DNA from: a virus | Taxonomy: Duplodnaviria > Caudoviricetes | Virus record (IMG/VR): IMGVR_UViG_3300017989_000122 | Span: 1-62,068 of that record | DNA: 62,068 bases | Reading direction: 5' to 3' (one strand) | Part shown: one piece after another, positions 1 through 62,068 of the stretch | Position numbering within the stretch: position 1 is the stretch's first letter | Layout: each line of letters begins with the position of its first letter | Program-made: the position numbers and the translations under genes | Notes under the pieces: generated by a model | The model's input: only the letters and a program-made list of their open reading frames with translations | Databases searched by the model: none | Told to the model about the DNA's origin: nothing

Positions 1-34
1 CTTCCTCCTCGGCTTCCTCCTCGGCTTCCTCCTC
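1..34. repeat. Terminal direct repeat (identical to 62035-62068); circular assembly overlap
   Basis: CTTCCTCCTCGGCTTCCTCCTCGGCTTCCTCCTC at both ends; joining the ends keeps a minus-strand ORF in frame. Confidence 0.85.
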
Positions 35-280
35 TAGGAGTCCCATCTCGGTCAGGACTTCCTGAGTCGACTCCTCGAGTTCGTCGTCCGGCGTGAGCTC
101 CTTCACCAGTTCCTCGAGCTCCGCGTCGATTTCCTTCTCGGTCGACTTTTCGGGATTCTCGATTCCGTCCTCGATGCCCAGCACCTCGTAGAGGTCGTTC
201 AGGGCATCGACCTTCTCCTTCGGGACGGCGGCCTTCCTCTTCTTCGGGGCTGCCTTTTTCTTCGCGGTTTTCTTCGCCAT
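1..280 (-). CDS. 5' half of a wrap-around Lys-rich/acidic (histone H1-like) protein; continues at 62034-61709
   Basis: ATG at 280 with GGAGG RBS; MAKKTAKKKAAPKKRK...EEEAEEEAEE; same frame as ORF 61709..62005 after the 34-nt overlap. Confidence 0.75.
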   Translation of the reverse strand, partial: MAKKTAKKKAAPKKRKAAVPKEKVDALNDLYEVLGIEDGIENPEKSTEKEIDAELEELVKELTPDDELEESTQEVLTEMGLLEEEAEEEAEEE

Positions 281-348
281 GGTCCGTTCCCTCCTTGTGG
301 GGGTTGGGGGTTGCTACATATATAGATACTGTATTGGCATCCACTTTG

Positions 349-975
349 TCACCGCAGTCCCAGTAATTTATGGACTTGGGCGGACAATCGCCAGCCGGGC
401 CGTGCATATATCAAGTCCAGGCAGCGCCGGACATTCATCTTACCATTACTGTCAAGTGGTTGGATGAACTTGGACGCGCCTGGGAACTCCGCGTCGAACT
501 TGTCCAGTACTCCGGTTTTTATCCAAGGGGCGGCAACGAGTTTGATTTCGTTGATACAGATTGTGCGGAACGCCGGATGGATGGGTGCATTTTCCTTTGG
601 ACTGATTGTAATCCACACGTTGCTCAATGCTCCCTCATCAATCAACCGGGTCGGGTCGACTGTCCCGTTCGTTTCGATGCACACCCATCCGTTGAATCGC
701 TGCAGTGTGACCAGTAAGGGGGAGCACAACTGGAGGAATGGCTCACCGCCGGTGAGGACAATTAGGCACCCCTCACGATTGTGTGGCAGTAGTGCACTCA
801 CTTCCTCGATGATTCGGATGCCGGTCATGTGCTGGCGTGCGGCGTGGTCGGTATCACACCAATCACAGTTGAGGTTACATCCGGCGAACCGGACGAACAC
901 GGCCAGCCGGCCAGCCCGCTCGCCTTCGCCCTGTATCGAGCGGAAGACTTCATTGATGGTATAGGTCTTGCTCAT
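349..975 (-). CDS. queE: 7-carboxy-7-deazaguanine synthase (radical SAM)
   Basis: EVFRSIQGEG, FVRFAGCNLNCDWCDT (CxxxCxxC), LTGGEP, IETNGT, WRLSAQVHK; ATGA overlap with queD. Confidence 0.95.
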   Translation of the reverse strand: MSKTYTINEVFRSIQGEGERAGRLAVFVRFAGCNLNCDWCDTDHAARQHMTGIRIIEEVSALLPHNREGCLIVLTGGEPFLQLCSPLLVTLQRFNGWVCIETNGTVDPTRLIDEGALSNVWITISPKENAPIHPAFRTICINEIKLVAAPWIKTGVLDKFDAEFPGASKFIQPLDSNGKMNVRRCLDLIYARPGWRLSAQVHKLLGLR

Positions 976-1367
976 GGCCGGTACTCCGCCCAAGAGGTTT
1001 CGGTCTCCCATACCTTGACCGACTCGACCCAGACACTAGGACCGAGATGGTTGCGTGCGGCATACCAAAGATGCCTCGCCATGTGTTCGGCTGTCGGGTG
1101 CACGCCGAGCACAACTGTCTTGTTTTTAGCCGTCGGTGACGACTCCTTGACGATGATGGCATGGTCCCACTTCTCATGGATGGTTTCCCACCATCTCGAC
1201 AAGTGACAGAAGTCCAGGACCATATCATTGATTAGTTCCTCAGACTGCAACACCACCTCCACCTTGTACGAGTGGCCGTGGATGTTGCGGCAGCATTCGC
1301 TGTCAGCATTAGGCAGAAAGTGAGCGGCCTCGAACTTGAACGTCTTGCCAATGCGGTACATGGTCAA
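972..1367 (-). CDS. queD: 6-carboxytetrahydropterin synthase
   Basis: FEAAHFL, CRNIHGHSY, MVLDF, WDH, PTAE, VWET motifs. Confidence 0.95.
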   Translation of the reverse strand: MTMYRIGKTFKFEAAHFLPNADSECCRNIHGHSYKVEVVLQSEELINDMVLDFCHLSRWWETIHEKWDHAIIVKESSPTAKNKTVVLGVHPTAEHMARHLWYAARNHLGPSVWVESVKVWETETSWAEYRP

Positions 1368-1419
1368 TCCCTCCTCTTACTATAACTTCGTTTCATGCTC
1401 ACACCTTTCTTCACTGACT

Positions 1420-1731
1420 TCATTGGGTCACCTCCCATCTATGGTCCAAATTACTTCCTTGGATTAGTACCCGCCCCTCCTTGGTCACGAGTCGCGTAAT
1501 TCCACCTTCGAGTTTCTTCGCCATTGAAAATACTGCGGCGAGATTGGTTTTAGGATGCCGGAATATAACCATACCTTCCGGTGGTGCAAAGTCGACTACG
1601 GCCTGGACGAATCCACGTGGTCGCTTGGCGACCGATGCTGGCCCCGGCATGTGGAACTCATAGCGGTTGTCCTTCCCCTCAATCCTACGCACGAGTAGGA
1701 TGGGGAACTGTGCGGCTCTGGTGCTCTTCAT
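1420..1731 (-). CDS. Hypothetical protein
   Basis: ORF in operon orientation with AGGA RBS. Confidence 0.6.
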   Translation of the reverse strand: MKSTRAAQFPILLVRRIEGKDNRYEFHMPGPASVAKRPRGFVQAVVDFAPPEGMVIFRHPKTNLAAVFSMAKKLEGGITRLVTKEGRVLIQGSNLDHRWEVTQ

Positions 1732-1752
1732 GTGGTCCTCCTTTCTTTCCTT

Positions 1753-3324
1753 TTAGAACGCATCTATCCAGAATCGTCCACGCCTCAAATCTTGCAACAA
1801 GTGGATACACCGGTGTGGGTCGCACTCGCCCTCACGGACGAGTATCGTATTCATCCGATGAATCCCCAATCGTTTCTCGTCCGCCGTTTGGTTCAGGCCG
1901 AACATCGCCGTCACGTGTCCGAACTTCCTTTTGTCCTCGGAGAAGTTTGCCATCGTCAGTAGGCGCACATCATAGCTGGCGGCATCCGACTGCGTGGCCG
2001 TGGTGACCAGGCAGTGCCGCTCTTCACTCATTCTCCGCATGGCCATCCACGTTTGATTCTGCTGGTGGCGGTAGTCCCGTTTGCCGTCGATGGGTGCGAG
2101 GATATCGGCGTAGTCAATCGCAATTATGTCAGGGATGAAGTTCTCGTACCGCCCCCACATGTTCAACTGGCGGTCGAGGTCGGCAATGCTGACGGAGTCA
2201 TTGGGGAACGCGGCCAGCTTCAACTGCCTCCCTTTCGCCTGTTTCTGGTATGCTTCAGCTGCCCTGACCCCCGCACGCCATGTCAGTGGTTCGACCTTGG
2301 GGATTTCCTCCCACCACATCGCCCCCTCCCACTCGCTGTCCTCGGCCCTCCTGCACGCGGTGCAGGGCATGTACCCAGCCGGCGCGGCCCTGATGATATC
2401 CCCGGCCGTTTTGCCGGTACAATCCCGCGCACCGAGTACCCTGCCCAAGTCACAGTCACACTCTCGCTCGTCCCGCTGGCATGACCCATCCTGGTTCCAC
2501 GCGCAGTCCATAACCGGTGCATGATGGGCCTGGCAATACCAGGCGGAGTCACTCCGTCCAGCGAGACGGATATGGATACGTCGGACCATCTGCCGGATGG
2601 ACATATCACCGACCGCGAAGAAGGCAACGTTGAGTCGCATCCGCAGGGCGCGTAATGCCAGGTCGGTCAAGATAAAAGTTTTTCCCCGCTTCTCCGGTCC
2701 CATGAAGGCGACGAATCCTTCCCTGATGAAGTGTGGCGATAGGAAGTAATTGAGGACTCCCGGCAAGGGGAGGATGGACTTGGGTGCCAGCTCGAATGCC
2801 TCCCTGATGACATCCTTCTCGGTAAGTGGGTTGATGCCTTCCGTGACCGGTCGCGCCGGTCGCCGATACTCGGCAATCAATTCCTCCGCCTTGTCCAGCT
2901 GGCCGGCTTGCCGGAATGAACCCAGTTCCTGCCTCGCCAAGTCGATGGCCTGCCCACGCAGGTACTGCTCTGCCTCATCCAACAGGTGGTCGAGGTTCGT
3001 TACCGATTCCTCCTGCTCTGCTGCCTCCGAAAGTCGTTCCAGCAACTCGCCTATTGACTCCATCAGTTCTTCATTGGCGCGTGGACGGTTCGCTTCCGTT
3101 TCGTAAATGGATTGGATGTTTTTCCCAGGCGCCTTCTTGTACTTGCCATGATACTCACGGCACCAATGGAACACCCTGCTTACGGCTGGCGACCGAAATA
3201 GTTTTTCCGCGTACCGACTACCGATGACCATTGGTATTACTTGCGCCAGGAATGACTCATTGGTTATTGCCCCGACCAGGATACGGTGCTCGACCGTATT
3301 ATCGACGGCTGTTAGTTTTGCCAT
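1753..3324 (-). CDS. Replicative DnaB/T4 gp41-like helicase with Cys-rich insertion
   Basis: Walker A GPEKRGKT, Walker B IAIDYAD, ATQ motif, NFSEDKRK; GGAGG RBS before ATG 3324. Confidence 0.85.
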   Translation of the reverse strand: MAKLTAVDNTVEHRILVGAITNESFLAQVIPMVIGSRYAEKLFRSPAVSRVFHWCREYHGKYKKAPGKNIQSIYETEANRPRANEELMESIGELLERLSEAAEQEESVTNLDHLLDEAEQYLRGQAIDLARQELGSFRQAGQLDKAEELIAEYRRPARPVTEGINPLTEKDVIREAFELAPKSILPLPGVLNYFLSPHFIREGFVAFMGPEKRGKTFILTDLALRALRMRLNVAFFAVGDMSIRQMVRRIHIRLAGRSDSAWYCQAHHAPVMDCAWNQDGSCQRDERECDCDLGRVLGARDCTGKTAGDIIRAAPAGYMPCTACRRAEDSEWEGAMWWEEIPKVEPLTWRAGVRAAEAYQKQAKGRQLKLAAFPNDSVSIADLDRQLNMWGRYENFIPDIIAIDYADILAPIDGKRDYRHQQNQTWMAMRRMSEERHCLVTTATQSDAASYDVRLLTMANFSEDKRKFGHVTAMFGLNQTADEKRLGIHRMNTILVREGECDPHRCIHLLQDLRRGRFWIDAF

Positions 3325-4282
3325 GTCGCTTCCTCCCTTGTGCATGTCGATATAGTCCCGCGTGTTGTGGGTCGACGCTATTGATGTGCCAGTCCAAGAA
3401 CTTTCTCCATGCCCACCCATGAGGCGGACGCCATGCGTAATGCGACAAGTCATCAGGGATATGGCTCTTACTTCCTTGCCGGGCTACCCACTGCATGATG
3501 TCCCGCTTCAGTAGGTGCAAGTCCGACCAGGCATTGTGTGGACGATGATACTCGCTCAACCCCCACACATCGTCCCCCTTCCGCTTATACCAACGCCGGG
3601 AGTGGATGGCCAACTTCCTCCTCCACTTCTCCAATGCTTCGTCATTCACTTCAGCCGGCGTTGGCTTGGGAGGAAACAACCCTTGCCACCCATGCCTCAT
3701 CGAAGTCCTCATAACTTCCACTGCATCCGAGTCACGCAAGTGAGATAGTATCTTCAGGTGCCTTCGCTGTACCCGGGTGTTTACCGGATACTTTCTTTCC
3801 TTCCGATATGCCAACCACTTCCTGAAGGTTTTGAGGAACTTCCTTCCCCTTCCTTGGAGGAACTCCTTGGTCGAGGACTTCTTGGAGGAAAGCCTTATTT
3901 TAATATAATATATTAAGGCTTGGTATTGAGGCTTGGTCTTAGGCTCAAGTCTAGCCTTGCTCAGTCCAGTCCTCAACAACGTCGCGACCCGGGTGTAGTG
4001 CAAGCGGACTGTGCTCCGTGCACCACCGGTATCCTTCACCTCAAGCAGTCCCTCTGACTGCAGTGACCGTATCACCGACCTCCTTTCCTCGGTCCTCATG
4101 CCGATACTTCTTTGCAGTCCACGCATGGAAACCGGGAACCATCTTTCACTCGAGTGGCCCAGCATCACCAGTACCGTAAGCACGGCGGTTTCCATCAGGC
4201 CCAGTTCATGCGTCAGGGGCACGTGGAGTAAGGGTCCTTTCCGTGATAGGAGTTCCCGCTCCACATAGTCCCGCGCCTTCAT
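3299..4282 (-). CDS. Phage replication initiator/replisome organiser-like protein
   Basis: N-terminal wHTH-like region, central WLAYRKE...GWQGLF motif typical of phage initiators, adjacent to helicase. Confidence 0.6.
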   Translation of the reverse strand: MKARDYVERELLSRKGPLLHVPLTHELGLMETAVLTVLVMLGHSSERWFPVSMRGLQRSIGMRTEERRSVIRSLQSEGLLEVKDTGGARSTVRLHYTRVATLLRTGLSKARLEPKTKPQYQALIYYIKIRLSSKKSSTKEFLQGRGRKFLKTFRKWLAYRKERKYPVNTRVQRRHLKILSHLRDSDAVEVMRTSMRHGWQGLFPPKPTPAEVNDEALEKWRRKLAIHSRRWYKRKGDDVWGLSEYHRPHNAWSDLHLLKRDIMQWVARQGSKSHIPDDLSHYAWRPPHGWAWRKFLDWHINSVDPQHAGLYRHAQGRKRHGKTNSRR

Positions 4283-4518
4283 GGGGTGGTCCTTTCAATG
4301 GTGGCCCCGTGGTCGACATCATACGCCGGCTGGGTGTCCCGCAGCAACCATTGGTCCATCATACGGGTGATGAGGTTGTCCGCTTGCTTGGCATTCTTGA
4401 ACTTCTTGGCGACCTCCCGGTCCACCGACCAGCCTTTGCCCGTCCAGAATATAGGCGTGCGACTACTGTTGGGGACTGCCTTCGTCTGGATGATGAATTG
4501 CCCCGTCGTCCTCCTCAT
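4279..4518 (-). CDS. Small hypothetical protein (resembles 10317..10553)
   Basis: ATGA-coupled to both neighbours; FWTGKGWSVDREVAKKF. Confidence 0.6.
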   Translation of the reverse strand: MRRTTGQFIIQTKAVPNSSRTPIFWTGKGWSVDREVAKKFKNAKQADNLITRMMDQWLLRDTQPAYDVDHGATIERTTP

Positions 4519-5411
4519 GGCCAAATCTCCTTCTTGAGTTTGTCAGCCTCGCACTGTGGCATGGCAGCGAGGTCCTCGTAGTCATCTTCCTCCAGGATGG
4601 TCACCGGCACATGGTCAGCAAGGGCATCTGCCAATCTCCGTGCCCGCTGTCGGGCATGGACGTCCGGGTCGAAGGCGATGACCAAGCCGGCTCTGTGCCG
4701 CCGCAGTAATCGTCGTTGGGCCTGGGTCACGCTGACGCCGTAGGTGGCCACCGCGCCGGGACCCATCCTCCATACATCGGCAGGCCCCTCTACCACGAGC
4801 AGTGGTCGGGTCCTTGTTGCGAGATGGAGTCCATACAACGTTTCCTTGATGGGTACCTCCTCATGCTCTGGGTCAGGCGAGAGCCAACGGACGCGGCTCT
4901 GCCGACCTGTGATGTCCCGGCCTTGATACGTCACGTACCGGCGGTTGACTCTCACCGGTGCGATGATTCTCCACTGCCACTTGCCGCCAAGGTGGGTCGT
5001 CCCGACCAGGCCCCACTGGAAGGCGATGGTTTCGGGGAATCCCCTACTATGGAGATATTTGCGATGACGGGTCTTCAATGGCCCGGATGCCGGGGGAAGC
5101 CGATAAATGCCCTTCCTGGCCGTAGTGAGCGTCGGTTCTGGGGTAGTCAGGTGAATCATGCGATACTCTTGGAGGAGTTCACGAGCGCTCCGGCCATCCC
5201 CGACCGCTTCCAACCAGGCCCGGACTTTGATGCCACCACATCGGTAGCAGGATAACCTTCCCGACTTTCGTTCGTAGCCGAGGTGGAAGGTCTCATCCTC
5301 ACAGAATGGACAACACATCTGAACCCAACCAGGACGACTGTGATGTGAGGTGGTGGACGTCGCCACGCCGAGGTCGTCAACGAGTCGGTCGATGTCGATT
5401 ATGGCACTCAT
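4515..5411 (-). CDS. DNA primase (Zn-binding domain + TOPRIM)
   Basis: CPFC...HLG...CYRC zinc ribbon; YQGR; VEGPAD; AFDPD. Confidence 0.9.
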   Translation of the reverse strand: MSAIIDIDRLVDDLGVATSTTSHHSRPGWVQMCCPFCEDETFHLGYERKSGRLSCYRCGGIKVRAWLEAVGDGRSARELLQEYRMIHLTTPEPTLTTARKGIYRLPPASGPLKTRHRKYLHSRGFPETIAFQWGLVGTTHLGGKWQWRIIAPVRVNRRYVTYQGRDITGRQSRVRWLSPDPEHEEVPIKETLYGLHLATRTRPLLVVEGPADVWRMGPGAVATYGVSVTQAQRRLLRRHRAGLVIAFDPDVHARQRARRLADALADHVPVTILEEDDYEDLAAMPQCEADKLKKEIWP

Positions 5412-5737
5412 GTGAGTACGACCTTATTGTTGACCAACACCTCGGCCCACTTGCCTACTTTGACTTGGAACTTGCTCGGCATCCGTTTCCACGGAAAGTA
5501 TTTGTCCTTCTTCAGAATGTACTGACGGAACAGCAACAGCCGGAAGCGGACCATGACATTCCCGGCCATCTCCATGGTCGTCCGGTCGAGATGTGGGAAT
5601 ATGTGATAGCCGAAGTCGAGGGAGAGGTGGGGGAATCGTTTTCGCTGCCTCGTCCCCTCATCATCGATGGCGTCCAGCTCCTCCATCGATACGATGTTCG
5701 ACGGGATGGGCACCCCCTTGAACTTTGTCCTTCTCAT
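5408..5737 (-). CDS. Hypothetical protein
   Basis: AGGAGGAG RBS before ATG 5737; coupled to primase. Confidence 0.55.
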   Translation of the reverse strand: MRRTKFKGVPIPSNIVSMEELDAIDDEGTRQRKRFPHLSLDFGYHIFPHLDRTTMEMAGNVMVRFRLLLFRQYILKKDKYFPWKRMPSKFQVKVGKWAEVLVNNKVVLT

Positions 5738-5748
5738 GGTGGCTCCTC

Positions 5749-6243
5749 CTATGCGAAGGCGTATTTGAGTTCCTGGAAGGTTATACGGATGGTTTTCCTT
5801 GACCATCCCCTGTCCAGTAGTTGGCGTTTCAGTTTTCCTTTGGCACCCCAGGCGACCAACTCCCCTGGCGAGTCTAGCACCAATCCGACGACGAGGCGCG
5901 CCTCATTCGACAACCCCTCCACCTTTTCGTGGAACGATTGAAGGACATCCTCCTGGGTGGGGACGTAACGGAGTAGTTCGTCAACGCCATCCTTCGGAGG
6001 AGTCAGTCGATGATAGTGGCGGCAGAAGTTGGCGAGGCGGCTCTTGATGACCCGATTGGCATAGGGCGAAATGCCGATGCCCTTCCGCTTGTCCCAGCGA
6101 TGGCAGGCGCGGATGAAGGCCAGGCGGGCTTCCGCTTCCACTTCATCGAAGGGGACGCCGGTCGTGATATGCCAGCTGTTGGCCCTGGCTATAATGAGTG
6201 GCCTGTGCCGTTTGAGTTCGGCGGCAATTTGTCGCGATGTCAT
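5749..6243 (-). CDS. Phage sigma70-family-like sigma factor
   Basis: Region-2-like FDEVEAEARLAFIRACHRWDKRKG...SPYANRVIKSRLANF. Confidence 0.7.
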   Translation of the reverse strand: MTSRQIAAELKRHRPLIIARANSWHITTGVPFDEVEAEARLAFIRACHRWDKRKGIGISPYANRVIKSRLANFCRHYHRLTPPKDGVDELLRYVPTQEDVLQSFHEKVEGLSNEARLVVGLVLDSPGELVAWGAKGKLKRQLLDRGWSRKTIRITFQELKYAFA

Positions 6244-6414
6244 TTCCGGTGGCTCCTTACTTGAATAGATACATGGATAGGATGTAGATTACCCCAATGA
6301 GAATTGTCCACCATAAGAAATTGCGAACTATCTCGGCGGGGTTGACTGCATTCTTCTTCTCCTGCATAGCCACGCGGCGGTGCAGGTCCTGGATTTGTCG
6401 GGGCGTGTAGACTT

Positions 6415-6690
6415 TCATGTCGCACTCCTCTTGCTGAACTGCGGTGGCAGTGGCTCCTTCACTTTGGCATCGCTGTCGATGTAGGTTCCCTGGCTGGCGA
6501 GGTAGTCACGAAGGACATCCTCCAGTAGTCCGGCCACGGTCATGTTATGCCGCCGTGCGTGTGCCAGGAACTCCTGCTTGACGACTCGACGGAAACCGTG
6601 AATTGTCCACAAGGCGTTCTCTCCTTGCTGTGGTTTCCACTTCCTTTTTCCTATGCTGGTGTTCCTCGCTTGGCTCTTGGGCTGTGCCAT
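6415..6690 (-). CDS. Ribbon-helix-helix (Arc/CopG-like) DNA-binding protein
   Basis: WTIHGF strand followed by VKQEFLAHARRHNMTVAGLLEDVLRDYL helices. Confidence 0.6.
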   Translation of the reverse strand: MAQPKSQARNTSIGKRKWKPQQGENALWTIHGFRRVVKQEFLAHARRHNMTVAGLLEDVLRDYLASQGTYIDSDAKVKEPLPPQFSKRSAT

Positions 6691-6704
6691 GTTGGGCCTC
6701 CTTT

Positions 6705-7076
6705 CTAAAAGGTTTTGTAGATGAAGAACTTGTTCCAGTGATACGCCACACCTTCTCCTCGTCCCATCATCTTGAGAAGGTCTACCAGTTGCTTCAGTGG
6801 ATGGATATCTGGTTTGACCTCGAAGATTTGTTGGATACGATAAAGCTTGGCGCGGCGGTTAGGGATGAGATGTGGTTCGGGAATGTGGATGTAGGCCAAC
6901 CTGCACTCCTTCTTTGCGAGGTTCAGTCCTTTCCACCCACTCTTTCGTTTCACCAGCCATATTATAGCACGGATGGTATCGGGATGCGAGGCCTGGTATT
7001 CGTATATGCGGCTTCCAACCGCAATACAAACCCAGGTTGCACCATAGCTCTCGATGAAAGGTTCAGGTCTACTCAT
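6705..7076 (-). CDS. Hypothetical protein
   Basis: ATGA-coupled to the SNF2 helicase; RBS present. Confidence 0.55.
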   Translation of the reverse strand: MSRPEPFIESYGATWVCIAVGSRIYEYQASHPDTIRAIIWLVKRKSGWKGLNLAKKECRLAYIHIPEPHLIPNRRAKLYRIQQIFEVKPDIHPLKQLVDLLKMMGRGEGVAYHWNKFFIYKTF

Positions 7077-9037
7077 CGTCCGTCCTCCTTCTGCTTGAGG
7101 TTATCGAGTAGTTCGACCAGCAGTGACTCATCTTGGATATCCTTCCCATCGAGGACCGATGCCAGGACCTGCCTCTTCTTGTCTAGCAGTGCGGCGATTT
7201 CCTCCTCCACACTGTCGGCCAATAGGATGTAGTATGCCGTGACGCTGTCGGCTTCCTGACCAATACGATGGATTCGGTCCTCCGCTTGGTCATGTTCGCC
7301 GGGAGTCCATCCCAGTTCCAGGAAGCAGGTTGCGTTCGCGGCGGTCAGCGTGATACCCACACCAGCCGCCTTGATGTTACCGATGAATAACCGCACCTTG
7401 GGATTCTTTTGGAACTGGTCGACCGCCTCCTGCCTCGCCTTCAATGGAGTGGAACCGTCGACGCGAACCGTCTCACCCGGGTAATCCGCCTCCAGTGCAT
7501 CCAGCGTGGCCTTGTGGGTGGCGAACACCACCAGCTTGCCACCGGTGGCATCCAAGGTATCCTGTATCCAGCCAAGGGCCTCGAACAACTTCGCCTTCAC
7601 GGCCAGTTGTTTCAATGCCTCCATCCTGGTCAGGGCCTCGGCTCGTTGGGCCGCCTCCAACTTCTCCGGGTCGACTTCCCCCAGCCATCCTAGGAAGTTC
7701 CGTTCGGCTATTCGGTAGTTCTCCATCATGGCCGAAGCCCCTTCCACGGGTACGACCACACGGACCTTCGGTGGCAGTTCCTTCAACACGTCCGCCTTCA
7801 GTCGCCGGAGCATCAGTCCCGAGCCGACCAGACTGGTATGCAGTTCATCGGTATGGCTCGCCCCACTGAAATCCCAGCCGAACCGATTGTGGCGTGCACC
7901 GCAATACCTCTGGGCGAACTTCCAGAATGATTTGTAGTTCACTCCGTCGATGAGGTTCAACGTGGTGAAGAATTCCACCGGCCTGTTTGTGATGGGAGTC
8001 CCAGATAGGGCAATGATGTTCTTGCATGACTTGGCCAGCCGCTGTGCTGCCTTGGTCCGCTTCGCCTTTTGATTCTTGATGTAGTGGCACTCATCCAGAA
8101 TCAGGGAGGGCGCCTTCACCTTAGTCAGTCGCGGTGCCCAATCATTTAAGATGTCGTAGTTGATGATGACCCAACCATCCTTCTTCACCGATGCCTTCTG
8201 GCCGTTGGGTCGTCCGTTGATGATGACGGCATGCTTGCCCGTCCATCGCTTGAGCTCCCGTGCCCAATTCAGTTTTAGTGACGCGGGACACACCACGATG
8301 GCTGGCAGTGCTTCGACCTGCTCTACGGCACCGATGGCCTGGATTGTTTTCCCAAGGCCCATCTCGTCGCCGAGCAGGCACCGGCAATCCTGTTTGACCA
8401 AGTGCCGGATACCGTCCTGCTGGAAGGGATAGGCGGCTTCAGCGATGGCCACGGGGAGTGGTGCCTTTGCTGCCACCTCGTTCTTGGCTCGGGCTTCATC
8501 GAGTGATGCCTTCAGCTCGACCATCTGTGGGTTGTGCTTCAGGTCGTCACCGAGGAAGTCGATTACCTTGTCAGCGATTCCTTTCTCGTAAGGGATTGCC
8601 CATGCTTTCCTTTCCTTGTCCCACCGGCGACCCGGGATGGTCTTGACTTTCTCCACCAGCTTCGGGTCGTAAGGGAATCGGATGAGTATTTCCTCAGCAT
8701 GCTCCGTCAGCTCAGCTCGACGGACCGGTAAGGTGGTGGCTCTCGTCGTTTGCCTTCTCCTTCTGGTCGACTTCGGCGATGCCTTGAAATCAGCCAGCTG
8801 GCTCTTGGAATAAGTCCGCAGCATCCGCCTTGCCGCCTCCTCCTGCTTGATGGTGAGGTTACGGCCAGCGCGGATTTGTTTGGCCAGTGAGGACCCGAAG
8901 GCCGCGTCACGACCGTTCCATCCGGCCTTGTTCTTCCAGCGAGTCGAGTGGGCCACCCGCTCATCTTCGGTTTGCCTGGCATCCATGAATAGGATGGCCT
9001 GGCACACCTCCTCGATGCTTGCGGTATTGGGGTTCAT
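7073..9037 (-). CDS. SNF2/SMARCAL1(HARP)-like helicase
   Basis: DEMGLGKT, DECH, LSGTP, GVGITL, QAEDRIHRIGQ; N-terminal HARP-like FPYDPKLVEKVKTIPGRRWD. Confidence 0.92.
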   Translation of the reverse strand: MNPNTASIEEVCQAILFMDARQTEDERVAHSTRWKNKAGWNGRDAAFGSSLAKQIRAGRNLTIKQEEAARRMLRTYSKSQLADFKASPKSTRRRRQTTRATTLPVRRAELTEHAEEILIRFPYDPKLVEKVKTIPGRRWDKERKAWAIPYEKGIADKVIDFLGDDLKHNPQMVELKASLDEARAKNEVAAKAPLPVAIAEAAYPFQQDGIRHLVKQDCRCLLGDEMGLGKTIQAIGAVEQVEALPAIVVCPASLKLNWARELKRWTGKHAVIINGRPNGQKASVKKDGWVIINYDILNDWAPRLTKVKAPSLILDECHYIKNQKAKRTKAAQRLAKSCKNIIALSGTPITNRPVEFFTTLNLIDGVNYKSFWKFAQRYCGARHNRFGWDFSGASHTDELHTSLVGSGLMLRRLKADVLKELPPKVRVVVPVEGASAMMENYRIAERNFLGWLGEVDPEKLEAAQRAEALTRMEALKQLAVKAKLFEALGWIQDTLDATGGKLVVFATHKATLDALEADYPGETVRVDGSTPLKARQEAVDQFQKNPKVRLFIGNIKAAGVGITLTAANATCFLELGWTPGEHDQAEDRIHRIGQEADSVTAYYILLADSVEEEIAALLDKKRQVLASVLDGKDIQDESLLVELLDNLKQKEDGR

Positions 9038-9041
9038 GGCA

Positions 9042-9425
9042 CTACTCCGTTTCCATGCCGCCGAGGAATCCCTCATGCTTGGCCTTGGCTGCATCCTTGC
9101 GGAGCTCAACTATCTCATCCTCGTCGGCCTGTTTGATTCGCTTACGGAGTGCCGCTAGCAGGTCGTCCTTGAACTGACCTACCGTGCCATGCCGGTATAC
9201 CATGTCGGTGAATCGTTCGATATCCTCATACCCTGCGGAGTTCTCGTGCATCATCTCGCGCACGTTTTCAAGGAACGCAACACAGTTACAGGTGAGAATG
9301 ACGAACGCCTTCCTTTCTTCGTTGGAGATTTCCCGCATGCTGGATGACATTTCGTGGAACGCGTCAATGCAGTCCTGCAAGTCCGAGGCGGTATTCCTCC
9401 AACGGCAGTGGCTCATGTTACCCAT
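9042..9425 (-). CDS. Hypothetical phage protein
   Basis: MGNMSHCRWRNTASDLQDC; RBS GAGGAGG. Confidence 0.65.
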   Translation of the reverse strand: MGNMSHCRWRNTASDLQDCIDAFHEMSSSMREISNEERKAFVILTCNCVAFLENVREMMHENSAGYEDIERFTDMVYRHGTVGQFKDDLLAALRKRIKQADEDEIVELRKDAAKAKHEGFLGGMETE

Positions 9426-9612
9426 CTCGTTCCTCCTCTGCTTCCATCAGTTCTTGTCTCTTCTCTTCCCGCTTGAGTTCTTCCTGGTACTCGAGCTCCC
9501 GTTTCTCTTCCATCGCTCGGTAGTAGGCCGCACGATTGAAGCGGAACATGTTTTCGAGTGCCTGCTCTTCCGGGTCGACCAAGCAGTCGTAGTAGTCTCT
9601 CGGCCTTGGCAT
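9418..9612 (-). CDS. Small acidic hypothetical protein
   Basis: RBS GAGG; coupled to next gene. Confidence 0.55.
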   Translation of the reverse strand: MPRPRDYYDCLVDPEEQALENMFRFNRAAYYRAMEEKRELEYQEELKREEKRQELMEAEEERDG

Positions 9613-9626
9613 CTGTTTCCTCTAGG

Positions 9627-10001
9627 TTAGATTTGATAGTCGTACTCGACCACGGTACATCCATAGTCCCTGGCTCCCTTGAGGGCGGCGGCACGGGACT
9701 TGTAAACGTGGTTAAGCAGAAATACCTTGTGGCCTTGCGGTCCCTCAAAGACCGACCATCGGAACTCGTAGGGATTTCTGGAATTGCCACTCAAGCCCTT
9801 CACGAGATGGGCATGGCTCTGCCCAACGGCGCTATTGAAGATGGCGGAGGCGGCTTTGTTCTCCGCCTGCTTCACGGCTAGATTGAATCGCTGGTCGTTC
9901 ATTTCTGCTCCTTCATCTTTGGTCTTGACAACTACGTTGCCCTTGATGGTCTCGCCTTCCTTGGCGGGGGCTCCGAACTTGGATGTGGACTTCGGACTCA
10001 T
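9627..10001 (-). CDS. Hypothetical early protein
   Basis: Conserved AGGAGGAAC leader before ATG. Confidence 0.6.
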   Translation of the reverse strand: MSPKSTSKFGAPAKEGETIKGNVVVKTKDEGAEMNDQRFNLAVKQAENKAASAIFNSAVGQSHAHLVKGLSGNSRNPYEFRWSVFEGPQGHKVFLLNHVYKSRAAALKGARDYGCTVVEYDYQI

Positions 10002-10029
10002 GGATGGTTCCTCCTGTGTTGTGGTTTGT

Positions 10030-10281
10030 TCACGCGGCCTTGCGATTGGTACGACGGGCCATACGTTGATGCTTGCGGTGCCACTTGCGGACGCCGTACG
10101 GCATAGTATGATTTGGTCCGCCGTGGCCCGGCTTCTTCGCCTTGGTCTGCGCCTTCTCCTCCTTCGGCTCGACGCGCGGCGGTGCCATGACGGCGACGTC
10201 CGCCTTGCGCGTCTCGGTCTTCTTCGTCTCGCGCTTCGTCCAGCGCGCGGCGAACCAGTCGACGATGCCCTTGAACTTCAT
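10030..10281 (-). CDS. Basic hypothetical early protein
   Basis: AGGAGGAAC leader; MKFKGIVDW... Confidence 0.6.
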   Translation of the reverse strand: MKFKGIVDWFAARWTKRETKKTETRKADVAVMAPPRVEPKEEKAQTKAKKPGHGGPNHTMPYGVRKWHRKHQRMARRTNRKAA

Positions 10282-10316
10282 CTCGGTTCCTCCTTGGTTT
10301 GGGTGGTGGATTTTTG

Positions 10317-10553
10317 CTATGCAAGCACGGCGCGGGGAATGCGATTGCGGTAGACCGGGCAGGCATACTTGTCCACCGAAACCCGGCGGGCAAGATGTTG
10401 GGCGCGGCACTTGCGGAACGTTTGAGCGTGTGCCTTGTCCCTCGTCCAGCCCCCCGTCATCGTGTAGTAGATGGGGGGCATGTCCCGGTTCTGCTTGCCA
10501 GGCGTCAACTTGAGAACGAATCGCTTGGCGTTGTCCTTGTGTGGCTTCTTCAT
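10317..10553 (-). CDS. Hypothetical early protein
   Basis: GAGGAGGAACGAACG leader. Confidence 0.6.
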   Translation of the reverse strand: MKKPHKDNAKRFVLKLTPGKQNRDMPPIYYTMTGGWTRDKAHAQTFRKCRAQHLARRVSVDKYACPVYRNRIPRAVLA

Positions 10554-10595
10554 CGTTCGTTCCTCCTCTTTGTGTGTGGGTGATTGGGTATAGGT

Positions 10596-10925
10596 TTATT
10601 TCGTCTCGTTCATGGTAAGTGTGCCGTCGAAGTCGTCACTGAGGAAATTGCCATATCCGGTCGTGCGGGGCAGGAAGAACTTCTCCTCCTTCAGAAGCCC
10701 ATAGACGTCGTGCAGGATGTCGAAGTTGCGGTACGTCTTCTTCCGGTCGTTGGCGCGGCTCCACTCGATGTAGCCGAGCATGTCGCGCAACTGGAGTGGG
10801 GAGATGTAGTGGTCGAACGCGATGAACAGGTCGATGCGGTTCTCCTTCGACAAGCCGATGCGCTCGCGCTCCTGCTCGACGATGTCGACGACGGCGGCGA
10901 CGTGGTGCGGGTTGTGGTGGTACAT
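10596..10925 (-). CDS. Hypothetical early protein
   Basis: GAGGAGGAACGAACG leader; NFDILHDVYGL...FFLPR. Confidence 0.65.
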   Translation of the reverse strand: MYHHNPHHVAAVVDIVEQERERIGLSKENRIDLFIAFDHYISPLQLRDMLGYIEWSRANDRKKTYRNFDILHDVYGLLKEEKFFLPRTTGYGNFLSDDFDGTLTMNETK

Positions 10926-10951
10926 CGTTCGTTCCTCCTCTGTGGTTTGGC

Positions 10952-11233
10952 TTACGCGGGCTTGCCCTCGCCGACCTTGCCCTTGATGACGGGGTCGAGC
11001 ACGGTCTCGCCGCGCATGATGCTGATGACCCAACGCGGCGGGATGTAGTTGCTCAACGCCTCGGCCTCGCTGTTGCCGAAGACGGCCTGCAACGCGGCGG
11101 ACGCGCCGCACAGGAAAGCGGCCTCCTCGGTGATTGCCTTCTTGCCCTTCCCCGGCTTGTGCCCGAGGTTGTCGAGGCGGTTCCGCAGGACGTTTTCGAT
11201 TTCGTTCACGATGGCTTGCTTGTCGGTCTTCAT
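10952..11233 (-). CDS. Hypothetical early protein
   Basis: GAGGAGGAAC leader; EAAFLCGA motif. Confidence 0.65.
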   Translation of the reverse strand: MKTDKQAIVNEIENVLRNRLDNLGHKPGKGKKAITEEAAFLCGASAALQAVFGNSEAEALSNYIPPRWVISIMRGETVLDPVIKGKVGEGKPA

Positions 11234-11259
11234 CGGTGGTTCCTCCTCGGTTGGGTAGT

Positions 11260-11460
11260 TTAGCCTTCGTACCATTGCTGGTTGTCGCGTTTGCGGTTGA
11301 GTTGGCTTTCGTAGTTCTTTGCCATCATCGTCGCCCATGCTTTGTCAACCTTCGGCTCGAACTTCGTGGTCCAGATTGTCTTGCCGCGTTCCTTGGCAAC
11401 CAAACCGAAACGCCCATTGGTTTCGATATACTCGACGGTGAAGCGTTTTGCCTTCGCCAT
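11260..11460 (-). CDS. Hypothetical early protein
   Basis: GAGGAGGAAC leader. Confidence 0.6.
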   Translation of the reverse strand: MAKAKRFTVEYIETNGRFGLVAKERGKTIWTTKFEPKVDKAWATMMAKNYESQLNRKRDNQQWYEG

Positions 11461-11486
11461 GACCGGTTCCTCCTCTTGGTGGTTGG

Positions 11487-11768
11487 TTAGGCGTTCTCGA
11501 GGCAGCGGGCTTCTTCGATTGGGTTGAGGCGGAGGTCGTGCTCTTCGGCGTCGTCACCGTAGTGCCGCTTCAACGCCGCCTTGCCTTCCTCGGTCTCCTT
11601 CAGCTTCTCCTCCAGCGTCTTGATGTTCTCCTCCTTCACTGCATACTCCGTCCGCTTCTCCGTCAGCTCGCACTCCAGCTCGGTGATGTCCGCACCGAGG
11701 TCGTCCCGTTCGCTGGACAGCTGGTCGATGGTGGCGAGCGTCTCGTTGATGATGGCGTGGTGGTTCAT
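11487..11768 (-). CDS. Coiled-coil hypothetical protein; first gene of the leftward early operon
   Basis: AAGGAG RBS; heptad-like acidic sequence. Confidence 0.6.
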   Translation of the reverse strand: MNHHAIINETLATIDQLSSERDDLGADITELECELTEKRTEYAVKEENIKTLEEKLKETEEGKAALKRHYGDDAEEHDLRLNPIEEARCLENA

Positions 11769-12273
11769 GGTGGCTCTCCTTGTCGATTGTGTTGTGATGG
11801 ATGAAGGGTGGTGGTCGCTGTCCTCCTTGCCAGCGACCGTTGGTGGCTCTGAATCTGGGCGGCTCATTATCTCGGTGGTTAATGCGCGTGCCTGCGCCTG
11901 CGAGGCCTCCTTGGGGTTCGAGTTGTGTTTGTGCCGGTGCGGGGAATAGTCCCGCCTCTCCTGCTTTGGCGTTCCGCTTCAGCCCTCTAACTTGGCATCC
12001 CACATATCCGGCCCGTTACTGCCGGAGTCGTCTTCGCCATGCTGGCACTGCATCATCTCACCTGGTGATGACGGCTTGGCTGTCACCTCAATGCCTGGCT
12101 ACTGCCGCGTGGTTTCCTGGGCTTGGCTCGTCGCCCGTAACCTCCTGGCCAGTGGGTCACTATCGCCCTCCCTATCTGGCCGTCCCGGTGGAGCATCCCT
12201 TCTACCGGACCATCCACCGGAGTTCACCGGGACCGTTGGCTTGGGAACCTGGATTGGTTCTCCCCCTCGGCTT

Positions 12274-12297
12274 CCTGAATCTGATATCGGATTCAGG
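12274..12297. promoter_or_regulatory. Near-perfect 24-bp palindrome (operator or hairpin)
   Basis: CCTGAATCTGATATCGGATTCAGG. Confidence 0.5.
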
Positions 12298-12360
12298 TCT
12301 GGGCTTGCGGGACCGCCGCAATTTGTGGGAGCTTTACCCCATTCGCCTTCTTGGCTTGCG

Positions 12361-12642
12361 TAACTCTTTGATAATCAATGACTTGGATTATGAATTTGTG
12401 TAACTCATTGATAATCAATGACTACGCCCGGTCGATTTTCAATGAACCCCGGCCTTTCGGCCTACCATAATTTAAGCCCACAAAGGGGGAAGGCAAACAA
12501 GGAATCGGGAATATCCCGAAAAAACCCTTAAATTACCCTTAAATCATTGATAGTCAAAGGGTTAAGGGTAAAATAGCCCCCGAATTGGCCGGATGCCCCA
12601 ATATCGAGAATTCCATATAAATCATTGATGGAGAGCAAGTTA
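12361..12642. promoter_or_regulatory. Four ~25-bp dyad repeats containing IHF-consensus half-sites
   Basis: TAACTCTTTGATAATCAATGACTT (12361), TAACTCATTGATAATCAATGACTA (12401), TAAATCATTGATAGTCAAAGGGTTA (12540), TAAATCATTGATGGAGAGCAAGTTA (12618); match or near-match to WATCAANNNNTTR. Confidence 0.6.
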
Positions 12643-12755
12643 TGAATGGATGGGGGAAGGGGGATTCCCGCCCCATTTCCAGCCCCCGTCGGGAGCCCCG
12701 TCCCGATTGGCGCAGTGCCGGATTATATTGTCCGGCATGAAGTGGGAGATGGTTC

Positions 12756-13385
12756 ATGGCGAAGCGTCGGAACAATAGGGCAAGGCGACGACGGACAAAG
12801 CCGGCCCAACGAAATAAGAAGAAGTTGAAGTCGGCTACATTGCCTGCACCTACCACGGCCCCGGCGTTGCGGTCCGAGAGCGGGGTGACCGGTATGGATG
12901 CGTTCGCCATCAAGGAGCATCATGCCCGGTATCATCAGGCATACGCCAAGACTCTATTACGGGTGATGAGTGAGGGGGGTAGTATTTATTCCGTGGCCAG
13001 GGAAATAGGGTGTGCGGAAGGGACAATCAGGCGCTGGGCCGAGGACCATCCAGATTTCGCGTTGGCACTCGAGGTAGGGCGGGACATGAGTCGGGGCTGG
13101 TGGGAGGATATCGGTCGGGACAACTTGGGGAATAAGGACTTTAATTCAACCCTGTGGATGATGAACATGTCCAATCGCCATGGTTGGTCAAGGTTTGTCA
13201 AGGAAGGTAGTGGCCCTGAGGCGCCATCACTACATCAACATGACCACAAGCACGTAAATATCAATCTCGGTAACCTGACGTCCAAGCAGTTGCGGAAACT
13301 ACGCAGCGTTGTCGGTGAGCAGTTATTGGAAGGGAGCGAGGAACAGGATGAGTCAGAAGCAGACCTTGCAGCTGCCGTCGATTAG
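12756..13385 (+). CDS. terS: Terminase small subunit
   Basis: HTH (SVAREIGCAEGTIRRWAEDHPDF), GWWE...NRHGW; directly upstream of TerL. Confidence 0.8.
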   Translation: MAKRRNNRARRRRTKPAQRNKKKLKSATLPAPTTAPALRSESGVTGMDAFAIKEHHARYHQAYAKTLLRVMSEGGSIYSVAREIGCAEGTIRRWAEDHPDFALALEVGRDMSRGWWEDIGRDNLGNKDFNSTLWMMNMSNRHGWSRFVKEGSGPEAPSLHQHDHKHVNINLGNLTSKQLRKLRSVVGEQLLEGSEEQDESEADLAAAVD

Positions 13386-14808
13386 AGAGATTGACCTGGA
13401 GCTGGCACATCGCCACCTGGTCGACTTCGTCACGCTTACATGGTGTGGCGTCGAGGTCAAGCCCTACATCCACGGTACCATCGTCGAGGCCATCTGCGAC
13501 CATCTGGAGGCGGTCATTAACGGAGACATCCGAAAACTCATCATTACAGTCCCACCGCGCCACATGAAGTCACTGCTGACTTCGGTATTCCTTCCGGCCT
13601 GGGCCTGGATTGATTACCCGGAGCTTCAGTTCCTCTTTGCGTCATATACGCACTCCCTATCCATCCGCGATTCCGTCAGATGCCGCCGGCTGATGTTATC
13701 TTCCATCTACGGGGAACTGAAAAGTCGATACGCCCTGAATAAGTGGTCACTCACGGATGACCAGAATACGAAGATACGATTTGATAATGACCGATTCGGT
13801 TATCGCATATCCACATCGGTCGATGGCGCGTTGACCGGTGAAGGCGGCGACATCATTGTTGTGGATGACCCACATAATGTCATCGAGGGGGAAAGCGAGG
13901 CGGTCCGCAAGAGCACGTTGGCTTGGTGGGATGAGGCCATGAGTACGCGGTTGAATGATGCCCGGTCAGGCCGGTACGTGATAATCGGCCAGCGCGTGCA
14001 CGAGGAGGACCTCATTGGTCATATCCTGGACCGTCAGGATGACTGGGTTCACTTATGCCTCCCCGCTCGATATGAGGGGGAGAGCCGGATTTGCAGTACA
14101 TTGCCCAAGTGGCGTGAGGATTGGCGTAGTGAGGAGGGGGACCTATTGTGGCCGGAGCGATTCGGGGAAGAACAGTTGCGGGAAATCGAGGAGGCCCTCG
14201 GTCCTTATGGCACAGCGGCCCAGCTCCAGCAACGCCCCAGTCCCAGGCAAGGCGGGATGTTCCAGCCGGAGAAAGCCAAGGTCGTCGATAAGCTCCCCGG
14301 TCATATCATGGATGAAGTCAGGTACTGGGATAAGGCCGGGAGCGCGGACAGTGGCGCATATACGGCCGGGGTGAAGATGGCCAAGTTGAGTACGGGCCAA
14401 TATGCCGTGATGGATGTCGTGCGCGGTCAATGGGTCGCCAGTGACCGGGAGCGGATAATCAAGGATACCGCGGAGAAGGATGGACACAAGGTCCATGTGG
14501 GGACAGAGCAGGAGCCAGGCAGTGGTGGGAAGGAGTCAGCCGAGAACACCATCAAGAACCTGGCCGGGTTCAAGGTATTCGCCGAACGCGTCACCGGGGA
14601 CAAGGCTTCCAGGGCCGAGCCATACAGCATCCAGTTCAACGTGGGGAATGTTTTGGTCATGAATGAGGAGTGGAGAAAGGTGTTCATGGAGGAGCACCGG
14701 CAGTTCCCGATGGGTCGGTACAAGGACCAGGTGGATGCCGCCTCCGGTGCGTTCAACCACCTCAGTCGTGCACGGAAGAAAGCCGGAGCATGGGGGGTCG
14801 GTCGGTGA
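13348..14808 (+). CDS. terL: Terminase large subunit
   Basis: Walker A PPRHMKS, Walker B IIVVDDP, QQRP, nuclease YWDKA and KDQVDA. Confidence 0.95.
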   Translation: MSQKQTLQLPSIREIDLELAHRHLVDFVTLTWCGVEVKPYIHGTIVEAICDHLEAVINGDIRKLIITVPPRHMKSLLTSVFLPAWAWIDYPELQFLFASYTHSLSIRDSVRCRRLMLSSIYGELKSRYALNKWSLTDDQNTKIRFDNDRFGYRISTSVDGALTGEGGDIIVVDDPHNVIEGESEAVRKSTLAWWDEAMSTRLNDARSGRYVIIGQRVHEEDLIGHILDRQDDWVHLCLPARYEGESRICSTLPKWREDWRSEEGDLLWPERFGEEQLREIEEALGPYGTAAQLQQRPSPRQGGMFQPEKAKVVDKLPGHIMDEVRYWDKAGSADSGAYTAGVKMAKLSTGQYAVMDVVRGQWVASDRERIIKDTAEKDGHKVHVGTEQEPGSGGKESAENTIKNLAGFKVFAERVTGDKASRAEPYSIQFNVGNVLVMNEEWRKVFMEEHRQFPMGRYKDQVDAASGAFNHLSRARKKAGAWGVGR

Positions 14809-14887
14809 GGTATTCGGTGAGACACCGATACAGTATAAGTCATAACAAGGACAAAGAAAAACACAGTCCACAGTGAGGAGAACGGTC

Positions 14888-16414
14888 ATGCCCCGTAAAA
14901 GCAAAGTCAAGCCCAAGGCAGGCGTGGACACAGTCAATGCCAGACTGAGGGAAGCCAGAATCGAGCCAGCCGAGGTTGTCAAGACCCAGGAGCAGGTGGT
15001 ACAAGTCATCAATAGAATGAGGATGGCCAATGCACTGATGAGGGCCAATATGCAAGGCCCACTGTCCAGCAGACGGGAAGCCGCAGCCAGGGGCGGTTAC
15101 AGTTATGGGACAGACCGTGACTTGTATGCCGCACTGGGGTTTCCCATCAGTGTCATGTTCGATGACTACCTGGCCAAGTATCAGCGGACCGGATATGGGA
15201 AACGGATAGTCAATGCTTTTCCAGATGCGTGCTGGCGGGTGACGCCCGAGGTGACCGATGACGAGGACCCGGCCCAGAACAGTAAGTTCGAGGACAAGTG
15301 GCGTGAACTTGTGGACGAGAACCATATCTGGCACTATATGAGGAGGACGGATAGGATAGCAGGCATAGGCCAGTTCGGTGTCTTGTTCATCGGTGCGGAT
15401 GACGGTAAGGAGTTCAAGGAGCCGTTAATGTCCGCCAAGCAGTTGTTGTACCTGACCCCGCTGACCGAGAAGGATGTCACAATAACGCAGTCGGTCGGTG
15501 ATAAGAAGGACCCCCGGTATGGGTTACCGGAACTGTATTCGCTGTCATTCAGCCAGACCTATTCGGATGGCGTGCATTGGTCACGGGTCATCCATGTGGC
15601 CGATGATACGACGACGAGTGAGGTGTATGGGACTCCCCGACTGGAGGCCGTATACAATAACTTACTGAACCTGGCCAGAATCACAGGCGGTTCCGGTGAG
15701 ATGTTCTGGCGGGGCGCCTTTCCCGGCCTGGGGTTCGTACTGGACGCCGATGCCGACGCGGACGCCAAGACACTGGAACAACTCGAAACCGAAATCGAGA
15801 ACTACATCCACGGCATGAACCGCTACATGAAGTTGCAGGGTCTGACAGTCCAGGAGTTGGGTAAGCCAGCCGCGGTCAATCCGAAGTTCCATGTGGACGC
15901 CCAGTTACAGGAGGTGTCGGCCGCTACCGGTATCCCCAAGCGCATATTGGTAGGCAGTGAGGAGGCGCGGTTGGCCGGGGAGCAGGATACCGAGGCCTGG
16001 TTGACGTTGGTCGATGAGCGACGCCGGAACTTCTGTGAGCCGATGATGTTGCGCCCATTGATTGACCGATTGATTGAGTGCGGGATACTGCCGAAACCCC
16101 GGCAGGATAAGTACAAGGTTGTATGGCCTGATATCATGGCCTTGTCGGAGCAGGAGCAGGTGGACATCGCGGTCAAGAAAACCGAGATGATGAAGATGTA
16201 TCAGGAGGCCGGACTCGAGTCACTGATGCCGCCTGACATATTCATGGAGATGATGCTCTTTATGGATGTCGAGGAAGTGAAGGAGATGTTGGATGGCATG
16301 GTCGAGCGACTAAAGGAGGAGGAGCGGGACGCCAGGGAGGCGATGGATACGGACGAAGGCGAGGAGGAAGAGGAGGATGGCGTAGAGGAGGAGATGGAGG
16401 AAGAGAATGAGTAG
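14888..16414 (+). CDS. Portal protein (DUF1073-like)
   Basis: Follows TerL; DPRYGLPELY, VHWSRVIH, IPKRILVG motifs. Confidence 0.85.
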   Translation: MPRKSKVKPKAGVDTVNARLREARIEPAEVVKTQEQVVQVINRMRMANALMRANMQGPLSSRREAAARGGYSYGTDRDLYAALGFPISVMFDDYLAKYQRTGYGKRIVNAFPDACWRVTPEVTDDEDPAQNSKFEDKWRELVDENHIWHYMRRTDRIAGIGQFGVLFIGADDGKEFKEPLMSAKQLLYLTPLTEKDVTITQSVGDKKDPRYGLPELYSLSFSQTYSDGVHWSRVIHVADDTTTSEVYGTPRLEAVYNNLLNLARITGGSGEMFWRGAFPGLGFVLDADADADAKTLEQLETEIENYIHGMNRYMKLQGLTVQELGKPAAVNPKFHVDAQLQEVSAATGIPKRILVGSEEARLAGEQDTEAWLTLVDERRRNFCEPMMLRPLIDRLIECGILPKPRQDKYKVVWPDIMALSEQEQVDIAVKKTEMMKMYQEAGLESLMPPDIFMEMMLFMDVEEVKEMLDGMVERLKEEERDAREAMDTDEGEEEEEDGVEEEMEEENE

Positions 16415-18194
16415 TTCGATTCTGGATGGTAGGGCGGCCAGCCAAACTACAAACGGGTTGTTACAGCCTGATTGCCCCTCCTGTGGGCTGCCCTACCATC
16501 CTTTTATCAATCGGTCGAGGGGGCGGCGCGTGACGCCGGAGATGATTGACCCGAGTCGCACCGGGACATTGAGGAGGAAGTTCGCGGCGGACTTGGTCAG
16601 TCGGTTCACGGCATTGAAGACGGTCATGTATGAGTCCATCGTGAAGTATGATTGCTTGGGGTTGAGGAAGGCAGGCATGACCGTACTGGCGAACCCGGCG
16701 AAGTTGAGGATGGTGCGGGCTGGATATCGACAGTTCGACTTCCCGACCAACCCGGAGAAGGTGGATGGATTCATGCGTTGGCTCCGTCAGCAGTCCCAAG
16801 CCGGCATCATGAAGGGGCCGCCTCGATTCACCATCACGAGGGGGCCGGTGAAGGGGGTTGTGGGGCATGAACGATGGACGGACATGTATATCGAGTCGGC
16901 CTACAAGAAAGGTGTGGCGCGGGGTAACGCCGAGTTGAAGAAACTCCAGCCCAAACTGTTCGGGGCCGAGCCGGTGGCTGGGGTCGGGGCGTTCCTGCAA
17001 CCGGTGCACGCCGATGCTGCCGGTATGCTGGCGATGAGGGCATACGAGGAGTTGGATGGCATCAACGCGGCGATGAGTCAGCAGATAGGGCGTGTACTGG
17101 CGGGAGGACTATTGGAAGGGAAGAGTCCGCTGGTGATTGCACGGGAACTGAATGACCGCGTGGACAAAATCGGCATCACGAGGGCGAAGATGTTGGCCAG
17201 GACGGAAATCATGCGTGCACATCACATGGCGACCATCAACACGTATGAGGCGGCAGGCATCGAAGGGGTGAAGGTCAAAGCGGAGTTCAGTACGGCGGGG
17301 GATGCGGCGGTATGCGAACTGTGCGAGGGGTTCGAGCGGGAAGGGCCGATGCCATTGGAGAAGATTCGTGGACTGATACCGGCACACCCGAACTGCCGAT
17401 GCGTGGCAATACCGGTCGCACCGAAACTGACAAAGAAGGAGGTGGAGAAGCGGGTACGGCGCGAGGTGAGGCGGGAAGCGATTGTCAAGCGTCGACTGCG
17501 TAAGGGGAGTTTCAAGGGGGTCGCCGGGAATCTGCCGCCGTGCATATCGGTGCATCGGTCGATAGCGGACGTACTGGTCGTGACCGGCAACGTGAGGCGT
17601 GGGTTGTCATGCTTGCAACCGAAGGACCACGAGAAGGTGCAGGCCGCACTGAAGAACGCCAATCCCGCCAAGGCGGCAGAGCAGCGGATTGCCAAGGCGA
17701 ACGAGCGGTGGTTGGCGAAGGCCATAGGGGACGCACAGAACACCCCTGATAACCGGCCGTTTGACGTGATTGCGGGCGTCAGCCGGAAATGGAAGCTGGA
17801 CAACCCCACTGGGCCGCCGCCTCGCTACCTCCTGGAACTCAAGAGCATCGTGATATCGAAGAAGCCGGGTGAGTTCGCGAAAATCACCATGAACAAGCAT
17901 GCGCGGATGTTGAAGGCGGCTGACCGAAAGCGATTGAAGGTACTGCCCAAGGACGTATATACAGTCGCGTTCGATACACGCACCGGTTCGGTGGAGTCCG
18001 GCAAAGCGACCGCCTATATCAAGAAGGGATATGGGAACTTCCAGTTACGGGCCATGGTCAAGGTCGGTAAGCCGAAGGACCTGGTGCGACTGCTGAAGAA
18101 GGGGAATGAGGACGAATTGGCGGCATTGTTCAAGAAGGCGAAGAAAGAGAAGCGCGGGATGAGGCGCCGTACAGTGTCGAAGAAGAAGGAGTAG
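16407..18194 (+). CDS. MuF/SPP1 gp7-like head morphogenesis protein with C-terminal PD-(D/E)xK-like extension
   Basis: RAKMLARTE, CELC, IPAHPNCRC; extension carries E...PFD...LLELKS. Confidence 0.8.
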   Translation: MSSSILDGRAASQTTNGLLQPDCPSCGLPYHPFINRSRGRRVTPEMIDPSRTGTLRRKFAADLVSRFTALKTVMYESIVKYDCLGLRKAGMTVLANPAKLRMVRAGYRQFDFPTNPEKVDGFMRWLRQQSQAGIMKGPPRFTITRGPVKGVVGHERWTDMYIESAYKKGVARGNAELKKLQPKLFGAEPVAGVGAFLQPVHADAAGMLAMRAYEELDGINAAMSQQIGRVLAGGLLEGKSPLVIARELNDRVDKIGITRAKMLARTEIMRAHHMATINTYEAAGIEGVKVKAEFSTAGDAAVCELCEGFEREGPMPLEKIRGLIPAHPNCRCVAIPVAPKLTKKEVEKRVRREVRREAIVKRRLRKGSFKGVAGNLPPCISVHRSIADVLVVTGNVRRGLSCLQPKDHEKVQAALKNANPAKAAEQRIAKANERWLAKAIGDAQNTPDNRPFDVIAGVSRKWKLDNPTGPPPRYLLELKSIVISKKPGEFAKITMNKHARMLKAADRKRLKVLPKDVYTVAFDTRTGSVESGKATAYIKKGYGNFQLRAMVKVGKPKDLVRLLKKGNEDELAALFKKAKKEKRGMRRRTVSKKKE

Positions 18195-18197
18195 GGA

Positions 18198-18485
18198 ATG
18201 AGTTACTATCTGGTAGATGGCAACAGCGAGATGGTCGGCCAGGTCGGGAGTGGCACGGGCCTCGCCGACATGACCGAGTGGGTGGGGAAGCACGGCGGTC
18301 AGGCCCTCCATGAGTTCCTGCAGTTGGGTGCGTCATTACTGACGGACGAGTTGTTCCAGGACCTGGACGAGGCGGTCAAAGTGGATGCACCGAAAGATAT
18401 CCATGACACGTTGGTCAACCTCCGGCGGCTGGTCGGTCAGTCGGACATCATCGTCATCATTACCAATGGATATCAAGGAGGGTGA
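18198..18485 (+). CDS. Small acidic protein, candidate immunity protein
   Basis: 3 nt after the MuF stop; acidic, whereas the upstream extension is very basic. Confidence 0.5.
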   Translation: MSYYLVDGNSEMVGQVGSGTGLADMTEWVGKHGGQALHEFLQLGASLLTDELFQDLDEAVKVDAPKDIHDTLVNLRRLVGQSDIIVIITNGYQGG

Positions 18486-18488
18486 CCG

Positions 18489-18737
18489 ATGGCTAACAAT
18501 GGGTGGAAGATGAGCAAAAAGGAAAAGGTCATGGCAAATCTTAATCTCAAGACCGGGGTGGGCTACAAGCCCAAGTACCACAAGGGGGATGTGAACGACC
18601 ATGCGAGGCGCCGAGCCGGCTCCAGGTCCAAGGTTTACAGTGAGCAGGGCAGGCGGAACCATGAGGCCATATTCGGGCGCAGGGAAAACAAGGTAAACTT
18701 TCAGTTGGCGGCAGAATGCCATAGTTCGGCACAATGA
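18489..18737 (+). CDS. Basic hypothetical protein
   Basis: AGGAGG RBS. Confidence 0.45.
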   Translation: MANNGWKMSKKEKVMANLNLKTGVGYKPKYHKGDVNDHARRRAGSRSKVYSEQGRRNHEAIFGRRENKVNFQLAAECHSSAQ

Positions 18738-18771
18738 CGATATAATATAAGGAGTAATGGAGTAACCAACG

Positions 18772-20991
18772 ATGCCATATCCGAATGAGCATGCGTTTCG
18801 ATTGAGGAACCCGGACAAGTATCCGAAGAAGAGGAGGCAGAACAACAAGTTTGGTTCCGGTATCCATGCCATCTGGGGAATAACCCGGAGTGGCAAGGTC
18901 GAACTGCAAGCGATTCGGTTCAGCAAGAGTCAGTGGTCATTTACAAAGGCGAAGGCTTGGATTGCGCGGCATGGGTACAAACCGATGGAGCGCGAGCGGG
19001 CGGTTGCCAATACAGTAGGCGATAACTTGGAGGAGATGGTCATGCCAGAAGAAGGAACCCAGTTCACGGAAGAGATATTCCAAACTGTCTCTGCGAACAT
19101 GTCGGCCATGATTGAGGAGCGGGAACTGGATGGCAAGAAGATGTTAGCGGTCCCGACAATCATGATTACCAAAGGCGTCGTGAACGGCCTGCTGTATACG
19201 GACGAGGCGCTCTCCGAGTTCCCCGCCGCGTGGAATGGCAGGCCGATTGTTGTCAGGCATCCGACAGGACCCGATGGCCAGTTTGCTTCGGCGAACAAAC
19301 CCGAAGTTATTGCTAAGCAGGGGGTCGGTAACGTTTACGATACCCGCTACGATGCCGGGAAGCTGAAGTGTGTGTCCTACATCGACCCGGTCAAGGCGGA
19401 CAAAGTCGACCGGTCGGTGATGGCCTCCCTCCGTGCCAACAAACCGCTCGAAGTCTCGACCGGACTGTTCCTGCAAGTGGAGCGGAAGAATGGGACGTTC
19501 CAAGGGAAGGAGTATTCCGGCGTGGTGCATGGCATCCGAGCGGAGGACCACTTGGCCGTTCTCCCCGGCCAGCGAGGCGCGTGCTCCTGGGAAGATGGTG
19601 CCGGTATGCCACGCGTCAACCAGGACTTGGATGGCAACGCGCGAGGGGATGGCCAGGGTGTAGGAGGCCCCAAGCAAGGGGACGGGGGAACGGACACCTG
19701 CGTTTGTCCCGATTGTGGAGCAACCGCGAAGCATGAGCGCGGGACGCCTTGTAATCAAATCAAGTGCCCCGAATGTGGGACGCCGATGACGGGTATGGCC
19801 TCGAACGCGGTCACGAAGAAGGAAGGGGACGGCAATCATCCCGCTGGTCACTACCTGGTCGTCGAGGACCCACAGAAGCCGAGTACTTGGCACTTGCGTG
19901 TCAAGGATGTGGACGGGAAAATCGACCACCGTCTGATGGGTGCGGCGTGGGCCGCACTGCATGGTGGTTACCGCGGGTCGAAGTATGTGGGACCGGATAA
20001 GGCGGAGGCACTGCGGAAGTTGAAGGCGCTGTACAAGCGAGAGGATATGAAAACCCCAGCAGGCAACGAAGGAGGTGACGTGAGTATCATCGGTGGTGCA
20101 CTCGAAGGTTTGCTGGACTTGGGAAGCCGGATTCTTTTCGGCAAGAACGCATCGTTCGGTGACATCAGTCGCCAACTGCATCAAGCCGTGAAGGAGCAAG
20201 GCATCGTGGCGCACGTGGTGGACGTGTTCAAGGACTCGTTCGTATACGAAGTCGCCAACGATGAAGGCGAACCCGAGTTGTTCCAGCAAGGTTACCAAGT
20301 CAAGGAGGACGGGGTCGAGTTGTCGGGGAAGCCAAAACCGGTTTCGGTCGAGGTTTCGTACGTTCCCACCGGCAACGATGGTTCCGGCTCCGTTTCACAT
20401 AACACCAAACCTCACAACAAGGAGATTCAAATGAATCGTGAGGAACGCATCGCCGCTCTCATCAAGGACGGCAAGGTCAAGGAAGAGGACAAGGAGCATC
20501 TCGCCGCGTTGAACGACGCGACGTTTGACTCCCTGTTCCCCCGTGAGACCAAGTCGGAGGAAGAAGAGGGCAAGCAGAAGGAAGGCGAAGGCCAGAAGCA
20601 GACGCCGACCCCCGCCGCGAACAAGCCCAAGGAGACCAAGGGCAAGGAAGCGGAAGGGAAGAAGGAAGGCGAAGGCATCGTGACAGTCGAAGAGTACGTC
20701 CAGAATGCCCCTGCCGAAGTCCGCGAAGGCCTGACCCGCATGGTCGAGAACGATAAGAAGCAGAAGGCCGAGATGGTCAAGGCCATCCTGGCCAGCAAGC
20801 GGAACTCGTTCTCGGAGGACGAGCTGAACGGCATGGCTATTAACCAACTCGAGAAGTTGGTCGAACTGGCCGCGCCGGAAGCCAACTACGCGGGACGCGC
20901 CAATGGCAAGCCGAAGCCGGCCATGAACGAGCCGAAGATTGAGGCCCTGCCTCTTCCCGGTTACGGTCCGGCCAAGAACGAAAACAAGTAA
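18772..20991 (+). CDS. Prohead protease (DUF2213-like)/scaffold fusion with inserted domains
   Basis: WNGRPIVVRHP, LEVSTG, DHLAVLP..RGACS; charged scaffold-like C-terminus; upstream of capsid genes. Confidence 0.8.
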   Translation: MPYPNEHAFRLRNPDKYPKKRRQNNKFGSGIHAIWGITRSGKVELQAIRFSKSQWSFTKAKAWIARHGYKPMERERAVANTVGDNLEEMVMPEEGTQFTEEIFQTVSANMSAMIEERELDGKKMLAVPTIMITKGVVNGLLYTDEALSEFPAAWNGRPIVVRHPTGPDGQFASANKPEVIAKQGVGNVYDTRYDAGKLKCVSYIDPVKADKVDRSVMASLRANKPLEVSTGLFLQVERKNGTFQGKEYSGVVHGIRAEDHLAVLPGQRGACSWEDGAGMPRVNQDLDGNARGDGQGVGGPKQGDGGTDTCVCPDCGATAKHERGTPCNQIKCPECGTPMTGMASNAVTKKEGDGNHPAGHYLVVEDPQKPSTWHLRVKDVDGKIDHRLMGAAWAALHGGYRGSKYVGPDKAEALRKLKALYKREDMKTPAGNEGGDVSIIGGALEGLLDLGSRILFGKNASFGDISRQLHQAVKEQGIVAHVVDVFKDSFVYEVANDEGEPELFQQGYQVKEDGVELSGKPKPVSVEVSYVPTGNDGSGSVSHNTKPHNKEIQMNREERIAALIKDGKVKEEDKEHLAALNDATFDSLFPRETKSEEEEGKQKEGEGQKQTPTPAANKPKETKGKEAEGKKEGEGIVTVEEYVQNAPAEVREGLTRMVENDKKQKAEMVKAILASKRNSFSEDELNGMAINQLEKLVELAAPEANYAGRANGKPKPAMNEPKIEALPLPGYGPAKNENK

Positions 20992-21015
20992 CCCCCAACA
21001 CCAGGAGAGAAACAG

Positions 21016-21468
21016 ATGGCTATTAAGACCATCATGGTGAAGGGCGATGGTGTCCGATTCGAGGCCAACGTGACCGCGGGTCAGACCATCACGCCGGGTC
21101 ACCTCGTCAAGTTGCAGTCGGACGGAACCGTTCGCTCCCATAACGCCGCCGGTCAGGCGGCTGAGCGGGCGTTCGCGGTCGAGGACGACCTGCAAGGCAA
21201 GACCATCACGGACGCATACGCTGCCGGCACCCCGTGCCAGTACAACGTGTGCCAGCCGGGTGATGTGGTCTATGCTCCAATCCTCAACGGCGAAAACATC
21301 TCGAAGGGTGACTTCCTCGAGTCCGGCGGCAACGGCGAGCTCCAGAAGTATTCTGCTGACAGTGCGGGCGTGGTCGAGTATCCGTCCAGCATCGTGGCCG
21401 TGGCCCTCGAGGCGTTAGACCTGTCCGGTTCCGTTAATGCGGGTCGGATTCAGGCGCGCGTCGTTTAA
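21016..21468 (+). CDS. Head decoration/cement protein
   Basis: Between scaffold and MCP; ITPGHLV, GDFLESGGNGEL. Confidence 0.7.
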   Translation: MAIKTIMVKGDGVRFEANVTAGQTITPGHLVKLQSDGTVRSHNAAGQAAERAFAVEDDLQGKTITDAYAAGTPCQYNVCQPGDVVYAPILNGENISKGDFLESGGNGELQKYSADSAGVVEYPSSIVAVALEALDLSGSVNAGRIQARVV

Positions 21469-21500
21469 CCCAGAACCACAAGCCAAGGAAAGGCATAAAG

Positions 21501-22580
21501 ATGCCACAGGAAAACATCGAACAAGCCGCCCTTGACTTCATCGTCAACGGTGCCGCGATGGGAGATGCCGCCGCACGATTCCTGGCGATGGGTTGCAACG
21601 CGTCAGCAATGCGCCCGTTTATCGCCGAGGACGGTCGGCCCTACATCACCATCGTGAACGAGAAGGGCGAACTGACGCCCGTGGTCGCCAATGCTGCCAC
21701 TCTCCGCAGGGATGAGTGGAAGGACATCGACGACGCGGTGCTGAAGGCCGCACAAATCCGTATCGGCGGTATCCAGGACCTGCAGTCGATGGGCCTCGTC
21801 AGGAACATCGGCAACGGCCTCGGTTCCACCGTTCTGGAGTATGAGAAAGAATCCGACTTTGAAGATGCGGAAATGACGATGGATGCCATCACCCGCGTCA
21901 ACAAGGACCGCCCGACCTATGACACTGGCTACCTGCCCCTGCCGGTCGTGCATAAGGACTTCTCGTTCTCCGCTCGCGTTCTGGCGGCAAGCCGCCAACG
22001 TGGTCAGACACTCGACACCGCAAGTGCCGAGCTGGCGACCACGAAGGTGCTCCAGAAGTTAGAGGACATCCTGTTCAACGGGACTTCGTCCTATACCTTC
22101 GGCGGCGGGACTATTTATGGTTACGTCGATGCCCCGAACAAGAACACGGTCACCCTGGTTACCAACTGGGATGACAGCTCGAAGACCGGTGCCCAGATTG
22201 TCGCCGATATTCTGGACATGAAGCAGGCGAACATCGACGCCCTCCACTACGGTCCGTACATGCTGTACATCCCGACCGGTTACGAGACCAAGATGGACGA
22301 AGACCACACGTCCGGTTACCCGAAGACGATTCGTGCTCGTATCAAGGAAATCGAGAGCATCGTGGACGTCAAGGTGTCGGACAAGCTGGCTGCCAACAAG
22401 GTAATCCTGGTTCAGATGACCCAGGATGTCGTCCGGCTGGTCCAGGGATTGCCGCTGACTCCGGTCGAGTGGCAGACCGAAGGCAACATGCTCCATCACT
22501 ACAAGATTATGACCATCCAGGTCCCGCAGTTACGCAGCGATGCCAACAGCCGGTCCGGGGTCTGCCTCTTGTCAGCATAG
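21501..22580 (+). CDS. Major capsid protein (HK97/encapsulin-like)
   Basis: 359 aa; EWKDIDDAV, PLPVVHKDF, YGPYMLYIP; position and strong codon bias. Confidence 0.88.
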   Translation: MPQENIEQAALDFIVNGAAMGDAAARFLAMGCNASAMRPFIAEDGRPYITIVNEKGELTPVVANAATLRRDEWKDIDDAVLKAAQIRIGGIQDLQSMGLVRNIGNGLGSTVLEYEKESDFEDAEMTMDAITRVNKDRPTYDTGYLPLPVVHKDFSFSARVLAASRQRGQTLDTASAELATTKVLQKLEDILFNGTSSYTFGGGTIYGYVDAPNKNTVTLVTNWDDSSKTGAQIVADILDMKQANIDALHYGPYMLYIPTGYETKMDEDHTSGYPKTIRARIKEIESIVDVKVSDKLAANKVILVQMTQDVVRLVQGLPLTPVEWQTEGNMLHHYKIMTIQVPQLRSDANSRSGVCLLSA

Positions 22581-22603
22581 GAGACACTGCCTCTCCCCCC
22601 TAT

Positions 22604-22641
22604 CCCTCGCCCCGGTACCCAACCGGGGATGAGGGACCTTT
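22604..22641 (+). terminator. Hairpin after MCP (terminator/attenuator candidate)
   Basis: TCCCTCGCCCCGGT-ACCCA-ACCGGGGATGAGGGA followed by CCTTT. Confidence 0.45.
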
Positions 22642-22675
22642 CGGAGGGAGTGGTTGAACAAGGGAGGAGAACAAG

Positions 22676-23686
22676 ATGAGTTCAGTATTTCGATTGACAG
22701 GCGGGACTTTCCGCGATGGTGTAGGCAAAAAGTATGTAGCCGGGGACAAGGTCGAGTCAGATGAGGACTTGGACGAGAAGTTCCCAGGCCAGTTCGAGCG
22801 TTTGTCCGGTCGCCCGAATACCGACCGTAAAGGGTTCGGTCGGACGAAGCTGGAAGCCAAGCAGGGAGAACATGGTTGGGAAGTCATCAATGAGGCCAGT
22901 GGACGGAAGCTCAACGACCTGCCACTGACCGAGGAGCAGGCCCGCTCGTTCATGGATGACTTCGGCGGTGCCGCCAAGCGGTTCTTCCACTGCCCGCCAA
23001 TCTGGCGTGGTACCTGCTTCATCATCGGCGGCGGTCCATCCCTGAAGGGGTTCAAGTGGCAGTTGCTGAAAGGCCAGCGGGTCATCGGTTGTAACGATGC
23101 CTACCAGCTGGGAAGCTGGGTCGATGTCATGCACTATGGTGATGAAGGCTGGTTCGATAACTGGTACAAGAAGAAAATTGGACGCGAGAGTTTACGGAAG
23201 TTCCCCGGCCTGAAAACATGTAGTTGTGTTTCGCACTTGCACATTCCCGATGTCAAGGTGTTCCGACGACTGAACCATGGCATCGAAGGAATTGAGAGTC
23301 GATGGGAGTTGGCATGGAACCAGTCTACAGGGGCACAAGCTATCAATCTGGCTATCCTGTTGGGGGCACGTCGAATCATCCTACTCGGTTTTGATATGAA
23401 GCCGGAGGGTGAGGACAATAACTGGCACTCGAACTCGATTCATAAGGCCAACCCGGACGTCAATGCCAGGCATCTGCGTTATATCAAGACCTTCCTGATG
23501 CCGGGATTGCTGAAACTGAAGGAGCATCCGTTATACAAGGACCTCGAAGTCCTCAACGTGAAAACTGACCCGGAGAGTCCACTGGATTGTTTCCCAGAGA
23601 CCAACTTGAAGGACGAGTTGGGCATCTCAACAAAGAAGGCGGAAGCGAAAACGGAACCGAAGAAAAAGAGTCGGAGGACAAAGTAG
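22676..23686 (+). CDS. Small N-terminal domain fused to a Maf/MptE/sialyltransferase-like transferase domain
   Basis: FIIGGGPSL, VIGCNDAY, STGAQAINLAILLGARRIILLGFDM. Confidence 0.75.
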   Translation: MSSVFRLTGGTFRDGVGKKYVAGDKVESDEDLDEKFPGQFERLSGRPNTDRKGFGRTKLEAKQGEHGWEVINEASGRKLNDLPLTEEQARSFMDDFGGAAKRFFHCPPIWRGTCFIIGGGPSLKGFKWQLLKGQRVIGCNDAYQLGSWVDVMHYGDEGWFDNWYKKKIGRESLRKFPGLKTCSCVSHLHIPDVKVFRRLNHGIEGIESRWELAWNQSTGAQAINLAILLGARRIILLGFDMKPEGEDNNWHSNSIHKANPDVNARHLRYIKTFLMPGLLKLKEHPLYKDLEVLNVKTDPESPLDCFPETNLKDELGISTKKAEAKTEPKKKSRRTK

Positions 23687-24291
23687 TGCGTCCAACAATT
23701 AGGCCATTCTTGCAGTTGTTAAACGACCTCGAAGCGCCTGGGGACTTTATGGAACTGGGCGTTTACCAGGGGGACTCCTTCGTGGAACTCCTCGAGGTTG
23801 CCAGGAAACGGCCGGATAAAGGCCGTGTTTGCCATGCTGTGGACTCCTTTCGGGGAATGGCCCAACCTGGCAAGGAGGATGGCGGGCAGGGCAGTGGATA
23901 TCCGTTAGGGCGATTTGACCAGGGCGGGTCGCAACGATTCCGGCACAGATTGGATGGGATGGGTTATCGGGAGTCGGAGTACTTCATCCATGAGGGATAT
24001 GTTCCGGCAATCCTGAATAACATCGAGTCTGAGTTGGTTCTTGGTGCGGCACTCATCGACCTTGACCACTACGAGCCGACAGCTCATGCACTGAAGTGGG
24101 TGTGGGCCAGATTGCAGATTGGTGGGTTGCTGATTTGTGATGACTACTTCCCGAAGCTTGGCAATATAAAGGGATACGCACACAAGGCCGTCCATGAGTT
24201 CGTGATGCTATATCGCGACCGCCTCGACTTAATGATGAGTGGCAATGATGGACGGACACATGCCTTTCGGAAGTTGGAGGAACCGCAATGA
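23686..24291 (+). CDS. TylF/MycF/NovP-family O-methyltransferase
   Basis: ELGVYQGDS, VDSFRG, IDLDHYEPT, GGLLICDDY. Confidence 0.85.
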   Translation: MRPTIRPFLQLLNDLEAPGDFMELGVYQGDSFVELLEVARKRPDKGRVCHAVDSFRGMAQPGKEDGGQGSGYPLGRFDQGGSQRFRHRLDGMGYRESEYFIHEGYVPAILNNIESELVLGAALIDLDHYEPTAHALKWVWARLQIGGLLICDDYFPKLGNIKGYAHKAVHEFVMLYRDRLDLMMSGNDGRTHAFRKLEEPQ

Positions 24292-27173
24292 CGAAGCAGG
24301 AGCCCTTCAATGTTATGTTGGTTTGCCGGAGTGGCGGTGATTATACCTTGTCCGATGTGTTCCTGATTGCCAAGAAGCTTAAGGAAATCCATAAGGAGGA
24401 GGTGCGGGTCATTTGTCTGAACGACAATTATAATCGGACTGCGTACCATCCGAAGTGTTTGTTCCTGCCGCTCCGTGGTAACGAGCCGGGATGGTGGGCG
24501 AAGATGAATCTATTTCGTCCATCACTGGAACGATTCCGGCCTTTTCTTTACATGGACCTCGATACCATGGTCCTCGGTGACTTGCGACCGATGCTGAAGA
24601 AAATCAATAGGAACCGGTTTACGATGCTCACTGACCTATACGAGGAAATCCACGGCCCCAGGGCGGCCAGCGGAGTGATGTGGTTTCCTGCCGGTAGTGG
24701 GGCGGTGTCTCGCATTTGGCAGAGGTGGGATAAAGACCGCGTGGAGGCCATGAAGAAGTTGCGCGGCGACCAGGACTTCATCGCGTCGGTCGAGGAACCG
24801 GAGGCGCGATTCCAAGATGACGTGCCGGGACTGATTGTTTCTATCAAGCCCCTTGACAAAAACAAGAAACCAGAACTGCGTGAGGAAAGGCCGGGGGGTG
24901 CCGTACTGTGCTGTTTGCATGGCAAGCCGCGTTTGGAGCAAGCGGCACAGAAACTTTTATGGGTGGCGAAATACTGCGGTCGCGAGTTCACGTACGAGAA
25001 GCGTGAGGAGCCTGATGACAAGTCGAAGGTGAAGCCGTCCACAAATATGCTACTGAAACTTGCTGGGAGGCAGGACGCGCCGGTCAATCTTGGGCCATGG
25101 TTCTCCATCCTTTGTCCGACCCGGGGACGACCGGAACTGGCGAGGAGGATGGTCGAGAGTGTTTATCGAACGGCGGCGCTCCCGCAACAAGTAGAAACTT
25201 TCATTTACGTTGACTCCAATGATGAGTACTTGGACGGTTACTTGTCCCAACTCGACCACTTGCCATGCCATGTAATTGTCGGTCCATCCGACCGGGGTTT
25301 TGCACCAGAGGATATTGGAGTCGATAAGATGGGGATTGCTTGGAACCAGATGGCGCGGATGGCCAGCGGTCGGTACCTGATGATGGGTAACGATGACTTG
25401 GTTTGGGAAACCAAGGACTGGGATTTGACTATGCTCCATCGCCTTTGGAAAATTCCTGACCAGATTTTCCTGGCCTGGGCCGATGACGGTATCAATGGTA
25501 GGGAGCATTGTGCGTTTCCAATTGTTAGTCAGCGTTGGGTATATGGGAACAATGGCGAGTTTGTTCCCGAGTGTTTTCAATTCTTATACCATGACACTTG
25601 GCTGTTCGATGTGGCAAAGAGAATGGACCTGCATTTCAAGAACCATTGTAAGAAATGGTGGTACGGTGCTGGCTACGAGCGACTTATCTACTTTGATAAC
25701 ATTAAGATTAAGCACGACCATTGTGGTGATAGTCGCCCTGTTGATGACATTCATAAGTTGAACCGTAGGGGCAGGATGGCTAAACATGATAAGGAGGTTT
25801 TCGAGTCGAAGTATGCTGATGAGCTTCGTACACAGCAGCGGGCCAACCTGGAATCATGGTCGGTCATCCCTTGCCAGAACTATGGGGACGAGGAGTTGGG
25901 TAAACTATTCCACGGTAAGCGGGTCGCGCTGGTTGGACCATCGCCGCATCTGCAACGCCATGGTAAGGGAGGTGAGATTGATGGCTACGACTGCATCTGC
26001 CGGGTCAATGAGGTCTACCCGTTCGGACTCGAGGCCGACTATGGGTCCAGGACGGACGTCGTATTCCACACGTGCAATCCGGTCAGCGTATCCCAATTCC
26101 AGAAGGGGATGGGGCGTTACGTCAAGGATGGTTTGCCACCGTTCAAGGCTTTTGTGCGAACCAATCCTGGGATGCGATTTTCGGAGGATGACTTCGTACG
26201 GGAAGTGCTTCGGCATTTTCCCGACTGCCCCCTGGCAAAACTGAACGCAATTCACTTTGACTTGTACTTCCATCAGGTGGGTTCCTTCCCGAACACCGGT
26301 ATCCTGGCCTTGCTAATGATTGCCAACTACAAACCGAAGGAACTACTGCTGACCGGATTCTCCTTTTATGCACAAGGGATGGACCCAGAAGCGCGGCATC
26401 ATAAGGCATACATCGAGTGGGGTGGTGATAATATTTACAATGAGAAGGATGGTGCGAAGTATAAAGGCCACCCACAGGAGCCCCAGCGTGACTGGTTTAT
26501 CCAGCATTTCCTGCCGACTTATGGCAACATGATTCGCTTGGACTCATACTTGGCCGACTCGTTCAATTTGAAATTCAAGAACGTCCTAGACTTGAAGTCT
26601 TTGTCAAAGGAAGCGAAGAAGGCAATCGAGACGTGGAAGGGTGCGTATGGTATGAAGCATCAGTACCGAGGGAGTGACGAAGAGTGGCCTGACAAGGATG
26701 GTCCTGACTTGGTTCGTTACTTCGTCGGTGAGGGGAAGGTTTGTGATGTTGGTTGCGGTATTGGCAGGGTTGCACCATTGTTTGAACCGGATAGGTACAT
26801 TGGCATTGATATCAACGAGAAGGCAGTTGTGAGGGCGAGGAAGGAAATCCCCGACCATGACTTTGAAGTTGTAGAGCATGGTGAATATCCACCGGCAGAT
26901 ACTTACTTGTTCCATACAGTTGCCCTTCATATCCCTGATGATGAACTGCCGAACGTCGCATCTCGCTTACGGGGTCGCGTGGTCATCTTCGAGTCAATGG
27001 ACCGTTCGTTGCGGAATGGCGGTGTTAATTATCAACGTAACCCGGAGGAATACCAACAAGTATTCGAGGAAGCCGGATTCACGATGCTACTTCATTCGCG
27101 ACAACCAAGTAGCATCAAACCAGGATTCCGTGACTACATGGTTTTCCAGAAAGAGAAGGAAGCAGCAAAATGA
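24288..27173 (+). CDS. Multidomain glycosyltransferase (GT8-like + GT2-like + GT29/Maf-like) with C-terminal SAM methyltransferase
   Basis: GWWAKMNLF/YMDLD/GDQDFI/HGKP; CPTRGRP/GNDD; ALVGPS/CRVN/GSRTD/PNTG/TGFSFY; CDVGCGIGR. Confidence 0.8.
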   Translation: MTKQEPFNVMLVCRSGGDYTLSDVFLIAKKLKEIHKEEVRVICLNDNYNRTAYHPKCLFLPLRGNEPGWWAKMNLFRPSLERFRPFLYMDLDTMVLGDLRPMLKKINRNRFTMLTDLYEEIHGPRAASGVMWFPAGSGAVSRIWQRWDKDRVEAMKKLRGDQDFIASVEEPEARFQDDVPGLIVSIKPLDKNKKPELREERPGGAVLCCLHGKPRLEQAAQKLLWVAKYCGREFTYEKREEPDDKSKVKPSTNMLLKLAGRQDAPVNLGPWFSILCPTRGRPELARRMVESVYRTAALPQQVETFIYVDSNDEYLDGYLSQLDHLPCHVIVGPSDRGFAPEDIGVDKMGIAWNQMARMASGRYLMMGNDDLVWETKDWDLTMLHRLWKIPDQIFLAWADDGINGREHCAFPIVSQRWVYGNNGEFVPECFQFLYHDTWLFDVAKRMDLHFKNHCKKWWYGAGYERLIYFDNIKIKHDHCGDSRPVDDIHKLNRRGRMAKHDKEVFESKYADELRTQQRANLESWSVIPCQNYGDEELGKLFHGKRVALVGPSPHLQRHGKGGEIDGYDCICRVNEVYPFGLEADYGSRTDVVFHTCNPVSVSQFQKGMGRYVKDGLPPFKAFVRTNPGMRFSEDDFVREVLRHFPDCPLAKLNAIHFDLYFHQVGSFPNTGILALLMIANYKPKELLLTGFSFYAQGMDPEARHHKAYIEWGGDNIYNEKDGAKYKGHPQEPQRDWFIQHFLPTYGNMIRLDSYLADSFNLKFKNVLDLKSLSKEAKKAIETWKGAYGMKHQYRGSDEEWPDKDGPDLVRYFVGEGKVCDVGCGIGRVAPLFEPDRYIGIDINEKAVVRARKEIPDHDFEVVEHGEYPPADTYLFHTVALHIPDDELPNVASRLRGRVVIFESMDRSLRNGGVNYQRNPEEYQQVFEEAGFTMLLHSRQPSSIKPGFRDYMVFQKEKEAAK

Positions 27174-28456
27174 AAATTGGTTTTATTGGACTCGGTAAGC
27201 TTGGCCTCCCATGTGCGACTTGTGTTGCCATGAAGGGGCACAAAGTCAAGGGATATGACCTCGACCCATCACGGATGAGTCACGAGCCACAGCCATATCA
27301 GGAAGCCGGTCCATTGGGTACAGGGGACTTCAATGATATCCTGGGTTCCCAGGAGGTGAAACGTAACCTCACTTTCGGGACAGTGGAGGAGGTGGCCCAC
27401 TGGGCGGACATCATCTTCATCGCGGTACAAACGCCACATGACGCGCAGTATGAGGGTGTCACGCGGATACCGATGGAGCGCCGGGACTTCGACTATACCT
27501 ATCTCATCAAGGCGGTCAGTGAGTTGTCAAAACATTTGCTGGAGCGAGGCTCGACTGCCATCGTGACCATCATTTCCACCTGCCTGCCTGGAACAATGGA
27601 ACGATGTGTCCTGCCACTACTGCCGCAAAACGCACGACTCGTTTACAATCCATTCTTTATTGCTATGGGGACGACGATGCGTGATTTCCTCGACCCGGAG
27701 TTTGTACTTCTGGGTGGCAACGATAAGGAAGCAATGAACGAACTGGAAGAGTTTTACAAGACACTCCATGATGCCCCCTGCGTTATGATGAGTTTGCCAT
27801 CAGCCGAGTTGACGAAAGTGACATACAATACTTTCATCAGTTTCAAGATTGCGTTCGCGAACACAGTCATGGAAATCTGTGACCAGATTCCCGATGCCGA
27901 TTGTGATGATGTTGTCGAGGCACTGATGAAGGGGCATCGCCGTATCATCTCACCGGGTTACTTGCACGGTGGCATGGGTGATGGAGGCGGTTGCCATCCT
28001 CGGGACAACATCGCCATGAGTTGGCTGGCACGGAAGTTGGGGCTGTCCTTCGATTTGTTCGACGCGGAGATGAGATGCCGTGAACGGCAGGCGGACTGGT
28101 TGAGGATTATCCTCAGCTATCACCGCAATACGACCGGCCTGCCCGTCGTCATTCTGGGATATTCGTTCAAGCCGGAAACCAATCTTACCGTTGGTTCCCC
28201 GGCCATCCTCGTTCAAAACTTGTTGAAGGAGGAAGGAGTCAGGCCTATCATGGTTGACGAGCATGTCAACCCTGACGACAAAGAGTGGATTTCCATCCCG
28301 GCTATCTATCTCATCGGTTGCCGTCATCCCGAATACGCGGAGCGGCAGTTCCCCGATGGCTCAATTGTCATTGACCCACACCGATATGTTTGTAAGCAAC
28401 TCGCTGACGTGAAAGTTCATCGACTTGGACAGGGAGAACCTGATGCCATCAAGTAA
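27170..28456 (+). CDS. UDP-glucose/GDP-mannose dehydrogenase family protein
   Basis: GLGKLG, AVQTP, AELTK..N, GGGCHPRD, FKPET. Confidence 0.92.
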   Translation: MKIGFIGLGKLGLPCATCVAMKGHKVKGYDLDPSRMSHEPQPYQEAGPLGTGDFNDILGSQEVKRNLTFGTVEEVAHWADIIFIAVQTPHDAQYEGVTRIPMERRDFDYTYLIKAVSELSKHLLERGSTAIVTIISTCLPGTMERCVLPLLPQNARLVYNPFFIAMGTTMRDFLDPEFVLLGGNDKEAMNELEEFYKTLHDAPCVMMSLPSAELTKVTYNTFISFKIAFANTVMEICDQIPDADCDDVVEALMKGHRRIISPGYLHGGMGDGGGCHPRDNIAMSWLARKLGLSFDLFDAEMRCRERQADWLRIILSYHRNTTGLPVVILGYSFKPETNLTVGSPAILVQNLLKEEGVRPIMVDEHVNPDDKEWISIPAIYLIGCRHPEYAERQFPDGSIVIDPHRYVCKQLADVKVHRLGQGEPDAIK

Positions 28457-29105
28457 TCCAATCTTCATCACTGGATGTCAGCGCTCTGGCCTTTCCATGG
28501 TCGCCGGTGTCTTCGATTGTTGTGGTGCATGGCTCGGCGTCAATGGTGAACGGGGACCGAGGCAGGACGCGTTCGAGAATGTCCGGTTGACCGATGGACT
28601 GGTATTGCCATATTTGCAAATGACGGGACTGCCGGAAAACGGTTCTTGCCCTGTACTATCAATGATAAAGGGCAATCATTGGATTATGCCGAAGTGGGCA
28701 GAAAGGGTCGGTGAGGTCCTAGGCGAGCGCCGGACTGAGGGCGTATGGGCATATAAGAGTTTCCGTATTGCCCTGATGTGGCGGCAGTGGGCACGGGCGT
28801 TTCCTGGTGCGTGGTGGATTATTGTGCGCCGTAACCAGGCCGACCTGGCGAACTCGTGCATCAAAACAGGATACATGAAACAGTTTCAGTCACTGCCAGA
28901 TTGGGTCGACTGGGCCGAAGGATGGTCATCCTTATTGGATGATGTCGAGGCAAACATTCAGGACAGCATTTATTGCGTTTGGCCTTTCAAGTTTTTCCAA
29001 GGAGATTTGTCGGAGATTCGTGGGGCGGTAGAGGGTAGTGGACTGACATGGAATGAGGAGGCAGTTCATAACTTCCTCCCGGCACTGAAAGAAGGGAGTA
29101 AATAG
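28443..29105 (+). CDS. Sulfotransferase-like protein
   Basis: PIFITGCQRSGLS (5'-PSB-like), WAYKS, IIVRRN...ANSC. Confidence 0.75.
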   Translation: MPSSNPIFITGCQRSGLSMVAGVFDCCGAWLGVNGERGPRQDAFENVRLTDGLVLPYLQMTGLPENGSCPVLSMIKGNHWIMPKWAERVGEVLGERRTEGVWAYKSFRIALMWRQWARAFPGAWWIIVRRNQADLANSCIKTGYMKQFQSLPDWVDWAEGWSSLLDDVEANIQDSIYCVWPFKFFQGDLSEIRGAVEGSGLTWNEEAVHNFLPALKEGSK

Positions 29106-29106
29106 T

Positions 29107-29463
29107 ATGGCTACCTGCACCAACGAAGGCACTCCGAGGATTGCCGGACAAACCTGGATTATCAGGATGGACTGGCCTGCCGGGGTTCTCACCACTGACT
29201 GGTCATTTCGCAGTACATTGAAAACCAACATCGACGATGACGATGAGGATGCCGTACTCCGGTGGGACCACGATGTGACGGCGGCAGAAGTGGCAAGTGG
29301 GGTCGTGCGCGTGGAGTTTACCAATGAGGAAACCGCCGACTTGGAAGGGGACTACTATCACGATATCAAGTTGAAGGACGCGGATGGAAATCGTGGCTGG
29401 GTTCGTTCGCCTACACTCGTCCAGTTCATCAAGCCGGTCACCCAGCGGACGGAGGCAATATAA
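29107..29463 (+). CDS. BppU N-terminal-like fibre-anchor protein
   Basis: GVVRVEFTNEETADL.GDYYHDIKL; precedes the fibre gene. Confidence 0.55.
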   Translation: MATCTNEGTPRIAGQTWIIRMDWPAGVLTTDWSFRSTLKTNIDDDDEDAVLRWDHDVTAAEVASGVVRVEFTNEETADLEGDYYHDIKLKDADGNRGWVRSPTLVQFIKPVTQRTEAI

Positions 29464-32400
29464 TGGCTACTGCGTTTGAAATAATCAAAGTTGCGGTTGG
29501 TGATGAGGAGTACACGGTCAGTATTGGAGATGAAGCTTATCCGGCACTGATAGGACCGCAGGGTGAGCCAGGCGAAGCCGGTGGCGTTGTAGGCCCTAGT
29601 GTTTCCGTTGACAATCGTATTGTCCTGTTTAATGGGACCACCGGCAACCTCATCAAGCAATCGGCACATGATGAAACCGACCTTGACAATTTCCTTGCCC
29701 ATCTCACCGACACCACCAACCCTCATAGCGTTACGGCGGCACAGGCTGGGGCGGACCCCACAGGAACGGCGGCGGGCTTGATGTCCACTCACGAGGCAAC
29801 CTACGACCATGCCGATATTGCACTCAATACAACCCACCGTAATACCGTTACAGGCAATCCTCACGCCGTAACCAAGAGTGATGTGGGGTTGGGGAATGTC
29901 TTGAATGCGGCGCAGTTGGCGATTGCCAATGACCTGTCCGACCTAAATGATGCTCCTACAGCCCGTTCCAACCTGGGCTTGGGGAGCATGGCTATCATCA
30001 ATGATGCTCCAAGTGATGGGAAGACCTATGGTCGGAAGGACGGGGCGTGGGAGGAAATCGAGGCAAGTGAGATTGCTAATGCCATCCATGCCGCCACGGG
30101 GAAGACTACTCCGGTCAGTGCCGATGAGTTGGCATTGGTTGACAGCGAAGCCTCCTGGGGCCTCAAGAAACTGACATGGGGCAACCTACAGTCAACTCTT
30201 GAAACTTACTTCGATACACAGTACGATGCCATCAACACGGCGTCCGGCCTGATGACCGCCCACTTGGCGGCATACGCCCACGGCGATATCACTCTTAACA
30301 CTTCCCACCGTAATACGACTTCTGGCAATCCTCACTCCGTTACCAAGTCCGATGTTGGCTTGGGGAACGTGACCAATGATGCACAGTTGAAGATTGCCAG
30401 CGACCTTGCCGATTTGAACGATGCGGCAACGGCCAGGACCAATCTTGGGTTGGGTGGCATGGCCGTGCTCAACGATGCCCCCTCGGACGGAACGACTTAT
30501 GGACGGAAAGATGCCGCCTGGGTTTCCATGGTGACCTCGGTGGTATGGGGAGCCATTACCGGAACATTGTCCAACCAAACTGATTTGCAGAATGCCCTTG
30601 ATGCCAAACTCACTGCGGCCAGCAACTTGTCAGATGTCGCTAGTGCCGCCACGGCCAGGACCAATCTTGGCCTTGGGACACTAGCGGTTATTGATGACGC
30701 CCCCAGCGATGGCAATGTGTACGGGCGCAAGGACGGGGCATGGGAAGCGGTGGACGAGGCGGAGGTTGCCGCCGCCATCAATGCCGCTTCGGCAAAGACC
30801 ACTCCGGTTGACGCCGACAGGTTTGGCATCACCGACAGCGCGGCCTCGTATGCCTTGAAGCAGTTGACCTGGGCAAATCTGCTTGTTGGCGTCAAGGCAG
30901 AAACTGACATTGCTTCGGCGATTTCCTTGAAGCACACGCAGGGAACGGACCTTGGTTTGGACACAGGCGGTTCAAATCCAATCACCGCCGCCACCATCAA
31001 GGGCCATGTCGAAACCACTTCCGGCAATCCTCATAACGTCACCAAGTCGGACGTTGGCCTCGGCAATGTCACCAATGATGCACAGGTCACTTCCGTAACG
31101 GCGAGCGGGGCATTAAATTCTTCCGGTGGCACCACGCCGGACATCTCGCTGGATAATGTCAATACCCGGTACACGTTGGGCAACACAACGGCATTTCCGG
31201 CCCCGCCATCCGCCATTGCGTTCAGCACCTTGGTCGAGCAGGCAATCGGCCATGCTTCCGCAAAGACCACCCCGGTCGATGGTGATAGCATTGGCCTCGT
31301 GGATTCCGAGGACTTGGCGCAGTTGAAGGAAGTTACCTGGGCGAATGTCAAGGCTACGCTCAAAACGTACTTCGATACGGTGTACCAAGGAACAGGTTTG
31401 GCATTGCTCATCGCCAACAATCTTTCGGACCTCAATGATGTTCCTACGGCCCGTTCCAACCTGGGTCTCGGTTCTGCAGCTGTTGGGGATGCACAGTCGG
31501 CGACGCTGACCGCACCGTTGACAAGCACACAGGCTTTTAGCGTCATAGGGTCTGCCGCCCCCACCATTTCGATGCCTGCGGCGACAAACGCCAACGACGG
31601 CTATGCCACTTCTTCGCACATCCAGGCCATCGAAGCGAACACTTCGGCCATCAGCGCACTCGGAACGATGTCCACGGTGAATGATGCTCCGAGCGATGGC
31701 AGTTTCTATGGTCGCTTGAATGCCGCATGGGCAGACTCAACCAACATTACGGCGGTTGGTACTCTCACCTCGTTGACCGTCAGCGGGGATGTAACGTTGT
31801 CCGGCGCGGCAAGCCAACTGTTTCTGCCGCAGGTCAACGATGCCACCAACCCGACGATTGCCTTCGGTGATGGTAATACTGGATTCTATGAAGATGCTGA
31901 TAATCAGTTATGTGTCGCTATTGGTGGGGTAAAGAAGTGGACTTTTTATGCCAGCGTTGCCCAATGTGAAGTTGTTGCTGGTTCTCCTCGCCTAAACACT
32001 ACCAATACACCATCAGCGACAGTTCCAACATATCAATTCTATTCCGACGCCGACACCGGCATTGGCCGTGCCGGAGCCAACCAGTTATCGCTGATTGCGG
32101 GCGGCGTTGAGAACCTACGGCTTACCACTACCACGATTGAGGGATTGCTCCTTACTGCGGATGCCAACAACGTCCGACTCGGAGCCAACGCTGGCAATGA
32201 CTCAATGACTTCCGTTCGCACCGTAGTGATTGGCGTGGGTGCAGGAGAATCATTGACCGATGGCGACAACAATGTAGCCATCGGAGATGAGGCGTTGGGT
32301 GATGCCACCTCTGGATATAATAACATCGCCATTGGTCGTGAAGCACTAGAAGTCCTTATCACCAACGCCAACAATGTCGGCATCGGCTATCAAGCTGGTA

Positions 32401-34370
32401 AATATGTTACAGGTAACACTAACGTTGCTGTTGGTACTCTTGCGCTGGCTGGTTCTGCTGGTCATTCATCGACCAATAATGTTGCTGTTGGCGACCGAGC
32501 CTTAAGCTCAGCCAATGGTTGCTATTACAACGTGGCAGTCGGTGCATATGCGGGGTTTGGAATTACCACGGCTCGTCATGCGATAGTCATCGGCGAATAC
32601 GCTGGCAAGCATGAAACCACCAACTTTGGCCGACTGCACATTGACGCTTACGGAGATGACCGTTCCGACTTGGCTGATAGCGAAGCCAATGCAATCATCT
32701 ATGGTGTAATGACTGCCGCCGGAAAAACCACCCAGACACTTTCCCTGAATGCTCAAGTCACCATCGCTCGTGGCTTAACGGTTAATAACGATGCGGCGGC
32801 AGTCAACTTCGTGGTCAATCGTGTAACTACCGGAACAGCATTTGAGTATAACGGGACAACCGATTCGATTGAAGGTGACTTCATCACGGCGAACACCGAC
32901 AACACTCTGCTGGGTGTCAGTGCTGGTGGTAGCATTACGAGCGGCGTGAACAACACGCTAATCGGTGAAGAGGCTGGCTCGAACATAACCGACACAAGCA
33001 ACAACACTTGCGTAGGATATCAAGCAGGAAACGGAAGCGGCGTTGCACAGATTACGGCGTTTGGAAAAGGCGCAGGCAGACAATGTACTGGATTGCTTGG
33101 TACATTTGTTGGGATGAATGCAGGAACCCAAACCACTGGACAGGACTATGTGGTCTACGTTGGCGAGGAATGCGGCGTCAATATGCGAGGCGACCGCAAT
33201 ACGGTAGTCGGCGCATCTGCGCTCTATGGTAGTGGAACTCCCGCAAGCAATACTGGCAGTTACAATACTGTGATGGGTTGGGAGGCGATGGGTGGCGCAG
33301 TCACTACTGCTTCGTATAATACTGTCATAGGTTACAACGCGGGCAACGCATCAACTGCAATTGACCGTGGAATTTTCCTTGGTGCGTATGCTGGCAAGTA
33401 TGAAACCGTTGGTGGTAAGTTGTTTATCGATTCGTATGACCGTAGCACCGAGGCGGGAGCCCGTTCCAATTCCATCATCTACGGCATAATGGCTGTGGGC
33501 GGTGCCACCAGCCAGCAACTATTCTTGAATGCGGAAACCTACATCAACACCTCCGTCAATTTCCATTGCAATTCCTTCTCGACCTATGGGGCGGTTGCAG
33601 GGATTGGATTTAACAATCCTATTCTCGTTGACGACATTGACGAAAACACTCTCGACCACGGCGTTGAGGTTGAAGGGTTGGTCATTAAGGACAGCGGCTT
33701 TGCCCTCGGCTCCGATGCGGACGGCGACATCTACTACCGTGGCAGTGGAGCATTGGCGAGACTTGCAAAGGGAACTGGCTATCAACATCTTCGCATGAAC
33801 AGCGGGGCCACCGCTCCTGAGTGGGCCTCACTGCCGCCGGGAACCGTGTACGTTGACGTAGGCGCAATGGTGCCAGCCAGCACTGAGGGAGCCACGGCTA
33901 CTCAGGTCGAAACCGCAACGTACAAGCATTACTACGATGTGATGTCGTTCGATGGTGGCGCAAGCGATACCCATTGTGACTTCAAGTTGCGGATGCCAGA
34001 GGATTGGGACGGTGGCACCATCAAGGTGAAGGCTCTGTGGGAGCCGGCGGCAGGGGCCAGTGCCGATGACTGGATTCGGCTTGACGTACAGGCTGTGGCC
34101 TTGGGCAATGACGATGCCATCGATGCCGCCTTCGGAACGGCGGTCTACCTTGACGACCAAGTGATTGCCGTTGGCGACTTGCACGACACGGGTGCCAGTG
34201 CGGCATTGACTGTTGCTGGTTCGCCAGCGGCGGGTGACGTGATTCACTTCTTGATTGGCCGGGATGCTGATTACGATGGTGGTGGCGGCACGGCAATGGC
34301 CGAGGCGTTGCTACTGCACAGCATCGAAATCCAGTACACCAAGACGAACACCCCACCTTCGGCATGGTAA
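29463..34370 (+). CDS. Long repeat-rich fibre protein (head/collar or tail fibre)
   Basis: Repeats NPHxVTKSDVGLGNV, NxLSDxxxxxTARxNLGLG, DAPSDGxxYGRKDGAW, KTTPVD; YadA-like NNVAIG repeats. Confidence 0.85.
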   Translation: MATAFEIIKVAVGDEEYTVSIGDEAYPALIGPQGEPGEAGGVVGPSVSVDNRIVLFNGTTGNLIKQSAHDETDLDNFLAHLTDTTNPHSVTAAQAGADPTGTAAGLMSTHEATYDHADIALNTTHRNTVTGNPHAVTKSDVGLGNVLNAAQLAIANDLSDLNDAPTARSNLGLGSMAIINDAPSDGKTYGRKDGAWEEIEASEIANAIHAATGKTTPVSADELALVDSEASWGLKKLTWGNLQSTLETYFDTQYDAINTASGLMTAHLAAYAHGDITLNTSHRNTTSGNPHSVTKSDVGLGNVTNDAQLKIASDLADLNDAATARTNLGLGGMAVLNDAPSDGTTYGRKDAAWVSMVTSVVWGAITGTLSNQTDLQNALDAKLTAASNLSDVASAATARTNLGLGTLAVIDDAPSDGNVYGRKDGAWEAVDEAEVAAAINAASAKTTPVDADRFGITDSAASYALKQLTWANLLVGVKAETDIASAISLKHTQGTDLGLDTGGSNPITAATIKGHVETTSGNPHNVTKSDVGLGNVTNDAQVTSVTASGALNSSGGTTPDISLDNVNTRYTLGNTTAFPAPPSAIAFSTLVEQAIGHASAKTTPVDGDSIGLVDSEDLAQLKEVTWANVKATLKTYFDTVYQGTGLALLIANNLSDLNDVPTARSNLGLGSAAVGDAQSATLTAPLTSTQAFSVIGSAAPTISMPAATNANDGYATSSHIQAIEANTSAISALGTMSTVNDAPSDGSFYGRLNAAWADSTNITAVGTLTSLTVSGDVTLSGAASQLFLPQVNDATNPTIAFGDGNTGFYEDADNQLCVAIGGVKKWTFYASVAQCEVVAGSPRLNTTNTPSATVPTYQFYSDADTGIGRAGANQLSLIAGGVENLRLTTTTIEGLLLTADANNVRLGANAGNDSMTSVRTVVIGVGAGESLTDGDNNVAIGDEALGDATSGYNNIAIGREALEVLITNANNVGIGYQAGKYVTGNTNVAVGTLALAGSAGHSSTNNVAVGDRALSSANGCYYNVAVGAYAGFGITTARHAIVIGEYAGKHETTNFGRLHIDAYGDDRSDLADSEANAIIYGVMTAAGKTTQTLSLNAQVTIARGLTVNNDAAAVNFVVNRVTTGTAFEYNGTTDSIEGDFITANTDNTLLGVSAGGSITSGVNNTLIGEEAGSNITDTSNNTCVGYQAGNGSGVAQITAFGKGAGRQCTGLLGTFVGMNAGTQTTGQDYVVYVGEECGVNMRGDRNTVVGASALYGSGTPASNTGSYNTVMGWEAMGGAVTTASYNTVIGYNAGNASTAIDRGIFLGAYAGKYETVGGKLFIDSYDRSTEAGARSNSIIYGIMAVGGATSQQLFLNAETYINTSVNFHCNSFSTYGAVAGIGFNNPILVDDIDENTLDHGVEVEGLVIKDSGFALGSDADGDIYYRGSGALARLAKGTGYQHLRMNSGATAPEWASLPPGTVYVDVGAMVPASTEGATATQVETATYKHYYDVMSFDGGASDTHCDFKLRMPEDWDGGTIKVKALWEPAAGASADDWIRLDVQAVALGNDDAIDAAFGTAVYLDDQVIAVGDLHDTGASAALTVAGSPAAGDVIHFLIGRDADYDGGGGTAMAEALLLHSIEIQYTKTNTPPSAW

Positions 34371-34371
34371 G

Positions 34372-35082
34372 ATGTACTTATTCAATCGAAGAAAGCATTT
34401 TCGTGAGGCGGGTAAAGCCGTAGGCTCCCTGCTCTGCGAGAGCGGCGGGAGTGCCTACATTGATTGGAGCGACCATGCCGATTGGGACTTCGGCGCGGGC
34501 GACTTCTGTGTGGAGTTCTGGGCGAGGTTCGAGAGTTCCTTTCCGCAAGCCAACAACGCATTGGTCTGTCATGGTGGGCGTGGTAACGACATCACCGATT
34601 ACAATGGCTGGAATATCAAGTACAACACCTCGAACGGATTGTACTGGGGTCTCCGAATCAACAACACCAACTACGACAAGACGTTTGCGTGGACTGCCAG
34701 CGTTGACACTTGGTATCATATTCTGCTGTCCCGTGATGGCACTGACTTGAGGGCTTTCATTGATGGGACACAAATAGGCTCTACTGAAACCTGTAGCGTG
34801 GACATCAACGATGGCGCATACCCATTGCGAATCGGCACGGCGCAGGACTTGACGCAGGACTTCATTGGCAATATCGACGAGTTGCGGATAAGCGATGTCT
34901 ACCGTCAGAACTCCAACTTCACTGCTCCCAGCACCCCGTACTCTGTCGACGGTAACACGTTGTTCTTGTGTCACTTCAACGGGGATGATGAGTCCACCAC
35001 GTTTACAGATGAAACCGGAACCCACGGCGACGCCTTGGTTTATGGCACCGCCGAAGTTGATACCGACATCTACGAGTTCTAA
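34372..35082 (+). CDS. LamG/concanavalin A-like lectin domain protein
   Basis: DFCVEFW, WYHILLSRDG, FIGNIDELRIS, NFTAP. Confidence 0.85.
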   Translation: MYLFNRRKHFREAGKAVGSLLCESGGSAYIDWSDHADWDFGAGDFCVEFWARFESSFPQANNALVCHGGRGNDITDYNGWNIKYNTSNGLYWGLRINNTNYDKTFAWTASVDTWYHILLSRDGTDLRAFIDGTQIGSTETCSVDINDGAYPLRIGTAQDLTQDFIGNIDELRISDVYRQNSNFTAPSTPYSVDGNTLFLCHFNGDDESTTFTDETGTHGDALVYGTAEVDTDIYEF

Positions 35083-35098
35083 CAGAAGGAGAAGGACA

Positions 35099-35410
35099 AT
35101 GCCGCCGAGTGGAAAGTATTTGGAGAAGGCAATCGAGGTGAAGACGGGTTACGAGCCGACCGTGTGGCGGTGCTCGTGCATTCGTGTCATTATCGATGAC
35201 GGAGGAGTGCTGGTGTACTTGGACTTGCAGGGCTGGAAAGATGTCGCCGCCTGCATGGCTGGCAAGTTGCCGGATGGAGCCAAGACGGTGGTACTGGAAC
35301 ACGCCGAGGAACTTCCCGAATATCAGGACGTGTTTGCTGTGTTCCTGGCAAAGATTCTTGCCGACCCGGTATTCGCTGGTGCAGAGTTGAAAGACCTGCC
35401 CGTTGAATAA
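35099..35410 (+). CDS. Hypothetical (fibre-associated) protein
   Basis: AGGAG RBS; late operon. Confidence 0.6.
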   Translation: MPPSGKYLEKAIEVKTGYEPTVWRCSCIRVIIDDGGVLVYLDLQGWKDVAACMAGKLPDGAKTVVLEHAEELPEYQDVFAVFLAKILADPVFAGAELKDLPVE

Positions 35411-35457
35411 GTAATCTATAACTGGCCTATCCAAGGCCAACAAAAAGGAGAGGAACG

Positions 35458-35796
35458 ATGAAGCAACTCACGAACAAGAAGGTCGTAGTCGGGAAGACTC
35501 GTAACGACAAGGGAGAAATCATTGACAACGAGATTTCCTTTGCGGACCTTGTTCGTCAGGCGGCAAACAACATTCCCCAGGGAGGCTTGGATGTCCGTGA
35601 AATGTCCAACCGCCTTCGTCTGGTGGGTGCCGCCGACCGTGCCGACAAGGAGAACACTCCCATCAATCTCGAAGACTCCGACTACAATACTTTGAAGCGG
35701 TGTGTCGATGAGATGCGGTGGGTGGTTGTCAGTGAGGGCATTGTGGAGTTCTATGATACCATTATGGAAGCGGGTAAGAAGAAAAAGGAGAAGTGA
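35458..35796 (+). CDS. Hypothetical protein
   Basis: GAGGAACGATG start context. Confidence 0.6.
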   Translation: MKQLTNKKVVVGKTRNDKGEIIDNEISFADLVRQAANNIPQGGLDVREMSNRLRLVGAADRADKENTPINLEDSDYNTLKRCVDEMRWVVVSEGIVEFYDTIMEAGKKKKEK

Positions 35797-35797
35797 G

Positions 35798-36109
35798 ATG
35801 GGTGACCCTAACTGGTGGATGGTGATACTGGCCTTCGGTTCGTTTGCCGTGGCCTTGACAATGGCAATCAGTGGATTTGTATACCTTACCATGAAACTGA
35901 TGATTGACCCACTCAAGCGGGAAATCTCCGAGATGAAGGAACAGTTCACTCCACTGGTTAGGAAAGTCAAAAACGGTGACGAGCTCCAACGTATGATGGA
36001 CTTGACTGTGGCGCGTCATGCCACTGATTGCCATCGTGAGAAGGTGAAGGAGGAGCAGGCTCGTCGCAAACTGGCCGAACGGGAAGTCCCGGCAGGCGGA
36101 GGAGTTTGA
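35798..36109 (+). CDS. Membrane protein (holin-like candidate)
   Basis: Single N-terminal TM helix followed by a charged tail. Confidence 0.45.
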   Translation: MGDPNWWMVILAFGSFAVALTMAISGFVYLTMKLMIDPLKREISEMKEQFTPLVRKVKNGDELQRMMDLTVARHATDCHREKVKEEQARRKLAEREVPAGGGV

Positions 36110-36110
36110 T

Positions 36111-36527
36111 ATGACGGCAAGAGTTAAGGACTTGGAAGTCCGACAAATCCTACCGGAAGATGCTGACCTGACGGTCAACCTGACCCCATTCATCACGGCG
36201 GCATCGCAGATGGTAGACCGCGTCGAGGCGAAGGCAGCGGAGGAAGGTTCAGGTGTGTCAGTATCAGATGATGAACTGAAGGAAATCGAACGATGGCTGA
36301 CGGTCCATCTATTCTGCATCCGTGACCGCCTCGTATCGGAACGAAAGATTGGCGATGCTATGGACAGGTACCAAGGCAAAACCGGCATGGGCTTGGATGC
36401 GACCACCTATGGTCAGCAGGCGAAGATGATGGACCCAACTGGCGAGCTGGCCAGGTTGGGTGGTAACAGAAAATCGTTCGTGATGCAAACTATCAACCCA
36501 ATCTCGGACGTTTACGATGAGTCTTAA
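36111..36527 (+). CDS. Head-tail adaptor
   Basis: LKEIERWLTVH, GLDATTYGQQA..MDPTG. Confidence 0.75.
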   Translation: MTARVKDLEVRQILPEDADLTVNLTPFITAASQMVDRVEAKAAEEGSGVSVSDDELKEIERWLTVHLFCIRDRLVSERKIGDAMDRYQGKTGMGLDATTYGQQAKMMDPTGELARLGGNRKSFVMQTINPISDVYDES

Positions 36528-36867
36528 TACAGTCAAGGGACTGCCGGAGAAGTGCATGAGATGGGCCAATCCCGTACCGGATGGCCGGGGTGGTCATTCC
36601 TACGATGAGGCCGATGAGCTGTGCTGCCGCTGGCAGGACAAGGCAGAAATGTTTTACAATCCTGAAGGCCGGGAGGATGTGAGTCGTTCCATCGTATATC
36701 TGCGGGAGGCGGTCGTTCCCGGCGAGTGGTTGTGGTTGGGTGCCGAGGAAGATTTGCCGAGTGACAGTTCTGACCCGGGAACAGTTACCGGTGCGGCGAA
36801 AGTGCGAGGCGTGGACAGGTCGAAGGATGTCCGTGGTCGCGTGGACTTATATAAGGCGTACTTATGA
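36517..36867 (+). CDS. Head closure protein
   Basis: PDGRGG, CRWQDK, SRSIVY; position. Confidence 0.7.
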   Translation: MSLNTVKGLPEKCMRWANPVPDGRGGHSYDEADELCCRWQDKAEMFYNPEGREDVSRSIVYLREAVVPGEWLWLGAEEDLPSDSSDPGTVTGAAKVRGVDRSKDVRGRVDLYKAYL

Positions 36868-37415
36868 GCTTCCACATTAAAGTCCGTGGTCATAAGGCAC
36901 TGGCCAGGAAACTGACTATGGCACCGCCGGCTATCAAGCGGGCGGCAAAGCAAATTATGATTACGGGTGGACTTCGTATCCAGGCGGAGGCACAAAGGAT
37001 AACTCCGGTTCTCATTGGGAACTTGAAGGCATCCGCATATACGGCCTGGTCACCCGGGCTAGGAAGCAGTGGCATGGCCCTCACTACCCCTTTCTTCAAA
37101 TCCCGGCGGGGAGCCGATACGGGGCGCCTAACTTCAGGACATGCCCGTGAGACAGCGGCCTCCAAAGGCCGATGCGGGGCACGGCAGTCAGCCGGCGGTA
37201 TTCGCGTGGAGGTGGGATTCAGTGCATATTATGCACTTTACGTCCATGAAAACTTACAGGCCAAACATGGAGCGGCGCGGACGAAGCCACGCAAAGGTGG
37301 TTCAGGCCAGCAGGCCAAGTTCCTGAAAAAGGCCGCCGACAAGATTGGCCCGAGTGTCGTATCGGCATTATGGACCGCAGTGGAAATAGGTTTTAGAGAA
37401 GGGATGATGAAATGA
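36864..37415 (+). CDS. HK97 gp10-like neck protein
   Basis: TPVLIGNLKAS, YALYVHE, AKFL. Confidence 0.75.
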   Translation: MSFHIKVRGHKALARKLTMAPPAIKRAAKQIMITGGLRIQAEAQRITPVLIGNLKASAYTAWSPGLGSSGMALTTPFFKSRRGADTGRLTSGHARETAASKGRCGARQSAGGIRVEVGFSAYYALYVHENLQAKHGAARTKPRKGGSGQQAKFLKKAADKIGPSVVSALWTAVEIGFREGMMK

Positions 37416-37837
37416 ACCCAGTATCAGAACAAGTGAAGGACTTGCTGGTTGCAGGCGGAGCGGGAACTTTCGCCGGGACTTCTGGCTGGTCCATTTACAT
37501 AAACGATGAGCCGACCACACCTGACACTGTAATAACCATTTACGACGCAGGCGGCTCAAAACCGCAACCCTTCGCGGACCACACCCTCTACCCAGTCGAG
37601 GATGTGGAAATCCAGTTGAGGGTGAGGGCCAGGGCGTTCCTGACAGTGTGCACAAAGTTGGAGACGTGCATCAACATTCTGGAAGGTGCCGGTCGATTCG
37701 ACGACACCGAGGGAAGTGATAGCGTCCACTACTTGATGCTGAAGCGGTCAGGCGCACCCATACCACTCGGGAAGGATGAAGATGAACGGTTCATCATCAC
37801 CCAGAATTTCCGGGTACTGAGACAGAGAACAGCATAA
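37412..37837 (+). CDS. Tail terminator protein
   Basis: PDTVITIYDAGG, IQLRVR, LGKDEDER. Confidence 0.7.
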   Translation: MNPVSEQVKDLLVAGGAGTFAGTSGWSIYINDEPTTPDTVITIYDAGGSKPQPFADHTLYPVEDVEIQLRVRARAFLTVCTKLETCINILEGAGRFDDTEGSDSVHYLMLKRSGAPIPLGKDEDERFIITQNFRVLRQRTA

Positions 37838-37854
37838 CAGAAAGGACTCTGCAA

Positions 37855-38247
37855 ATGGCGGACCCAAGAGCAGACGTCGGCACTGGTACCACTATCACGT
37901 TCCAGAGTGGCTTCTTTGCGGAGGTCACGAACATCGGTGGTCCTGCGCTGACCCGTGCCAACATCGACACCTCCCACATGCTCACCGTAGGTGGCAAGAC
38001 CTTCAAGCCGACGGACTTGTACGACCTGGGTGACTTGTCGATTGATGTCGCGTTCGACCCGGCAGAGACGCCGCCGATTGACCAGCCCGCTGAAACCGTT
38101 ACCATCACGTGGCCGGATGGAAGCACCTGGCAGTTCACGGCGTTTATGACCGGTTTCGAGCCGACTGCGCCGTTGGAGGAGAAGATGACGGCATCCGCAA
38201 CGCTGAAGTGCAGTGGCGACCTGTCGGTCACCGCGGCCAGCGCATAA
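37855..38247 (+). CDS. Major tail tube protein
   Basis: IDTSHM, ITWPDGSTWQFTAFMTGF, ATLKCSG. Confidence 0.8.
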   Translation: MADPRADVGTGTTITFQSGFFAEVTNIGGPALTRANIDTSHMLTVGGKTFKPTDLYDLGDLSIDVAFDPAETPPIDQPAETVTITWPDGSTWQFTAFMTGFEPTAPLEEKMTASATLKCSGDLSVTAASA

Positions 38248-38278
38248 CCGTAACAAAAGGAAAAGGGAGGACTAACCA

Positions 38279-38647
38279 ATGCCTGCCAATGGAATCAACC
38301 TAACCAGGGATGACATCCTCAACGCCGATGACTCGCAAAAGGAGCAAGTCCATGTCAAACAGTGGGGAGGGGATGTTTTCGTCCGCGTAATGACCGGGGA
38401 GAATCGTGACCACTTCGAGGAGGAGTGCAGGCGACGAACCGGTACCGGAACCATCAACTACGAGGGGATGAAGGCCTTGCTGATTGTCCTGACCGTAGTG
38501 GACGAGGACAGCAAACCTTTATTCACGGAGGACGATATCGCCGAACTGAACAAGAAGAATGGTGCGGCGATTGACTTTCTGTTTCAGGAGGCACTGCGCG
38601 TCAATGCAATCGGTCAGCAACAACTGGAGGAAATAGCGGGAAACTGA
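38279..38647 (+). CDS. Tail assembly chaperone (gpG-like)
   Basis: Between tube and tape measure; ends G GGA AAC TGA. Confidence 0.8.
   Translation: MPANGINLTRDDILNADDSQKEQVHVKQWGGDVFVRVMTGENRDHFEEECRRRTGTGTINYEGMKALLIVLTVVDEDSKPLFTEDDIAELNKKNGAAIDFLFQEALRVNAIGQQQLEEIAGN
38638..38644 (+). other. -1 programmed ribosomal frameshift site
   Basis: GGGAAAC in X XXY YYZ phase; the -1 frame is open to 39015 (KLRRLPERQQWFRLAARLGMSV...). Confidence 0.85.
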
Positions 38648-39015
38648 GGAGGCTGCCGGAACGCCAGCAGTGGTTCCGGCTCGCCGCCCGATTAGGGATG
38701 AGCGTCAAGGAGGCCCAACAGAAAATCGACAGCCGGGAGTTTGCCGGATGGATGGCTATGGAACTCATAGATGGACCGAGTACGCTGGAGCGCGAGGACT
38801 TGCGCTTCGGTGCCATGACCTGCCTTCTGGCAAACTTAATGATGGGGCTGTGGGCGAAGCGAGGCAAGAGATTGTCCATAGCCGACTGCACCTTACAGTT
38901 TGCGCCACGCCAACAGGTCAGAGTGTCACAAAAAGAACTGCGGATGAAGGCCGAGCTGTGGCGTAAGATGACATTTACCAAGGACGGGAAATTGAGAAAA
39001 CGGAAACGGAGATAG
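38641..39015 (+). CDS. Tail assembly chaperone frameshift extension (gpGT-like)
   Basis: WFRLAARLGMSVKE...DSREFAGWMA. Confidence 0.75.
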   Translation, partial: KLRRLPERQQWFRLAARLGMSVKEAQQKIDSREFAGWMAMELIDGPSTLEREDLRFGAMTCLLANLMMGLWAKRGKRLSIADCTLQFAPRQQVRVSQKELRMKAELWRKMTFTKDGKLRKRKRR

Positions 39016-39018
39016 CAG

Positions 39019-41022
39019 ATGGCCACTACAGTTGCTTCAATAATCGCGACCATGGATGTCCATGACCGAGCATCCGGTAAACTGAAAACCGTCACAGGCA
39101 ATCTGCTGAAACTTGGTGCAGTGGTCTCTGGCATCGGTGCTATCGCCTTGAAGAAGTTTGGTGACTTTGACTCGGCGATGCGTAACGTCAATGTAATCGC
39201 CAAGGAATCTGAAAATCAGTTCCGGCGCTCCAGTGATGCCGTATTGGAAATGTCACAACGATTTGCCAAACCGGCCACGGATACGGCCAGGGCACTGTAC
39301 GATATCAACTCCGCGTCGTTCACCGGAGCGCAGGGCTTGAAGGTGTTGGAGGCGGCGTCGAAGGCAGGCCGTGCCGGTGTGTCGGATACTGCTACTGCCG
39401 CCAGGGCCATCACGGCAATCCTTAATGCGTATGGCAAGGAGGCGAGTGAGGCGGCTGATGTGTCGGACATCCTCTTCAAGACGGTTGAGAAGGGTGTGAT
39501 TACCTTCGATGAGTTGGCACAGCATTCAGGTACTGCGGTGGCATCAGCCGCTTTGGCCGGGGTTGAGTTCGGTGAGGTAGCGGCGGCAGTCGCCACGATG
39601 ACCCGTGGTGGTATTCGAGGCGCCGAGGCGTTCACTGCCCTTAACCGGTTCCTCTTGAAACTTGTCGAAGGTGGTGAGGAATTGGACAAGGTATTCCAAG
39701 CCGCCGGCTACGATTCGGCGAAGATGGCCGCAGAGACGGCTGGCCTTGGGACTGTGCTCAATGTCATCCTGAAGGCGACGAATGGGGATGCGAAGGCCAT
39801 CATGGACTTGGGCTTCCAGCTTCGCGCGTTCAAGGCGGTCGCGTCCATCGCTCGAGGCGAGGGCAGGGAATTTGCTAAAGACTTGATATGGGGAACTCAA
39901 GTCGCCGAACGCGCCGGTGCTACAGAGAATGCCTTGGTTGAACAGACGAAGAGTCTGGGCTTCCAGTTTGAGCAGTTGAAGACGACCATTGGTACTACCA
40001 TGATTCGTATCGGGAGGGGGCTGGCGCCTGTTGCCCACGACTTACTTCCGTCAATGATTGAAAAGGTCGACGCACTAGGGAAGGCCTTTGAAAATCTTGA
40101 CCAACCCACTCTCATCTTCATTGGCCGGCTCACGGCGATGACCGCCGCACTAACGGTCCTGGGCGGTACCATGAAGGTATTGAAAGTCCCAACGATTGTA
40201 ACCGCCTCGTGGAAGGGAGTGGCGTGGGCGGTCGGTGGAGTTGTGACTGCCGTCAAGACATTGGGGATAGCGGTGGTTGCCCTTAAGGCCGCACTCGTTG
40301 CGTTGGTAGCAGCAGTCGGTTGGTTTGCCGGTAAGTGGTGGGGTGAGTTTGCAGGGCTCTCGGACTATTTCGCAAAGTGGTTCTTCGGTGCAGACAAGTT
40401 GCGCGAACAACTTAATGAAATAGACCGCCAGCGTGATTCGTTTGGTGAGAAGATGCACCAGAAAAGGATGGAGCGACTCAATGACTGGGTTCAAGGTGCG
40501 TCGATGGCAGAGACCGGTTCCTTTATTGCCGCGATGAAACCGGAGTTACCACTACCGGAAATTGAGGCACTGACCAAGGAACAGCAAGCACAGCAGGACA
40601 AGTTCTGGCGCATTGAGGCGGAGGTATTCCGCTTGCGTGAGGAAGCCGAGTTCAAACAGTTGGATACCCAGGGGAAGATAAACTTCCTCATCGAGAAGCG
40701 TCTGGACCTCGAAAAGAAGTTGAAGGGCATAACCGACCCGGTAGAAGCCATCAAGGTGGAACGGGACAGGGCGAGGTTGGCATCACGACTGGTTGACTTG
40801 CAGAAGATGCAGTCCGCTGAAACGAGGAGGGAGTTTGCCAGGGGGCCACAGTTTGCCGCAGCCGCCGAGAAGGGGACAGTTGCCGCATACTCGATGGTTT
40901 TGAAAGCCGGCACGACTGACCGGAACATCGAGAAGCATACCAAGGCCACAGCAGACAATACGGAAGATATTAAAGATGAGATACGGTCACAAGGCAGATT
41001 GAACGTCGTATCGTTTCCATAG
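39019..41022 (+). CDS. Tape measure protein (TP901-like)
   Basis: FDSAMRNV, DILFKTVEKG, Ala-rich helices; follows chaperones. Confidence 0.9.
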   Translation: MATTVASIIATMDVHDRASGKLKTVTGNLLKLGAVVSGIGAIALKKFGDFDSAMRNVNVIAKESENQFRRSSDAVLEMSQRFAKPATDTARALYDINSASFTGAQGLKVLEAASKAGRAGVSDTATAARAITAILNAYGKEASEAADVSDILFKTVEKGVITFDELAQHSGTAVASAALAGVEFGEVAAAVATMTRGGIRGAEAFTALNRFLLKLVEGGEELDKVFQAAGYDSAKMAAETAGLGTVLNVILKATNGDAKAIMDLGFQLRAFKAVASIARGEGREFAKDLIWGTQVAERAGATENALVEQTKSLGFQFEQLKTTIGTTMIRIGRGLAPVAHDLLPSMIEKVDALGKAFENLDQPTLIFIGRLTAMTAALTVLGGTMKVLKVPTIVTASWKGVAWAVGGVVTAVKTLGIAVVALKAALVALVAAVGWFAGKWWGEFAGLSDYFAKWFFGADKLREQLNEIDRQRDSFGEKMHQKRMERLNDWVQGASMAETGSFIAAMKPELPLPEIEALTKEQQAQQDKFWRIEAEVFRLREEAEFKQLDTQGKINFLIEKRLDLEKKLKGITDPVEAIKVERDRARLASRLVDLQKMQSAETRREFARGPQFAAAAEKGTVAAYSMVLKAGTTDRNIEKHTKATADNTEDIKDEIRSQGRLNVVSFP

Positions 41023-41034
41023 TAGGAGGATATC

Positions 41035-42012
41035 ATGGCCACTGTTGTTGATACAGTCAATGAACTATTCCGTGGGATAAAGGGTGATGATACGACGGAC
41101 AGTCGTTCCACCGTTCGTGTCTTCCTCGTTCAACTGGAAAGCATGGATACCGATGTAATCAAGGTAATCCTTGCGGACTCCAACATCCCACAGAATAACG
41201 ACGCCCACCCGAATGACTCCGGCATCTTCGTCAGAGACCGTGATGTCAAACTGGTCGACGATGATGACAAGCTGACCTGGCTTGTTGAGGTCAGATACTC
41301 GAATGAAGGCGGGGGTGGAGGTGGAGGGGGCAGTGACCCACACCCAACTGACCTACCACCGGTCATCACGTTCAGTGCCGCACAATATACGCGTGTAGTT
41401 GAGAAAGCATATCAGGACGGGACCAACGACGGTTCATCTGGTTCAGGTCCTGATTCCTTGACCCCCGTCACGTCCGGTGAACCGCTCACTCCGGTATTCA
41501 ACTCGGTCGGCAAACCATTCGACCCGCCAGTCGTCCAGGAAGACCAGAATCTCGTCATCACGATTCAGCGCAACGAAACGACGACCGACTTCGACCCGGA
41601 CAATATCAAGGCATATCGTAACACCATCAACTCCATTGACCATACCGGTAGTAACAAGATTGCGGGGGTCGAGTTTACGAAGTTCCAAGGCCGGATGCGT
41701 GGTATCACCGCACAGAAGATGTGGGACAAAGATGGTGACGCATACTGGGCGGTTACTTATGACATTGAGATTCGTGAGGTCACCCATATCCGGCAAGTGC
41801 TCGATGCTGGATATTACTACTTGCAGTCAGGTGGCGGTACGCAGGACTGGTATCCGATTCTGGACAAGGGTTCACCAGCAAAACAAATCACGGAGCCGAT
41901 GGTACTCAATGGCAGTGGTGGTATTGGGTCAAAGTCGAGTCCAGTCTATCGGATGTTCCAAACTTATCTGGCGGCAGATTGGTCGTCACTGAATCTGCCT
42001 GAAGATGAATAG
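41035..42012 (+). CDS. Tail tip/baseplate protein
   Basis: Follows TMP; NSVGKPFDPP. Confidence 0.55.
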   Translation: MATVVDTVNELFRGIKGDDTTDSRSTVRVFLVQLESMDTDVIKVILADSNIPQNNDAHPNDSGIFVRDRDVKLVDDDDKLTWLVEVRYSNEGGGGGGGGSDPHPTDLPPVITFSAAQYTRVVEKAYQDGTNDGSSGSGPDSLTPVTSGEPLTPVFNSVGKPFDPPVVQEDQNLVITIQRNETTTDFDPDNIKAYRNTINSIDHTGSNKIAGVEFTKFQGRMRGITAQKMWDKDGDAYWAVTYDIEIREVTHIRQVLDAGYYYLQSGGGTQDWYPILDKGSPAKQITEPMVLNGSGGIGSKSSPVYRMFQTYLAADWSSLNLPEDE

Positions 42013-42021
42013 GAGGAAACC

Positions 42022-43275
42022 ATGACGGAAGCGTATGGGTTTGATGAGCGTGGGGTCAAACGGATTATTGCGGCAGTGCGGGAAGTGGAACAAGGTGCAG
42101 GGCCTGGTTTCCATCGTCGCCGTTTCAAAACTCCGCAGGAGCCGGGCGGGATATCGTGGCAGATAAAACGGATTGCCGCTTCCGACAGTTCCACCTATGA
42201 CAAGAACAATGCCGATGTGGTTTGTGATGGTACGGCGGATGAAGAAGATTTTTGTTCCTTGCTGGGTGGTACCACACCTGCCACCACTTATCCCAATGAG
42301 TCAGTCACCCCCATTATTGGTTGTGTGAGATTGCAGGTGGCGAGGGGCAACTATTACTTCAGCAAGTCCGTCGTGTTGCCTATGTTTTGTGAGTTGGTTT
42401 ATGTTTCGTCCGGCGGCTCATGCCCGGTGAACTATGTTGCCATCCAACCGGAATCGGGTGCAACGATTTATGCGGCCATCGATGCAAGTAAGAGTGTCTG
42501 GGCCGCCCTCTTGGGTGACTCGGGCAAGTTCAAGATAGTGGCAAACGGCAGTGACCGTTTTACCTCTGGGATTGTTGCTAGTTCCCGTGAAGCGGTCAGC
42601 AATTCCATGCGGGGAGATGGCAACCTTTATGTGCGGTATTGGGAAGTTGATGTCAACTCCTATGGATTTTTCTTGTCGGGCATGGGGAGGGTGAGCCTTG
42701 ATGCGGTGACGGTTACAACGGCTACGAGAGGGGTATATGTTGGCAACTCGGCCTATCTACTCATATCCAAGTCCACACTTACCGGTCCTGGTGCGGGTGG
42801 GCTGGCCGGGATACAAACATCTCATGGTGGCATATTACAATTGTGGGATACCGATGTCACACAGTATGCAAGCGGCTATGGTGCAACACTCTGGTCGGAT
42901 ATATTCACGGTCAACTCGTGCTCGTTTGACAATAACCAGAATGGATTTTATGCCGTTCCGGGCAATTGTCTGTTTGGTTCAGTCCACAACTCACAGGCAA
43001 ACAACAACACGGGAACAGGATGGGCCACATCCTGTCATGTGTTTTATATGTCACAGCCAAATGCCTCCGGTAACGGCACAAACTTCAATTGTTCCAACGT
43101 GATAACATTCGATACCGGTTGGCCGGTTGGCGACCGTGGCAGTGGTCTTTATGGTTGGTTGTCCGATGGAACCAACAGTGGCAAGGACTGCACCACTTAT
43201 GATTACTCATCAGGTGGCGTACTTTACACTCTGGTCAATTTCCCAGGCGGTTTATCAAAGTCGTTCAGGAGATAG
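42022..43275 (+). CDS. Tail protein with beta-helix-like region (receptor-binding candidate)
   Basis: ADVVCDGTAD followed by Gly/Asn/Ser-rich parallel beta-helix-like repeats. Confidence 0.6.
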   Translation: MTEAYGFDERGVKRIIAAVREVEQGAGPGFHRRRFKTPQEPGGISWQIKRIAASDSSTYDKNNADVVCDGTADEEDFCSLLGGTTPATTYPNESVTPIIGCVRLQVARGNYYFSKSVVLPMFCELVYVSSGGSCPVNYVAIQPESGATIYAAIDASKSVWAALLGDSGKFKIVANGSDRFTSGIVASSREAVSNSMRGDGNLYVRYWEVDVNSYGFFLSGMGRVSLDAVTVTTATRGVYVGNSAYLLISKSTLTGPGAGGLAGIQTSHGGILQLWDTDVTQYASGYGATLWSDIFTVNSCSFDNNQNGFYAVPGNCLFGSVHNSQANNNTGTGWATSCHVFYMSQPNASGNGTNFNCSNVITFDTGWPVGDRGSGLYGWLSDGTNSGKDCTTYDYSSGGVLYTLVNFPGGLSKSFRR

Positions 43276-43284
43276 GAGGAAGTC

Positions 43285-43737
43285 ATGTACGGTTATGAAG
43301 TAGCGAAGCGGGATTGGCTGTTGGTAGTGATGGTGCTCATTGCTACCGTGTTTGTGCTGTTGCTGTTGTGTGGATGCTCGTCCACCAACCTGAATGGAAT
43401 CCGAGTCTCCTCAATGGGAATCAAGGTGACAGGTTGTCCATTCGATGCACAGAACCCTGGTAAGGTGGACGTCATTGGTGGTTATTCAGCAGTGACGATT
43501 ATCCCGATGGCGCGAGGACAAGGCGCACAGATAACTGCTATGACCTACGAGATATTGAGTGGGCGTCCAATGTTCGCCGAGGAGATTATCGTTTACCCCA
43601 TAGGGCAGGATAGTGTCCTCAAACTGGAACGCCAACCACAATCGGTATTGAAGATTCCGTGGTTACTCGATATCAAGGCAGGGCCGGCTACTGAAACGGT
43701 CCTTACAGTGGAACCCACTGAGGAAGATTCCCAGTGA
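43285..43737 (+). CDS. Lipoprotein
   Basis: Hydrophobic signal plus LLCGC lipobox-like site. Confidence 0.65.
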   Translation: MYGYEVAKRDWLLVVMVLIATVFVLLLLCGCSSTNLNGIRVSSMGIKVTGCPFDAQNPGKVDVIGGYSAVTIIPMARGQGAQITAMTYEILSGRPMFAEEIIVYPIGQDSVLKLERQPQSVLKIPWLLDIKAGPATETVLTVEPTEEDSQ

Positions 43738-44603
43738 AAGTCCTCATTATTGCAGGGGGTGGCGTATTCGGTATCATCCCGGCGCGTCTACTGGCCGATA
43801 TCGACGGCGGCCTTCGTAAGGTAGGCGTATTCGGCGGGACGTCCATCGGTGGTATCCTATCCATGATGTATGCGTCAGAGACCCATCCACTCACTGTATT
43901 GGGGTCTTTCCGACAAATGATGAGTTCGGTTTTCCATCGGTCATTCTGGAGTCGCCTTGTCCCAGGCCCCAAGTATTCGCCGGACGCGTTGGAGGCAGCA
44001 TTACAGGACACCCTTCCTGATAAGTTGTCCGACCTGCGAGGCAAGGTAGTCATCCCATCCATCGACTTTACCGGTGGCAAACCAAAGGTATGGGATAACA
44101 TATCGCCGCAGGACTTGGCCCTCGAAGCATGGATGGTCGGACGCGCCACGAGTGCGGCACCAACTTACTTCCCGCCGATGGATATCAACGGCCATGCCTA
44201 CATCGACGGTGGCCTCCTGGAAAACATCCCCATCGTGACAACTTGTTGTGCCATTAAGGATAAGTTGGGTATCCAGTTTTCCGAGATGGACGTATTCGTC
44301 ATTGGCACGGGCCACCGGGAAACCGGGAAGTATACGCCACACGAGGTAGCCGGCTGGGGATATCTCAGCTGGGCAAAGCCATTGGTGGAAATGCTGACGG
44401 GGGGGAATGAGATGGGTAGTCCGTTCTGGGCAAAGGAACTCGGACTGGCATCGTTCAGGATGTTTGACCCGGTGCGATTGAAACATAGCTGGAATATGGA
44501 TAACCCAAAGGATGGTGAGAAGGCAGAGGAAGAGGCGGTCAACCATGTTGCGGAGTTTCGTGAACTGTTCAACAAATGGTTAGTGGGAGAAGCAGATGAG
44601 TAA
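43734..44603 (+). CDS. Patatin-like phospholipase
   Basis: GGGVFG oxyanion loop, GTSIG nucleophile, ATSAAPTYF, DGG. Confidence 0.92.
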   Translation: MKVLIIAGGGVFGIIPARLLADIDGGLRKVGVFGGTSIGGILSMMYASETHPLTVLGSFRQMMSSVFHRSFWSRLVPGPKYSPDALEAALQDTLPDKLSDLRGKVVIPSIDFTGGKPKVWDNISPQDLALEAWMVGRATSAAPTYFPPMDINGHAYIDGGLLENIPIVTTCCAIKDKLGIQFSEMDVFVIGTGHRETGKYTPHEVAGWGYLSWAKPLVEMLTGGNEMGSPFWAKELGLASFRMFDPVRLKHSWNMDNPKDGEKAEEEAVNHVAEFRELFNKWLVGEADE

Positions 44604-44802
44604 GTGCGGACTGAAGACGGAAGTATACAGTAGGGTGGTCGGTTACCATCGACCCGTATCCGAATGGCATCCCGGCAAGCAGGAGGAGTTCAAGGGCCGT
44701 AAGGTGTTTGGTCTGCCGACTTCCCGTGCTTCTGCCGCCGACGAGGCAAGCGGCACAGAAGTATCCGAGGCAGATTGCGAAGAGCACAAAGAAGCAATTT
44801 GA
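44596..44802 (+). CDS. NrdD C-terminal-like (glycyl radical motif) small protein
   Basis: TEVYSRVVGYHRPVSEWHPGKQEEF. Confidence 0.8.
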   Translation: MSKCGLKTEVYSRVVGYHRPVSEWHPGKQEEFKGRKVFGLPTSRASAADEASGTEVSEADCEEHKEAI

Positions 44803-45025
44803 GGCATTCTTCATCAAGGACGTAGGGGTGACAACGATTCCACTGGGCAATCCAGTGACGGTCTTTCTTGACCGGTGAACCGTCAGGCCTTTTCGTCCTT
44901 CTCACGGCATGGATTCCTCCCAGGGTAGGTCGTCTTGATTTTCAAACAGCACGTCGATTGTCTCATAGTCATCGAGCAAGTCTAACCAGTACAAAAACTC
45001 TTCAGCGTATAACCAACCTTCCATC

Positions 45026-45643
45026 TCACACCTCCTCCACTTTACTGATTTTCCGTTCCTTGGTCACCTTGAAAACTTTGTCAGCACAACCACCCAGACG
45101 TTCATCATTGGTGACGATGACAAACTGAATACCCAGCCGCTCGGATAACTGCTTGACCAACGCTGCCGCCTTGGGACGGAGGTCTGGGGATACGAATCGG
45201 AAAGGCTCATCCATAATCATCACGGGCGCGGATTCTTCCAGAGTCCAGAGGGTTAACCGCAAGGCAAACGCCGCTACATCCACGGCCCCGCCCCCTGATG
45301 CGGATAAGGGATGTAATTGCGGTCCTTGCCGCCGTCCTCGCTTAAATACGATGTCGCACTCGGTACGGCCCCGGCGCTCCTTGAACTCTACCCGGAGTCG
45401 ATATGCCCCGTCACCAAAAACCTCGGCCAGTGCGAGGCTAGATAATTCGGATAGGTGGAACTCGAGTTGTCGTTGGGTTTCCAAGGCGACTGTCCGAACT
45501 ATGGCAAGTGCCTCCTCACATGCTTCGGCCGTCCGCTTGAACTGCCTTTCTGTTCGGAGGTGGTCCTTGTATTGCCGTTCGAGTTCATCCCGGCGACCGT
45601 GTAGGCGGTCGAGCCGTGCCTTAAGTTCATGTAGGGAGTCCAT
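45026..45643 (-). CDS. SbcC/Rad50/gp46 C-terminal half
   Basis: Signature ASGGG, Walker B IMDEPF, IVTN at the H-loop position. Confidence 0.85.
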   Translation of the reverse strand: MDSLHELKARLDRLHGRRDELERQYKDHLRTERQFKRTAEACEEALAIVRTVALETQRQLEFHLSELSSLALAEVFGDGAYRLRVEFKERRGRTECDIVFKRGRRQGPQLHPLSASGGGAVDVAAFALRLTLWTLEESAPVMIMDEPFRFVSPDLRPKAAALVKQLSERLGIQFVIVTNDERLGGCADKVFKVTKERKISKVEEV

Positions 45644-45863
45644 CCAACAGTTCTTTCAGTTCGGTCATTGCTTCATCGAGTTGCCTCCGTACCTTGGCGA
45701 ACCGCCTTTCTTCCTTACGGAGTTTGATACGGGCCTGTTTGGCACTGGACACTCCTAACTCCTTCATCTGTTCGAGGACGGCCTCGCGTTGGCCGGTAGC
45801 ACGCTGCAAGGCGGTTTTTTCCCTGTCGAGTTGTTCTTCGATATCTTGGAGGTCGGTAGTCAT
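45627..45863 (-). CDS. Small coiled-coil protein
   Basis: Heptad pattern; inside the SbcCD locus. Confidence 0.6.
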   Translation of the reverse strand: MTTDLQDIEEQLDREKTALQRATGQREAVLEQMKELGVSSAKQARIKLRKEERRFAKVRRQLDEAMTELKELLDGLPT

Positions 45864-46795
45864 CTACACTCTTCCATCACTTTCTCGATTATGTTTTGGA
45901 CTCGTTTATTGACCTTATGTGTTTCGAGGTACTTCCGCAAGTTGTCCTCGAACGTGGAACCGATTGCGACATCAGGATTGCCGAGCCGGTCGATGAAGGC
46001 ACTCATACGCTGGTCATGGCCTTCCCGCTCCTCAATGTGTTCACGGCTGACCACGCCCTTCTCATGGGGGATGGTGATGGCCGTGGCGATGTGTTGGTCG
46101 TCGCTGTCCCACAGGAAGGCTGTCGGTTCGTGGTCTACCTGGTCGGCCTTCTGCCGCGTGAACGCGCCGGGGTTGACAAGCCATCGTCCGTGGGCCTGCT
46201 TGTGAAAGGTCTGGTGATTGTCCCCGGTCACGATGAGGTCGTACTTTGCCCCCAACTGATTAAGCAGTTCCTTGGCTGGGAAGCCCTCCGCACCTGGGAA
46301 CGGCGGACGACGTCCCGGCCATACCAGTTCGTGCATGACGAGGACTTTGGTATGTGGAGTGTTTTTCGGTTTGGGGATGGGTTCTCCCCAGCTCGCCCCG
46401 TAGAAGTCCACGCCGCCGCAAGTAATTGGCTCCTTACTTAACAGTCGTACACCTCCCCCGCCATCATGGCTAGGACACAGTTCAATCAGCAACGCCAGCG
46501 CGGAGTCTGACAGGGCGTCGAACCGGTGGTTGGGCAGGTCGTGCTGTCCCGCCACGACCAGGACAGGCGTGGACGAGTTGCGGAAGTGGATGGCGCAGTC
46601 GTAGATGAACGGCATGGCGCGGCGGATGTCGCTCGCCCCGGTCCAGCGGTCGAAGATGTCCCCGGCGATTACCTTGACCTCGGGCCGGTTCATCAACCAG
46701 TCCAGCTTGCGCCATTGCGCCGCCATAAAGTCGTCGGTGCGGCAGGGCGGGGGCGTGTCGCGGAGGTGCAGGTCGGCGACAAAAAGATGGTTCAT
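45860..46795 (-). CDS. SbcD/Mre11/gp47-like metallophosphoesterase nuclease
   Basis: ADLHL, AGDIFD, AGQHD, VMHE, GDNH, NPG. Confidence 0.9.
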   Translation of the reverse strand: MNHLFVADLHLRDTPPPCRTDDFMAAQWRKLDWLMNRPEVKVIAGDIFDRWTGASDIRRAMPFIYDCAIHFRNSSTPVLVVAGQHDLPNHRFDALSDSALALLIELCPSHDGGGGVRLLSKEPITCGGVDFYGASWGEPIPKPKNTPHTKVLVMHELVWPGRRPPFPGAEGFPAKELLNQLGAKYDLIVTGDNHQTFHKQAHGRWLVNPGAFTRQKADQVDHEPTAFLWDSDDQHIATAITIPHEKGVVSREHIEEREGHDQRMSAFIDRLGNPDVAIGSTFEDNLRKYLETHKVNKRVQNIIEKVMEECR

Positions 46796-47712
46796 GTAGT
46801 TCTCCTTCGCCACGGTCTACCGCATGTTGGACAAACTGCAGGACACTTGGCTTCGAGTGACTTGATATTTGATTTGTGCTCCTGGATGTCCTCGTCCAGG
46901 TCCTCGAGTCTGGTCAGCAGGCGAGTCAACTCCTTGGACTGGGATAACTCCCTGGTATACTGCGCGGAGGTTTGTCGTATCCCGATTATCATCCCCTCCA
47001 CTTTCGCCACTACGCCCTCACGCGCTCGAAGCTCCCGCGCCGATGGCATCCCCTCAGCTTCCTCCAGGATGCCCTCCAATGCCGTAATCCTGGCCAGTCC
47101 TTTATCCATCTTTGCAGTCAATGAGGAGGCCGTGGCGAACAGCACATCCAATTGTGGCAGGACTTTGTCGAGTGGCTCCGCCTCCTCCTTCATCCGTTCC
47201 GCCTCATATCCATAGTGGTCGGCGGTACGCCGGGCCTCCAATAGTCGGGAGGAAAGTGTGGAGAGCAGGTCGTCGATTCTGTCCAGGTCGGCGAAGCGGT
47301 TCAGCTCCCGCGCCACCTGGCCGGGGGACAGGGTAAGCAGGAATGGCGGGTCATGTTGGTGCTGGATGTTGATATCGGTCAGTCCCAGTAACTTGATGAT
47401 GTCTTCCGGTACCCCTTGACCGATGGCTTTGAAGTCAACATTATCCGCACCGTAGATGTTGAGTTTGTCCTTCTTGGTGCGGCTTATTATTGCCCCGTCA
47501 TCCAGTTCCACTGCAATATGGGTACCCCCTCCCCAGTGTGAGCGGAAGGCATCCCCAACAGGGCGGTTCGTCCGCACCCACTCCAGTGCCCGTAGGATTG
47601 CAGTTTTTCCACTGTCACTGCGCCCGACGACGACGTTGACGCCGGGAGCGAGGTCGAGCCGCGTATCCTTGTGAGACTGGAAGTTCTTGAGTTGGATGGT
47701 GCGGATGGTCAC
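46792..47712 (-). CDS. SbcC/Rad50/gp46 N-terminal half
   Basis: LKNFQSH, Walker A GRSDSGKT, Q-loop, terminal CPTCG hook-like motif. Confidence 0.88.
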   Translation of the reverse strand: MTIRTIQLKNFQSHKDTRLDLAPGVNVVVGRSDSGKTAILRALEWVRTNRPVGDAFRSHWGGGTHIAVELDDGAIISRTKKDKLNIYGADNVDFKAIGQGVPEDIIKLLGLTDINIQHQHDPPFLLTLSPGQVARELNRFADLDRIDDLLSTLSSRLLEARRTADHYGYEAERMKEEAEPLDKVLPQLDVLFATASSLTAKMDKGLARITALEGILEEAEGMPSARELRAREGVVAKVEGMIIGIRQTSAQYTRELSQSKELTRLLTRLEDLDEDIQEHKSNIKSLEAKCPAVCPTCGRPWRRRTT

Positions 47713-48158
47713 AGCATCTTGTCCAGGTCGACGCCCTTGTCCCTCATCTTGGCCTTCAGCTCCTCGACCTTGGCCTTGACTTCGGGCGATGCGTCCGGTG
47801 CGGAGCTAATCGCCACGGCCATCTTCATCATCAGAAGCAGGGGGGCTTTCCGCTCCGCCATCTTCTTCCCGTACTTCGCCACCTCCGTCGCCTCCCGCTC
47901 CTTGAACTCCTGGTCCTCGGTGATTCCCGCGAACCAAGTCAAGGCAAATATCGTGTGCGGGCCGAGCGGGCCTTCCGGCACCTTGGACGGCAGATGGAGG
48001 CCGAGCCCGTCCTTGGTGAAGGAGACGAGGGCAACATCGTCCGGCACCTGCTCGTCAAGTCCCCGCAACCACTTCTGCGCGGGCGTCAGTTCCTGTTCCT
48101 CGTCGGGCTTGTTCCCCTTCGCCGCTCCGTCCAGGATGTCTCCGAGTCTGCTGACCAT
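47709..48158 (-). CDS. Hypothetical protein
   Basis: GAGGAGGAAC leader before ATG 48158. Confidence 0.6.
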   Translation of the reverse strand: MVSRLGDILDGAAKGNKPDEEQELTPAQKWLRGLDEQVPDDVALVSFTKDGLGLHLPSKVPEGPLGPHTIFALTWFAGITEDQEFKEREATEVAKYGKKMAERKAPLLLMMKMAVAISSAPDASPEVKAKVEELKAKMRDKGVDLDKML

Positions 48159-48178
48159 TGCGGTTCCTCCTCTGTTGG

Positions 48179-48862
48179 TTATCTTGGTGTGGTCCTTCTC
48201 CTTCGCCTTCGCTTGATTACAACCACGTCGCCCGGCTTCGGTTCGACGGTAAGGACCTTTGCAACATTCTTCGAGGCTTCCCCCTCCCACCATCGCTTCT
48301 TGAAGAAGTCGGGGTCAACCCAGTCCAGCCAGCTGGTCAGGCGCACGGCGAACCAGACCTCCTTCCAATCCCTCATGCGTCCGCCACAAAAGCCTTCGGC
48401 CACGTTCACGAAAACATTGCCGTCGCCAAAATGCTCCTTGAGCTTGTCATTGAGGGACTTGGGGTAAATCATTACGGGCACCCGCTGGTCCCGCTTGGCA
48501 ATGATGATTCCGAAGGGACTGCCCGCCCGTTCCCTTTCCTCTTCCACTTGTCGGATGAAGGAGCCAACCGTTGCTTCGTCCTTCATGTTCTTGCCGTAGT
48601 CCAACTGGTCAAGGAATGACCATTTGCCGTAGCCGCACTTGAGTTCGATAACACAGGCGTCAATAAGCGGTTGGCCCACCGGGTCGGTTGCCTGCACATC
48701 GCCGTATTGGTTGGCGGTGCGACGACGCCGACGTGTGGCCATGCCGCCCGACCCGGCGGTGCGCCAGAAGATGTCGTCGTGCTCGTTGTCCGACCACCAC
48801 CAGGAAAGTTGGCGGCAAATCTTCCGCTCGAACGAACTGCCTTTGTGGGCTCCCTTGGTCAT
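48179..48862 (-). CDS. Holliday junction resolvase (PD-(D/E)xK, Hjc-like)
   Basis: KGSSFERKIC, SGG, GDV, IELK. Confidence 0.85.
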   Translation of the reverse strand: MTKGAHKGSSFERKICRQLSWWWSDNEHDDIFWRTAGSGGMATRRRRRTANQYGDVQATDPVGQPLIDACVIELKCGYGKWSFLDQLDYGKNMKDEATVGSFIRQVEEERERAGSPFGIIIAKRDQRVPVMIYPKSLNDKLKEHFGDGNVFVNVAEGFCGGRMRDWKEVWFAVRLTSWLDWVDPDFFKKRWWEGEASKNVAKVLTVEPKPGDVVVIKRRRRRRTTPR

Positions 48863-49140
48863 GCCTCAATCTCCTGGGTGTGCACTAGATGACCGAGCAA
48901 TCCTATCTTGCCATAAACGACCTCGTTGTCGATTGGTGTCTGGCCAGCACTGCGCATTGCATAAACCATGCAAGCAGGGTTGCCGTCGCAAACCATCCAG
49001 GATTGACCAGAGACTCTGTCCCACCAATCCTCTACGACAAATTCACTGCCGCCAAAATCAGGAACCTGAAAGTGTTTGGCTTCTTTTTTGATGCGAACTG
49101 TTTTGCCAGCCATCGGATGCGGCTCTTTGTGGGTCATCAC
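48859..49140 (-). CDS. Hypothetical phage protein
   Basis: EDWWDRV...GNPAC...YGKIG; coupled to both neighbours. Confidence 0.65.
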   Translation of the reverse strand: MMTHKEPHPMAGKTVRIKKEAKHFQVPDFGGSEFVVEDWWDRVSGQSWMVCDGNPACMVYAMRSAGQTPIDNEVVYGKIGLLGHLVHTQEIEA

Positions 49141-50240
49141 TCATATCTCCTTCTGCGTTTGGGTTTAAGTGCTTCGTCTATCTCTTTCCAGGTCTTGCCG
49201 ACGAGTCGACGGACGCGGCGGTAAAAGTGTTTGTCCTTCTCCATCAGTTTGACCAGGGCCGCTGTCGTCCCGCTCTTGCCTTCCAGTACGATTTTCCCGC
49301 GCCGCTTTCTTACCTTCTTGTACTCCAGCAGGAAGTCAATCATGCTCGTATTGTCATCCACACCATAGTCATACAACAACGGGATTTCAATCTGGGAGTG
49401 GCGACCCGTAACTTTGTTCTTCGTTATCTTGACGATGGCACTGAGTCCAATGCTGTGGGACTTGCCACTGACTTTCAATTTCATCTTCTTGCCGACCGCC
49501 GTCCATATTTCATGTGTGGAATAGAATTGCAGTGCACGCCCTCCACTACGCCGTTTCTTGGCGAAGGTCATAGGATTGATGTTATCCCGCGTTTGACTGA
49601 TGACGATGAGGCATGAGCGGGTTCCTTTGAGTTTTCCTTTTATCATCCGCAGTAACTGGCTGGACTTCTTTGGCTTGGACATTCCCATGTCCCCAGCGGC
49701 TTTGGTTCCTTCGCGCCTCGCTTTCATCTGTGTTTGGACTTTTTCGATTTCCTCGTCACTGGTCAATGCGTCAAAGGAATCAAGTACATACAACAGCGGG
49801 ATTTCACTGTTAAGCTCGGCATCCAAGTTGGCATGGAAGTCCTGTACCGTGTCACTATAAAGTGGACTATCATCCAGTCCGGTAGCAGGCGGCCGTATCC
49901 GACTTGCGGTTGCCTCCCCGAACAAATGGGGCAGATTGAACTCCAGTGCCTGCTCTGCGTCATCATAGATGAGATTATAGTCGTCGAACTTCTCGTCGTG
50001 GGCCATCTCCGCGAACGCGGTCAATGCCAGTAACGTCTTCCCACTGGAACTATCACCGATGAGATTGACAATCTTGCCCAGCGGCCAACCACCATCGACG
50101 CGGTTGGACAGGGCAAGGTTCAACAAGGTGGAACCGGTGGGGATGAACCCGGGTGGTGAATCATCTTCCTTGACTGTCCTGGCTTTCAGGTCCCGCCTGA
50201 TTTGCTTGGACAACTTCGGTTTGGTAGTTCGACGTGCCAT
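49137..50240 (-). CDS. recA: RecA/UvsX-like recombinase
   Basis: IPTGSTLLNLAL, GDSSSGKT, DAE, LDS, SGGRALQFY, KNKV. Confidence 0.92.
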   Translation of the reverse strand: MARRTTKPKLSKQIRRDLKARTVKEDDSPPGFIPTGSTLLNLALSNRVDGGWPLGKIVNLIGDSSSGKTLLALTAFAEMAHDEKFDDYNLIYDDAEQALEFNLPHLFGEATASRIRPPATGLDDSPLYSDTVQDFHANLDAELNSEIPLLYVLDSFDALTSDEEIEKVQTQMKARREGTKAAGDMGMSKPKKSSQLLRMIKGKLKGTRSCLIVISQTRDNINPMTFAKKRRSGGRALQFYSTHEIWTAVGKKMKLKVSGKSHSIGLSAIVKITKNKVTGRHSQIEIPLLYDYGVDDNTSMIDFLLEYKKVRKRRGKIVLEGKSGTTAALVKLMEKDKHFYRRVRRLVGKTWKEIDEALKPKRRRRYE

Positions 50241-50260
50241 GACTCGCCTTTCAGTAAAGA

Positions 50261-50330
50261 GGTCGCCGAGGCATCATTTGTTAAGTGGGGAGCCACCCAA
50301 CCCACCAGAGGAGGTGACGCCCCGGCGACC
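50261..50330 (-). ncRNA. Structured intergenic RNA element with an anti-RBS loop (candidate sRNA)
   Basis: 16-bp stem that pairs fully only on the minus strand (two G-U pairs); loop begins CCUCCUCUGGUGGGUUGGGUGG. Confidence 0.45.
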
Positions 50331-50337
50331 GATGAGA

Positions 50338-51492
50338 CTACCTGCGCTTGCGTTTCTTGGTTTTTGTTTTCTTCTCATTAAGCCGGTCCTGCTCATCCTG
50401 GCAGGCCTCCCAGACACTGCAATCGTCGCACTGGCCTAGCTCGTTGCAATCATGGCCAAAGTTGCCTCCGTGGGGACACTGGCCTTCACCACCCTTCGTC
50501 CGACGGGACTTCTTTTTCTTCTTCGGCGGTTCCTCTTCCTCTTCCTCGTCCTCTTCCTCTTCCTCGTCCTCGTCCTCTTCCTCTTCCTCGTCCTCGTCCT
50601 CTTCCTCTTCCTCGTCCTCTTCCTCGTCCTCTTCCTCGTCCTCGTCATGGGCCGGACGCCTCTTCTTGCGAGTGCGGCGCGATTCCTCCTCCTCTTCTTC
50701 GGATTCCTCTTCCTCCTCGGCTTCCTCCTCGGCTTCCTCCTCTTCCTCGGCCTCGTTGCTTTCGCCAAGGAATATTGCCTCCAGCTTGTCGTAGGGAAGG
50801 ACGTTCAGCAGTTCATCGAGGTCCTGGGACTCGTCAAGGATTTCCTCGCCGTGCTCCTCGTCGCGGTCCTTGAAGTCGATTCGGGTGCACTCCAAATATG
50901 ACCTGGTGCCGAGCGATTCCTCCGTGAATCGCAGGCGGAGGGTTTTACCACCGCTGAGTTCGGCGAACCCATACGCGTCATCATCCTCGTCCAGATTGCG
51001 GAGTTCCTCTTCCAGCTTGCGACCGAATAGGTAAGTACTCACCTCCCATAACTGGACACCCTTGTCCGGGTCATCCACGTCGATGACATTGAACAGTTCG
51101 CGTTCCTTGGGACGGAGTGCCTTGATAGCATCTTCGTCTGCGTCCGAACGACGCTGCATCTCACTCCTCGCCTTGCAAATCGGGCACGGTTTTCCGACAG
51201 TTTTCGGGCAGAGGTAGGCCGACTCGTCGACACCAATGCCGAAGTGGACGAGGATGGTCCGCTGGTACCACAACTCACCCTTCTTGACTTCGGGATGATT
51301 ACTGACCGACACCTTATAGGGAACGATGTCGATGTTGTTGCGTCCGGCCTTCGGTCGCCAGAATGCCGTTCCTTCTTGGGCGTTGATGTAGTTACTGCCG
51401 CCGCCACGACTTGCGTTGCGTTCGGCCCGTTCACGCGCCTTCTTCGCCATACTGCTCTGGCGCTGTTTCTTACTCGTCCTCTTCTTTACCAT
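50338..51492 (-). CDS. T4 gp32-like single-stranded DNA-binding protein with acidic tract and Cys-rich C-terminus
   Basis: HFG...CPKTVGKPCPIC, LFNVID; long Glu/Asp tract; between uvsY-like gene and recA. Confidence 0.75.
   Translation of the reverse strand: MVKKRTSKKQRQSSMAKKARERAERNASRGGGSNYINAQEGTAFWRPKAGRNNIDIVPYKVSVSNHPEVKKGELWYQRTILVHFGIGVDESAYLCPKTVGKPCPICKARSEMQRRSDADEDAIKALRPKERELFNVIDVDDPDKGVQLWEVSTYLFGRKLEEELRNLDEDDDAYGFAELSGGKTLRLRFTEESLGTRSYLECTRIDFKDRDEEHGEEILDESQDLDELLNVLPYDKLEAIFLGESNEAEEEEEAEEEAEEEEESEEEEEESRRTRKKRRPAHDEDEEEDEEEDEEEEEDEDEEEEEDEDEEEEEDEEEEEEPPKKKKKSRRTKGGEGQCPHGGNFGHDCNELGQCDDCSVWEACQDEQDRLNEKKTKTKKRKRR
50535..50752. repeat. Low-complexity (TCC/TCT/TCG)n tandem repeats encoding poly-Glu/Asp
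   Basis: Visible in sequence. Confidence 0.9.
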
Positions 51493-51646
51493 CGTCCATA
51501 CTCCTTAAATCTGGTTGTTGCATTTCTTTCATCTGTCGCTTGGTGATAATCACTGCCGCCGTGATTACTTTGGCTAGAATATAAGCCAATACCGGGAGGA
51601 TAAAAAGTCCCATCAGTACCAGTAATATCCAGCCGAGTAGATTCAT
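51470..51646 (-). CDS. 58-aa membrane protein (below ORF-track cutoff)
   Basis: MNLLGWILLVLMGLFILPVLAYILAKVITAAVII...; GGAGG RBS. Confidence 0.6.
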   Translation of the reverse strand: MNLLGWILLVLMGLFILPVLAYILAKVITAAVIITKRQMKEMQQPDLRSMDDGKEEDE

Positions 51647-51647
51647 A

Positions 51648-52130
51648 TTACCTCCTCCTCATTCGCTTGCGTACTCCCTTTCTCACTCCACTTCGTCGTT
51701 GATTCTCCAACAACTCCTCGTTCAGGTCACGAGGGGTCGAGGGGCCTGCGAAGTATTGCTGGCCATGAAGCTGGACCAACATCTCCAGTGCCTTCTTCTT
51801 GTGGTCGAGGGCACGGACGACCGCGTTGATGGTATCGACCTCGTGGGTCGCCTCGATGACTTCCTCATTGGCGGCAAGGAATCGCTCTTCCAGTTTGATT
51901 GCGTTGGAGAGTGCAGATTCGGTCACCTTTTCCAGACCGAACTTCTCCGGCTTCAGTCGCATCTCCTTGTCGAGTTCGGCCATGACGATGTCACGACGTT
52001 CCTTGGCGCGGTCGACTTCCGCCTTGGCGTCTGCCAGTTTCTCGCACCACTCACCCATCAGGGCTGGCTGGTTCACCCACTCGACATCGAGTGCGCTCGC
52101 ATTGATGGCAATGCTGTCCTTCACGTTCAT
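51648..52130 (-). CDS. UvsY-like recombination mediator
   Basis: Helical, KVTESAL motif, ALDHKKKAL; next to SSB and RecA. Confidence 0.6.
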   Translation of the reverse strand: MNVKDSIAINASALDVEWVNQPALMGEWCEKLADAKAEVDRAKERRDIVMAELDKEMRLKPEKFGLEKVTESALSNAIKLEERFLAANEEVIEATHEVDTINAVVRALDHKKKALEMLVQLHGQQYFAGPSTPRDLNEELLENQRRSGVRKGVRKRMRRR

Positions 52131-52168
52131 TGTTCTTCCTCCTCTTCTGGATTATATATAGATACCGG

Positions 52169-53092
52169 TCAATCCGGCATTTCTGAATAGACCTCGGTGC
52201 ATAATCCTACGAGCCCATCGAAACCGCTGTCGTAAACATTTTCTTTGAATACTGACATGACAAAGGCGGCCTGTGGGTCGAGTTTGTCATTGTTAAGAAC
52301 GACCGTGCGGCAGTAGCCCATAATTGCCCGGCGTGTTTTCTCCGGGTCCTCCTTTTGAAGCCCGTTGAGTATGGTGGCAATTGTTTTCCATGGTGCCCGT
52401 TTGAAAAGGGCGCGGCAGAGTTCGATGACTTGGTTAGCCCTCTCCGCCTGCCGCGCCGCTGTCTTCAACATCCGCTTGGGAGGAAGGTCGATTATCTTTT
52501 CCAGTACCACCAGTGCCTGGCGAGCCGAGCCCATCGCATCGGTGGCGACTTGTCGTGCCACCTCCTCCGGCAAGTCCTTGCCCTCACTATGGGCCACCTC
52601 GCGCAGTAGCCGCTCCATCCGACGTCGGGGCAGGGGTGACCAAGAAAATTCAGTGCAGCGGGTGCGAATGGTAGGGAGGAGTTTATCCGGGTCAGTCGTG
52701 GCCAGGATGAAGTAACAATGGGATGGTGGGTCCTCCAGTGCCTTCAGTAAGGCATTCTGGGCGTCCTTGGTCAACTGGTGGCACTCATCCAACAACCATA
52801 CACGGACTTTGCCTTCCACCGGACTCAGCTGGGAGTTGTGCCGGATATCACGGATGGTATCGACACCACGGAAGTCCGCACTATCAATTTCCTTATAGTC
52901 CAGGTTGCCACAGCCCAACTCACGCCGGACGATTCTCGCGGCGGTGGTCTTGCCGGTGCCGCTCGGGCCGGTCATCAGGAAGGCGTGGGGGATATCTGGC
53001 TTGCTCAACGTAGCCTCCAGGGCAGCAAGCGTGTCGCGATTGCCCATCATCTCCTCGAGCGACTGTGGTCGATACTTGTTATATAGGCTCAT
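52169..53092 (-). CDS. Clamp loader (DnaX gamma/tau-like AAA+)
   Basis: KYRPQ, GPSGTGKTT, LDECH, QNALLKALEDP, TIRTRC, GSAR. Confidence 0.92.
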   Translation of the reverse strand: MSLYNKYRPQSLEEMMGNRDTLAALEATLSKPDIPHAFLMTGPSGTGKTTAARIVRRELGCGNLDYKEIDSADFRGVDTIRDIRHNSQLSPVEGKVRVWLLDECHQLTKDAQNALLKALEDPPSHCYFILATTDPDKLLPTIRTRCTEFSWSPLPRRRMERLLREVAHSEGKDLPEEVARQVATDAMGSARQALVVLEKIIDLPPKRMLKTAARQAERANQVIELCRALFKRAPWKTIATILNGLQKEDPEKTRRAIMGYCRTVVLNNDKLDPQAAFVMSVFKENVYDSGFDGLVGLCTEVYSEMPD

Positions 53093-53346
53093 TCCTTTTC
53101 TTCTCCCTTGATTCGGGCGATGACTTTAGGTATAAAACAACTATCACACTCGTTTGCTCCGTTAGTTCGACATTCTGCACAACCCTTTTCGATTTCCCTG
53201 ACGCACCGCTCGATGGCGGCGGCTTCTCCGGCTCGGTAGGCTTTTTCCGCAATTCTTACGGCTTCACCTTCCTTATGATAGTCTGGTTGTTTTTCCGCCC
53301 AATCAAAGATGTCTTTGAATGTATTAGGCTTCAACTGGTCACTCAT
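53089..53346 (-). CDS. Hypothetical protein
   Basis: GGAGG RBS; CxxC...CxxC. Confidence 0.55.
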   Translation of the reverse strand: MSDQLKPNTFKDIFDWAEKQPDYHKEGEAVRIAEKAYRAGEAAAIERCVREIEKGCAECRTNGANECDSCFIPKVIARIKGEEKE

Positions 53347-53653
53347 CGCTCACCTCCTCTCCAACGCGGCATGGGGCGGACGTCCCACCGCCCATGCCAT
53401 TGTTGGCCTTCTCGTCTTCGGCTTCCACGGCGTCTGCAAACGGCATCCATATCTCATCCGGTATATCGAATCCGGGGACCGTACAGGCCGGGCTTTCGAG
53501 GTACTCCTTGAGGGCCACGGAAGCGGCCAACAAAGAAATGCTAGGGACCGAACAAGGAGGTGGACTGTACGCCGCCTCCCTGCATCCAAAGCACTGCCAC
53601 GACCCCGGCGCGTCTGCCGTTGTCAACTCGGTTCCGCATGTCGCGCATTTCAT
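53339..53653 (-). CDS. Hypothetical Zn-ribbon protein starting inside attC-like site 2
   Basis: CATCG...CFGC; ATGA overlap with the upstream gene. Confidence 0.55.
   Translation of the reverse strand: MKCATCGTELTTADAPGSWQCFGCREAAYSPPPCSVPSISLLAASVALKEYLESPACTVPGFDIPDEIWMPFADAVEAEDEKANNGMGGGTSAPCRVGEEVSDE
53359..53408 (+). mobile_element. attC-like recombination hairpin 1 (short)
   Basis: CTCCAAC-GC-GGCATG[G]GGCGG...CCGCCCATGCC-ATT-GTTGGCC. Confidence 0.5.
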
Positions 53654-53677
53654 CGACAGTCACCTCCGGCGTTCGGC
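53547..53677 (+). mobile_element. attC-like recombination hairpin 2
   Basis: ACCGAAC-AA-GGAGGT[G]GACTGT[A]CG...CGACAGTCACCTCC-GGC-GTTCGGC. Confidence 0.7.
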
Positions 53678-53892
53678 GATTTTAGTCTGAACGTCTTGTG
53701 ACAATACCGACACGATGCACGGTCGTAGTCCTTCCATCCTAAGGCATGGGCATGACCGGCGTACCCAAGCCCCTTCCTGCCACATGCAGGGCAAACCTCA
53801 CGCGCCGCCCGCAGCTTCGCCGGACAAAGCCTCGGAGGCGACGTGCTAAGGTCCGCGCCCGACCCATCCGTCTTGGTCTGTCCATCACTCAT
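53650..53892 (-). CDS. Hypothetical Zn-ribbon protein spanning attC-like sites 3 to 2
   Basis: GGAGG RBS and ATG lie in the hairpin-3 loop; CPACG...CRYC. Confidence 0.6.
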   Translation of the reverse strand: MSDGQTKTDGSGADLSTSPPRLCPAKLRAAREVCPACGRKGLGYAGHAHALGWKDYDRASCRYCHKTFRLKSPNAGGDCR

Positions 53893-53948
53893 CGCCCGGT
53901 CCTCCGTTGTTGGTTGTTTCAGCACGCGCCTCAAGGCTGGCGTTCGCA
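53819..53948 (+). mobile_element. attC-like recombination hairpin 3
   Basis: GCCGGAC-AA-AGCCTC[G]GAGGCG[A]CGTGCT...AGCACGCGCCTCAAGGCT-GGC-GTTCGCA. Confidence 0.65.
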
Positions 53949-53969
53949 ATGCTTTCTGGCTTCAACTGG

Positions 53970-54470
53970 TCAGGCATCGGTGTGCTCCTTTGGTTGCTTA
54001 TCCAGCGGGAATCGTGGGTCTATTCCCAAAGGGTTAAGTGGCCCAAATCTACATTCTTCACAACTGATATCCCCAGAAAATTCATGCTCGCAGTCATAGT
54101 CATAGCCATCGGTGGGGTTGCCGCAAGTATATCCCAGACAACGGGCAGGAGCGTCATGACCCCTCGGCGTGTCAGATTGCTCACACTCATCGGGTGGCTG
54201 GAAGTCGGGCGCGATGCGGTAGATACCTTCTGGACGTTCTGTTCTCTCGCAAAGCGAAAAATGTTTTACTGTCTTGCAATAAGATACCGTTTGACTGTGG
54301 CGTAGAACATCCACCTCTTCATCTGACAGAAACATTCTTGCTCTTTCATTCTCCTTCAACCTCTCGCAGATTTCCCTGCGCTCCGGCGTCCACCATGATG
54401 CAGGTTTCATTCCGTCTCTCCTTTTAATAAGCATGGCATCCGTTCTCGGCGTATCGCTATCGCTCATCAT
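53970..54470 (-). CDS. Hypothetical mosaic protein
   Basis: ATGA-coupled to polA; SDTPR motif occurs twice; C-terminal Cys cluster. Confidence 0.55.
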   Translation of the reverse strand: MMSDSDTPRTDAMLIKRRDGMKPASWWTPERREICERLKENERARMFLSDEEVDVLRHSQTVSYCKTVKHFSLCERTERPEGIYRIAPDFQPPDECEQSDTPRGHDAPARCLGYTCGNPTDGYDYDCEHEFSGDISCEECRFGPLNPLGIDPRFPLDKQPKEHTDA

Positions 54471-55828
54471 CCTCCCTCCATACTGAATTTCTCTTTCGCG
54501 TGCCAAGATTCTCCCGGCGGTGACAGCTCGACTTCGATTTCCAGTGGTGTAATAATCCACGACCATGCCTTACGGATGTCCTCGGTCATCACCTGTTCCA
54601 ATATTCCAACAATTTCTGGTATGTGCCTCGGTCGCACGTCCATCACGATTGAGTCATGGATTTGCCCGACGATGCAACGCGGTAGGCCCCTCGACCTCAG
54701 TCCAGCATGGATGTGAATCAGCGACCAGAGCAAGCAATGGAACGCCGCCCCCTGCACCGGGTAGTTGATACAGTCATTCCTGCTCATCAGATTGGAACAA
54801 CGAAACCCGGTTTTGCCTTCGATGAACCCCCGCTTCAAATATTGGGCGTACCAGTCCCGCCTCCATTGGTCATATACCCTGAACCGCCGCCAGAAGTTGG
54901 CTTCAACTTTTGCAATATGCTTTGTGAAGTCTATCAGGTTCCTAATTCCTTTTTTCATCAAGTGCTTCTTCAATGGGACTCCACTTTTGCTTTTCAAGTC
55001 CATCAACTCAATCGCGTTCCATAGTTCCGGTGCACAATCTTCGTAGTACGAACCATAGAACTGTGGGAATACAAACTTATTCTTACCACAGTATCGGATG
55101 TCGGAAGTCATTTCCTCCAATGGAAGGATGTAGCAGTTCGCCGCCTCATCACGATGTAAGTCCTTCGTCGGGTCCTTAATGTAATCCAGCATCAACGGGT
55201 CATGGTGATAGCAAGTCGCTACACGCACTTCGGCTCCATCGTAGTCGCTTTCGAGGAATTGCCGCCCTTTACGTGGGATGAAACATCGCCGGATGGTGCG
55301 CCCCTGTTCCTTGTCACGGATGGGCATGTTCTGGAAACTCGGATTGCTGGCCGATGACCGATACGTGCGGACAAAGTTCAGGGGAAAGTGTGGATGGATG
55401 AATCCGTCGACCATCTCCCGTTCGATTTGTACCAGGTACTGGATTGACTTCTGATGCTTCCGCATCTTGAGTAGGTCGGCGAGGAAGGGAACCTCCTTGG
55501 CCAGCACTTGCAAGCTGGCGGCGTCGACTCTCGGATTGCCTTTCTTCGTATGGTCGACCGGCTTCACACCCAGTTCCTTGAATAGAATCACAGTCAACTG
55601 TGGACCGGAGTCCAGATTCATGTCATCGCCGTATCGCTTCTTCCACTTATGTACACCCTTACTGGCCATCACTTCCCTGCGTGCCCTGTGCATCTTCCGG
55701 CGCGTCCTACGTAGTTGCGTTTGGAGGTATTCTTCGTCAATACGGATACCGAAGTTACTTACATCGGATAATGTCCGTACCCCTTGCAACATGAAATGAT
55801 TGAAGTCGGATAGTCGACTATGCTTCAT
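54467..55828 (-). CDS. Family A DNA polymerase, polymerase domain (split gene)
   Basis: Motif A DYDGAEVR, motif B R...K..F..FYG, NYPVQG, motif C IHDS. Confidence 0.93.
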   Translation of the reverse strand: MKHSRLSDFNHFMLQGVRTLSDVSNFGIRIDEEYLQTQLRRTRRKMHRARREVMASKGVHKWKKRYGDDMNLDSGPQLTVILFKELGVKPVDHTKKGNPRVDAASLQVLAKEVPFLADLLKMRKHQKSIQYLVQIEREMVDGFIHPHFPLNFVRTYRSSASNPSFQNMPIRDKEQGRTIRRCFIPRKGRQFLESDYDGAEVRVATCYHHDPLMLDYIKDPTKDLHRDEAANCYILPLEEMTSDIRYCGKNKFVFPQFYGSYYEDCAPELWNAIELMDLKSKSGVPLKKHLMKKGIRNLIDFTKHIAKVEANFWRRFRVYDQWRRDWYAQYLKRGFIEGKTGFRCSNLMSRNDCINYPVQGAAFHCLLWSLIHIHAGLRSRGLPRCIVGQIHDSIVMDVRPRHIPEIVGILEQVMTEDIRKAWSWIITPLEIEVELSPPGESWHAKEKFSMEGG

Positions 55829-57069
55829 CGTTCCAACTCCCTCATTTGTGCATAAGCCAGGCGATGTTCCAACAACGCATCCATACCACAGTAAAGCAGT
55901 AGGTCGTCCATCGGTGCCTTGTCGATGGTATTAAAGGCGTTCGCCCCATCCTCCTTGCTTTCCAGAAACTTTGCCACACTTTTGTTGTAGTCGAAGATTC
56001 CCCATCGTCTAGCCGCCTGGAACTTGACTGATGTAATATTCGGTCGATTATCCAGGATGTGTGCCGCGAGAACAGTATCCCATATCCAGTTCCTTGGCTC
56101 GACGCCCAGGATGACTCGTGACCACTCATTCTCAAACGCGATATTGGCTGCAATCTTTTCGATGTCAGGATTTGCCATCAGTCGGGCAACTGTTTTTTGA
56201 ACGCGGCCGTCATTCATTGGGAAGGCCCACGCACCATCGACCGATGGACTGACGGCACAGGTTACAATGCGGTGGCCCTCCGCGTGGGGTTTGATGCCGG
56301 TCGTTTCGTAGTCAATGGTAATTCGGTCGCCGGCTTTGATACTACGAAGGCACTCGATGATTTCCCGTGGTTCCATCAGTCGCTTGATACAATCCTGTGC
56401 CACTATCATCTTCGGCAACTGTGATTTCTGTTTTGCCAGCCGCGCCACCAGCTTGATATCATCCTGGACTTGTAGGGTTGCCGGGTCGGTGGTCTTGCCA
56501 CGCCGTAGGAGGAACGCCGGATGGTAGGTGGCAACGAACCAACATCCCCGCTCATAGTCTGGAACCGCATAGCCGCGCCAGCGACTGATGCCTCCCAGTT
56601 CCTTACGCCAGCGGCCATCCATCCAGGCGGTCAACGCGACATTGCCGACCAGCAGTACGACCCGGGGTTTTAGTTCTTGGACTTCGCGCAACCAAAACTC
56701 CTTACAGGTTTTGATTTCCCGTCCGGTCGGCGTCCGATTGTTAGGCGGACGGCAGCGGATGGCATTGGTGCGCCAGCAGTCCATATCCATATTGAGGCCG
56801 GCTCGCCTCATCATCTGCCGAAGGAGGGCCCCAGAACCGCCCACCAAGGGCACCCCCTGGGCATCCTCGGCAGAACCCGGGGCTTCGGCCATGATGAGCA
56901 GTCGATGCCGTCCTTTGCCGTAGTGAGGCATCTTCGGCGAGTGGCATCCGGTCAAGAGTGTGCATGACTCGCCGCAGGTCAGGCGAGCCGCCCGTGGCGT
57001 CCTGGCCTTCCTCGTCCCGGTGCGCCGCTTGGCCTTTTTCGGGAGTTTGAAGAATCCGGTTCCCATCAC
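55825..57069 (-). CDS. Family-4 uracil-DNA glycosylase-like domain + 3'-5' exonuclease (SPO1-type PolA N-terminal half)
   Basis: AEAPG, NAIRCRPPNNRTP, TYHPA; ExoI DYETTG, WDT, ExoIII YCGMD. Confidence 0.88.
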   Translation of the reverse strand: MMGTGFFKLPKKAKRRTGTRKARTPRAARLTCGESCTLLTGCHSPKMPHYGKGRHRLLIMAEAPGSAEDAQGVPLVGGSGALLRQMMRRAGLNMDMDCWRTNAIRCRPPNNRTPTGREIKTCKEFWLREVQELKPRVVLLVGNVALTAWMDGRWRKELGGISRWRGYAVPDYERGCWFVATYHPAFLLRRGKTTDPATLQVQDDIKLVARLAKQKSQLPKMIVAQDCIKRLMEPREIIECLRSIKAGDRITIDYETTGIKPHAEGHRIVTCAVSPSVDGAWAFPMNDGRVQKTVARLMANPDIEKIAANIAFENEWSRVILGVEPRNWIWDTVLAAHILDNRPNITSVKFQAARRWGIFDYNKSVAKFLESKEDGANAFNTIDKAPMDDLLLYCGMDALLEHRLAYAQMRELER

Positions 57070-58091
57070 TCATCCTCATCCTTGAACAAACTGATTGCGT
57101 AGGTAGCATCGTCATGTTGGACGAGCATCCGGTCGGTACCGACGAGAACTTCGTTGCTCTTGTCCACAACCATCAGGAGGAGTTCGGGTTGTACTTGGAA
57201 TTGGAGGGTGTCCTTGAACCGCGTCCGTAACGTTTCCTCTACCCATCCTTTTTCGCTCTGTGCCCTGATGACAAGTTTGCCACCAGCGAACTTTACCAGT
57301 ACGCGTTCATCCTGTTTGAACTCGGCAATAGAAAATATCTTGGCCCGCTCGACTGATTGTAACAAGGTGGACGGGAATCTGACTTGCTTCATGTCCTTCG
57401 TACGTTTCAAGAACGGGGCAAGGTCAGGATACTTGTCATTCGTTTTCGTTTGTCGTGTCCCGATTCCTACCTTCTCTTCAGTGCGAAGGTGGAACCAACC
57501 ATCCTTGCCTACCATGTACTGTGTGACCGGATACTCAATCAGTTCTGATATGACATGTGCCGGGATGAGGAGTTCCTTACTGACCTTACCGCATGGCACG
57601 CGTACCATCTGGAACCCATCACAGGCCTCCACAAATGTTTCCTTGACGTGGACGGCCGTCAGTTCAGGCCGTGCCAAACTATTCGTCGCATACTGATAAC
57701 TGGTGGCCAGGCCTTCCACCAATCCCTTCGGCACTTTCTTCCAGGCACCTTTCAAGTTGATAAACTTGTCCACGGGCAACGTGACTTCTGCATCCATCCG
57801 CACACCTGCTTTGGTTCGTTTACCGCTGATGAGGAGTTCACCCTTCCCCATTTCCAGTTCGACCTCATCATCTTCCATTCTGTCAAGGAGTGTCAGCAGT
57901 TCTTCGGCTGGCACCGCGCCTTCCAGGCCCTTCGTTGGCAGTGGTGCCTGGACATAGAGCAGGTCGTTATAGGAGTGTACAAATCCCTTGCGGAATATAA
58001 ACGAACTGGATTGTTCGACGATTTCTTTCGATGCAAGTCCAGGTTGTACGATGGTCAGCATGCGCCACAATTGCTCCCGGTTGACTTTCAT
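57066..58091 (-). CDS. DNA sliding clamp (beta-clamp-like)
   Basis: 341 aa; RPELTAVH..ACDGFQM, YPDL, SVERAKIF; next to polymerase. Confidence 0.75.
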   Translation of the reverse strand: MKVNREQLWRMLTIVQPGLASKEIVEQSSSFIFRKGFVHSYNDLLYVQAPLPTKGLEGAVPAEELLTLLDRMEDDEVELEMGKGELLISGKRTKAGVRMDAEVTLPVDKFINLKGAWKKVPKGLVEGLATSYQYATNSLARPELTAVHVKETFVEACDGFQMVRVPCGKVSKELLIPAHVISELIEYPVTQYMVGKDGWFHLRTEEKVGIGTRQTKTNDKYPDLAPFLKRTKDMKQVRFPSTLLQSVERAKIFSIAEFKQDERVLVKFAGGKLVIRAQSEKGWVEETLRTRFKDTLQFQVQPELLLMVVDKSNEVLVGTDRMLVQHDDATYAISLFKDEDE

Positions 58092-58264
58092 TTCTCCTTC
58101 TCCTTCTTGAATCGTTTGTTAATCCCGGTTCGGATATACGTGGGGAGGATGGAACTTTTGTCCTTGATATGCCAGTAACTCAGTAGCCGGTGGCGGTACT
58201 TGGTATGAGTCAGTACCTGCCCCTGCCGCGGTTCTTCCAACCATGTAGCCAGGTAAATCTTCAC
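58088..58264 (-). CDS. 58-aa protein resembling the N-terminal segment of the TGT/DpdA-like barrel
   Basis: VKIYLATW...HRLLSYWHI; GTGA and ATGA coupling on both sides. Confidence 0.55.
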   Translation of the reverse strand: MKIYLATWLEEPRQGQVLTHTKYRHRLLSYWHIKDKSSILPTYIRTGINKRFKKEKEK

Positions 58265-59112
58265 AGTGCAAAACCAGTCCTTCCTTTGGATGGTGTATGC
58301 TCTTCCAGTTCCCGTTCGATTACGAACGCGTTGATTACAGTACGAAGGTAGGAAGCATCCTTCGTCGGCTCACTGATGTCCTTCCACTTGATGCTGCGGT
58401 CAGGGAACAACTCCTTGAGGCGCCTCTCTACTGCCTTGATTTGTGAGGGGGATACAACCGATGAGCCTTTGGAGTAGGACTTGATACCGGTCGAAACCCG
58501 CAACTGTCCCCACGGTGGTAGGACCAGGACGCCAACACGTCCGGCCCGTGCGGCAGTGGTGGAATCGACCGAATACCAGGGATACATCTTCGTGACGAGC
58601 ATATCGGTCATGCCGAAACCATGTACCTTGACTTTCGGATTGGTATCCGATAAAATCTTCCAGCATCGGTCATACCAGCGCCGCAAGTTTTCCCGGGTGC
58701 GTGCGACCGTCCTGCCGCCCAGGGCGATGTACTCGAATCGGTCGAGGTACCTATACCAGTACTCGATAGGTTCGCCGTAGTGAAAGCAGGGGATAGGCAT
58801 CAGCCCACGCTTGACCATCCTCAACTGATTCTTCCATGAGGCAGGGGCGTTACCGATGACATCCAAGTTGGCGTATGCCTCGAACTCATCACCGCGTTTA
58901 TGAAGGAAGGAAACATAATCATCCAGTTTGATTTCGTTGCCGGAATTGTAGGCGGAGAATGCACCAGAGTCCAGGAACATCCCACTGCAGTAGGATGGTA
59001 TCTCGTCCCACACCCTTACGGCGAATGACTGTAGTATCCTGACCTTCCGACCCATCAGTAGGGAGGCATAATCTTCGTTCATCTCGAACGCGGAGTGATA
59101 CACCTTCATCAT
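58261..59112 (-). CDS. TGT/DpdA-like deazaguanine DNA transglycosylase, paralog 2
   Basis: FLDSGAFS, YANLDVI, PCFHYGE, IALGG, VHGFG, PWYSVDST. Confidence 0.75.
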   Translation of the reverse strand: MMKVYHSAFEMNEDYASLLMGRKVRILQSFAVRVWDEIPSYCSGMFLDSGAFSAYNSGNEIKLDDYVSFLHKRGDEFEAYANLDVIGNAPASWKNQLRMVKRGLMPIPCFHYGEPIEYWYRYLDRFEYIALGGRTVARTRENLRRWYDRCWKILSDTNPKVKVHGFGMTDMLVTKMYPWYSVDSTTAARAGRVGVLVLPPWGQLRVSTGIKSYSKGSSVVSPSQIKAVERRLKELFPDRSIKWKDISEPTKDASYLRTVINAFVIERELEEHTPSKGRTGFAL

Positions 59113-60032
59113 AACTTGAACCCCGTGGTGGATGCCTTGAACGGCCACGGCCAGGCAGGCATTTGGTTTTCCAGGTCCTTGAAGAATAGGATATTGATTT
59201 CGTCACGGAGCCAGTAGCAATTGCTGACACCGTCGACCAGTCGCCTTTCCACAACACGTTTGCCATCGACCGCCTTGCCGACCCATTGCTCGTCGGCCTT
59301 CAATTTGTAGCCCTTGCCTTCCTTGTGGAACTCCGACTTGCCCATCATCATCCCCTTCGACTTCAGGTAGGCCAGCAGTTGTTCCTGCTCATGCTCCGTC
59401 ATGTAAACGAAATGTTGTCGGCTACTTCCCTTGCGTTTGCGCCCTGCCGAACTGGATATGGTGATGACCCAGGCAGTTTCATTGTACACCCAATTCCCCT
59501 TACGAAATCGCGGGACATAGATTTGTCCCATCCGACTCGCCACGACCCAACTCGTCGAGTCAACCGAGTACCATGGATAGCGGAGCATGAGTTTCAATGT
59601 CGTCAGGCCAAAGCCATGTACCTTGACCTTGGGCATCCCGTCCTTGTCACAAATGTACTTGGTGAACAGGCGGTCGAGCGGGCGGCTCGAGTCACTCACC
59701 TTCAACCCGTCACTGGTCGCCTTCCTGACCATGCCGCCCATAGCGATGTAGTCATACTTGGACACGTACTCCTTCAGGAACTTGACCGGTTCGCCCAGAT
59801 GGTAGCAGGGGATGGGATGCAGTCCGGCCTTCTCCATCCGCTTCTGGTTACGGAGTGTTGCCTGTGGGTCGTTGATTACATCGAGGTTCGCGTACGCGGC
59901 GATGAGTCCTTCGTGCTCCTTGATGAACTCGATGTAGTCGTCAATGCTGACCTGAACGCCTTGCGTATACGCACTGAATGCTCCCGAGTCCAGGAACAAG
60001 TCAACCTTTGCCTTGGATGTTGTTCGTCGCAT
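59109..60032 (-). CDS. TGT/DpdA-like deazaguanine DNA transglycosylase, paralog 1
   Basis: FLDSGAFS, YANLDVI, PCYHLGE, IAMGG, VHGFG, PWYSVDSTSW. Confidence 0.8.
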   Translation of the reverse strand: MRRTTSKAKVDLFLDSGAFSAYTQGVQVSIDDYIEFIKEHEGLIAAYANLDVINDPQATLRNQKRMEKAGLHPIPCYHLGEPVKFLKEYVSKYDYIAMGGMVRKATSDGLKVSDSSRPLDRLFTKYICDKDGMPKVKVHGFGLTTLKLMLRYPWYSVDSTSWVVASRMGQIYVPRFRKGNWVYNETAWVITISSSAGRKRKGSSRQHFVYMTEHEQEQLLAYLKSKGMMMGKSEFHKEGKGYKLKADEQWVGKAVDGKRVVERRLVDGVSNCYWLRDEINILFFKDLENQMPAWPWPFKASTTGFKL

Positions 60033-60070
60033 ATTATTAGATACCCGGTCGTTTGCGGTGAAAGAAGTTC

Positions 60071-60958
60071 CTACCGGATTAAACCCATCAATTCTGCACG
60101 GGCTTCCGGTTTCTTGAGGAAGGCCCCACGCAGGCTACTCGTGACCATGACTGAATGTTGTTTCCCGATTCCTCGGCAGGTCATGCACAGGTGTTGCGCC
60201 TCCAAGACACAAGCCGCGCCCTTCGGCCTGAGGTGTTCCATCAGTGCCGCCGTCACCTGCTGACCGATGCGCTCCTGGATTTGTAGTCGCCGGGAAAAGA
60301 TTTCCAGTAGTCGAGCCAGCTTGGATATGCCCACGACCATCCCGCTGGGGATGTAGGCGATGTGCGCCTTGCCGGAGAAGGGAAGCATGTGATGTTCGCA
60401 CATGGAATAGAACTCGATGTCCTTCAGGAGGACCATCTCATCACAGGCGCCGTCGTAGAATGTCTTCAGGACGGAGGCGGGGTCCTGGTCATAGCCGGAG
60501 TACAACTCCTTCCATGACCGCACGATACGCTCGGGCGTTTCCAGTAGGCCTTCCCGGCGAGGATTCTCACCGATGTGTTCCAGGATACGGACGACCGGGT
60601 CGGTGGCGTCCTCATCAGCGAGGTGTTCCTCCCACGGGAACACGACCCAGCCGATGTCCTTGTCCCGCCCCGTCGTCTTGTCCACGGCGGCGACGAAGGG
60701 AACGTTAGGGAATTGCTTGCGGTAGTCATCGCGCGTCCTACCGGAGTCAATGATGTCATCAACGATTACATGGCATGGCAAGTGGGAAACGAACTGGTAA
60801 CAGTCAGGATAATTTTCAGCCATCACTGCCGCCAGTATCGTCCCACCACGCGGCACTCCATAAATGATAAGTGGACTAGAGTGGTTCTCCCGATACGGCC
60901 TGAGCTTCTCGTTCAGCCGCCCCCTGACATCCAAGTACGACAAATGGGTCCTTTTCAT
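60071..60958 (-). CDS. folE: Phosphoribosyltransferase-GTP cyclohydrolase I fusion
   Basis: N-terminal GVPRGG, VIVDDIIDSGRT, WVVFPWE; C-terminal REGLLETP, CEHHMLPF, GISKLAR, LQIQE, HLCMTCRG. Confidence 0.92.
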   Translation of the reverse strand: MKRTHLSYLDVRGRLNEKLRPYRENHSSPLIIYGVPRGGTILAAVMAENYPDCYQFVSHLPCHVIVDDIIDSGRTRDDYRKQFPNVPFVAAVDKTTGRDKDIGWVVFPWEEHLADEDATDPVVRILEHIGENPRREGLLETPERIVRSWKELYSGYDQDPASVLKTFYDGACDEMVLLKDIEFYSMCEHHMLPFSGKAHIAYIPSGMVVGISKLARLLEIFSRRLQIQERIGQQVTAALMEHLRPKGAACVLEAQHLCMTCRGIGKQHSVMVTSSLRGAFLKKPEARAELMGLIR

Positions 60959-61632
60959 CAGTCCGCCTCCTCATACTTGACCGGGTCCTTCAACCCCAAG
61001 GACTCGAACGCATCCAACCGCTTGCGACAGGCACCACACTTCCCGCACGGCAGTCGCTGGTCCTTATAGCAGGTGCGTGTGAGTTCGTACGGGACTTCAC
61101 GAGCAATCCCATCCATCAGGATTCCTTTCTTGTTTGTGTAAACGAACGGAGCCTCCAAGGTGGTGGCTCTTCCCGTTCCTTCTTCAACCGCCAGCTTCAT
61201 CGCCTCGAAAAACGCGGGCGTCGTATCTGGGTATACTGTGATATCGCCAGGTGTTTGATGAAAACCAAACGCAATCGTATCCACCTCCATTGACTGTGCC
61301 AGCCCGGCCAGGATGGCGGCAAAGACTATGTTGCGTGCCGGTAGGTAGGTCTTGGTCATGGCCGGTTCCAGGAAGTGGCCTTCGGGAATCTCGCCCTGCC
61401 CATCTAGTAGGTTGGACTTGAAGCTGGTGAAGCAGGCGGAGATGTCATAGTGGCGTAGGTGTTGCCGTAGTCCGAAGTGGGCCAGTACGTCAAGCATCGC
61501 CTGCCGTTCCCACTTGTTGTTCTTGGCACCATACTGGAAGTGCACTGGAAAGACGTCACGGCCTTCATCCAGTGCCCAAGCAATCACAGCGGCCGAGTCC
61601 ATGCCGCCAGAAGTACTAACAATAGTTTTCAC
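60958..61632 (-). CDS. queC: 7-cyano-7-deazaguanine (preQ0) synthase
   Basis: SGGMDS, TYLPARN, YPD, TRTCY..PCGKCGAC. Confidence 0.95.
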   Translation of the reverse strand: MKTIVSTSGGMDSAAVIAWALDEGRDVFPVHFQYGAKNNKWERQAMLDVLAHFGLRQHLRHYDISACFTSFKSNLLDGQGEIPEGHFLEPAMTKTYLPARNIVFAAILAGLAQSMEVDTIAFGFHQTPGDITVYPDTTPAFFEAMKLAVEEGTGRATTLEAPFVYTNKKGILMDGIAREVPYELTRTCYKDQRLPCGKCGACRKRLDAFESLGLKDPVKYEEAD

Positions 61633-61660
61633 GGTTCAGTCACTCCATAGATGGTAGATT

Positions 61661-61690
61661 GCACCCCCTGCCGACTTGCACAGGGGGTGC
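61661..61690. terminator. Perfect 10-bp hairpin between the H1-like gene and queC
   Basis: GCACCCCCTG-N10-CAGGGGGTGC; no clear U-tract. Confidence 0.45.
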
Positions 61691-61708
61691 TGGGATACGG
61701 ACTGGCGA

Positions 61709-62068
61709 CTACTTCTTCTTCGCAATCGCCGGGAGTCCCTTGCCGTTGGCCCACCGGTTCATCCAGGACCGGATGGTCGACTCCTTGACTTTCTTGCCGA
61801 CCATCTTGTACAGCTTGGCGGCATCCGTCTCGCCCTTGCCCTTCTTCCAGGCCTTCCAGACCTGCGCCTTGGGGCACGACTCCAACGTCTTCCGGTCGCG
61901 CTTCGGTGGTGTGGGCTTGGACTTCTTCTCGGCGGCCTTCTTGCCATTGGACTTCTTCTCGGCGGCCTTCTTCGTGGTCTTCTTGGACTTCTTGGTGGCT
62001 TTCACTTCCTCTTCCTCCTCTTCTTCGGATTCCTCTTCCTCCTCGGCTTCCTCCTCGGCTTCCTCCTC
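61709..62068 (-). CDS. 3' half of the wrap-around Lys-rich protein (H1-like repeats + small C-terminal domain)
   Basis: KKAAEKKS twice; ESTIRSWMNRW; frame open to the window end. Confidence 0.7.
   Translation of the reverse strand, partial: EEEAEEEAEEEEESEEEEEEEVKATKKSKKTTKKAAEKKSNGKKAAEKKSKPTPPKRDRKTLESCPKAQVWKAWKKGKGETDAAKLYKMVGKKVKESTIRSWMNRWANGKGLPAIAKKK

Follow-up and report, generated by a model that had tools for sequence, protein, structure and literature searches.

The strongest predicted RNA fold among 6199 sense-strand 80-nt windows of this phage genome lies in the 97-nt spacer between the ssb and recA genes (50251–50330, −45.4 kcal/mol, against a mean of −20.7 and an sd of 5.6), and this hairpin most likely marks a transcript boundary. 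On balance, and with moderate confidence, we favour a cis-acting role as an attenuator or decay barrier after ssb, within the ssb–recA mRNA. The hairpin would be a leaky intrinsic terminator (attenuator), a block to 3′-exonucleases or a processing site. In each case the ssb message, for which demand is high, would exceed the downstream recA message in lifetime or in number, and recA would be expressed via read-through. The position of the hairpin, its strand specificity, its U-rich tail, the recurrence of hairpins at this place in relatives and the lack of a detectable recA promoter all fit a leaky terminator or decay barrier; termination, stabilisation and the nuclease that would take part are the steps that we infer.

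Genome setting of the spacer

The window, by which we mean the whole stretch of DNA that was analysed, is an IMG/VR record of 62068 bp classed as a complete virus with direct terminal repeats. Minus-strand genes occupy two stretches, one running from ∼12.0 kb down to position 1 and the other from 62 to 45 kb, and the plus-strand genes at 12.7–44.6 kb make up the structural block. The ssb gene (50338–51492, minus strand) encodes 384 aa with matches to phrog_1192 (E = 1.7e-13) and phrog_224 (E = 8.8e-06), a Pfam search of this ORF having returned nothing useful, and a reading of its sequence suggests that an SSB core at the N terminus is followed by a long acidic repeat and, at the C terminus, by a Cys-rich motif. 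It is followed by a RecA/UvsX-like recombinase gene (49137–50240, minus strand; PF00154, E = 5.9e-22; phrog_97, E = 4.5e-48). Genes for a clamp-loader-like ATPase, a PDDEXK nuclease, an SMC/AAA ATPase and pieces of a DNA polymerase lie nearby, and the neighbourhood is a replication and recombination module. A search for tRNA and tmRNA genes found none.

The ssb stop codon UAG (50340–50338, minus strand) stands 7 nt before the basal stem of the hairpin, and recA, which has a weak Shine–Dalgarno sequence (SD; AAAGG), starts 20 nt past it. A scan for sigma-70-like promoters, with a consensus that may not be that of the host, found none between the hairpin and recA and none on the minus strand just upstream of the hairpin, which fits read-through into recA.

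Further features were observed in this module and elsewhere in the record. The DNA polymerase is split over two adjacent minus-strand ORFs (55825–57069 and 54467–55828), which match consecutive positions of phrog_17 (478–828 and 843–1234, respectively). A 35-nt exact repeat is shared between the region coding for the ssb acidic tail (50709–50743) and the start of the record (1–35), with a third copy, 80% identical, at 62023–62057 within a minus-strand ORF that runs off the record end; public assemblies break inside the ssb acidic repeat (50523–50655). In the plus-strand genes, a stand-alone 68-aa ORF (44596–44802) matches only the C-terminal end of NrdD, the anaerobic ribonucleotide reductase (PF13597, E = 7e-09, profile positions 526–562 of 562), which we take to be the glycyl-radical end of that enzyme, and an ORF of 1635 aa (29463–34370) contains diverged internal repeats at 471-nt spacing (29766–31731), as in tail-fibre-like proteins.

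A branched, strand-specific hairpin

The basal stem is formed by the 5′ arm GGUCGCCGGGGCGUCA (50315–50330, minus strand) and the 3′ arm UGAUGCCUCGGCGACC (50261–50276, minus strand), which appear in the sequence as an inverted repeat and are joined in the RNA fold; the arms are 16 nt each, 88% complementary as DNA and 38 nt apart. The initial annotation had described a 16-bp stem whose two plus-strand A–C mismatches become G–U pairs on the minus-strand RNA, and both points are borne out, with all positions of 50330–50315 paired with 50276–50261. The interior of the stem starts with CCUCCUCUGGUGGGUUGGGUGG, as quoted there, and is 38 nt long, but it is not predicted to be an open loop, as the model folds it into two small hairpins. 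The first of these, within CCUCCUCUGGUGG (50302–50314, minus strand), is a weak mini-hairpin that holds the anti-SD heptamer CCUCCUC and in which CCUCC pairs with GGUGG around UCU. The second (50280–50301, minus strand) consists of GUUGGGUGG, the loop CUCC and CCACUUAAC, with 9 bp including 2 G–U pairs, and its stem positions have a predicted unpaired probability of ∼0. Interior and basal stem together are predicted to form a three-way junction, which is found in both the MFE and the centroid structure and which the model retains at temperatures of 10–45 °C. The stem is directly followed by the U-rich tail UCUUUACU (50253–50260, minus strand), with 5 U in 8 nt and a longest run of 3.

The minus-strand fold of a 105-nt stretch reaches −48.9 kcal/mol (z = −3.83), and none of 200 dinucleotide shuffles was as good. 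The plus strand of the same stretch folds at −39.4 kcal/mol, the difference of 9.5 kcal/mol being due to the two G–U pairs, and the 86-nt spacer RNA that contains the stem folds at −45.6 kcal/mol. Rfam 15, searched with the whole window at the gathering score, gave 0 matches, a permissive local Rfam scan gave matches at chance level only (E ≥ 1.9), and a terminator scan did not call the hairpin site. Two other candidate explanations were rejected: the fold model does not favour a G-quadruplex in GGUGGGUUGGGUGG, and a repeat or mobile element disagrees with the single-copy stem arm and with a loop that is absent from 82 other loci (L002–L083).

The strand asymmetry also bears on whether the feature might act from the plus strand or as DNA, be it as an inverted relic of a leader cassette, as the driver of a 35-aa ORF from 50332 or as a cruciform or origin-type element, all of which we regard as very improbable. 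The plus strand does carry a CA-rich tract followed by AGAGGAGG, similar to the leader families D8, D17 and D18, as well as an ATG at 50332 in frame with the ORF 50059–50439. However, GGAGG is located 17 nt before this ATG, compared with 7–8 nt in the six early leaders described below, the GGAGGAAC signature of the leaders is missing, the scan found no plus-strand promoter nearby and the stem arm has no second copy, while the G–U asymmetry favours a minus-strand RNA. A hydrophobic antisense ORF would, moreover, be expected opposite Lys/Glu/Arg codons, and the 35-aa hydrophobic ORF itself was rejected on account of the 17-nt distance to its SD and the lack of a promoter in the scan.

RNase III-type processing occurs between the early genes of phage T7, and the stem could similarly be a site for a double-strand-specific RNase of this type, which would cut the ssb message apart from that of recA, one of the two then retaining the hairpin as protection. 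The intercistronic position and the uninterrupted 16-bp helix, with possible coaxial stacking on the inner hairpins in the model, are consistent with such a site. However, 16 bp is less than the roughly two helical turns that are usual, and only stacking on the inner hairpins could extend these 16 contiguous bp; the idea also overlaps with that of an attenuator or decay barrier. As a separate explanation, processing of this kind is given a small probability.

Intrinsic terminators, attenuators and intercistronic 3′-protective hairpins sit after highly expressed genes of operons. The ssb–recA hairpin resembles intrinsic terminators and 3′-protective hairpins in its GC-rich stem directly after a stop codon, in its U-rich tail, in a fold specific to the transcribed strand and in a downstream gene that would depend on read-through, and relatives carry hairpins of canonical form at the same position. 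It differs from typical intrinsic terminators, which have loops of 3–8 nt, in its branched 38-nt interior and in a U tract that is short and interrupted, and its function is putative. Transcripts of T4 gene 32 (ssb) are reportedly the most stable mRNAs of T4 (PMC3014915). The branched 38-nt interior, the short and interrupted U tract and the fact that a minority of relatives have a strong hairpin all count against an attenuator. If the hairpin is nevertheless a cis-acting attenuator or decay barrier, the anti-SD heptamer and the G/U tract next to it would be building material of the three-way junction, without a function in trans.

Other strong folds and the flanks of the hairpin

Another top-ranked intergenic sense-strand fold (22591–22670, plus strand) directly follows the major-capsid-like gene (21501–22580; DUF6260/Linocin_M18; phrog_771 and phrog_264). 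The tail of this capsid hairpin, ACCUUUCGG, resembles the tail of the ssb–recA hairpin and has a similarly short U tract. Strong hairpins are found after ssb and after the major capsid gene and therefore follow at least two high-demand genes. The capsid hairpin is a 12-bp GC hairpin whose flank CUCUCCCCCC, 11 nt past the capsid stop codon, is predicted to pair with GGGAGGAGA, the SD of the next gene (start 22676), and this modelled pairing may provide translational coupling or mask the SD. A further top-ranked intergenic sense-strand fold, at 61661–61740, contains a perfect 11-bp GC hairpin and is located just upstream of a QueC homologue (60958–61632, minus strand; PF06508, E = 9.7e-47), a gene that hints at 7-deazaguanine modification of the phage DNA.

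Flank pairing might also confer translational control on recA in cis. The ssb–recA hairpin would bring the ssb stop codon near the ribosome-binding site of recA, its 5′ flank CUCAUC would weakly mask the recA SD (GGCGAG), and recA translation would then rely on ribosomes that terminate on ssb (coupling or re-initiation). In the 97-nt fold the flanks do pair across the hairpin (CUC with GAG and UC with GG), the SD of recA pairs only weakly with an anti-SD sequence (−4.2 kcal/mol), and a similar, stronger flank pairing, CUCUCCCCCC with GGGAGGAGA, surrounds the capsid hairpin. However, the flank pairing adds only ∼0.6 kcal/mol (−46.2 versus −45.6 kcal/mol), takes another form in the 105-nt fold and disappears at 45 °C, and the anti-SD heptamer has no part in it; we consider this kind of control unlikely.

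Leaders of the early genes

The initial annotation had interpreted the hairpin as a candidate antisense RNA against a leader shared by the early genes. Such leaders are indeed present on the minus strand at the three starts that it named, as CCAACCACCAAGAGGAGG (11469–11486, before ATG 11460), CCACCCAAACCAAGGAGG (10289–10306, before ATG 10281) and CCAAACCACAGAGGAGG (10934–10950, before ATG 10925), and similar ones precede three further starts, as ACUACCCAACCGAGGAGG (11242–11259, before ATG 11233), CACCCACACACAAAGAGGAGG (10562–10582, before ATG 10553) and AACAAACCACAACACAGGAGG (10010–10030, before ATG 10001), all on the same strand. They are made up of CA-rich sequence and GAGGAGG, and fall into the overlapping direct-repeat families D8, D9, D14, D17 and D18 of a repeat search. 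GAGGAGG-type SDs occur across the genome, middle and late genes included.

CA-rich leaders with a strong SD were also observed outside the early cluster, before four more genes with starts at 280, 48158, 53892 (leaders 280–316, 48159–48193 and 53893–53919, minus strand) and 21016 (leader 20990–21015, plus strand). Between the two gene blocks, the divergent region (at 12360–12421 and 12533–12571) contains the 22-nt sequence TCATTGATTATCAAWGAGTTAC twice, 40 nt apart, with ATCAATGA-type palindromes nearby, and both are probably operators or promoter elements. Two imperfect inverted repeats with arms of 21–22 nt (3579–3675 and 12169–12246) have the 12-mer GTTGGCTTGGGA in common in one arm, and the control region that precedes the early genes holds one of them.

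Complementarity of the interior to the leaders

The claim that the interior is complementary to the early leaders holds. A 22-nt stretch of it is predicted to form duplexes with the six early translation-initiation regions at −18.9 to −30.6 kcal/mol, and the mean of −27.5 kcal/mol was matched by 0 of 500 shuffles of the whole loop. When CCUCCUC was kept fixed and the other 15 nt were shuffled, the mean was −26.0 kcal/mol (sd 1.3) and 55 of 500 shuffles equalled or beat the real sequence; the match to the leaders is therefore one of an anti-SD heptamer plus a G/U tract with no specific base order. The complementarity is thus in part beyond chance and mostly compositional.

In a scan of the 2949 22-mers on both strands that contain an anti-SD-like pentamer, the interior ranked seventh, the top six being the exact antisenses of the leaders themselves, and the next site on a sense strand reached −22.6 kcal/mol, ∼5 kcal/mol weaker. 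Among these pentamer-holding 22-mers the interior is the genome's best sense-strand complement to the leaders. With the interior as the query, the leader before 11460 is the best sense-strand target of 41360 windows (−35.7 kcal/mol in a 30-nt window) and the remaining early leaders are among the 40 best non-overlapping sites. Scores of −28 to −33 kcal/mol are also reached by many sites other than translation starts. CCTCCTC occurs in 2 copies on the sense strands of the 62-kb genome versus 53 on the antisense strands, and of the 8 pure G/T runs of at least 12 nt on sense strands the second longest, at 15 nt, adjoins one of these two copies. It is unlikely that the heptamer and the second-longest G/U run came together by chance. 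A cis-acting attenuator or decay barrier leaves this conjunction unexplained, and the unusual interior therefore keeps the idea of an RNA directed at the leaders alive at low probability.

In that case the hairpin would be a stable 3′-end fragment of the ssb mRNA, of which the CCUCCUCU seed and the G/U tract pair with early (and some other) leaders and block 30S binding, so that early translation would stop once the replication genes are transcribed; we think this unlikely, though not negligibly so. The shuffle result for the whole loop, the lead of ∼5 kcal/mol over the next sense-strand complement, the top rank of the 11460 leader and the rarity of the heptamer beside its G/U run argue for it. 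So does the modelled accessibility of the CCUCCUC seed, which opens for only 2.2 kcal/mol, and a very stable hairpin is the type of fragment that survives decay. However, 15.3 kcal/mol are needed in the same model to open the G/U tract or the full 22 nt, and a 22-bp duplex inside a closed interior of 38 nt would probably be topologically strained. RNAcofold of the hairpin with a leader was uninformative on this point, since pairing between a closed interior and another strand is outside the nested folds that it considers. The specificity is also doubtful: more than a tenth of the shuffles of the G/U part alone pair equally well once the heptamer is fixed, numerous sites scoring −28 to −33 kcal/mol are not starts, and the CCUCCUC seed is not specific to early genes because GAGGAGG occurs 53 times on sense strands, middle and late genes included. 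A promoter of its own was not found for such an RNA in the sigma-70-like scan, with a consensus that may not be the host's, and the motif was not found in the hairpins of distant relatives. Of the antisense proposal, then, the complementarity is real, whereas it is mostly a matter of composition, extends to many sites other than starts and involves a seed that was not found in the hairpins of distant relatives.

Known regulators offer partial parallels. RsaE/RoxS of Firmicutes are sRNAs with C-rich loops that pair with SD sequences, and the ssb–recA hairpin resembles them in presenting a C/U-rich anti-SD seed on a stable stem-loop; they are, however, independent genes with their own promoter and terminator and with conserved seeds, and neither feature was found here. 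The c4 RNA of phages P1 and P7 is reported to turn its loop sequences on a ribosome binding site (PMC12197685), and the likeness lies in a structured phage RNA that pairs around a ribosome binding site and blocks translation. According to the same source c4 acts on the ant mRNA (PMC12197685), whereas the candidate targets here are at least six leaders ∼24 kb upstream on the same strand; c4 is an RNA, and the ssb–recA hairpin is known as a predicted fold, with a discrete RNA being putative. In T4, the endoribonuclease RegB inactivates early mRNAs by cutting GGAG in the SD (PMC3014915). RegB would be a functional analogue of an RNA directed at the leaders, as both aim at early SDs, although RegB is a protein, a nuclease acting together with ribosomal protein S1 (PMC3014915), and the agent proposed here is an RNA that pairs with the SD. 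By this analogy, such an RNA would be the RNA counterpart of early shut-off by T4 RegB/RegA. A limited, non-exhaustive literature search, which took in passages from a review of phage sRNAs, turned up no RNA directed at a leader that early genes share.

Hairpins upstream of recA in relatives

Cultured phages gave no DNA match to this phage; its RecA is only ∼31% identical to Vibrio phage proteins, and its SSB gave one partial match. Single-protein scans of viral and metagenome contigs returned no close relatives, and the two matches of an 18-nt loop pattern in viral contigs were rejected as unrelated chance hits. Two RecA protein relatives (P0002 and P0003) have 59–62% identity. Over positions 49100 to at least 50417, hairpin included, contigs from three DNA runs (sediment and seawater) match the window exactly and therefore provide no variation for a covariation analysis; a fourth run (X6) had no cover over the hairpin.

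A profile built from RecA relatives yielded 80 IMG/VR and 80 metagenome loci with 36–57% identity, the only match above 51% (L098) having no region upstream of recA. Before counting, we excluded loci that extend <160 nt upstream or <1000 nt downstream from the recA start, exact duplicates in the 150 nt upstream and, in the metagenome set only, loci whose match started after query residue 45. Hairpins were counted as 60-nt folds of ≤ −25 kcal/mol within 150 nt upstream of recA, with windows inside recA as controls. Such folds are present in 14 of the 74 non-duplicate IMG/VR loci (controls: 8 of 296) and in 7 of the 59 non-duplicate metagenome loci (controls: 3 of 236); both sets together give 21 of 133 loci, compared with 11 of 532 control windows. 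At a threshold of −20 kcal/mol the counts are 28/74 versus 44/296 for IMG/VR (Mann–Whitney p = 0.005) and 15/59 versus 25/236 for the metagenomes. Strong hairpins thus recur upstream of recA, at the ssb–recA position in only about a sixth to a third of relatives; in many others ssb and recA abut or have other genes in between.

The strong IMG/VR hairpins mostly end close to recA, within 31 nt of its start in 11 of 14 cases, and in many relatives the gene that precedes recA shares the acidic or lysine-rich tail and the Cys motif. Several of these hairpins have the canonical form of a GC stem with a T run behind it (L007, L037, L046, L053 and L075 among others). Of the 33 listed hairpins of ≤ −18 kcal/mol, 7 are followed within 8 nt by 4 or more T, and in L007, L072, L075 and L053 a T run is visible but is taken into the stem by the fold. 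These upstream hairpins have short loops. Anti-SD pentamers are not enriched upstream of recA compared with inside it (3.07 versus 2.62 per kb), with any present in 15 of 74 loci. Conservation of the anti-SD seed was thus not found among the distant relatives (RecA ≤ ∼51% identical), whose hairpins at this position are plain and short-looped.

Implications

If the interior did act on the leaders, a lytic-type phage would use one RNA, aimed at the leader that a whole class of early genes has in common, to time the shut-off of that class. If, as we favour, the hairpin is a cis-acting attenuator or decay barrier, it would be one more intercistronic terminator or stabiliser hairpin, and would help to annotate transcript units in an uncultured phage group in which the arrangement of ssb, hairpin and recA recurs.

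What the first reader, a model, noticed from the sequence alone, without database searches (positions are those of the whole stretch)
53327..53977. Integrase-less array of integron attC-like hairpins that build phage genes on the opposite strand
Seen: three hairpins (53359-53408, 53547-53677, 53819-53948) have unrelated stem sequences but the same geometry. Each has a left core ending in AAC (GAC in site 3), 8 nt to an unpaired base, and a right arm one spacer base longer ending in GTT. Sites 2 and 3 have a second unpaired A 7 nt after the first. Known: integron attC sites have their extrahelical bases at these positions (16 and 23). Seen: the left core of site 3 (GCCGGAC) matches the right core of site 2 (GTTCGGC) better than its own. 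An orphan GGCCAAC at 53525 exactly complements the right core of site 1 (GTTGGCC). This cross-complementarity is what serial cassette insertion produces. Unlike ordinary cassettes, the ORFs run antisense: RBS, start and stop codons sit inside the hairpin loops, so each protein joins loop-encoded and cassette-encoded parts. I saw no tyrosine recombinase in the genome. Inference: the phage borrows a host integron integrase to acquire and shuffle ~150-bp coding modules, a possibly undescribed diversification system.
Basis: partly seen in the sequence, partly recalled or inferred. Interest (0 to 1): 0.9.

Follow-up and report, generated by a model that had tools for sequence, protein, structure and literature searches.

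The report
Integron-type attC mini-cassettes in a phage
Between the polymerase and clamp-loader genes of this 62-kb phage lie two or three very small gene cassettes bounded by hairpins built like integron attC recombination sites, with the genes unusually coded on the opposite strand and starting inside the hairpins.

Summary
Three hairpins (53359-53408, 53547-53677, 53819-53948) share the geometry of integron attC sites: 7-nt AAC/GTT inverse cores (GAC in site 3), a short unpaired spacer, and bulged bases at positions 15/16 and 23 on one arm only. Eight established attC sites measured with the same script all have a bulge at 16. A covariance model trained only on 39 established attC sites gives one hit in the whole window: site 2, with exact ends (15.2 bits, E 0.31). 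A model that also includes four sites from a related metagenome contig scores site 2 at 28.8 bits and ranks site 3 second. Mosaic breakpoints in relatives fall on the AAC and GTT cores. No tyrosine, integron, serine or HUH recombinase was found. Integrase-less attC clusters in virulent phages are already published (Qi 2023, PMC9892861), so this kind of element is known. Three features look unusual: cassettes of 269-271 bp, genes on the attC bottom strand with ribosome site and start codon inside the hairpin, and junctions always at an in-frame AAC codon. Action by a host IntI was not tested.

The parts
53359..53408 (+). Site 1: a 50-nt attC-like hairpin (top strand = plus). Cores CTCCAAC/GTTGGCC, single left-arm bulge at 15. 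It encodes the C-terminal tail of p104 on the minus strand.
   Evidence: Fold z -3.7/-3.1. Geometry. Model R1 gave only 7.2 bits, E 1.7, on the minus strand. No hit with R2 or R3 at E<=10. It is the same size and single-bulge type as the TJE1 attC at 244-293.
53547..53677 (+). Site 2: a 131-nt attC-type site. Cores ACCGAAC/GTTCGGC, bulges G16 and A23 on the left arm. The loop carries the ribosome site, the ATG and the zinc-ribbon N-terminus of p104, plus the stop of p80, on the minus strand.
   Evidence: Geometry. R1 7.7 bits. R2 28.8 bits, E 1.7e-4, best hit in the window. R3 (established attC only) 15.2 bits, E 0.31, the only hit in the window. Homologous copies in L022-L026 have unrelated 5' flanks up to the AAC.
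53819..53948 (+). Site 3: a 130-nt degenerate attC-like site. Left core GCCGGAC (AAC changed to GAC), right core GTTCGCA, bulges at 15 and 23. The loop carries the ribosome site, the ATG and the leader of p80, plus the stop of p30.
   Evidence: Geometry. R2 12.1 bits, E 1.6, second best in the window. No R3 hit. Other Logan contigs match only 53837-53944 with unlike flanks. Their left cores read ..CAAC and ..GAAC, and similarity stops at the end of GTT.
53403..53671 (+). Cassette 2 (269 bp, G|TT to G|TT on the plus strand): the p104 body plus site 2.
   Evidence: Boundaries follow from the cores. The conserved p104 C-module, VPSISLL..EDEKAN, fills the body and ends at the AAC codon in 7 of 10 homologues.
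53672..53942 (+). Cassette 3 (271 bp): the p80 body plus site 3.
   Evidence: Boundaries follow from the cores. The conserved p80 zinc module starts just after the site-3 foot. It ends at an Asn followed by unrelated tails in 4 of 6 homologues.
53339..53653 (-). p104 (104 aa): a chimera of an attC-encoded zinc-ribbon N-module (aa 1-35), a body module (aa 36-84) and a tail read from site 1.
   Evidence: The N-module is shared with P0012-P0014 and L022-L026. The body is shared with P0002-P0011, which have other N-termini.
53650..53892 (-). p80 (80 aa from the ATG): a leader coded in the site-3 loop and arm, a conserved CxxC..CxxC zinc module, and the tail AGGDCR read from the site-2 arm. Its stop overlaps the p104 start (ATGA).
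   Evidence: Distant homologues in L029-L031 are ordinary genes with no attC hit beside them.
53885..53977 (-). p30: probably a remnant. MPDQLKPESIAN is coded outside the array and is joined at an in-frame AAC to a tail read from site 3.
   Evidence: Its start region repeats that of p85 (repeat D1).
53089..53346 (-). p85: a small Cys-rich gene downstream (in the sense direction) of site 1. No family found.
53327..53358 (.). Direct repeat D1, copy A (the p85 ribosome site and start). Copy B is at 53958-53989, 81% identical. Together they bracket the array.
53958..53989 (.). Direct repeat D1, copy B (the p30 ribosome site and start).
52169..53092 (-). Clamp loader (AAA+, DNA_pol3_delta2): the left flank of the variable interval.
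54467..55828 (-). Family A DNA polymerase domain: the right flank. p198 (53970-54566, no family) lies between it and the array.

Best explanation
The stretch 53359-53948 is a short cluster of integron-type attC sites without an integrase (a CALIN), carried by a phage that is probably virulent (no integrase gene found). It holds two mini-cassettes of 269 and 271 bp, and p85 lies next to them.

Shown:
- The hairpins have attC architecture.
- Site 2 is recognised by attC covariance models.
- The same cassette and hairpin types occur in other phage-like contigs with unrelated flanks, and the breakpoints fall at the AAC/GTT cores.

Inferred:
- The cassettes are moved by an IntI-type integrase supplied by the host. 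It would act on the folded bottom strand, which here is the gene-sense (minus) strand, and cut at AA|C.

Arrangement (shown):
- Each cassette, read in the gene direction, starts with its own attC. That attC carries the ribosome site, the start codon and the first 24-35 codons. A body of 48-49 codons follows and ends in an in-frame AAC (Asn) codon.
- Translation then runs a few codons into the next cassette's attC arm and stops there, often overlapping the next start (ATGA).
- Reshuffling cassettes would therefore keep every gene translatable and change only its short C-terminal tail.
- Site 3 (core GAC, R-box pairing 4 of 7) looks decayed and may no longer recombine.
For: Geometry. The window sites have left-arm-only bulges at 15/16 and 23, spacers 2/3, and AAC/GTT cores. 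Eight of 8 established attC sites measured with the same script have a bulge at 16 (aadA2, dfrA14, dfrA17, three from phage TJE1). Four of those 8 also have a bulge at 23. In the established arrays, 10 of 13 hits in the Vibrio array and 5 of 7 in the Shewanella arrays have bulges on the left arm only. Published bottom-strand extrahelical bases are G16/T23 for attCaadA7 (PMC5027507, passages).

Chance. Two clean sites in the window against 0.05 expected per 62 kb in 40 shuffles. No clean site in about 57 kb of non-array phage DNA or in 21 related loci.

Covariance models.
- R3, trained on 39 established attC sites only, gives one hit at E<=10 in the whole window on both strands: site 2, with exact ends (15.2 bits).
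- R2 gives site 2 28.8 bits. Held-out TJE1 attC sites score 31.6, 31.1 and 21.5. Two TJE1 sites, named attC1 and attC2, were tested in PMC9892861; I could not map them to these coordinates.
- R1 and R3 find 3-4 sites in L026 at 14-25 bits, all antisense to the genes.
- None of the 23 R1 hits (E<=1) and none of the 39 R2 hits (E<=0.05) fell outside known arrays or L026.

Mobility.
- A 296-bp block bounded by ..AAC and ..GAAC is 98.4-99.0% identical in L022, L023 and L025, with unrelated flanks.
- Logan contigs match only the inside of site 3 or site 2, with unlike flanks.
- Protein homology stops at the AAC codon in 7 of 10 (p104 body) and 4 of 6 (p80) homologues.

Reading phase. AAC is in codon phase 0 at 10 of 10 unambiguous read-through junctions. 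Two more junctions are ambiguous. One cassette ends with its own stop 8 nt before the AAC.

No recombinase in the record.

Precedent. CALINs occur in virulent phages and their attC sites are recombined by IntI1 (PMC9892861).
Against: - With models trained on established attC sites only, support in the window is weak. Site 2 gets E 1.3 (R1, 8 kb searched) and E 0.31 (R3, whole window). Site 1 gets E 1.7 on the opposite strand with R1 and nothing with R2 or R3. Site 3 gets nothing with R1 or R3.
- The strong R2 score depends on adding four L026 sites to the training set, so it is a transitive argument.
- Site 3 lacks the conserved AAC.
- There is no covariation. The L022-type copies of site 2 have a weaker stem (two runs of about 4 bp), with no compensating changes.
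- Whole-hairpin fold energies of sites 2 and 3 are not unusual.
- The attC-to-body junction of p104 lies at the R'' foot, where IntI does not cut.
- No relative of the cassette proteins was found in 185,579 species genomes. No exchange with bacterial integrons is therefore shown.
- The host, and any intI it may carry, are unknown.
- My models and my geometry script are home-made stand-ins for IntegronFinder and HattCI.
Confidence: 0.62

Rival explanations
1. These are relic attC sites that now serve expression. The hairpins descend from attC sites but are no longer recombined in this phage. They would persist because, in the mRNA (which has the bottom-strand sequence), they enclose or sequester the ribosome sites and enforce translational coupling between the overlapping small genes.
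For: - In site 2 the Shine-Dalgarno GGAGGTG pairs with CACCTCC 90 nt downstream.
- Stops and starts overlap as ATGA.
- Site 3 has lost its AAC, and its R boxes pair at 4 of 7 positions.
- No skipped-cassette joints were seen in four runs' contigs (contigs only, so weak).
Against: - Near-identical cassettes (98.4-99.0%) sit in unrelated flanks, with junctions at the cores. That points to recent site-specific movement in this family.
- A role in expression does not exclude recombination. The two readings are compatible.
Confidence: 0.18
2. A non-integron mechanism. Boundary hairpins would promote exchange through a phage or host function other than IntI, for example relaxed homologous recombination or a structure-specific nuclease. 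This would resemble the PeSL cassettes of T4-type phages, and the likeness to attC would be convergent.
For: - The phage has no integrase.
- Breakpoints occur at both feet: the AAC side, and the R''/GTT side in p104 and at the L023/L025 second block.
- The polA-clamp loader slot is variable in relatives that have no attC sites.
- PeSL precedent: PMC2839356 and PMC4122927 (search listing and start of abstracts only).
Against: - Bulge positions 16/23, spacer lengths, cores and size range match established attC sites in detail.
- Models trained only on bacterial and TJE1 attC sites find L026 sites at E 0.002-0.07 and pick site 2 as the single window hit. Convergence on all of these features is unlikely.
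Confidence: 0.13
3. Chance. These would be ordinary hairpins in G+C-rich coding DNA, plus ordinary phage mosaicism at gene boundaries.
For: - Whole-hairpin z-scores of sites 2 and 3 are unremarkable.
- 38 of the 291 AAC..GTT pairs that fold with the foot paired (2010 pairs examined) have 14 or more stem pairs somewhere in the window.
Against: - Strict geometry is expected 0.05 times per 62 kb and was seen twice within 320 bp.
- The only R3 hit in 124 kb of searched strands lands on site 2 with exact ends.
- L026 has 4 clean sites in 2 kb.
- AAC is in frame at 10 of 10 unambiguous junctions.
Confidence: 0.05

Closest known systems
CALINs (clusters of attC sites lacking an integron-integrase) in phage genomes, e.g. 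Tetrasphaera phage TJE1 (Qi et al. 2023, PMC9892861)
   Same: Several attC-type hairpins lie close together in a phage genome that has no integrase. Size (50-131 nt) and bulge geometry match the TJE1 sites. The R2 score of site 2 (28.8 bits) is close to those of TJE1 attC sites (31.6, 31.1, 21.5).
   Different: In TJE1 the ORFs lie on the attC top strand and end in the attC, which is the canonical layout. Here the genes lie on the bottom strand, start inside the attC, and read across the junction. The cassettes are only 269-271 bp. The supplementary tables listing all 17 phage CALINs could not be read, so I cannot say whether any of them shares this layout.
Integron cassette arrays and attC sites (class 1 aadA2, dfrA14 and dfrA17; Vibrio and Shewanella chromosomal arrays)
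   Same: R''/R' inverse cores with AAC/GTT, an unpaired central spacer, extrahelical bases at 16 and 23, and a variable terminal loop. Neighbouring sites share a family while the bodies differ. Cassette ends lie at G|TT.
   Different: There is no intI, attI or Pc in the record. Gene orientation is reversed. The cores are GAAC/GTTC rather than TAAC/GTTA. The attC makes up about half of each cassette and is itself coding. No homologous cassette was found in bacterial genomes.
PeSL mobile regulatory cassettes of T4-type phages (PMC2839356, PMC4122927; search listing and start of abstracts only)
   Same: Short conserved stem-loop elements at the borders of small accessory genes in a hyperplastic region. 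They carry expression signals and are associated with modular shuffling between phages.
   Different: By their titles and abstracts, PeSLs are promoter-terminator motifs thought to act through homologous recombination. The elements here carry ribosome sites and start codons and have attC geometry with an AAC crossover core. I did not compare sequences.

Membership tests
integron attC site | Inverse cores R'' RYYYAAC and R' GTTRRRY that pair, with a conserved AAC/GTT triplet | tested here: met
   Sites 1 and 2 have AAC/GTT, with 5 of 7 and 6 of 7 complementarity. The purine/pyrimidine consensus is only partly met (my reading). Site 3 does not meet it in the window (GAC, 4 of 7), but its relatives in Logan contigs read ..CAAC and ..GAAC.
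integron attC site | Extrahelical bases on one arm only, at about positions 16 and 20-24 (bottom-strand G16/T23 in attCaadA7) | tested here: met
   Site 2 has bulges at 16 and 23, site 3 at 15 and 23 (plus one right-arm bulge at 29), and site 1 at 15. Eight of 8 established sites have a bulge at 16 by the same script. Positions from PMC5027507 (passages). Base identity matches only in part: on the bottom strand site 3 gives G and T, site 2 gives C and T.
integron attC site | Unpaired central spacer between the R and L boxes, a variable terminal structure, and a typical total length of roughly 55-140 nt (the range is recalled) | tested here: met
   Spacers are 2/3 nt in all three sites, against 3/3 to 5/5 in established sites. 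Lengths are 50, 131 and 130 nt, against 50-133 nt in the established set.
integron attC site | Recognition by an attC covariance model | tested here: inconclusive
   The IntegronFinder model was not available, so I used home-made models. Site 2 scores 7.7 bits, E 1.3 (R1); 15.2 bits, E 0.31, the only hit in the window (R3); and 28.8 bits, E 1.7e-4 (R2, whose training set includes L026 sites). Site 3 is seen only by R2 (12.1 bits, E 1.6). Site 1 is seen only by R1 (7.2 bits, opposite strand)..
integron attC site | Recombined by an IntI integrase as a folded bottom strand, with the cut at AA|C | not testable with these tools
   Only indirect evidence: breakpoints at the cores in relatives.
CALIN | At least two attC sites within 4 kb and no integron-integrase nearby (PMC4889954, passages) | tested here: inconclusive
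   There is no integrase in the whole record. By geometry there are three sites within 590 bp. By model there is one clear site, plus one marginal site with R2 only. L026 meets the criterion with the established-only model: hits at E 0.0019, 0.0081 and 0.072 within 1.3 kb.
complete integron | An intI gene with an adjacent attI and Pc | tested here: not met
   No TIGR02249 match at E<=1 and no PF00589 match at E<=0.001 in the 62,068-bp record. I did not search for attI or Pc.
canonical integron cassette | A promoterless ORF on the attC top strand, contained within one cassette | tested here: not met
   Genes are on the bottom strand in the window and in L022, L023, L025 and L026. They start inside the attC and read across the AA|C junction.
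PeSL cassette (T4-type phages) | A conserved early promoter plus a stem-loop terminator motif flanking mobile ORFs | not tested
   I did no promoter analysis and no comparison with PeSL sequences. I saw only the listing and the start of the abstracts.

The most novel reading that the evidence does not exclude
A pool of mini-cassettes (215-460 bp) specific to phages, with three linked properties. First, the attC hairpin does double duty as the recombination site and as the 5' part of the gene (ribosome site, start codon, and a leader or zinc-ribbon N-terminus). Second, the genes are coded on the recombinogenic bottom strand. Third, all cassettes join at an in-frame AAC codon. An IntI borrowed from the host could then reorder, add or fuse small accessory genes in frame, much like exon shuffling. 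One ORF in L026 already reads through a 57-nt attC and joins two cassette bodies. The same attC type attached to different bodies would also give a tractable view of how new cassettes are made.
Probability: 0.35. Interest if true: 0.85.

Novelty: new variant of a known kind. Interest (0 to 1): 0.66.

Why it matters
Integrase-less attC clusters in phages were reported only recently and were judged rare (17 CALINs among 10,705 phage genomes; PMC9892861).

This case adds direct comparative evidence that such cassettes really move between phage genomes. A 296-bp cassette is 98.4-99.0% identical in three contigs with unrelated flanks.

It also shows a layout that standard integron thinking does not predict: reversed coding strand, coding attC sites, and in-frame AAC junctions.

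If host integron integrases act on infecting phage DNA, integron recombination would be one mechanism behind the hypervariable small-gene regions of phages. It would also be a two-way route between phage and bacterial cassette pools.

The association of one attC type with different bodies bears on the open question of how cassettes originate.

Tried and rejected
- **Rfam**. Only two irrelevant weak matches (E 4.6-4.8). I do not know whether Rfam holds an attC family, so this says little.
- **Phage collection by blastn**. Only a 41-nt match in two records of one phage.
- **The search for related loci with the full p104 alignment**. I then used the single protein and a reduced alignment.
- **Viral contigs.** No relative of p104. 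No close relative of p80. Three distant p80 homologues have no attC beside them. An 18-nt site-3 arm motif gave 0 matches.
- **Species genomes.** Nothing for either cassette protein family.
- **Laid contigs of four runs**. No joints, so no excised or skipped-cassette forms were seen. These are contigs, not reads, so this proves nothing either way. Parts of the stretch without cover are not interpreted.
- **First geometry script, with penalised spacers**. It missed sites 1 and 2, so I replaced it with a free-spacer version. The 'clean' filter is stricter than real Vibrio sites can pass: 0 of 13 pass, because of 2-3 stem mismatches. It is a specificity test, not a sensitivity test.
- **Model R1 with default filters**. 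It missed the TJE1 sites, so its sensitivity is limited.
- **PMC11511950** (passages). It reports attC sites as minor determinants of polar effects. I did not use it as support.
- **Rejected: MITE-like or RPE-like in-frame palindromic elements** (an idea from recall). The elements have no shared sequence family across sites, and they do have attC geometry.
- **Rejected: IS200/IS605-type hairpin ends.** No Y1 transposase was found.
- **Print search for a reversed-strand, attC-coded gene start.** Only (4 papers; 45 papers, 12 listed), with listings read. This is not an exhaustive search.
Full report
**What is there.** The window is a complete 62,068-bp virus record with direct terminal repeats. 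All genes from the family A polymerase (54467-55828) to the clamp loader (52169-53092) lie on the minus strand. Five small ORFs sit between them:
- p198 (53970-54566)
- p30 (53885-53977)
- p80 (53650-53892 from its ATG)
- p104 (53339-53653)
- p85 (53089-53346)

None has a Pfam or PHROG family above noise. In 14 related viral loci that hold both flanking genes, the polA-clamp loader gap ranges from about 110 to about 2,280 bp. It is about 1,375 bp here. None of the five small ORFs is found by tblastn in any of the 21 related loci. The slot is therefore hypervariable in this phage group.

**Checking the hairpins.** Site 1 is a strong 50-nt hairpin: -16.3 kcal/mol, z -3.7/-3.1, with 1 of 200 shuffles as good on each strand. 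The 130-nt sites 2 and 3 are unremarkable as whole folds (z -0.6 to -1.4), but each closes with a long foot stem.

I wrote a script that aligns the two arms inward from an N4AAC...GTTN4 foot. I calibrated it on real integrons fetched from records named in Qi et al. 2023:
- In a Vibrio phage integron it finds 13 sites. Ten have bulges on the left (top-strand 5') arm only, at 14/16, 20 and 24.
- In a Shewanella prophage it finds 7 sites, 5 of them of that type.
- None has the opposite polarity.

Measured directly, aadA2, dfrA14, dfrA17 and three TJE1 attC sites all have a left-arm bulge at 16, and three of the six also have one at 23. This agrees with the published bottom-strand extrahelical bases G16/T23 of attCaadA7 (PMC5027507, passages).

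The window sites give:
- site 2: bulges at 16 and 23
- site 3: bulges at 15 and 23, plus one mismatch and one right-arm bulge
- site 1: bulge at 15

All have spacers of 2/3 nt, and all have the plus strand as top strand. Under a strict filter the window has 2 such sites, both in the finding. Forty dinucleotide shuffles gave 0.00 and 0.05 per 62 kb. About 57 kb of non-array phage DNA and the 21 related loci gave none. The orphan 7-mer could be chance.

**Covariance models.** The IntegronFinder model was not available, so I built my own.

R1 was trained on 20 Vibrio and Shewanella sites with an 18-pair structure.
- It finds held-out class 1 attC sites: dfrA14 at 29.2 bits, aadA2 at 18.7, dfrA17 at 18.3.
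- It misses the TJE1 sites with default filters.
- With filters off, its two best hits in 52000-56000 are site 2 (7.7 bits, E 1.3, plus strand) and site 1 (7.2 bits, E 1.7, minus strand). Both have exact ends, but neither is significant.
- In the metagenome contig L026 it finds four sites at 13.9-22.3 bits, all antisense to the genes.
- All 23 R1 hits at E<=1 in 81 kb lie in known arrays or in L026.

R2 was built from those 23 sites.
- It scores site 2 at 28.8 bits (E 1.7e-4), the best hit in the window.
- Site 3 is second at 12.1 bits (E 1.6).
- It recovers the three held-out TJE1 attC sites at 31.6, 31.1 and 21.5 bits.

R3 was built from 39 established sites only, with nothing from L026.
- It gives exactly one hit at E<=10 in the whole window: site 2 (15.2 bits, E 0.31).
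- It gives L026 hits at E 0.0019, 0.0081 and 0.072.
- It gives nothing in six related phage loci.

Model support is therefore good for L026, moderate for site 2, marginal for site 3 and poor for site 1.

**Evidence that the units move.** p104 and p80 have real relatives.

p104 is a chimera.
- Residues 1-35 form a CxxC..CxxC zinc ribbon coded in the site-2 loop. They are shared with P0012-P0014 and with an 88-aa gene in L022-L026, which continue differently.
- Residues 36-84 are shared with P0002-P0011, which have a short unrelated N-terminus.
- The body homology ends at Lys-Ala-Asn, followed by unrelated tails, in 7 of 10 homologues. That Asn is the AAC of the site-1 junction.

The conserved p80 module ends at an Asn followed by unrelated tails in 4 of 6 homologues.

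At the DNA level, a 296-bp block containing the 88-aa gene runs from ..CAAC to ..GCGAAC. It is 98.4-99.0% identical in L022, L023 and L025 and 89% identical in L026. The flanks are unrelated on both sides. One flank gene is a phage-type DUF4406 protein. Downstream of the block, L022, L023 and L026 each have another, different AAC...GTT hairpin.

Logan contigs from other runs match only 53837-53944 (inside site 3) or 53570-53676 (inside site 2).
- Their loose ends show true ..CAAC and ..GAAC left cores.
- Similarity stops at the last T of GTT.
- The flanks are unlike the window on both sides.

**Layout.** On the gene-sense strand each cassette begins with its attC and ends with ..AA|C.
- The AAC is in codon phase 0 at 10 of 10 unambiguous read-through junctions: 3 in the window, 5 in L026, and 1 each in L022 and L025.
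- Two further junctions are ambiguous.
- One cassette ends with its own stop 8 nt before the AAC.
- The upstream protein then acquires a short tail from the next attC arm. Before site-2-type attCs this tail is AGGDCR or VKGDWR, and translation stops at an ATGA overlap.
- In L026 one ORF reads straight through a 57-nt attC.

Cassette lengths are 269 and 271 bp in the window and 215-462 bp in L026 (my arithmetic). The gene strand is the attC bottom strand in the window and in L022, L023, L025 and L026. That is the reverse of the canonical layout seen in TJE1 and in the bacterial arrays.

**What is missing.**
- PF00589 gave no match at E<=0.001. TIGR02249, PF00239 and PF01797 gave none at E<=1.
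- Neither cassette protein family has a relative in the species-genome collection.
- No stem covariation was seen. The L022-type copies of site 2 have a weaker stem.
- The join between the site-2 attC and different bodies lies at the R'' foot, which IntI does not cut. That step remains unexplained.

**Comparison with what is known.** CALINs are defined as two or more attC sites without a nearby integrase (PMC4889954, passages). Qi et al. 2023 reported 17 CALINs in phages, virulent ones included, and showed that IntI1 recombines 5 of 6 tested phage attC sites (PMC9892861: abstract, section 3.4, passages). The kind is therefore known. I file this as a new variant because of the reversed strand, the coding attC sites, the very small cassettes and the in-frame junction rule. 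My two literature searches on this point found no description of these features, but they were not exhaustive, and the supplementary lists of Qi et al. were closed.

**Verdict.** The best explanation is a phage-borne CALIN of reverse-strand mini-cassettes (confidence 0.62). Host IntI action is inferred, not shown.

Noticed in passing
window 53327-53358 and 53958-53989: A 32-nt direct repeat (81% identical) covers the ribosome site, the ATG and the first codons of p85 (MSDQLKP) and p30 (MPDQLKP). It brackets the attC array. p30 looks like the 5' remnant of a p85-like gene into which the cassettes were inserted at a GCGAA|C site.
   Followed up: partly
window 57081-57188 (+): Third-best R2 hit (11.3 bits, E 2.4). 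The feet are CTTGAAC/GTTCGGG, and the site lies at the junction of the UDG-exonuclease gene and the next minus-strand gene. Its arm geometry is poor. It is either a relic site or chance.
   Followed up: partly
window 35806-35963: A 158-nt imperfect palindrome with feet CCCTAAC/GTTAGGA (-28.8 kcal/mol, 46 stem pairs) inside a minus-strand ORF. Its bulges are on both arms, and no attC model hits it.
   Followed up: no
window 53525-53540 versus 53393-53408: GGCCAACAAAGAAATG is 81% complementary to the right arm and core of site 1. It lies in the conserved LLA codons of the p104 body. This is unexplained and may be chance.
   Followed up: no
L026 1284-1760: One 158-aa ORF reads in frame through a complete 57-nt attC-type site (1547-1603). 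Two cassette bodies are therefore fused into one protein.
   Followed up: partly
L023 1351-1403 and L025 153-205: A second shared block (about 90% identical) starts at the GTT core (..TTGGTTCGGC). It sits downstream of the 88-aa cassette in L023 but about 500 bp upstream of it in L025. The cassette order therefore differs between the two contigs.
   Followed up: partly
L022 881-1147 (88-aa gene, also in L023-L026): Besides the N-terminal zinc ribbon shared with p104, the protein has two CxxCxGxG motifs. From recall, these resemble the DnaJ zinc-finger repeat.
   Followed up: no
window 54467-57069: The family A polymerase is split into two adjacent ORFs. One (55825-57069) carries a uracil-DNA-glycosylase-superfamily domain plus a 3'-5' exonuclease. 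The other (54467-55828) carries the polymerase domain.
   Followed up: no

Follow-up and report, generated by a model that had tools for sequence, protein, structure and literature searches.

The window analyzed here, a complete 62-kb virus record of 62,068 nucleotides, carries a gene that encodes GTP cyclohydrolase I (FolE) with a small phosphoribosyltransferase (PRTase) domain at its N-terminus. The fusion is real, widespread and unannotated, and represents a loop-less, FolE-linked, phage-borne form of a known kind of enzyme. Sequence comparisons point to guanine salvage as its most likely function, with a probability that we place just short of even. The gene and its two domains are located as follows.

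60071..60958, minus strand: PRT-FolE fusion gene, a single open frame of 295 aa
60623..60958, minus strand: mini-PRTase domain, residues 1-112, with a predicted Gpt/XGPRT-like type I fold without loop II (profile, AF2, VIA, MAFFT)
60074..60595, minus strand: FolE domain, residues 122-295 (PF01227, TIGR00063, Foldseek, invariant Cys/His)

The original prediction had placed a PRTase N-terminal to GTP cyclohydrolase I in this interval, and both domains were indeed matched within the single 295-aa frame. The possibility that two neighboring genes were misread as one was rejected. The frame contains no stop, and the same single frame is present in 77 of the 80 best relatives. The ATG of the fusion gene overlaps the queC stop codon by 1 nt, which suggests coupled translation.

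The C-terminal domain is an ordinary Zn-type GTP cyclohydrolase I, which would start preQ0 synthesis from GTP. Residues 122-294 match Pfam PF01227 at 2e-70 (236.3 bits, cut-off 27) and cover positions 5-178 of the 179 in that profile. The match to TIGR00063 scores 226.2 bits (cut-off 181.6). In Foldseek the predicted fold agrees with 9p8z and 1wm9 at a TM of 0.90-0.92 and an rmsd of 1.2-1.6, the superposed structures being those of M. tuberculosis and T. thermophilus FolE. Conservation was assessed in 24 full-length fused homologues, which are 41-62% identical to the window protein. C187, H189, H190 and C258 are invariant among them, and we take this conserved Cys/His cluster to be the Zn ligands.

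The N-terminal domain is assigned by profile and predicted fold. As a single sequence it scores below the family cut-offs, with 15.7-18.4 bits against PF00156 (cut-off 26.3) and 23.1 bits against NF006613 (cut-off 138). Further single-sequence matches are to NCBIfam Xpt (E 4e-5), phrog_8995 (E 7e-5) and XGPRT in the PDB (E 0.01). A word-based search for short homologues of the domain found none, and an exhaustive HMMER search returned 413 representative proteins at E<=1e-3. Just 22 of 69 members of the mini-PRT family match PF00156 at E<=0.01. A profile built from the 69 members matches XGPRT 5xtk in the PDB at 4.8e-11, and Yersinia and E. coli XGPRT at 5e-11 to 5e-9. Fusion proteins are recorded solely as "GTP cyclohydrolase", because the PRTase domain scores under the Pfam cut-off.

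Foldseek with the whole PRT-FolE protein gave only FolE structures, and the N-terminal domain was therefore folded alone. The AF2 model of residues 1-118 has a pLDDT of 93.4 and a pTM of 0.85, and contains six strands and four helices. Type I PRTases are defined by an alpha/beta core of at least five parallel strands with flanking helices (PMC2228302), and the predicted mini-PRT fold has such a core. In VIA the closest neighbor of the model is XGPRT 6kp5, with a Z of 11.6 over 114 of 118 residues. It is followed by the P. horikoshii purine PRTase 1vdm (10.7), H. pylori XGHPRT 7kl6 (10.4) and S. solfataricus HGXPRT 4z1o (10.3). Foldseek with the mini-PRT model returned the same purine PRTase families. 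A ppGpp-bound PRT-like protein, 5vog, reaches a Z of 10.0, and the regulators PyrR 1w30 and PurR 1o57 reach 8.2 and 5.6, compared to 10.3-11.6 for the purine PRTases. A chance motif match was rejected on the profile E-value and the VIA Z-score, and these two results also bore out the predicted Gpt-like character of the domain. By profile and predicted fold, its nearest relatives are the xanthine-guanine PRTases. The best matches in sequence and fold are Gpt/XGPRT from E. coli and Yersinia pestis (1a95-1a98, 1nul, 4jls, 5xtk, 6kp5), together with 1vdm, 7kl6 and 4z1o.

The mini-PRT and Gpt/XGPRT share the type I core, a PPi loop xRGG, a PRPP loop hhDDhhDoGxT, a Lys on the following strand and the base-binding motif W-x-x-x-P-W-D/E. 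The three motifs quoted in the original prediction are all present, at the residues given below together with the Lys.

60842..60859, minus strand: PPi loop (loop I) GVPRGG, residues 34-39, aligned with XGPRT AVSRGG
60734..60769, minus strand: PRPP loop (loop III) VIVDDIIDSGRT, residues 64-75, aligned with XGPRT IVIDDLVDTGGT
60677..60679, minus strand: K94, upstream of WVVFPWE, aligned with the Lys of XGPRT FAK
60629..60649, minus strand: base-binding motif WVVFPWE, residues 104-110, aligned with XGPRT TWIEQPWD

K94 and W104 align with the base-binding Lys and the stacking Trp of the XGPRT hood. P36, G39, D67, D68, I69, D71, G73, T75, W104, F107, P108 and W109 are invariant in all 24 fused proteins, and G34, R37 and G38 are at least 90% conserved in this set. 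In a set of 69 sequences, 68 of them short standalone proteins, the positions that are invariant in the fused set remain conserved at 90% or more. An Asp aligned with an XGPRT Asp is likewise invariant (24/24). In XGPRT/HGPRT this Asp presumably contacts N7 of the base. The conservation shows that the mini-PRT domain is under selection.

Compared to Gpt/XGPRT, the mini-PRT is short, with 112 residues as opposed to about 150. It is also fused to or adjoins FolE and is essentially phage-borne. The profile alignment to XGPRT runs in two blocks that skip XGPRT residues 58-84. Alignment by MAFFT with five cellular Gpt proteins from Rhodobacterales loci indicated that a 26-residue strand-loop-strand, the hairpin of flexible loop II, is missing from the phage domain, as are nine hood residues and the C-terminal tail. 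The phage domain retains the xRGG loop I, DDxxDSGRT in loop III, the Lys past the next strand and W-x-x-F-P-W-E. In PRTases, the PRPP phosphates are bound by loops I and III, loop II is linked to the transition state, and the base is held by a Lys and an aromatic residue, as described for their equivalents in HGPRT (PMC2228302). Because loops I and III and the base residues are kept and loop II is lost, the ligand-binding half of the PRTase machinery is present and the lid gone. The N-terminal 112 residues are probably a minimised descendant of bacterial Gpt. To our knowledge, flexible loop II is present in all known 6-oxopurine PRTases, and we know of no loop-less 6-oxopurine PRTase that is active. 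The PRPP-binding motif, originally described as intact, is thus present and invariant, but the domain around it is without catalytic loop II, which the description had missed. With loop II deleted, it is uncertain whether the domain can catalyze the reaction, and a regulatory role becomes a third possibility.

The fusion gene lies in a complete preQ0/DpdA cluster on the minus strand, which crosses the ends of the record. In the direction of the minus strand the order is queD, queE, a K/E-rich gene, queC, PRT-folE, two dpdA genes, a sliding clamp, a UDG-exonuclease and PolA. A deazaguanine cluster around the fusion had been predicted, and the matches to queC, queE, queD and two DpdA homologues confirmed it.

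972..1367, minus strand: queD, CPH4 synthase of the PTPS family (PF01242, 1.3e-32)
349..1011, minus strand: queE, radical SAM CDG synthase (PF04055 match at 583-888; counterpart beside FolE in 75 of 80 related loci)
60958..61632, minus strand: queC, 7-cyano-7-deazaguanine synthase (PF06508, 9.7e-47)
59109..60032, minus strand: dpdA paralog a, DNA guanine transglycosylase family (phrog_887, 1.3e-54; DpdA HMM, 4e-92)
58261..59148, minus strand: dpdA paralog b (phrog_887, 3.6e-53; 46% identical to paralog a over 163 aa)

QueF, ArcS and Gat-QueC were not seen among the scanned neighbors, and dPreQ0 (or dADG) is therefore the base expected in the phage DNA, after PMC6884629. The complete genome contains no guanylate kinase, RNR large subunit or MazG. 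[quoted passage not shown] Unlike those clusters, the window virus has two tandem DpdA paralogs. In addition, the main texts on the Queuovirinae clusters describe FolE as a plain GTP cyclohydrolase, whereas the window FolE carries a PRTase domain.

Several other features of this region were observed. The tandem DpdA paralogs at 58261..60032 both contain the motifs DSGAFS and SVDST. Two strong DpdA ORFs are found in 0 of 80 related IMG/VR loci, one of which has a weak second match, and Vibrio phage 1.207.B has one DpdA. The two enzymes might recognize two target motifs or form a heterodimer. The record ends, 1..34 and 62035..62068, overlap exactly over 34 nt inside a GAG-rich (Glu-rich) coding repeat, and the K/E-rich gene (about 280..1 joined to 62034..61709, minus strand) spans them. 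Since one gene spans the ends, the "direct terminal repeat" may be mere assembly closure. A stretch at 50684..50742, within an ORF matching SSB families, is 98% identical to the last 59 nt of the record. The gene at 55825..57069 (minus strand) combines a UDG-superfamily domain with a 3'-5' exonuclease domain, and is followed by a separate family A polymerase at 54467..55828 (minus strand). This split PolA with a glycosylase-like head adjoins the DNA-modification genes.

The fusion is found in many other phages. Among cultured phages, tblastn matched FolE in 405 records, and at least 80% of the fusion was covered in 34. The N-terminal domain alone matched 32 records (Pseudomonas 18, Vibrio 7, Stenotrophomonas 3, Xanthomonas 2 and Variovorax 2). 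Each of these matches falls either in a CDS annotated as GTP cyclohydrolase or in a record without annotation. A standalone mini-PRT query also matched two Sphingomonas phage records. The closest cultured carrier of the fusion is Vibrio phage 1.207.B (44.6% identity), the one carrier whose taxonomy was looked up. It belongs to Queuovirinae and has the same gene order. A split form occurs in Flavobacterium phage immuto_2-6A, in which gp211, named "phosphoribosyl transferase", belongs to the same mini-PRT family and is encoded directly upstream of folE in a deazaguanine cluster (QueD-QueE-PRT-FolE-DpdA-DpdN-QueF). Unlike in the window, it is a separate 131-aa protein, and the 160-kb phage has DpdA3, QueF and DpdN. 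The dG of immuto_2-6A is fully replaced by fdPreQ1 (PMC10516641).

A scan of IMG/VR gave 264 confirmed relative stretches, and the best 80 of the 264 were characterized. Among these 80, 77 are fused, one has folE as the next gene and two lack folE within 8 kb. One or more que genes are present in 75 of the best 80. DpdA was found in 62 of them by tblastn and in 68 with an HMM. Flanks of 7.5 kb or more on each side are available for 28 loci, and DpdA is present in 25 of these. The three exceptions are the three non-fused loci, so that DpdA accompanies the fusion in all 25 fused loci with such flanks. The survey did not find the fusion to be common where que/dpdA genes are absent, consistent with the predicted link between them. 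A homologue of the window QueC is seen in just 38 of the best 80 loci, compared to 75 for QueE and 58 for QueD, in line with the strong differences in queC among these phages (PMC10484667). A second scan seeded with a standalone form added 67 new locus ids, some on contigs already counted. Sixty of them are fused, five are separate but inside a que cluster, and two have no folE, one of these at a contig end.

Three standalone copies are located away from folE (L077, L078 and L225; none within 8-10 kb). In L077:7650-8330 the mini-PRT is preceded by about 110 aa of additional N-terminal sequence, with no folE or que gene within 8 kb, and lies beside a 711-aa ORF that is primase-helicase-like by eye. 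In L078:7959-8384 a 141-aa mini-PRT lies among small unannotated ORFs, also with no folE or que gene within 8 kb. A scan of 185,579 cellular species genomes gave 140 confirmed relative stretches, of which 80 were kept. The mini form is present in 17 of the 80 kept loci (L086-L101, L106), all on MAG contigs; 16 are fused to folE and one is cut by the contig end. Flanks of 11 of the 16 fused loci contain que genes. The other 63 of the 80 kept loci have no folE in their flanks, and most match as ordinary Rhodobacterales-type Gpt.

The sequences also revealed a conserved connection between the PRT module and FolE, at a residue of FolE helix 1.

60587..60589, minus strand: Arg124, on the FolE helix 1 common to the PRT module, an Arg in fused proteins and standalone tails

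Position 124 is Arg in 24/24 fused proteins and in 42/42 standalone tails. In a set of 33 FolE segments, 29 have R at this position, three have K and one has a gap, and in unfused FolEs it is K (L017), T (L231), V (Listeria 4uqf) or S (human). When standalone tails were compared with a profile of the linker and helix 1, 39 of 71 scored at least 5 bits, as opposed to 1 of 355 shuffled tails. We read the conserved module as probably the mini-PRT plus one helix. Many short standalone mini-PRTs of about 130-165 aa (P0030-P0176) end in a FolE-helix-1-like helix with the invariant Arg, and in L017:7893-8381 such a helix is found on both the mini-PRT and the adjoining FolE. Candidate roles of the terminal helix in standalone forms are docking on FolE or serving as a substitute lid. 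Complex prediction for the naturally split L017 pair, FolE and its own mini-PRT with an alignment for each, scored 0.00, which has no bearing either way. In a tree of 172 N-terminal domains there are 48 changes between fused and standalone, compared to 53-57 in the five listed of 200 label shuffles, a comparison that says little because the domain is short and some "standalone" rows are probably cut or frameshifted fusions.

The original prediction offered two functions for the domain, guanine recycling or a preQ0 nucleotide route. The sequence agrees with either, and the balance tilts toward guanine or another 6-oxopurine. We propose that the mini-PRT-FolE protein functions in guanine salvage. 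DpdA base exchange releases guanine. When DpdA swaps DNA guanine for preQ0, each swap would use one GTP and free one guanine. The mini-PRT would still catalyze the conversion of guanine (or another 6-oxopurine) and PRPP to GMP and PPi. Produced in a fixed ratio with FolE, a phage Gpt would feed the freed guanine back into the GTP pool via host Gmk and Ndk, and its removal of guanine would take away a product that competes in base exchange. The sequences establish that the two domains are fused, that the mini-PRT is homologous to Gpt and shares its predicted fold, that it is conserved, and that it is closely linked to que and dpdA genes; the catalysis, the substrate and the recycling logic are inferred. 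The genome contains 34,269 G, and guanine replacement of 16.5-32% is reported for relatives (PMC10484667 and PMC10516641). At these levels about 5,700-11,000 guanines would be freed, and as many GTP spent, per genome copy.

The Gpt ancestry of the domain and its preserved putative 6-oxopurine contacts, including the Asp at the presumed N7-contact site, fit guanine salvage best. The presence of DpdA, a guanine releaser, in every full-flank fused locus leans to the same function, as does the lack in the complete genome of a guanylate kinase, RNR or MazG, enzymes that a nucleotide-level route would be expected to use. Standalone copies located apart from folE argue for an autonomous enzyme, and the split gp211 of immuto_2-6A lies inside a que/DpdA cluster. 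Evidence against salvage includes the loss of loop II, the hood residues and the C-terminal tail, and the scores of the domain under the Pfam and NCBIfam cut-offs. Hosts already own Gpt or Hpt. Because GMP is two kinase steps from the FolE substrate GTP, the fusion cannot channel the product and gives stoichiometry instead. By analogy, PRT-fold regulators that retain the PRPP motif (PyrR 1w30, PurR 1o57, and also ppGpp-bound 5vog) may likewise speak against an enzyme.

The main rival to guanine salvage, which we rate as rather unlikely, is that the domain is a non-catalytic ligand sensor. It would bind guanine, GMP, PRPP, (p)ppGpp or preQ0, and tune the activity or assembly of FolE via the rigid common helix. 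PyrR and PurR use the PRT fold for regulation. The loss of catalytic loop II favors a sensor. The domain is joined through the first helix of FolE, where Arg124 is invariant solely with the mini-PRT attached (24/24 fused proteins and 42/42 standalone tails, versus K/T/V/S in unfused FolEs), and standalone tails keep the match to the linker and helix 1 (39/71 versus 1/355 shuffled at 5 bits). PRT-fold regulators and 5vog (Z 10.0) are also among its structural neighbors. However, the closest of these neighbors are enzymes, not regulators, and the whole catalytic set is near-invariant, including the acidic pair, D71 and R37. In addition, some standalone copies lack folE within 8-10 kb. Decay rather than regulation could also account for the loss of loop II and the hood segment, and for scores below the family cut-offs. 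The domain would then be inert and purely structural, perhaps a remnant of an ancient fusion that serves oligomerisation or solubility, and would respond to no ligand. This is very improbable, as the active-site residues are invariant in proteins that are just 41-62% identical, the predicted model is compact and of high confidence, and many phages retain the domain, whether in fused, adjacent or standalone form.

A different substrate is also conceivable. A 7-deazapurine PRTase would join preQ0 or CDG with PRPP to form a deazaguanine nucleotide for incorporation by a polymerase or for other use. The mini-PRT is embedded in a preQ0 cluster, and the split form occurs in immuto_2-6A, in which dG is completely replaced by fdPreQ1 (PMC10516641). 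A precedent is TubE, a purine-type PRTase and CDG-specific PRPP transferase, which is encoded beside homologues of GCH I, QueD and QueE (PMC6112128; 10.64898/2026.04.15.718813). TubE and ToyH are actinomycete secondary-metabolite enzymes from clusters without DNA-insertion genes, whereas the mini-PRT is partnered with DpdA, as compared by description. We take ToyH to be the deazapurine PRTase of the toyocamycin cluster, akin to TubE of the tubercidin cluster. Nevertheless, the homology of the mini-PRT is to Gpt. The window encodes two DpdA enzymes, DpdA is present in all 25 full-flank fused loci, and the complete genome is without the guanylate kinase, RNR large subunit and MazG. The invariant Asp at the presumed N7-contact site suits an N7 purine better than a C7-substituted base. 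We therefore consider deazapurine transfer improbable.

Full-text literature searches turned up no account of a PRTase domain attached to a phage FolE. The term "phosphoribosyl" has 0 occurrences in the main texts of PMC10484667, PMC6884629 and PMC10516641, and the supplementary tables of PMC6884629 and PMC10516641 may list the protein. Hundreds of database entries labelled just "GTP cyclohydrolase I" conceal a second domain.

In current accounts, 7-deazaguanine modification of phage DNA depends on FolE-QueD-QueE-QueC plus DpdA. Since the first of these enzymes carries a conserved, putative sixth activity, this pathway model is incomplete. A 112-residue PRTase without loop II would also probe how essential this loop is. 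As a ligand sensor, the domain would be the first regulator known for a phage FolE. Action on deazapurines would provide a nucleotide-level entry to deazaguanine metabolism, parallel to or feeding DpdA, and could help explain the complete dG replacement in some split-form carriers. If guanine salvage is true, the modification would be a closed purine cycle, which would explain how the phage affords thousands of GTP per genome.
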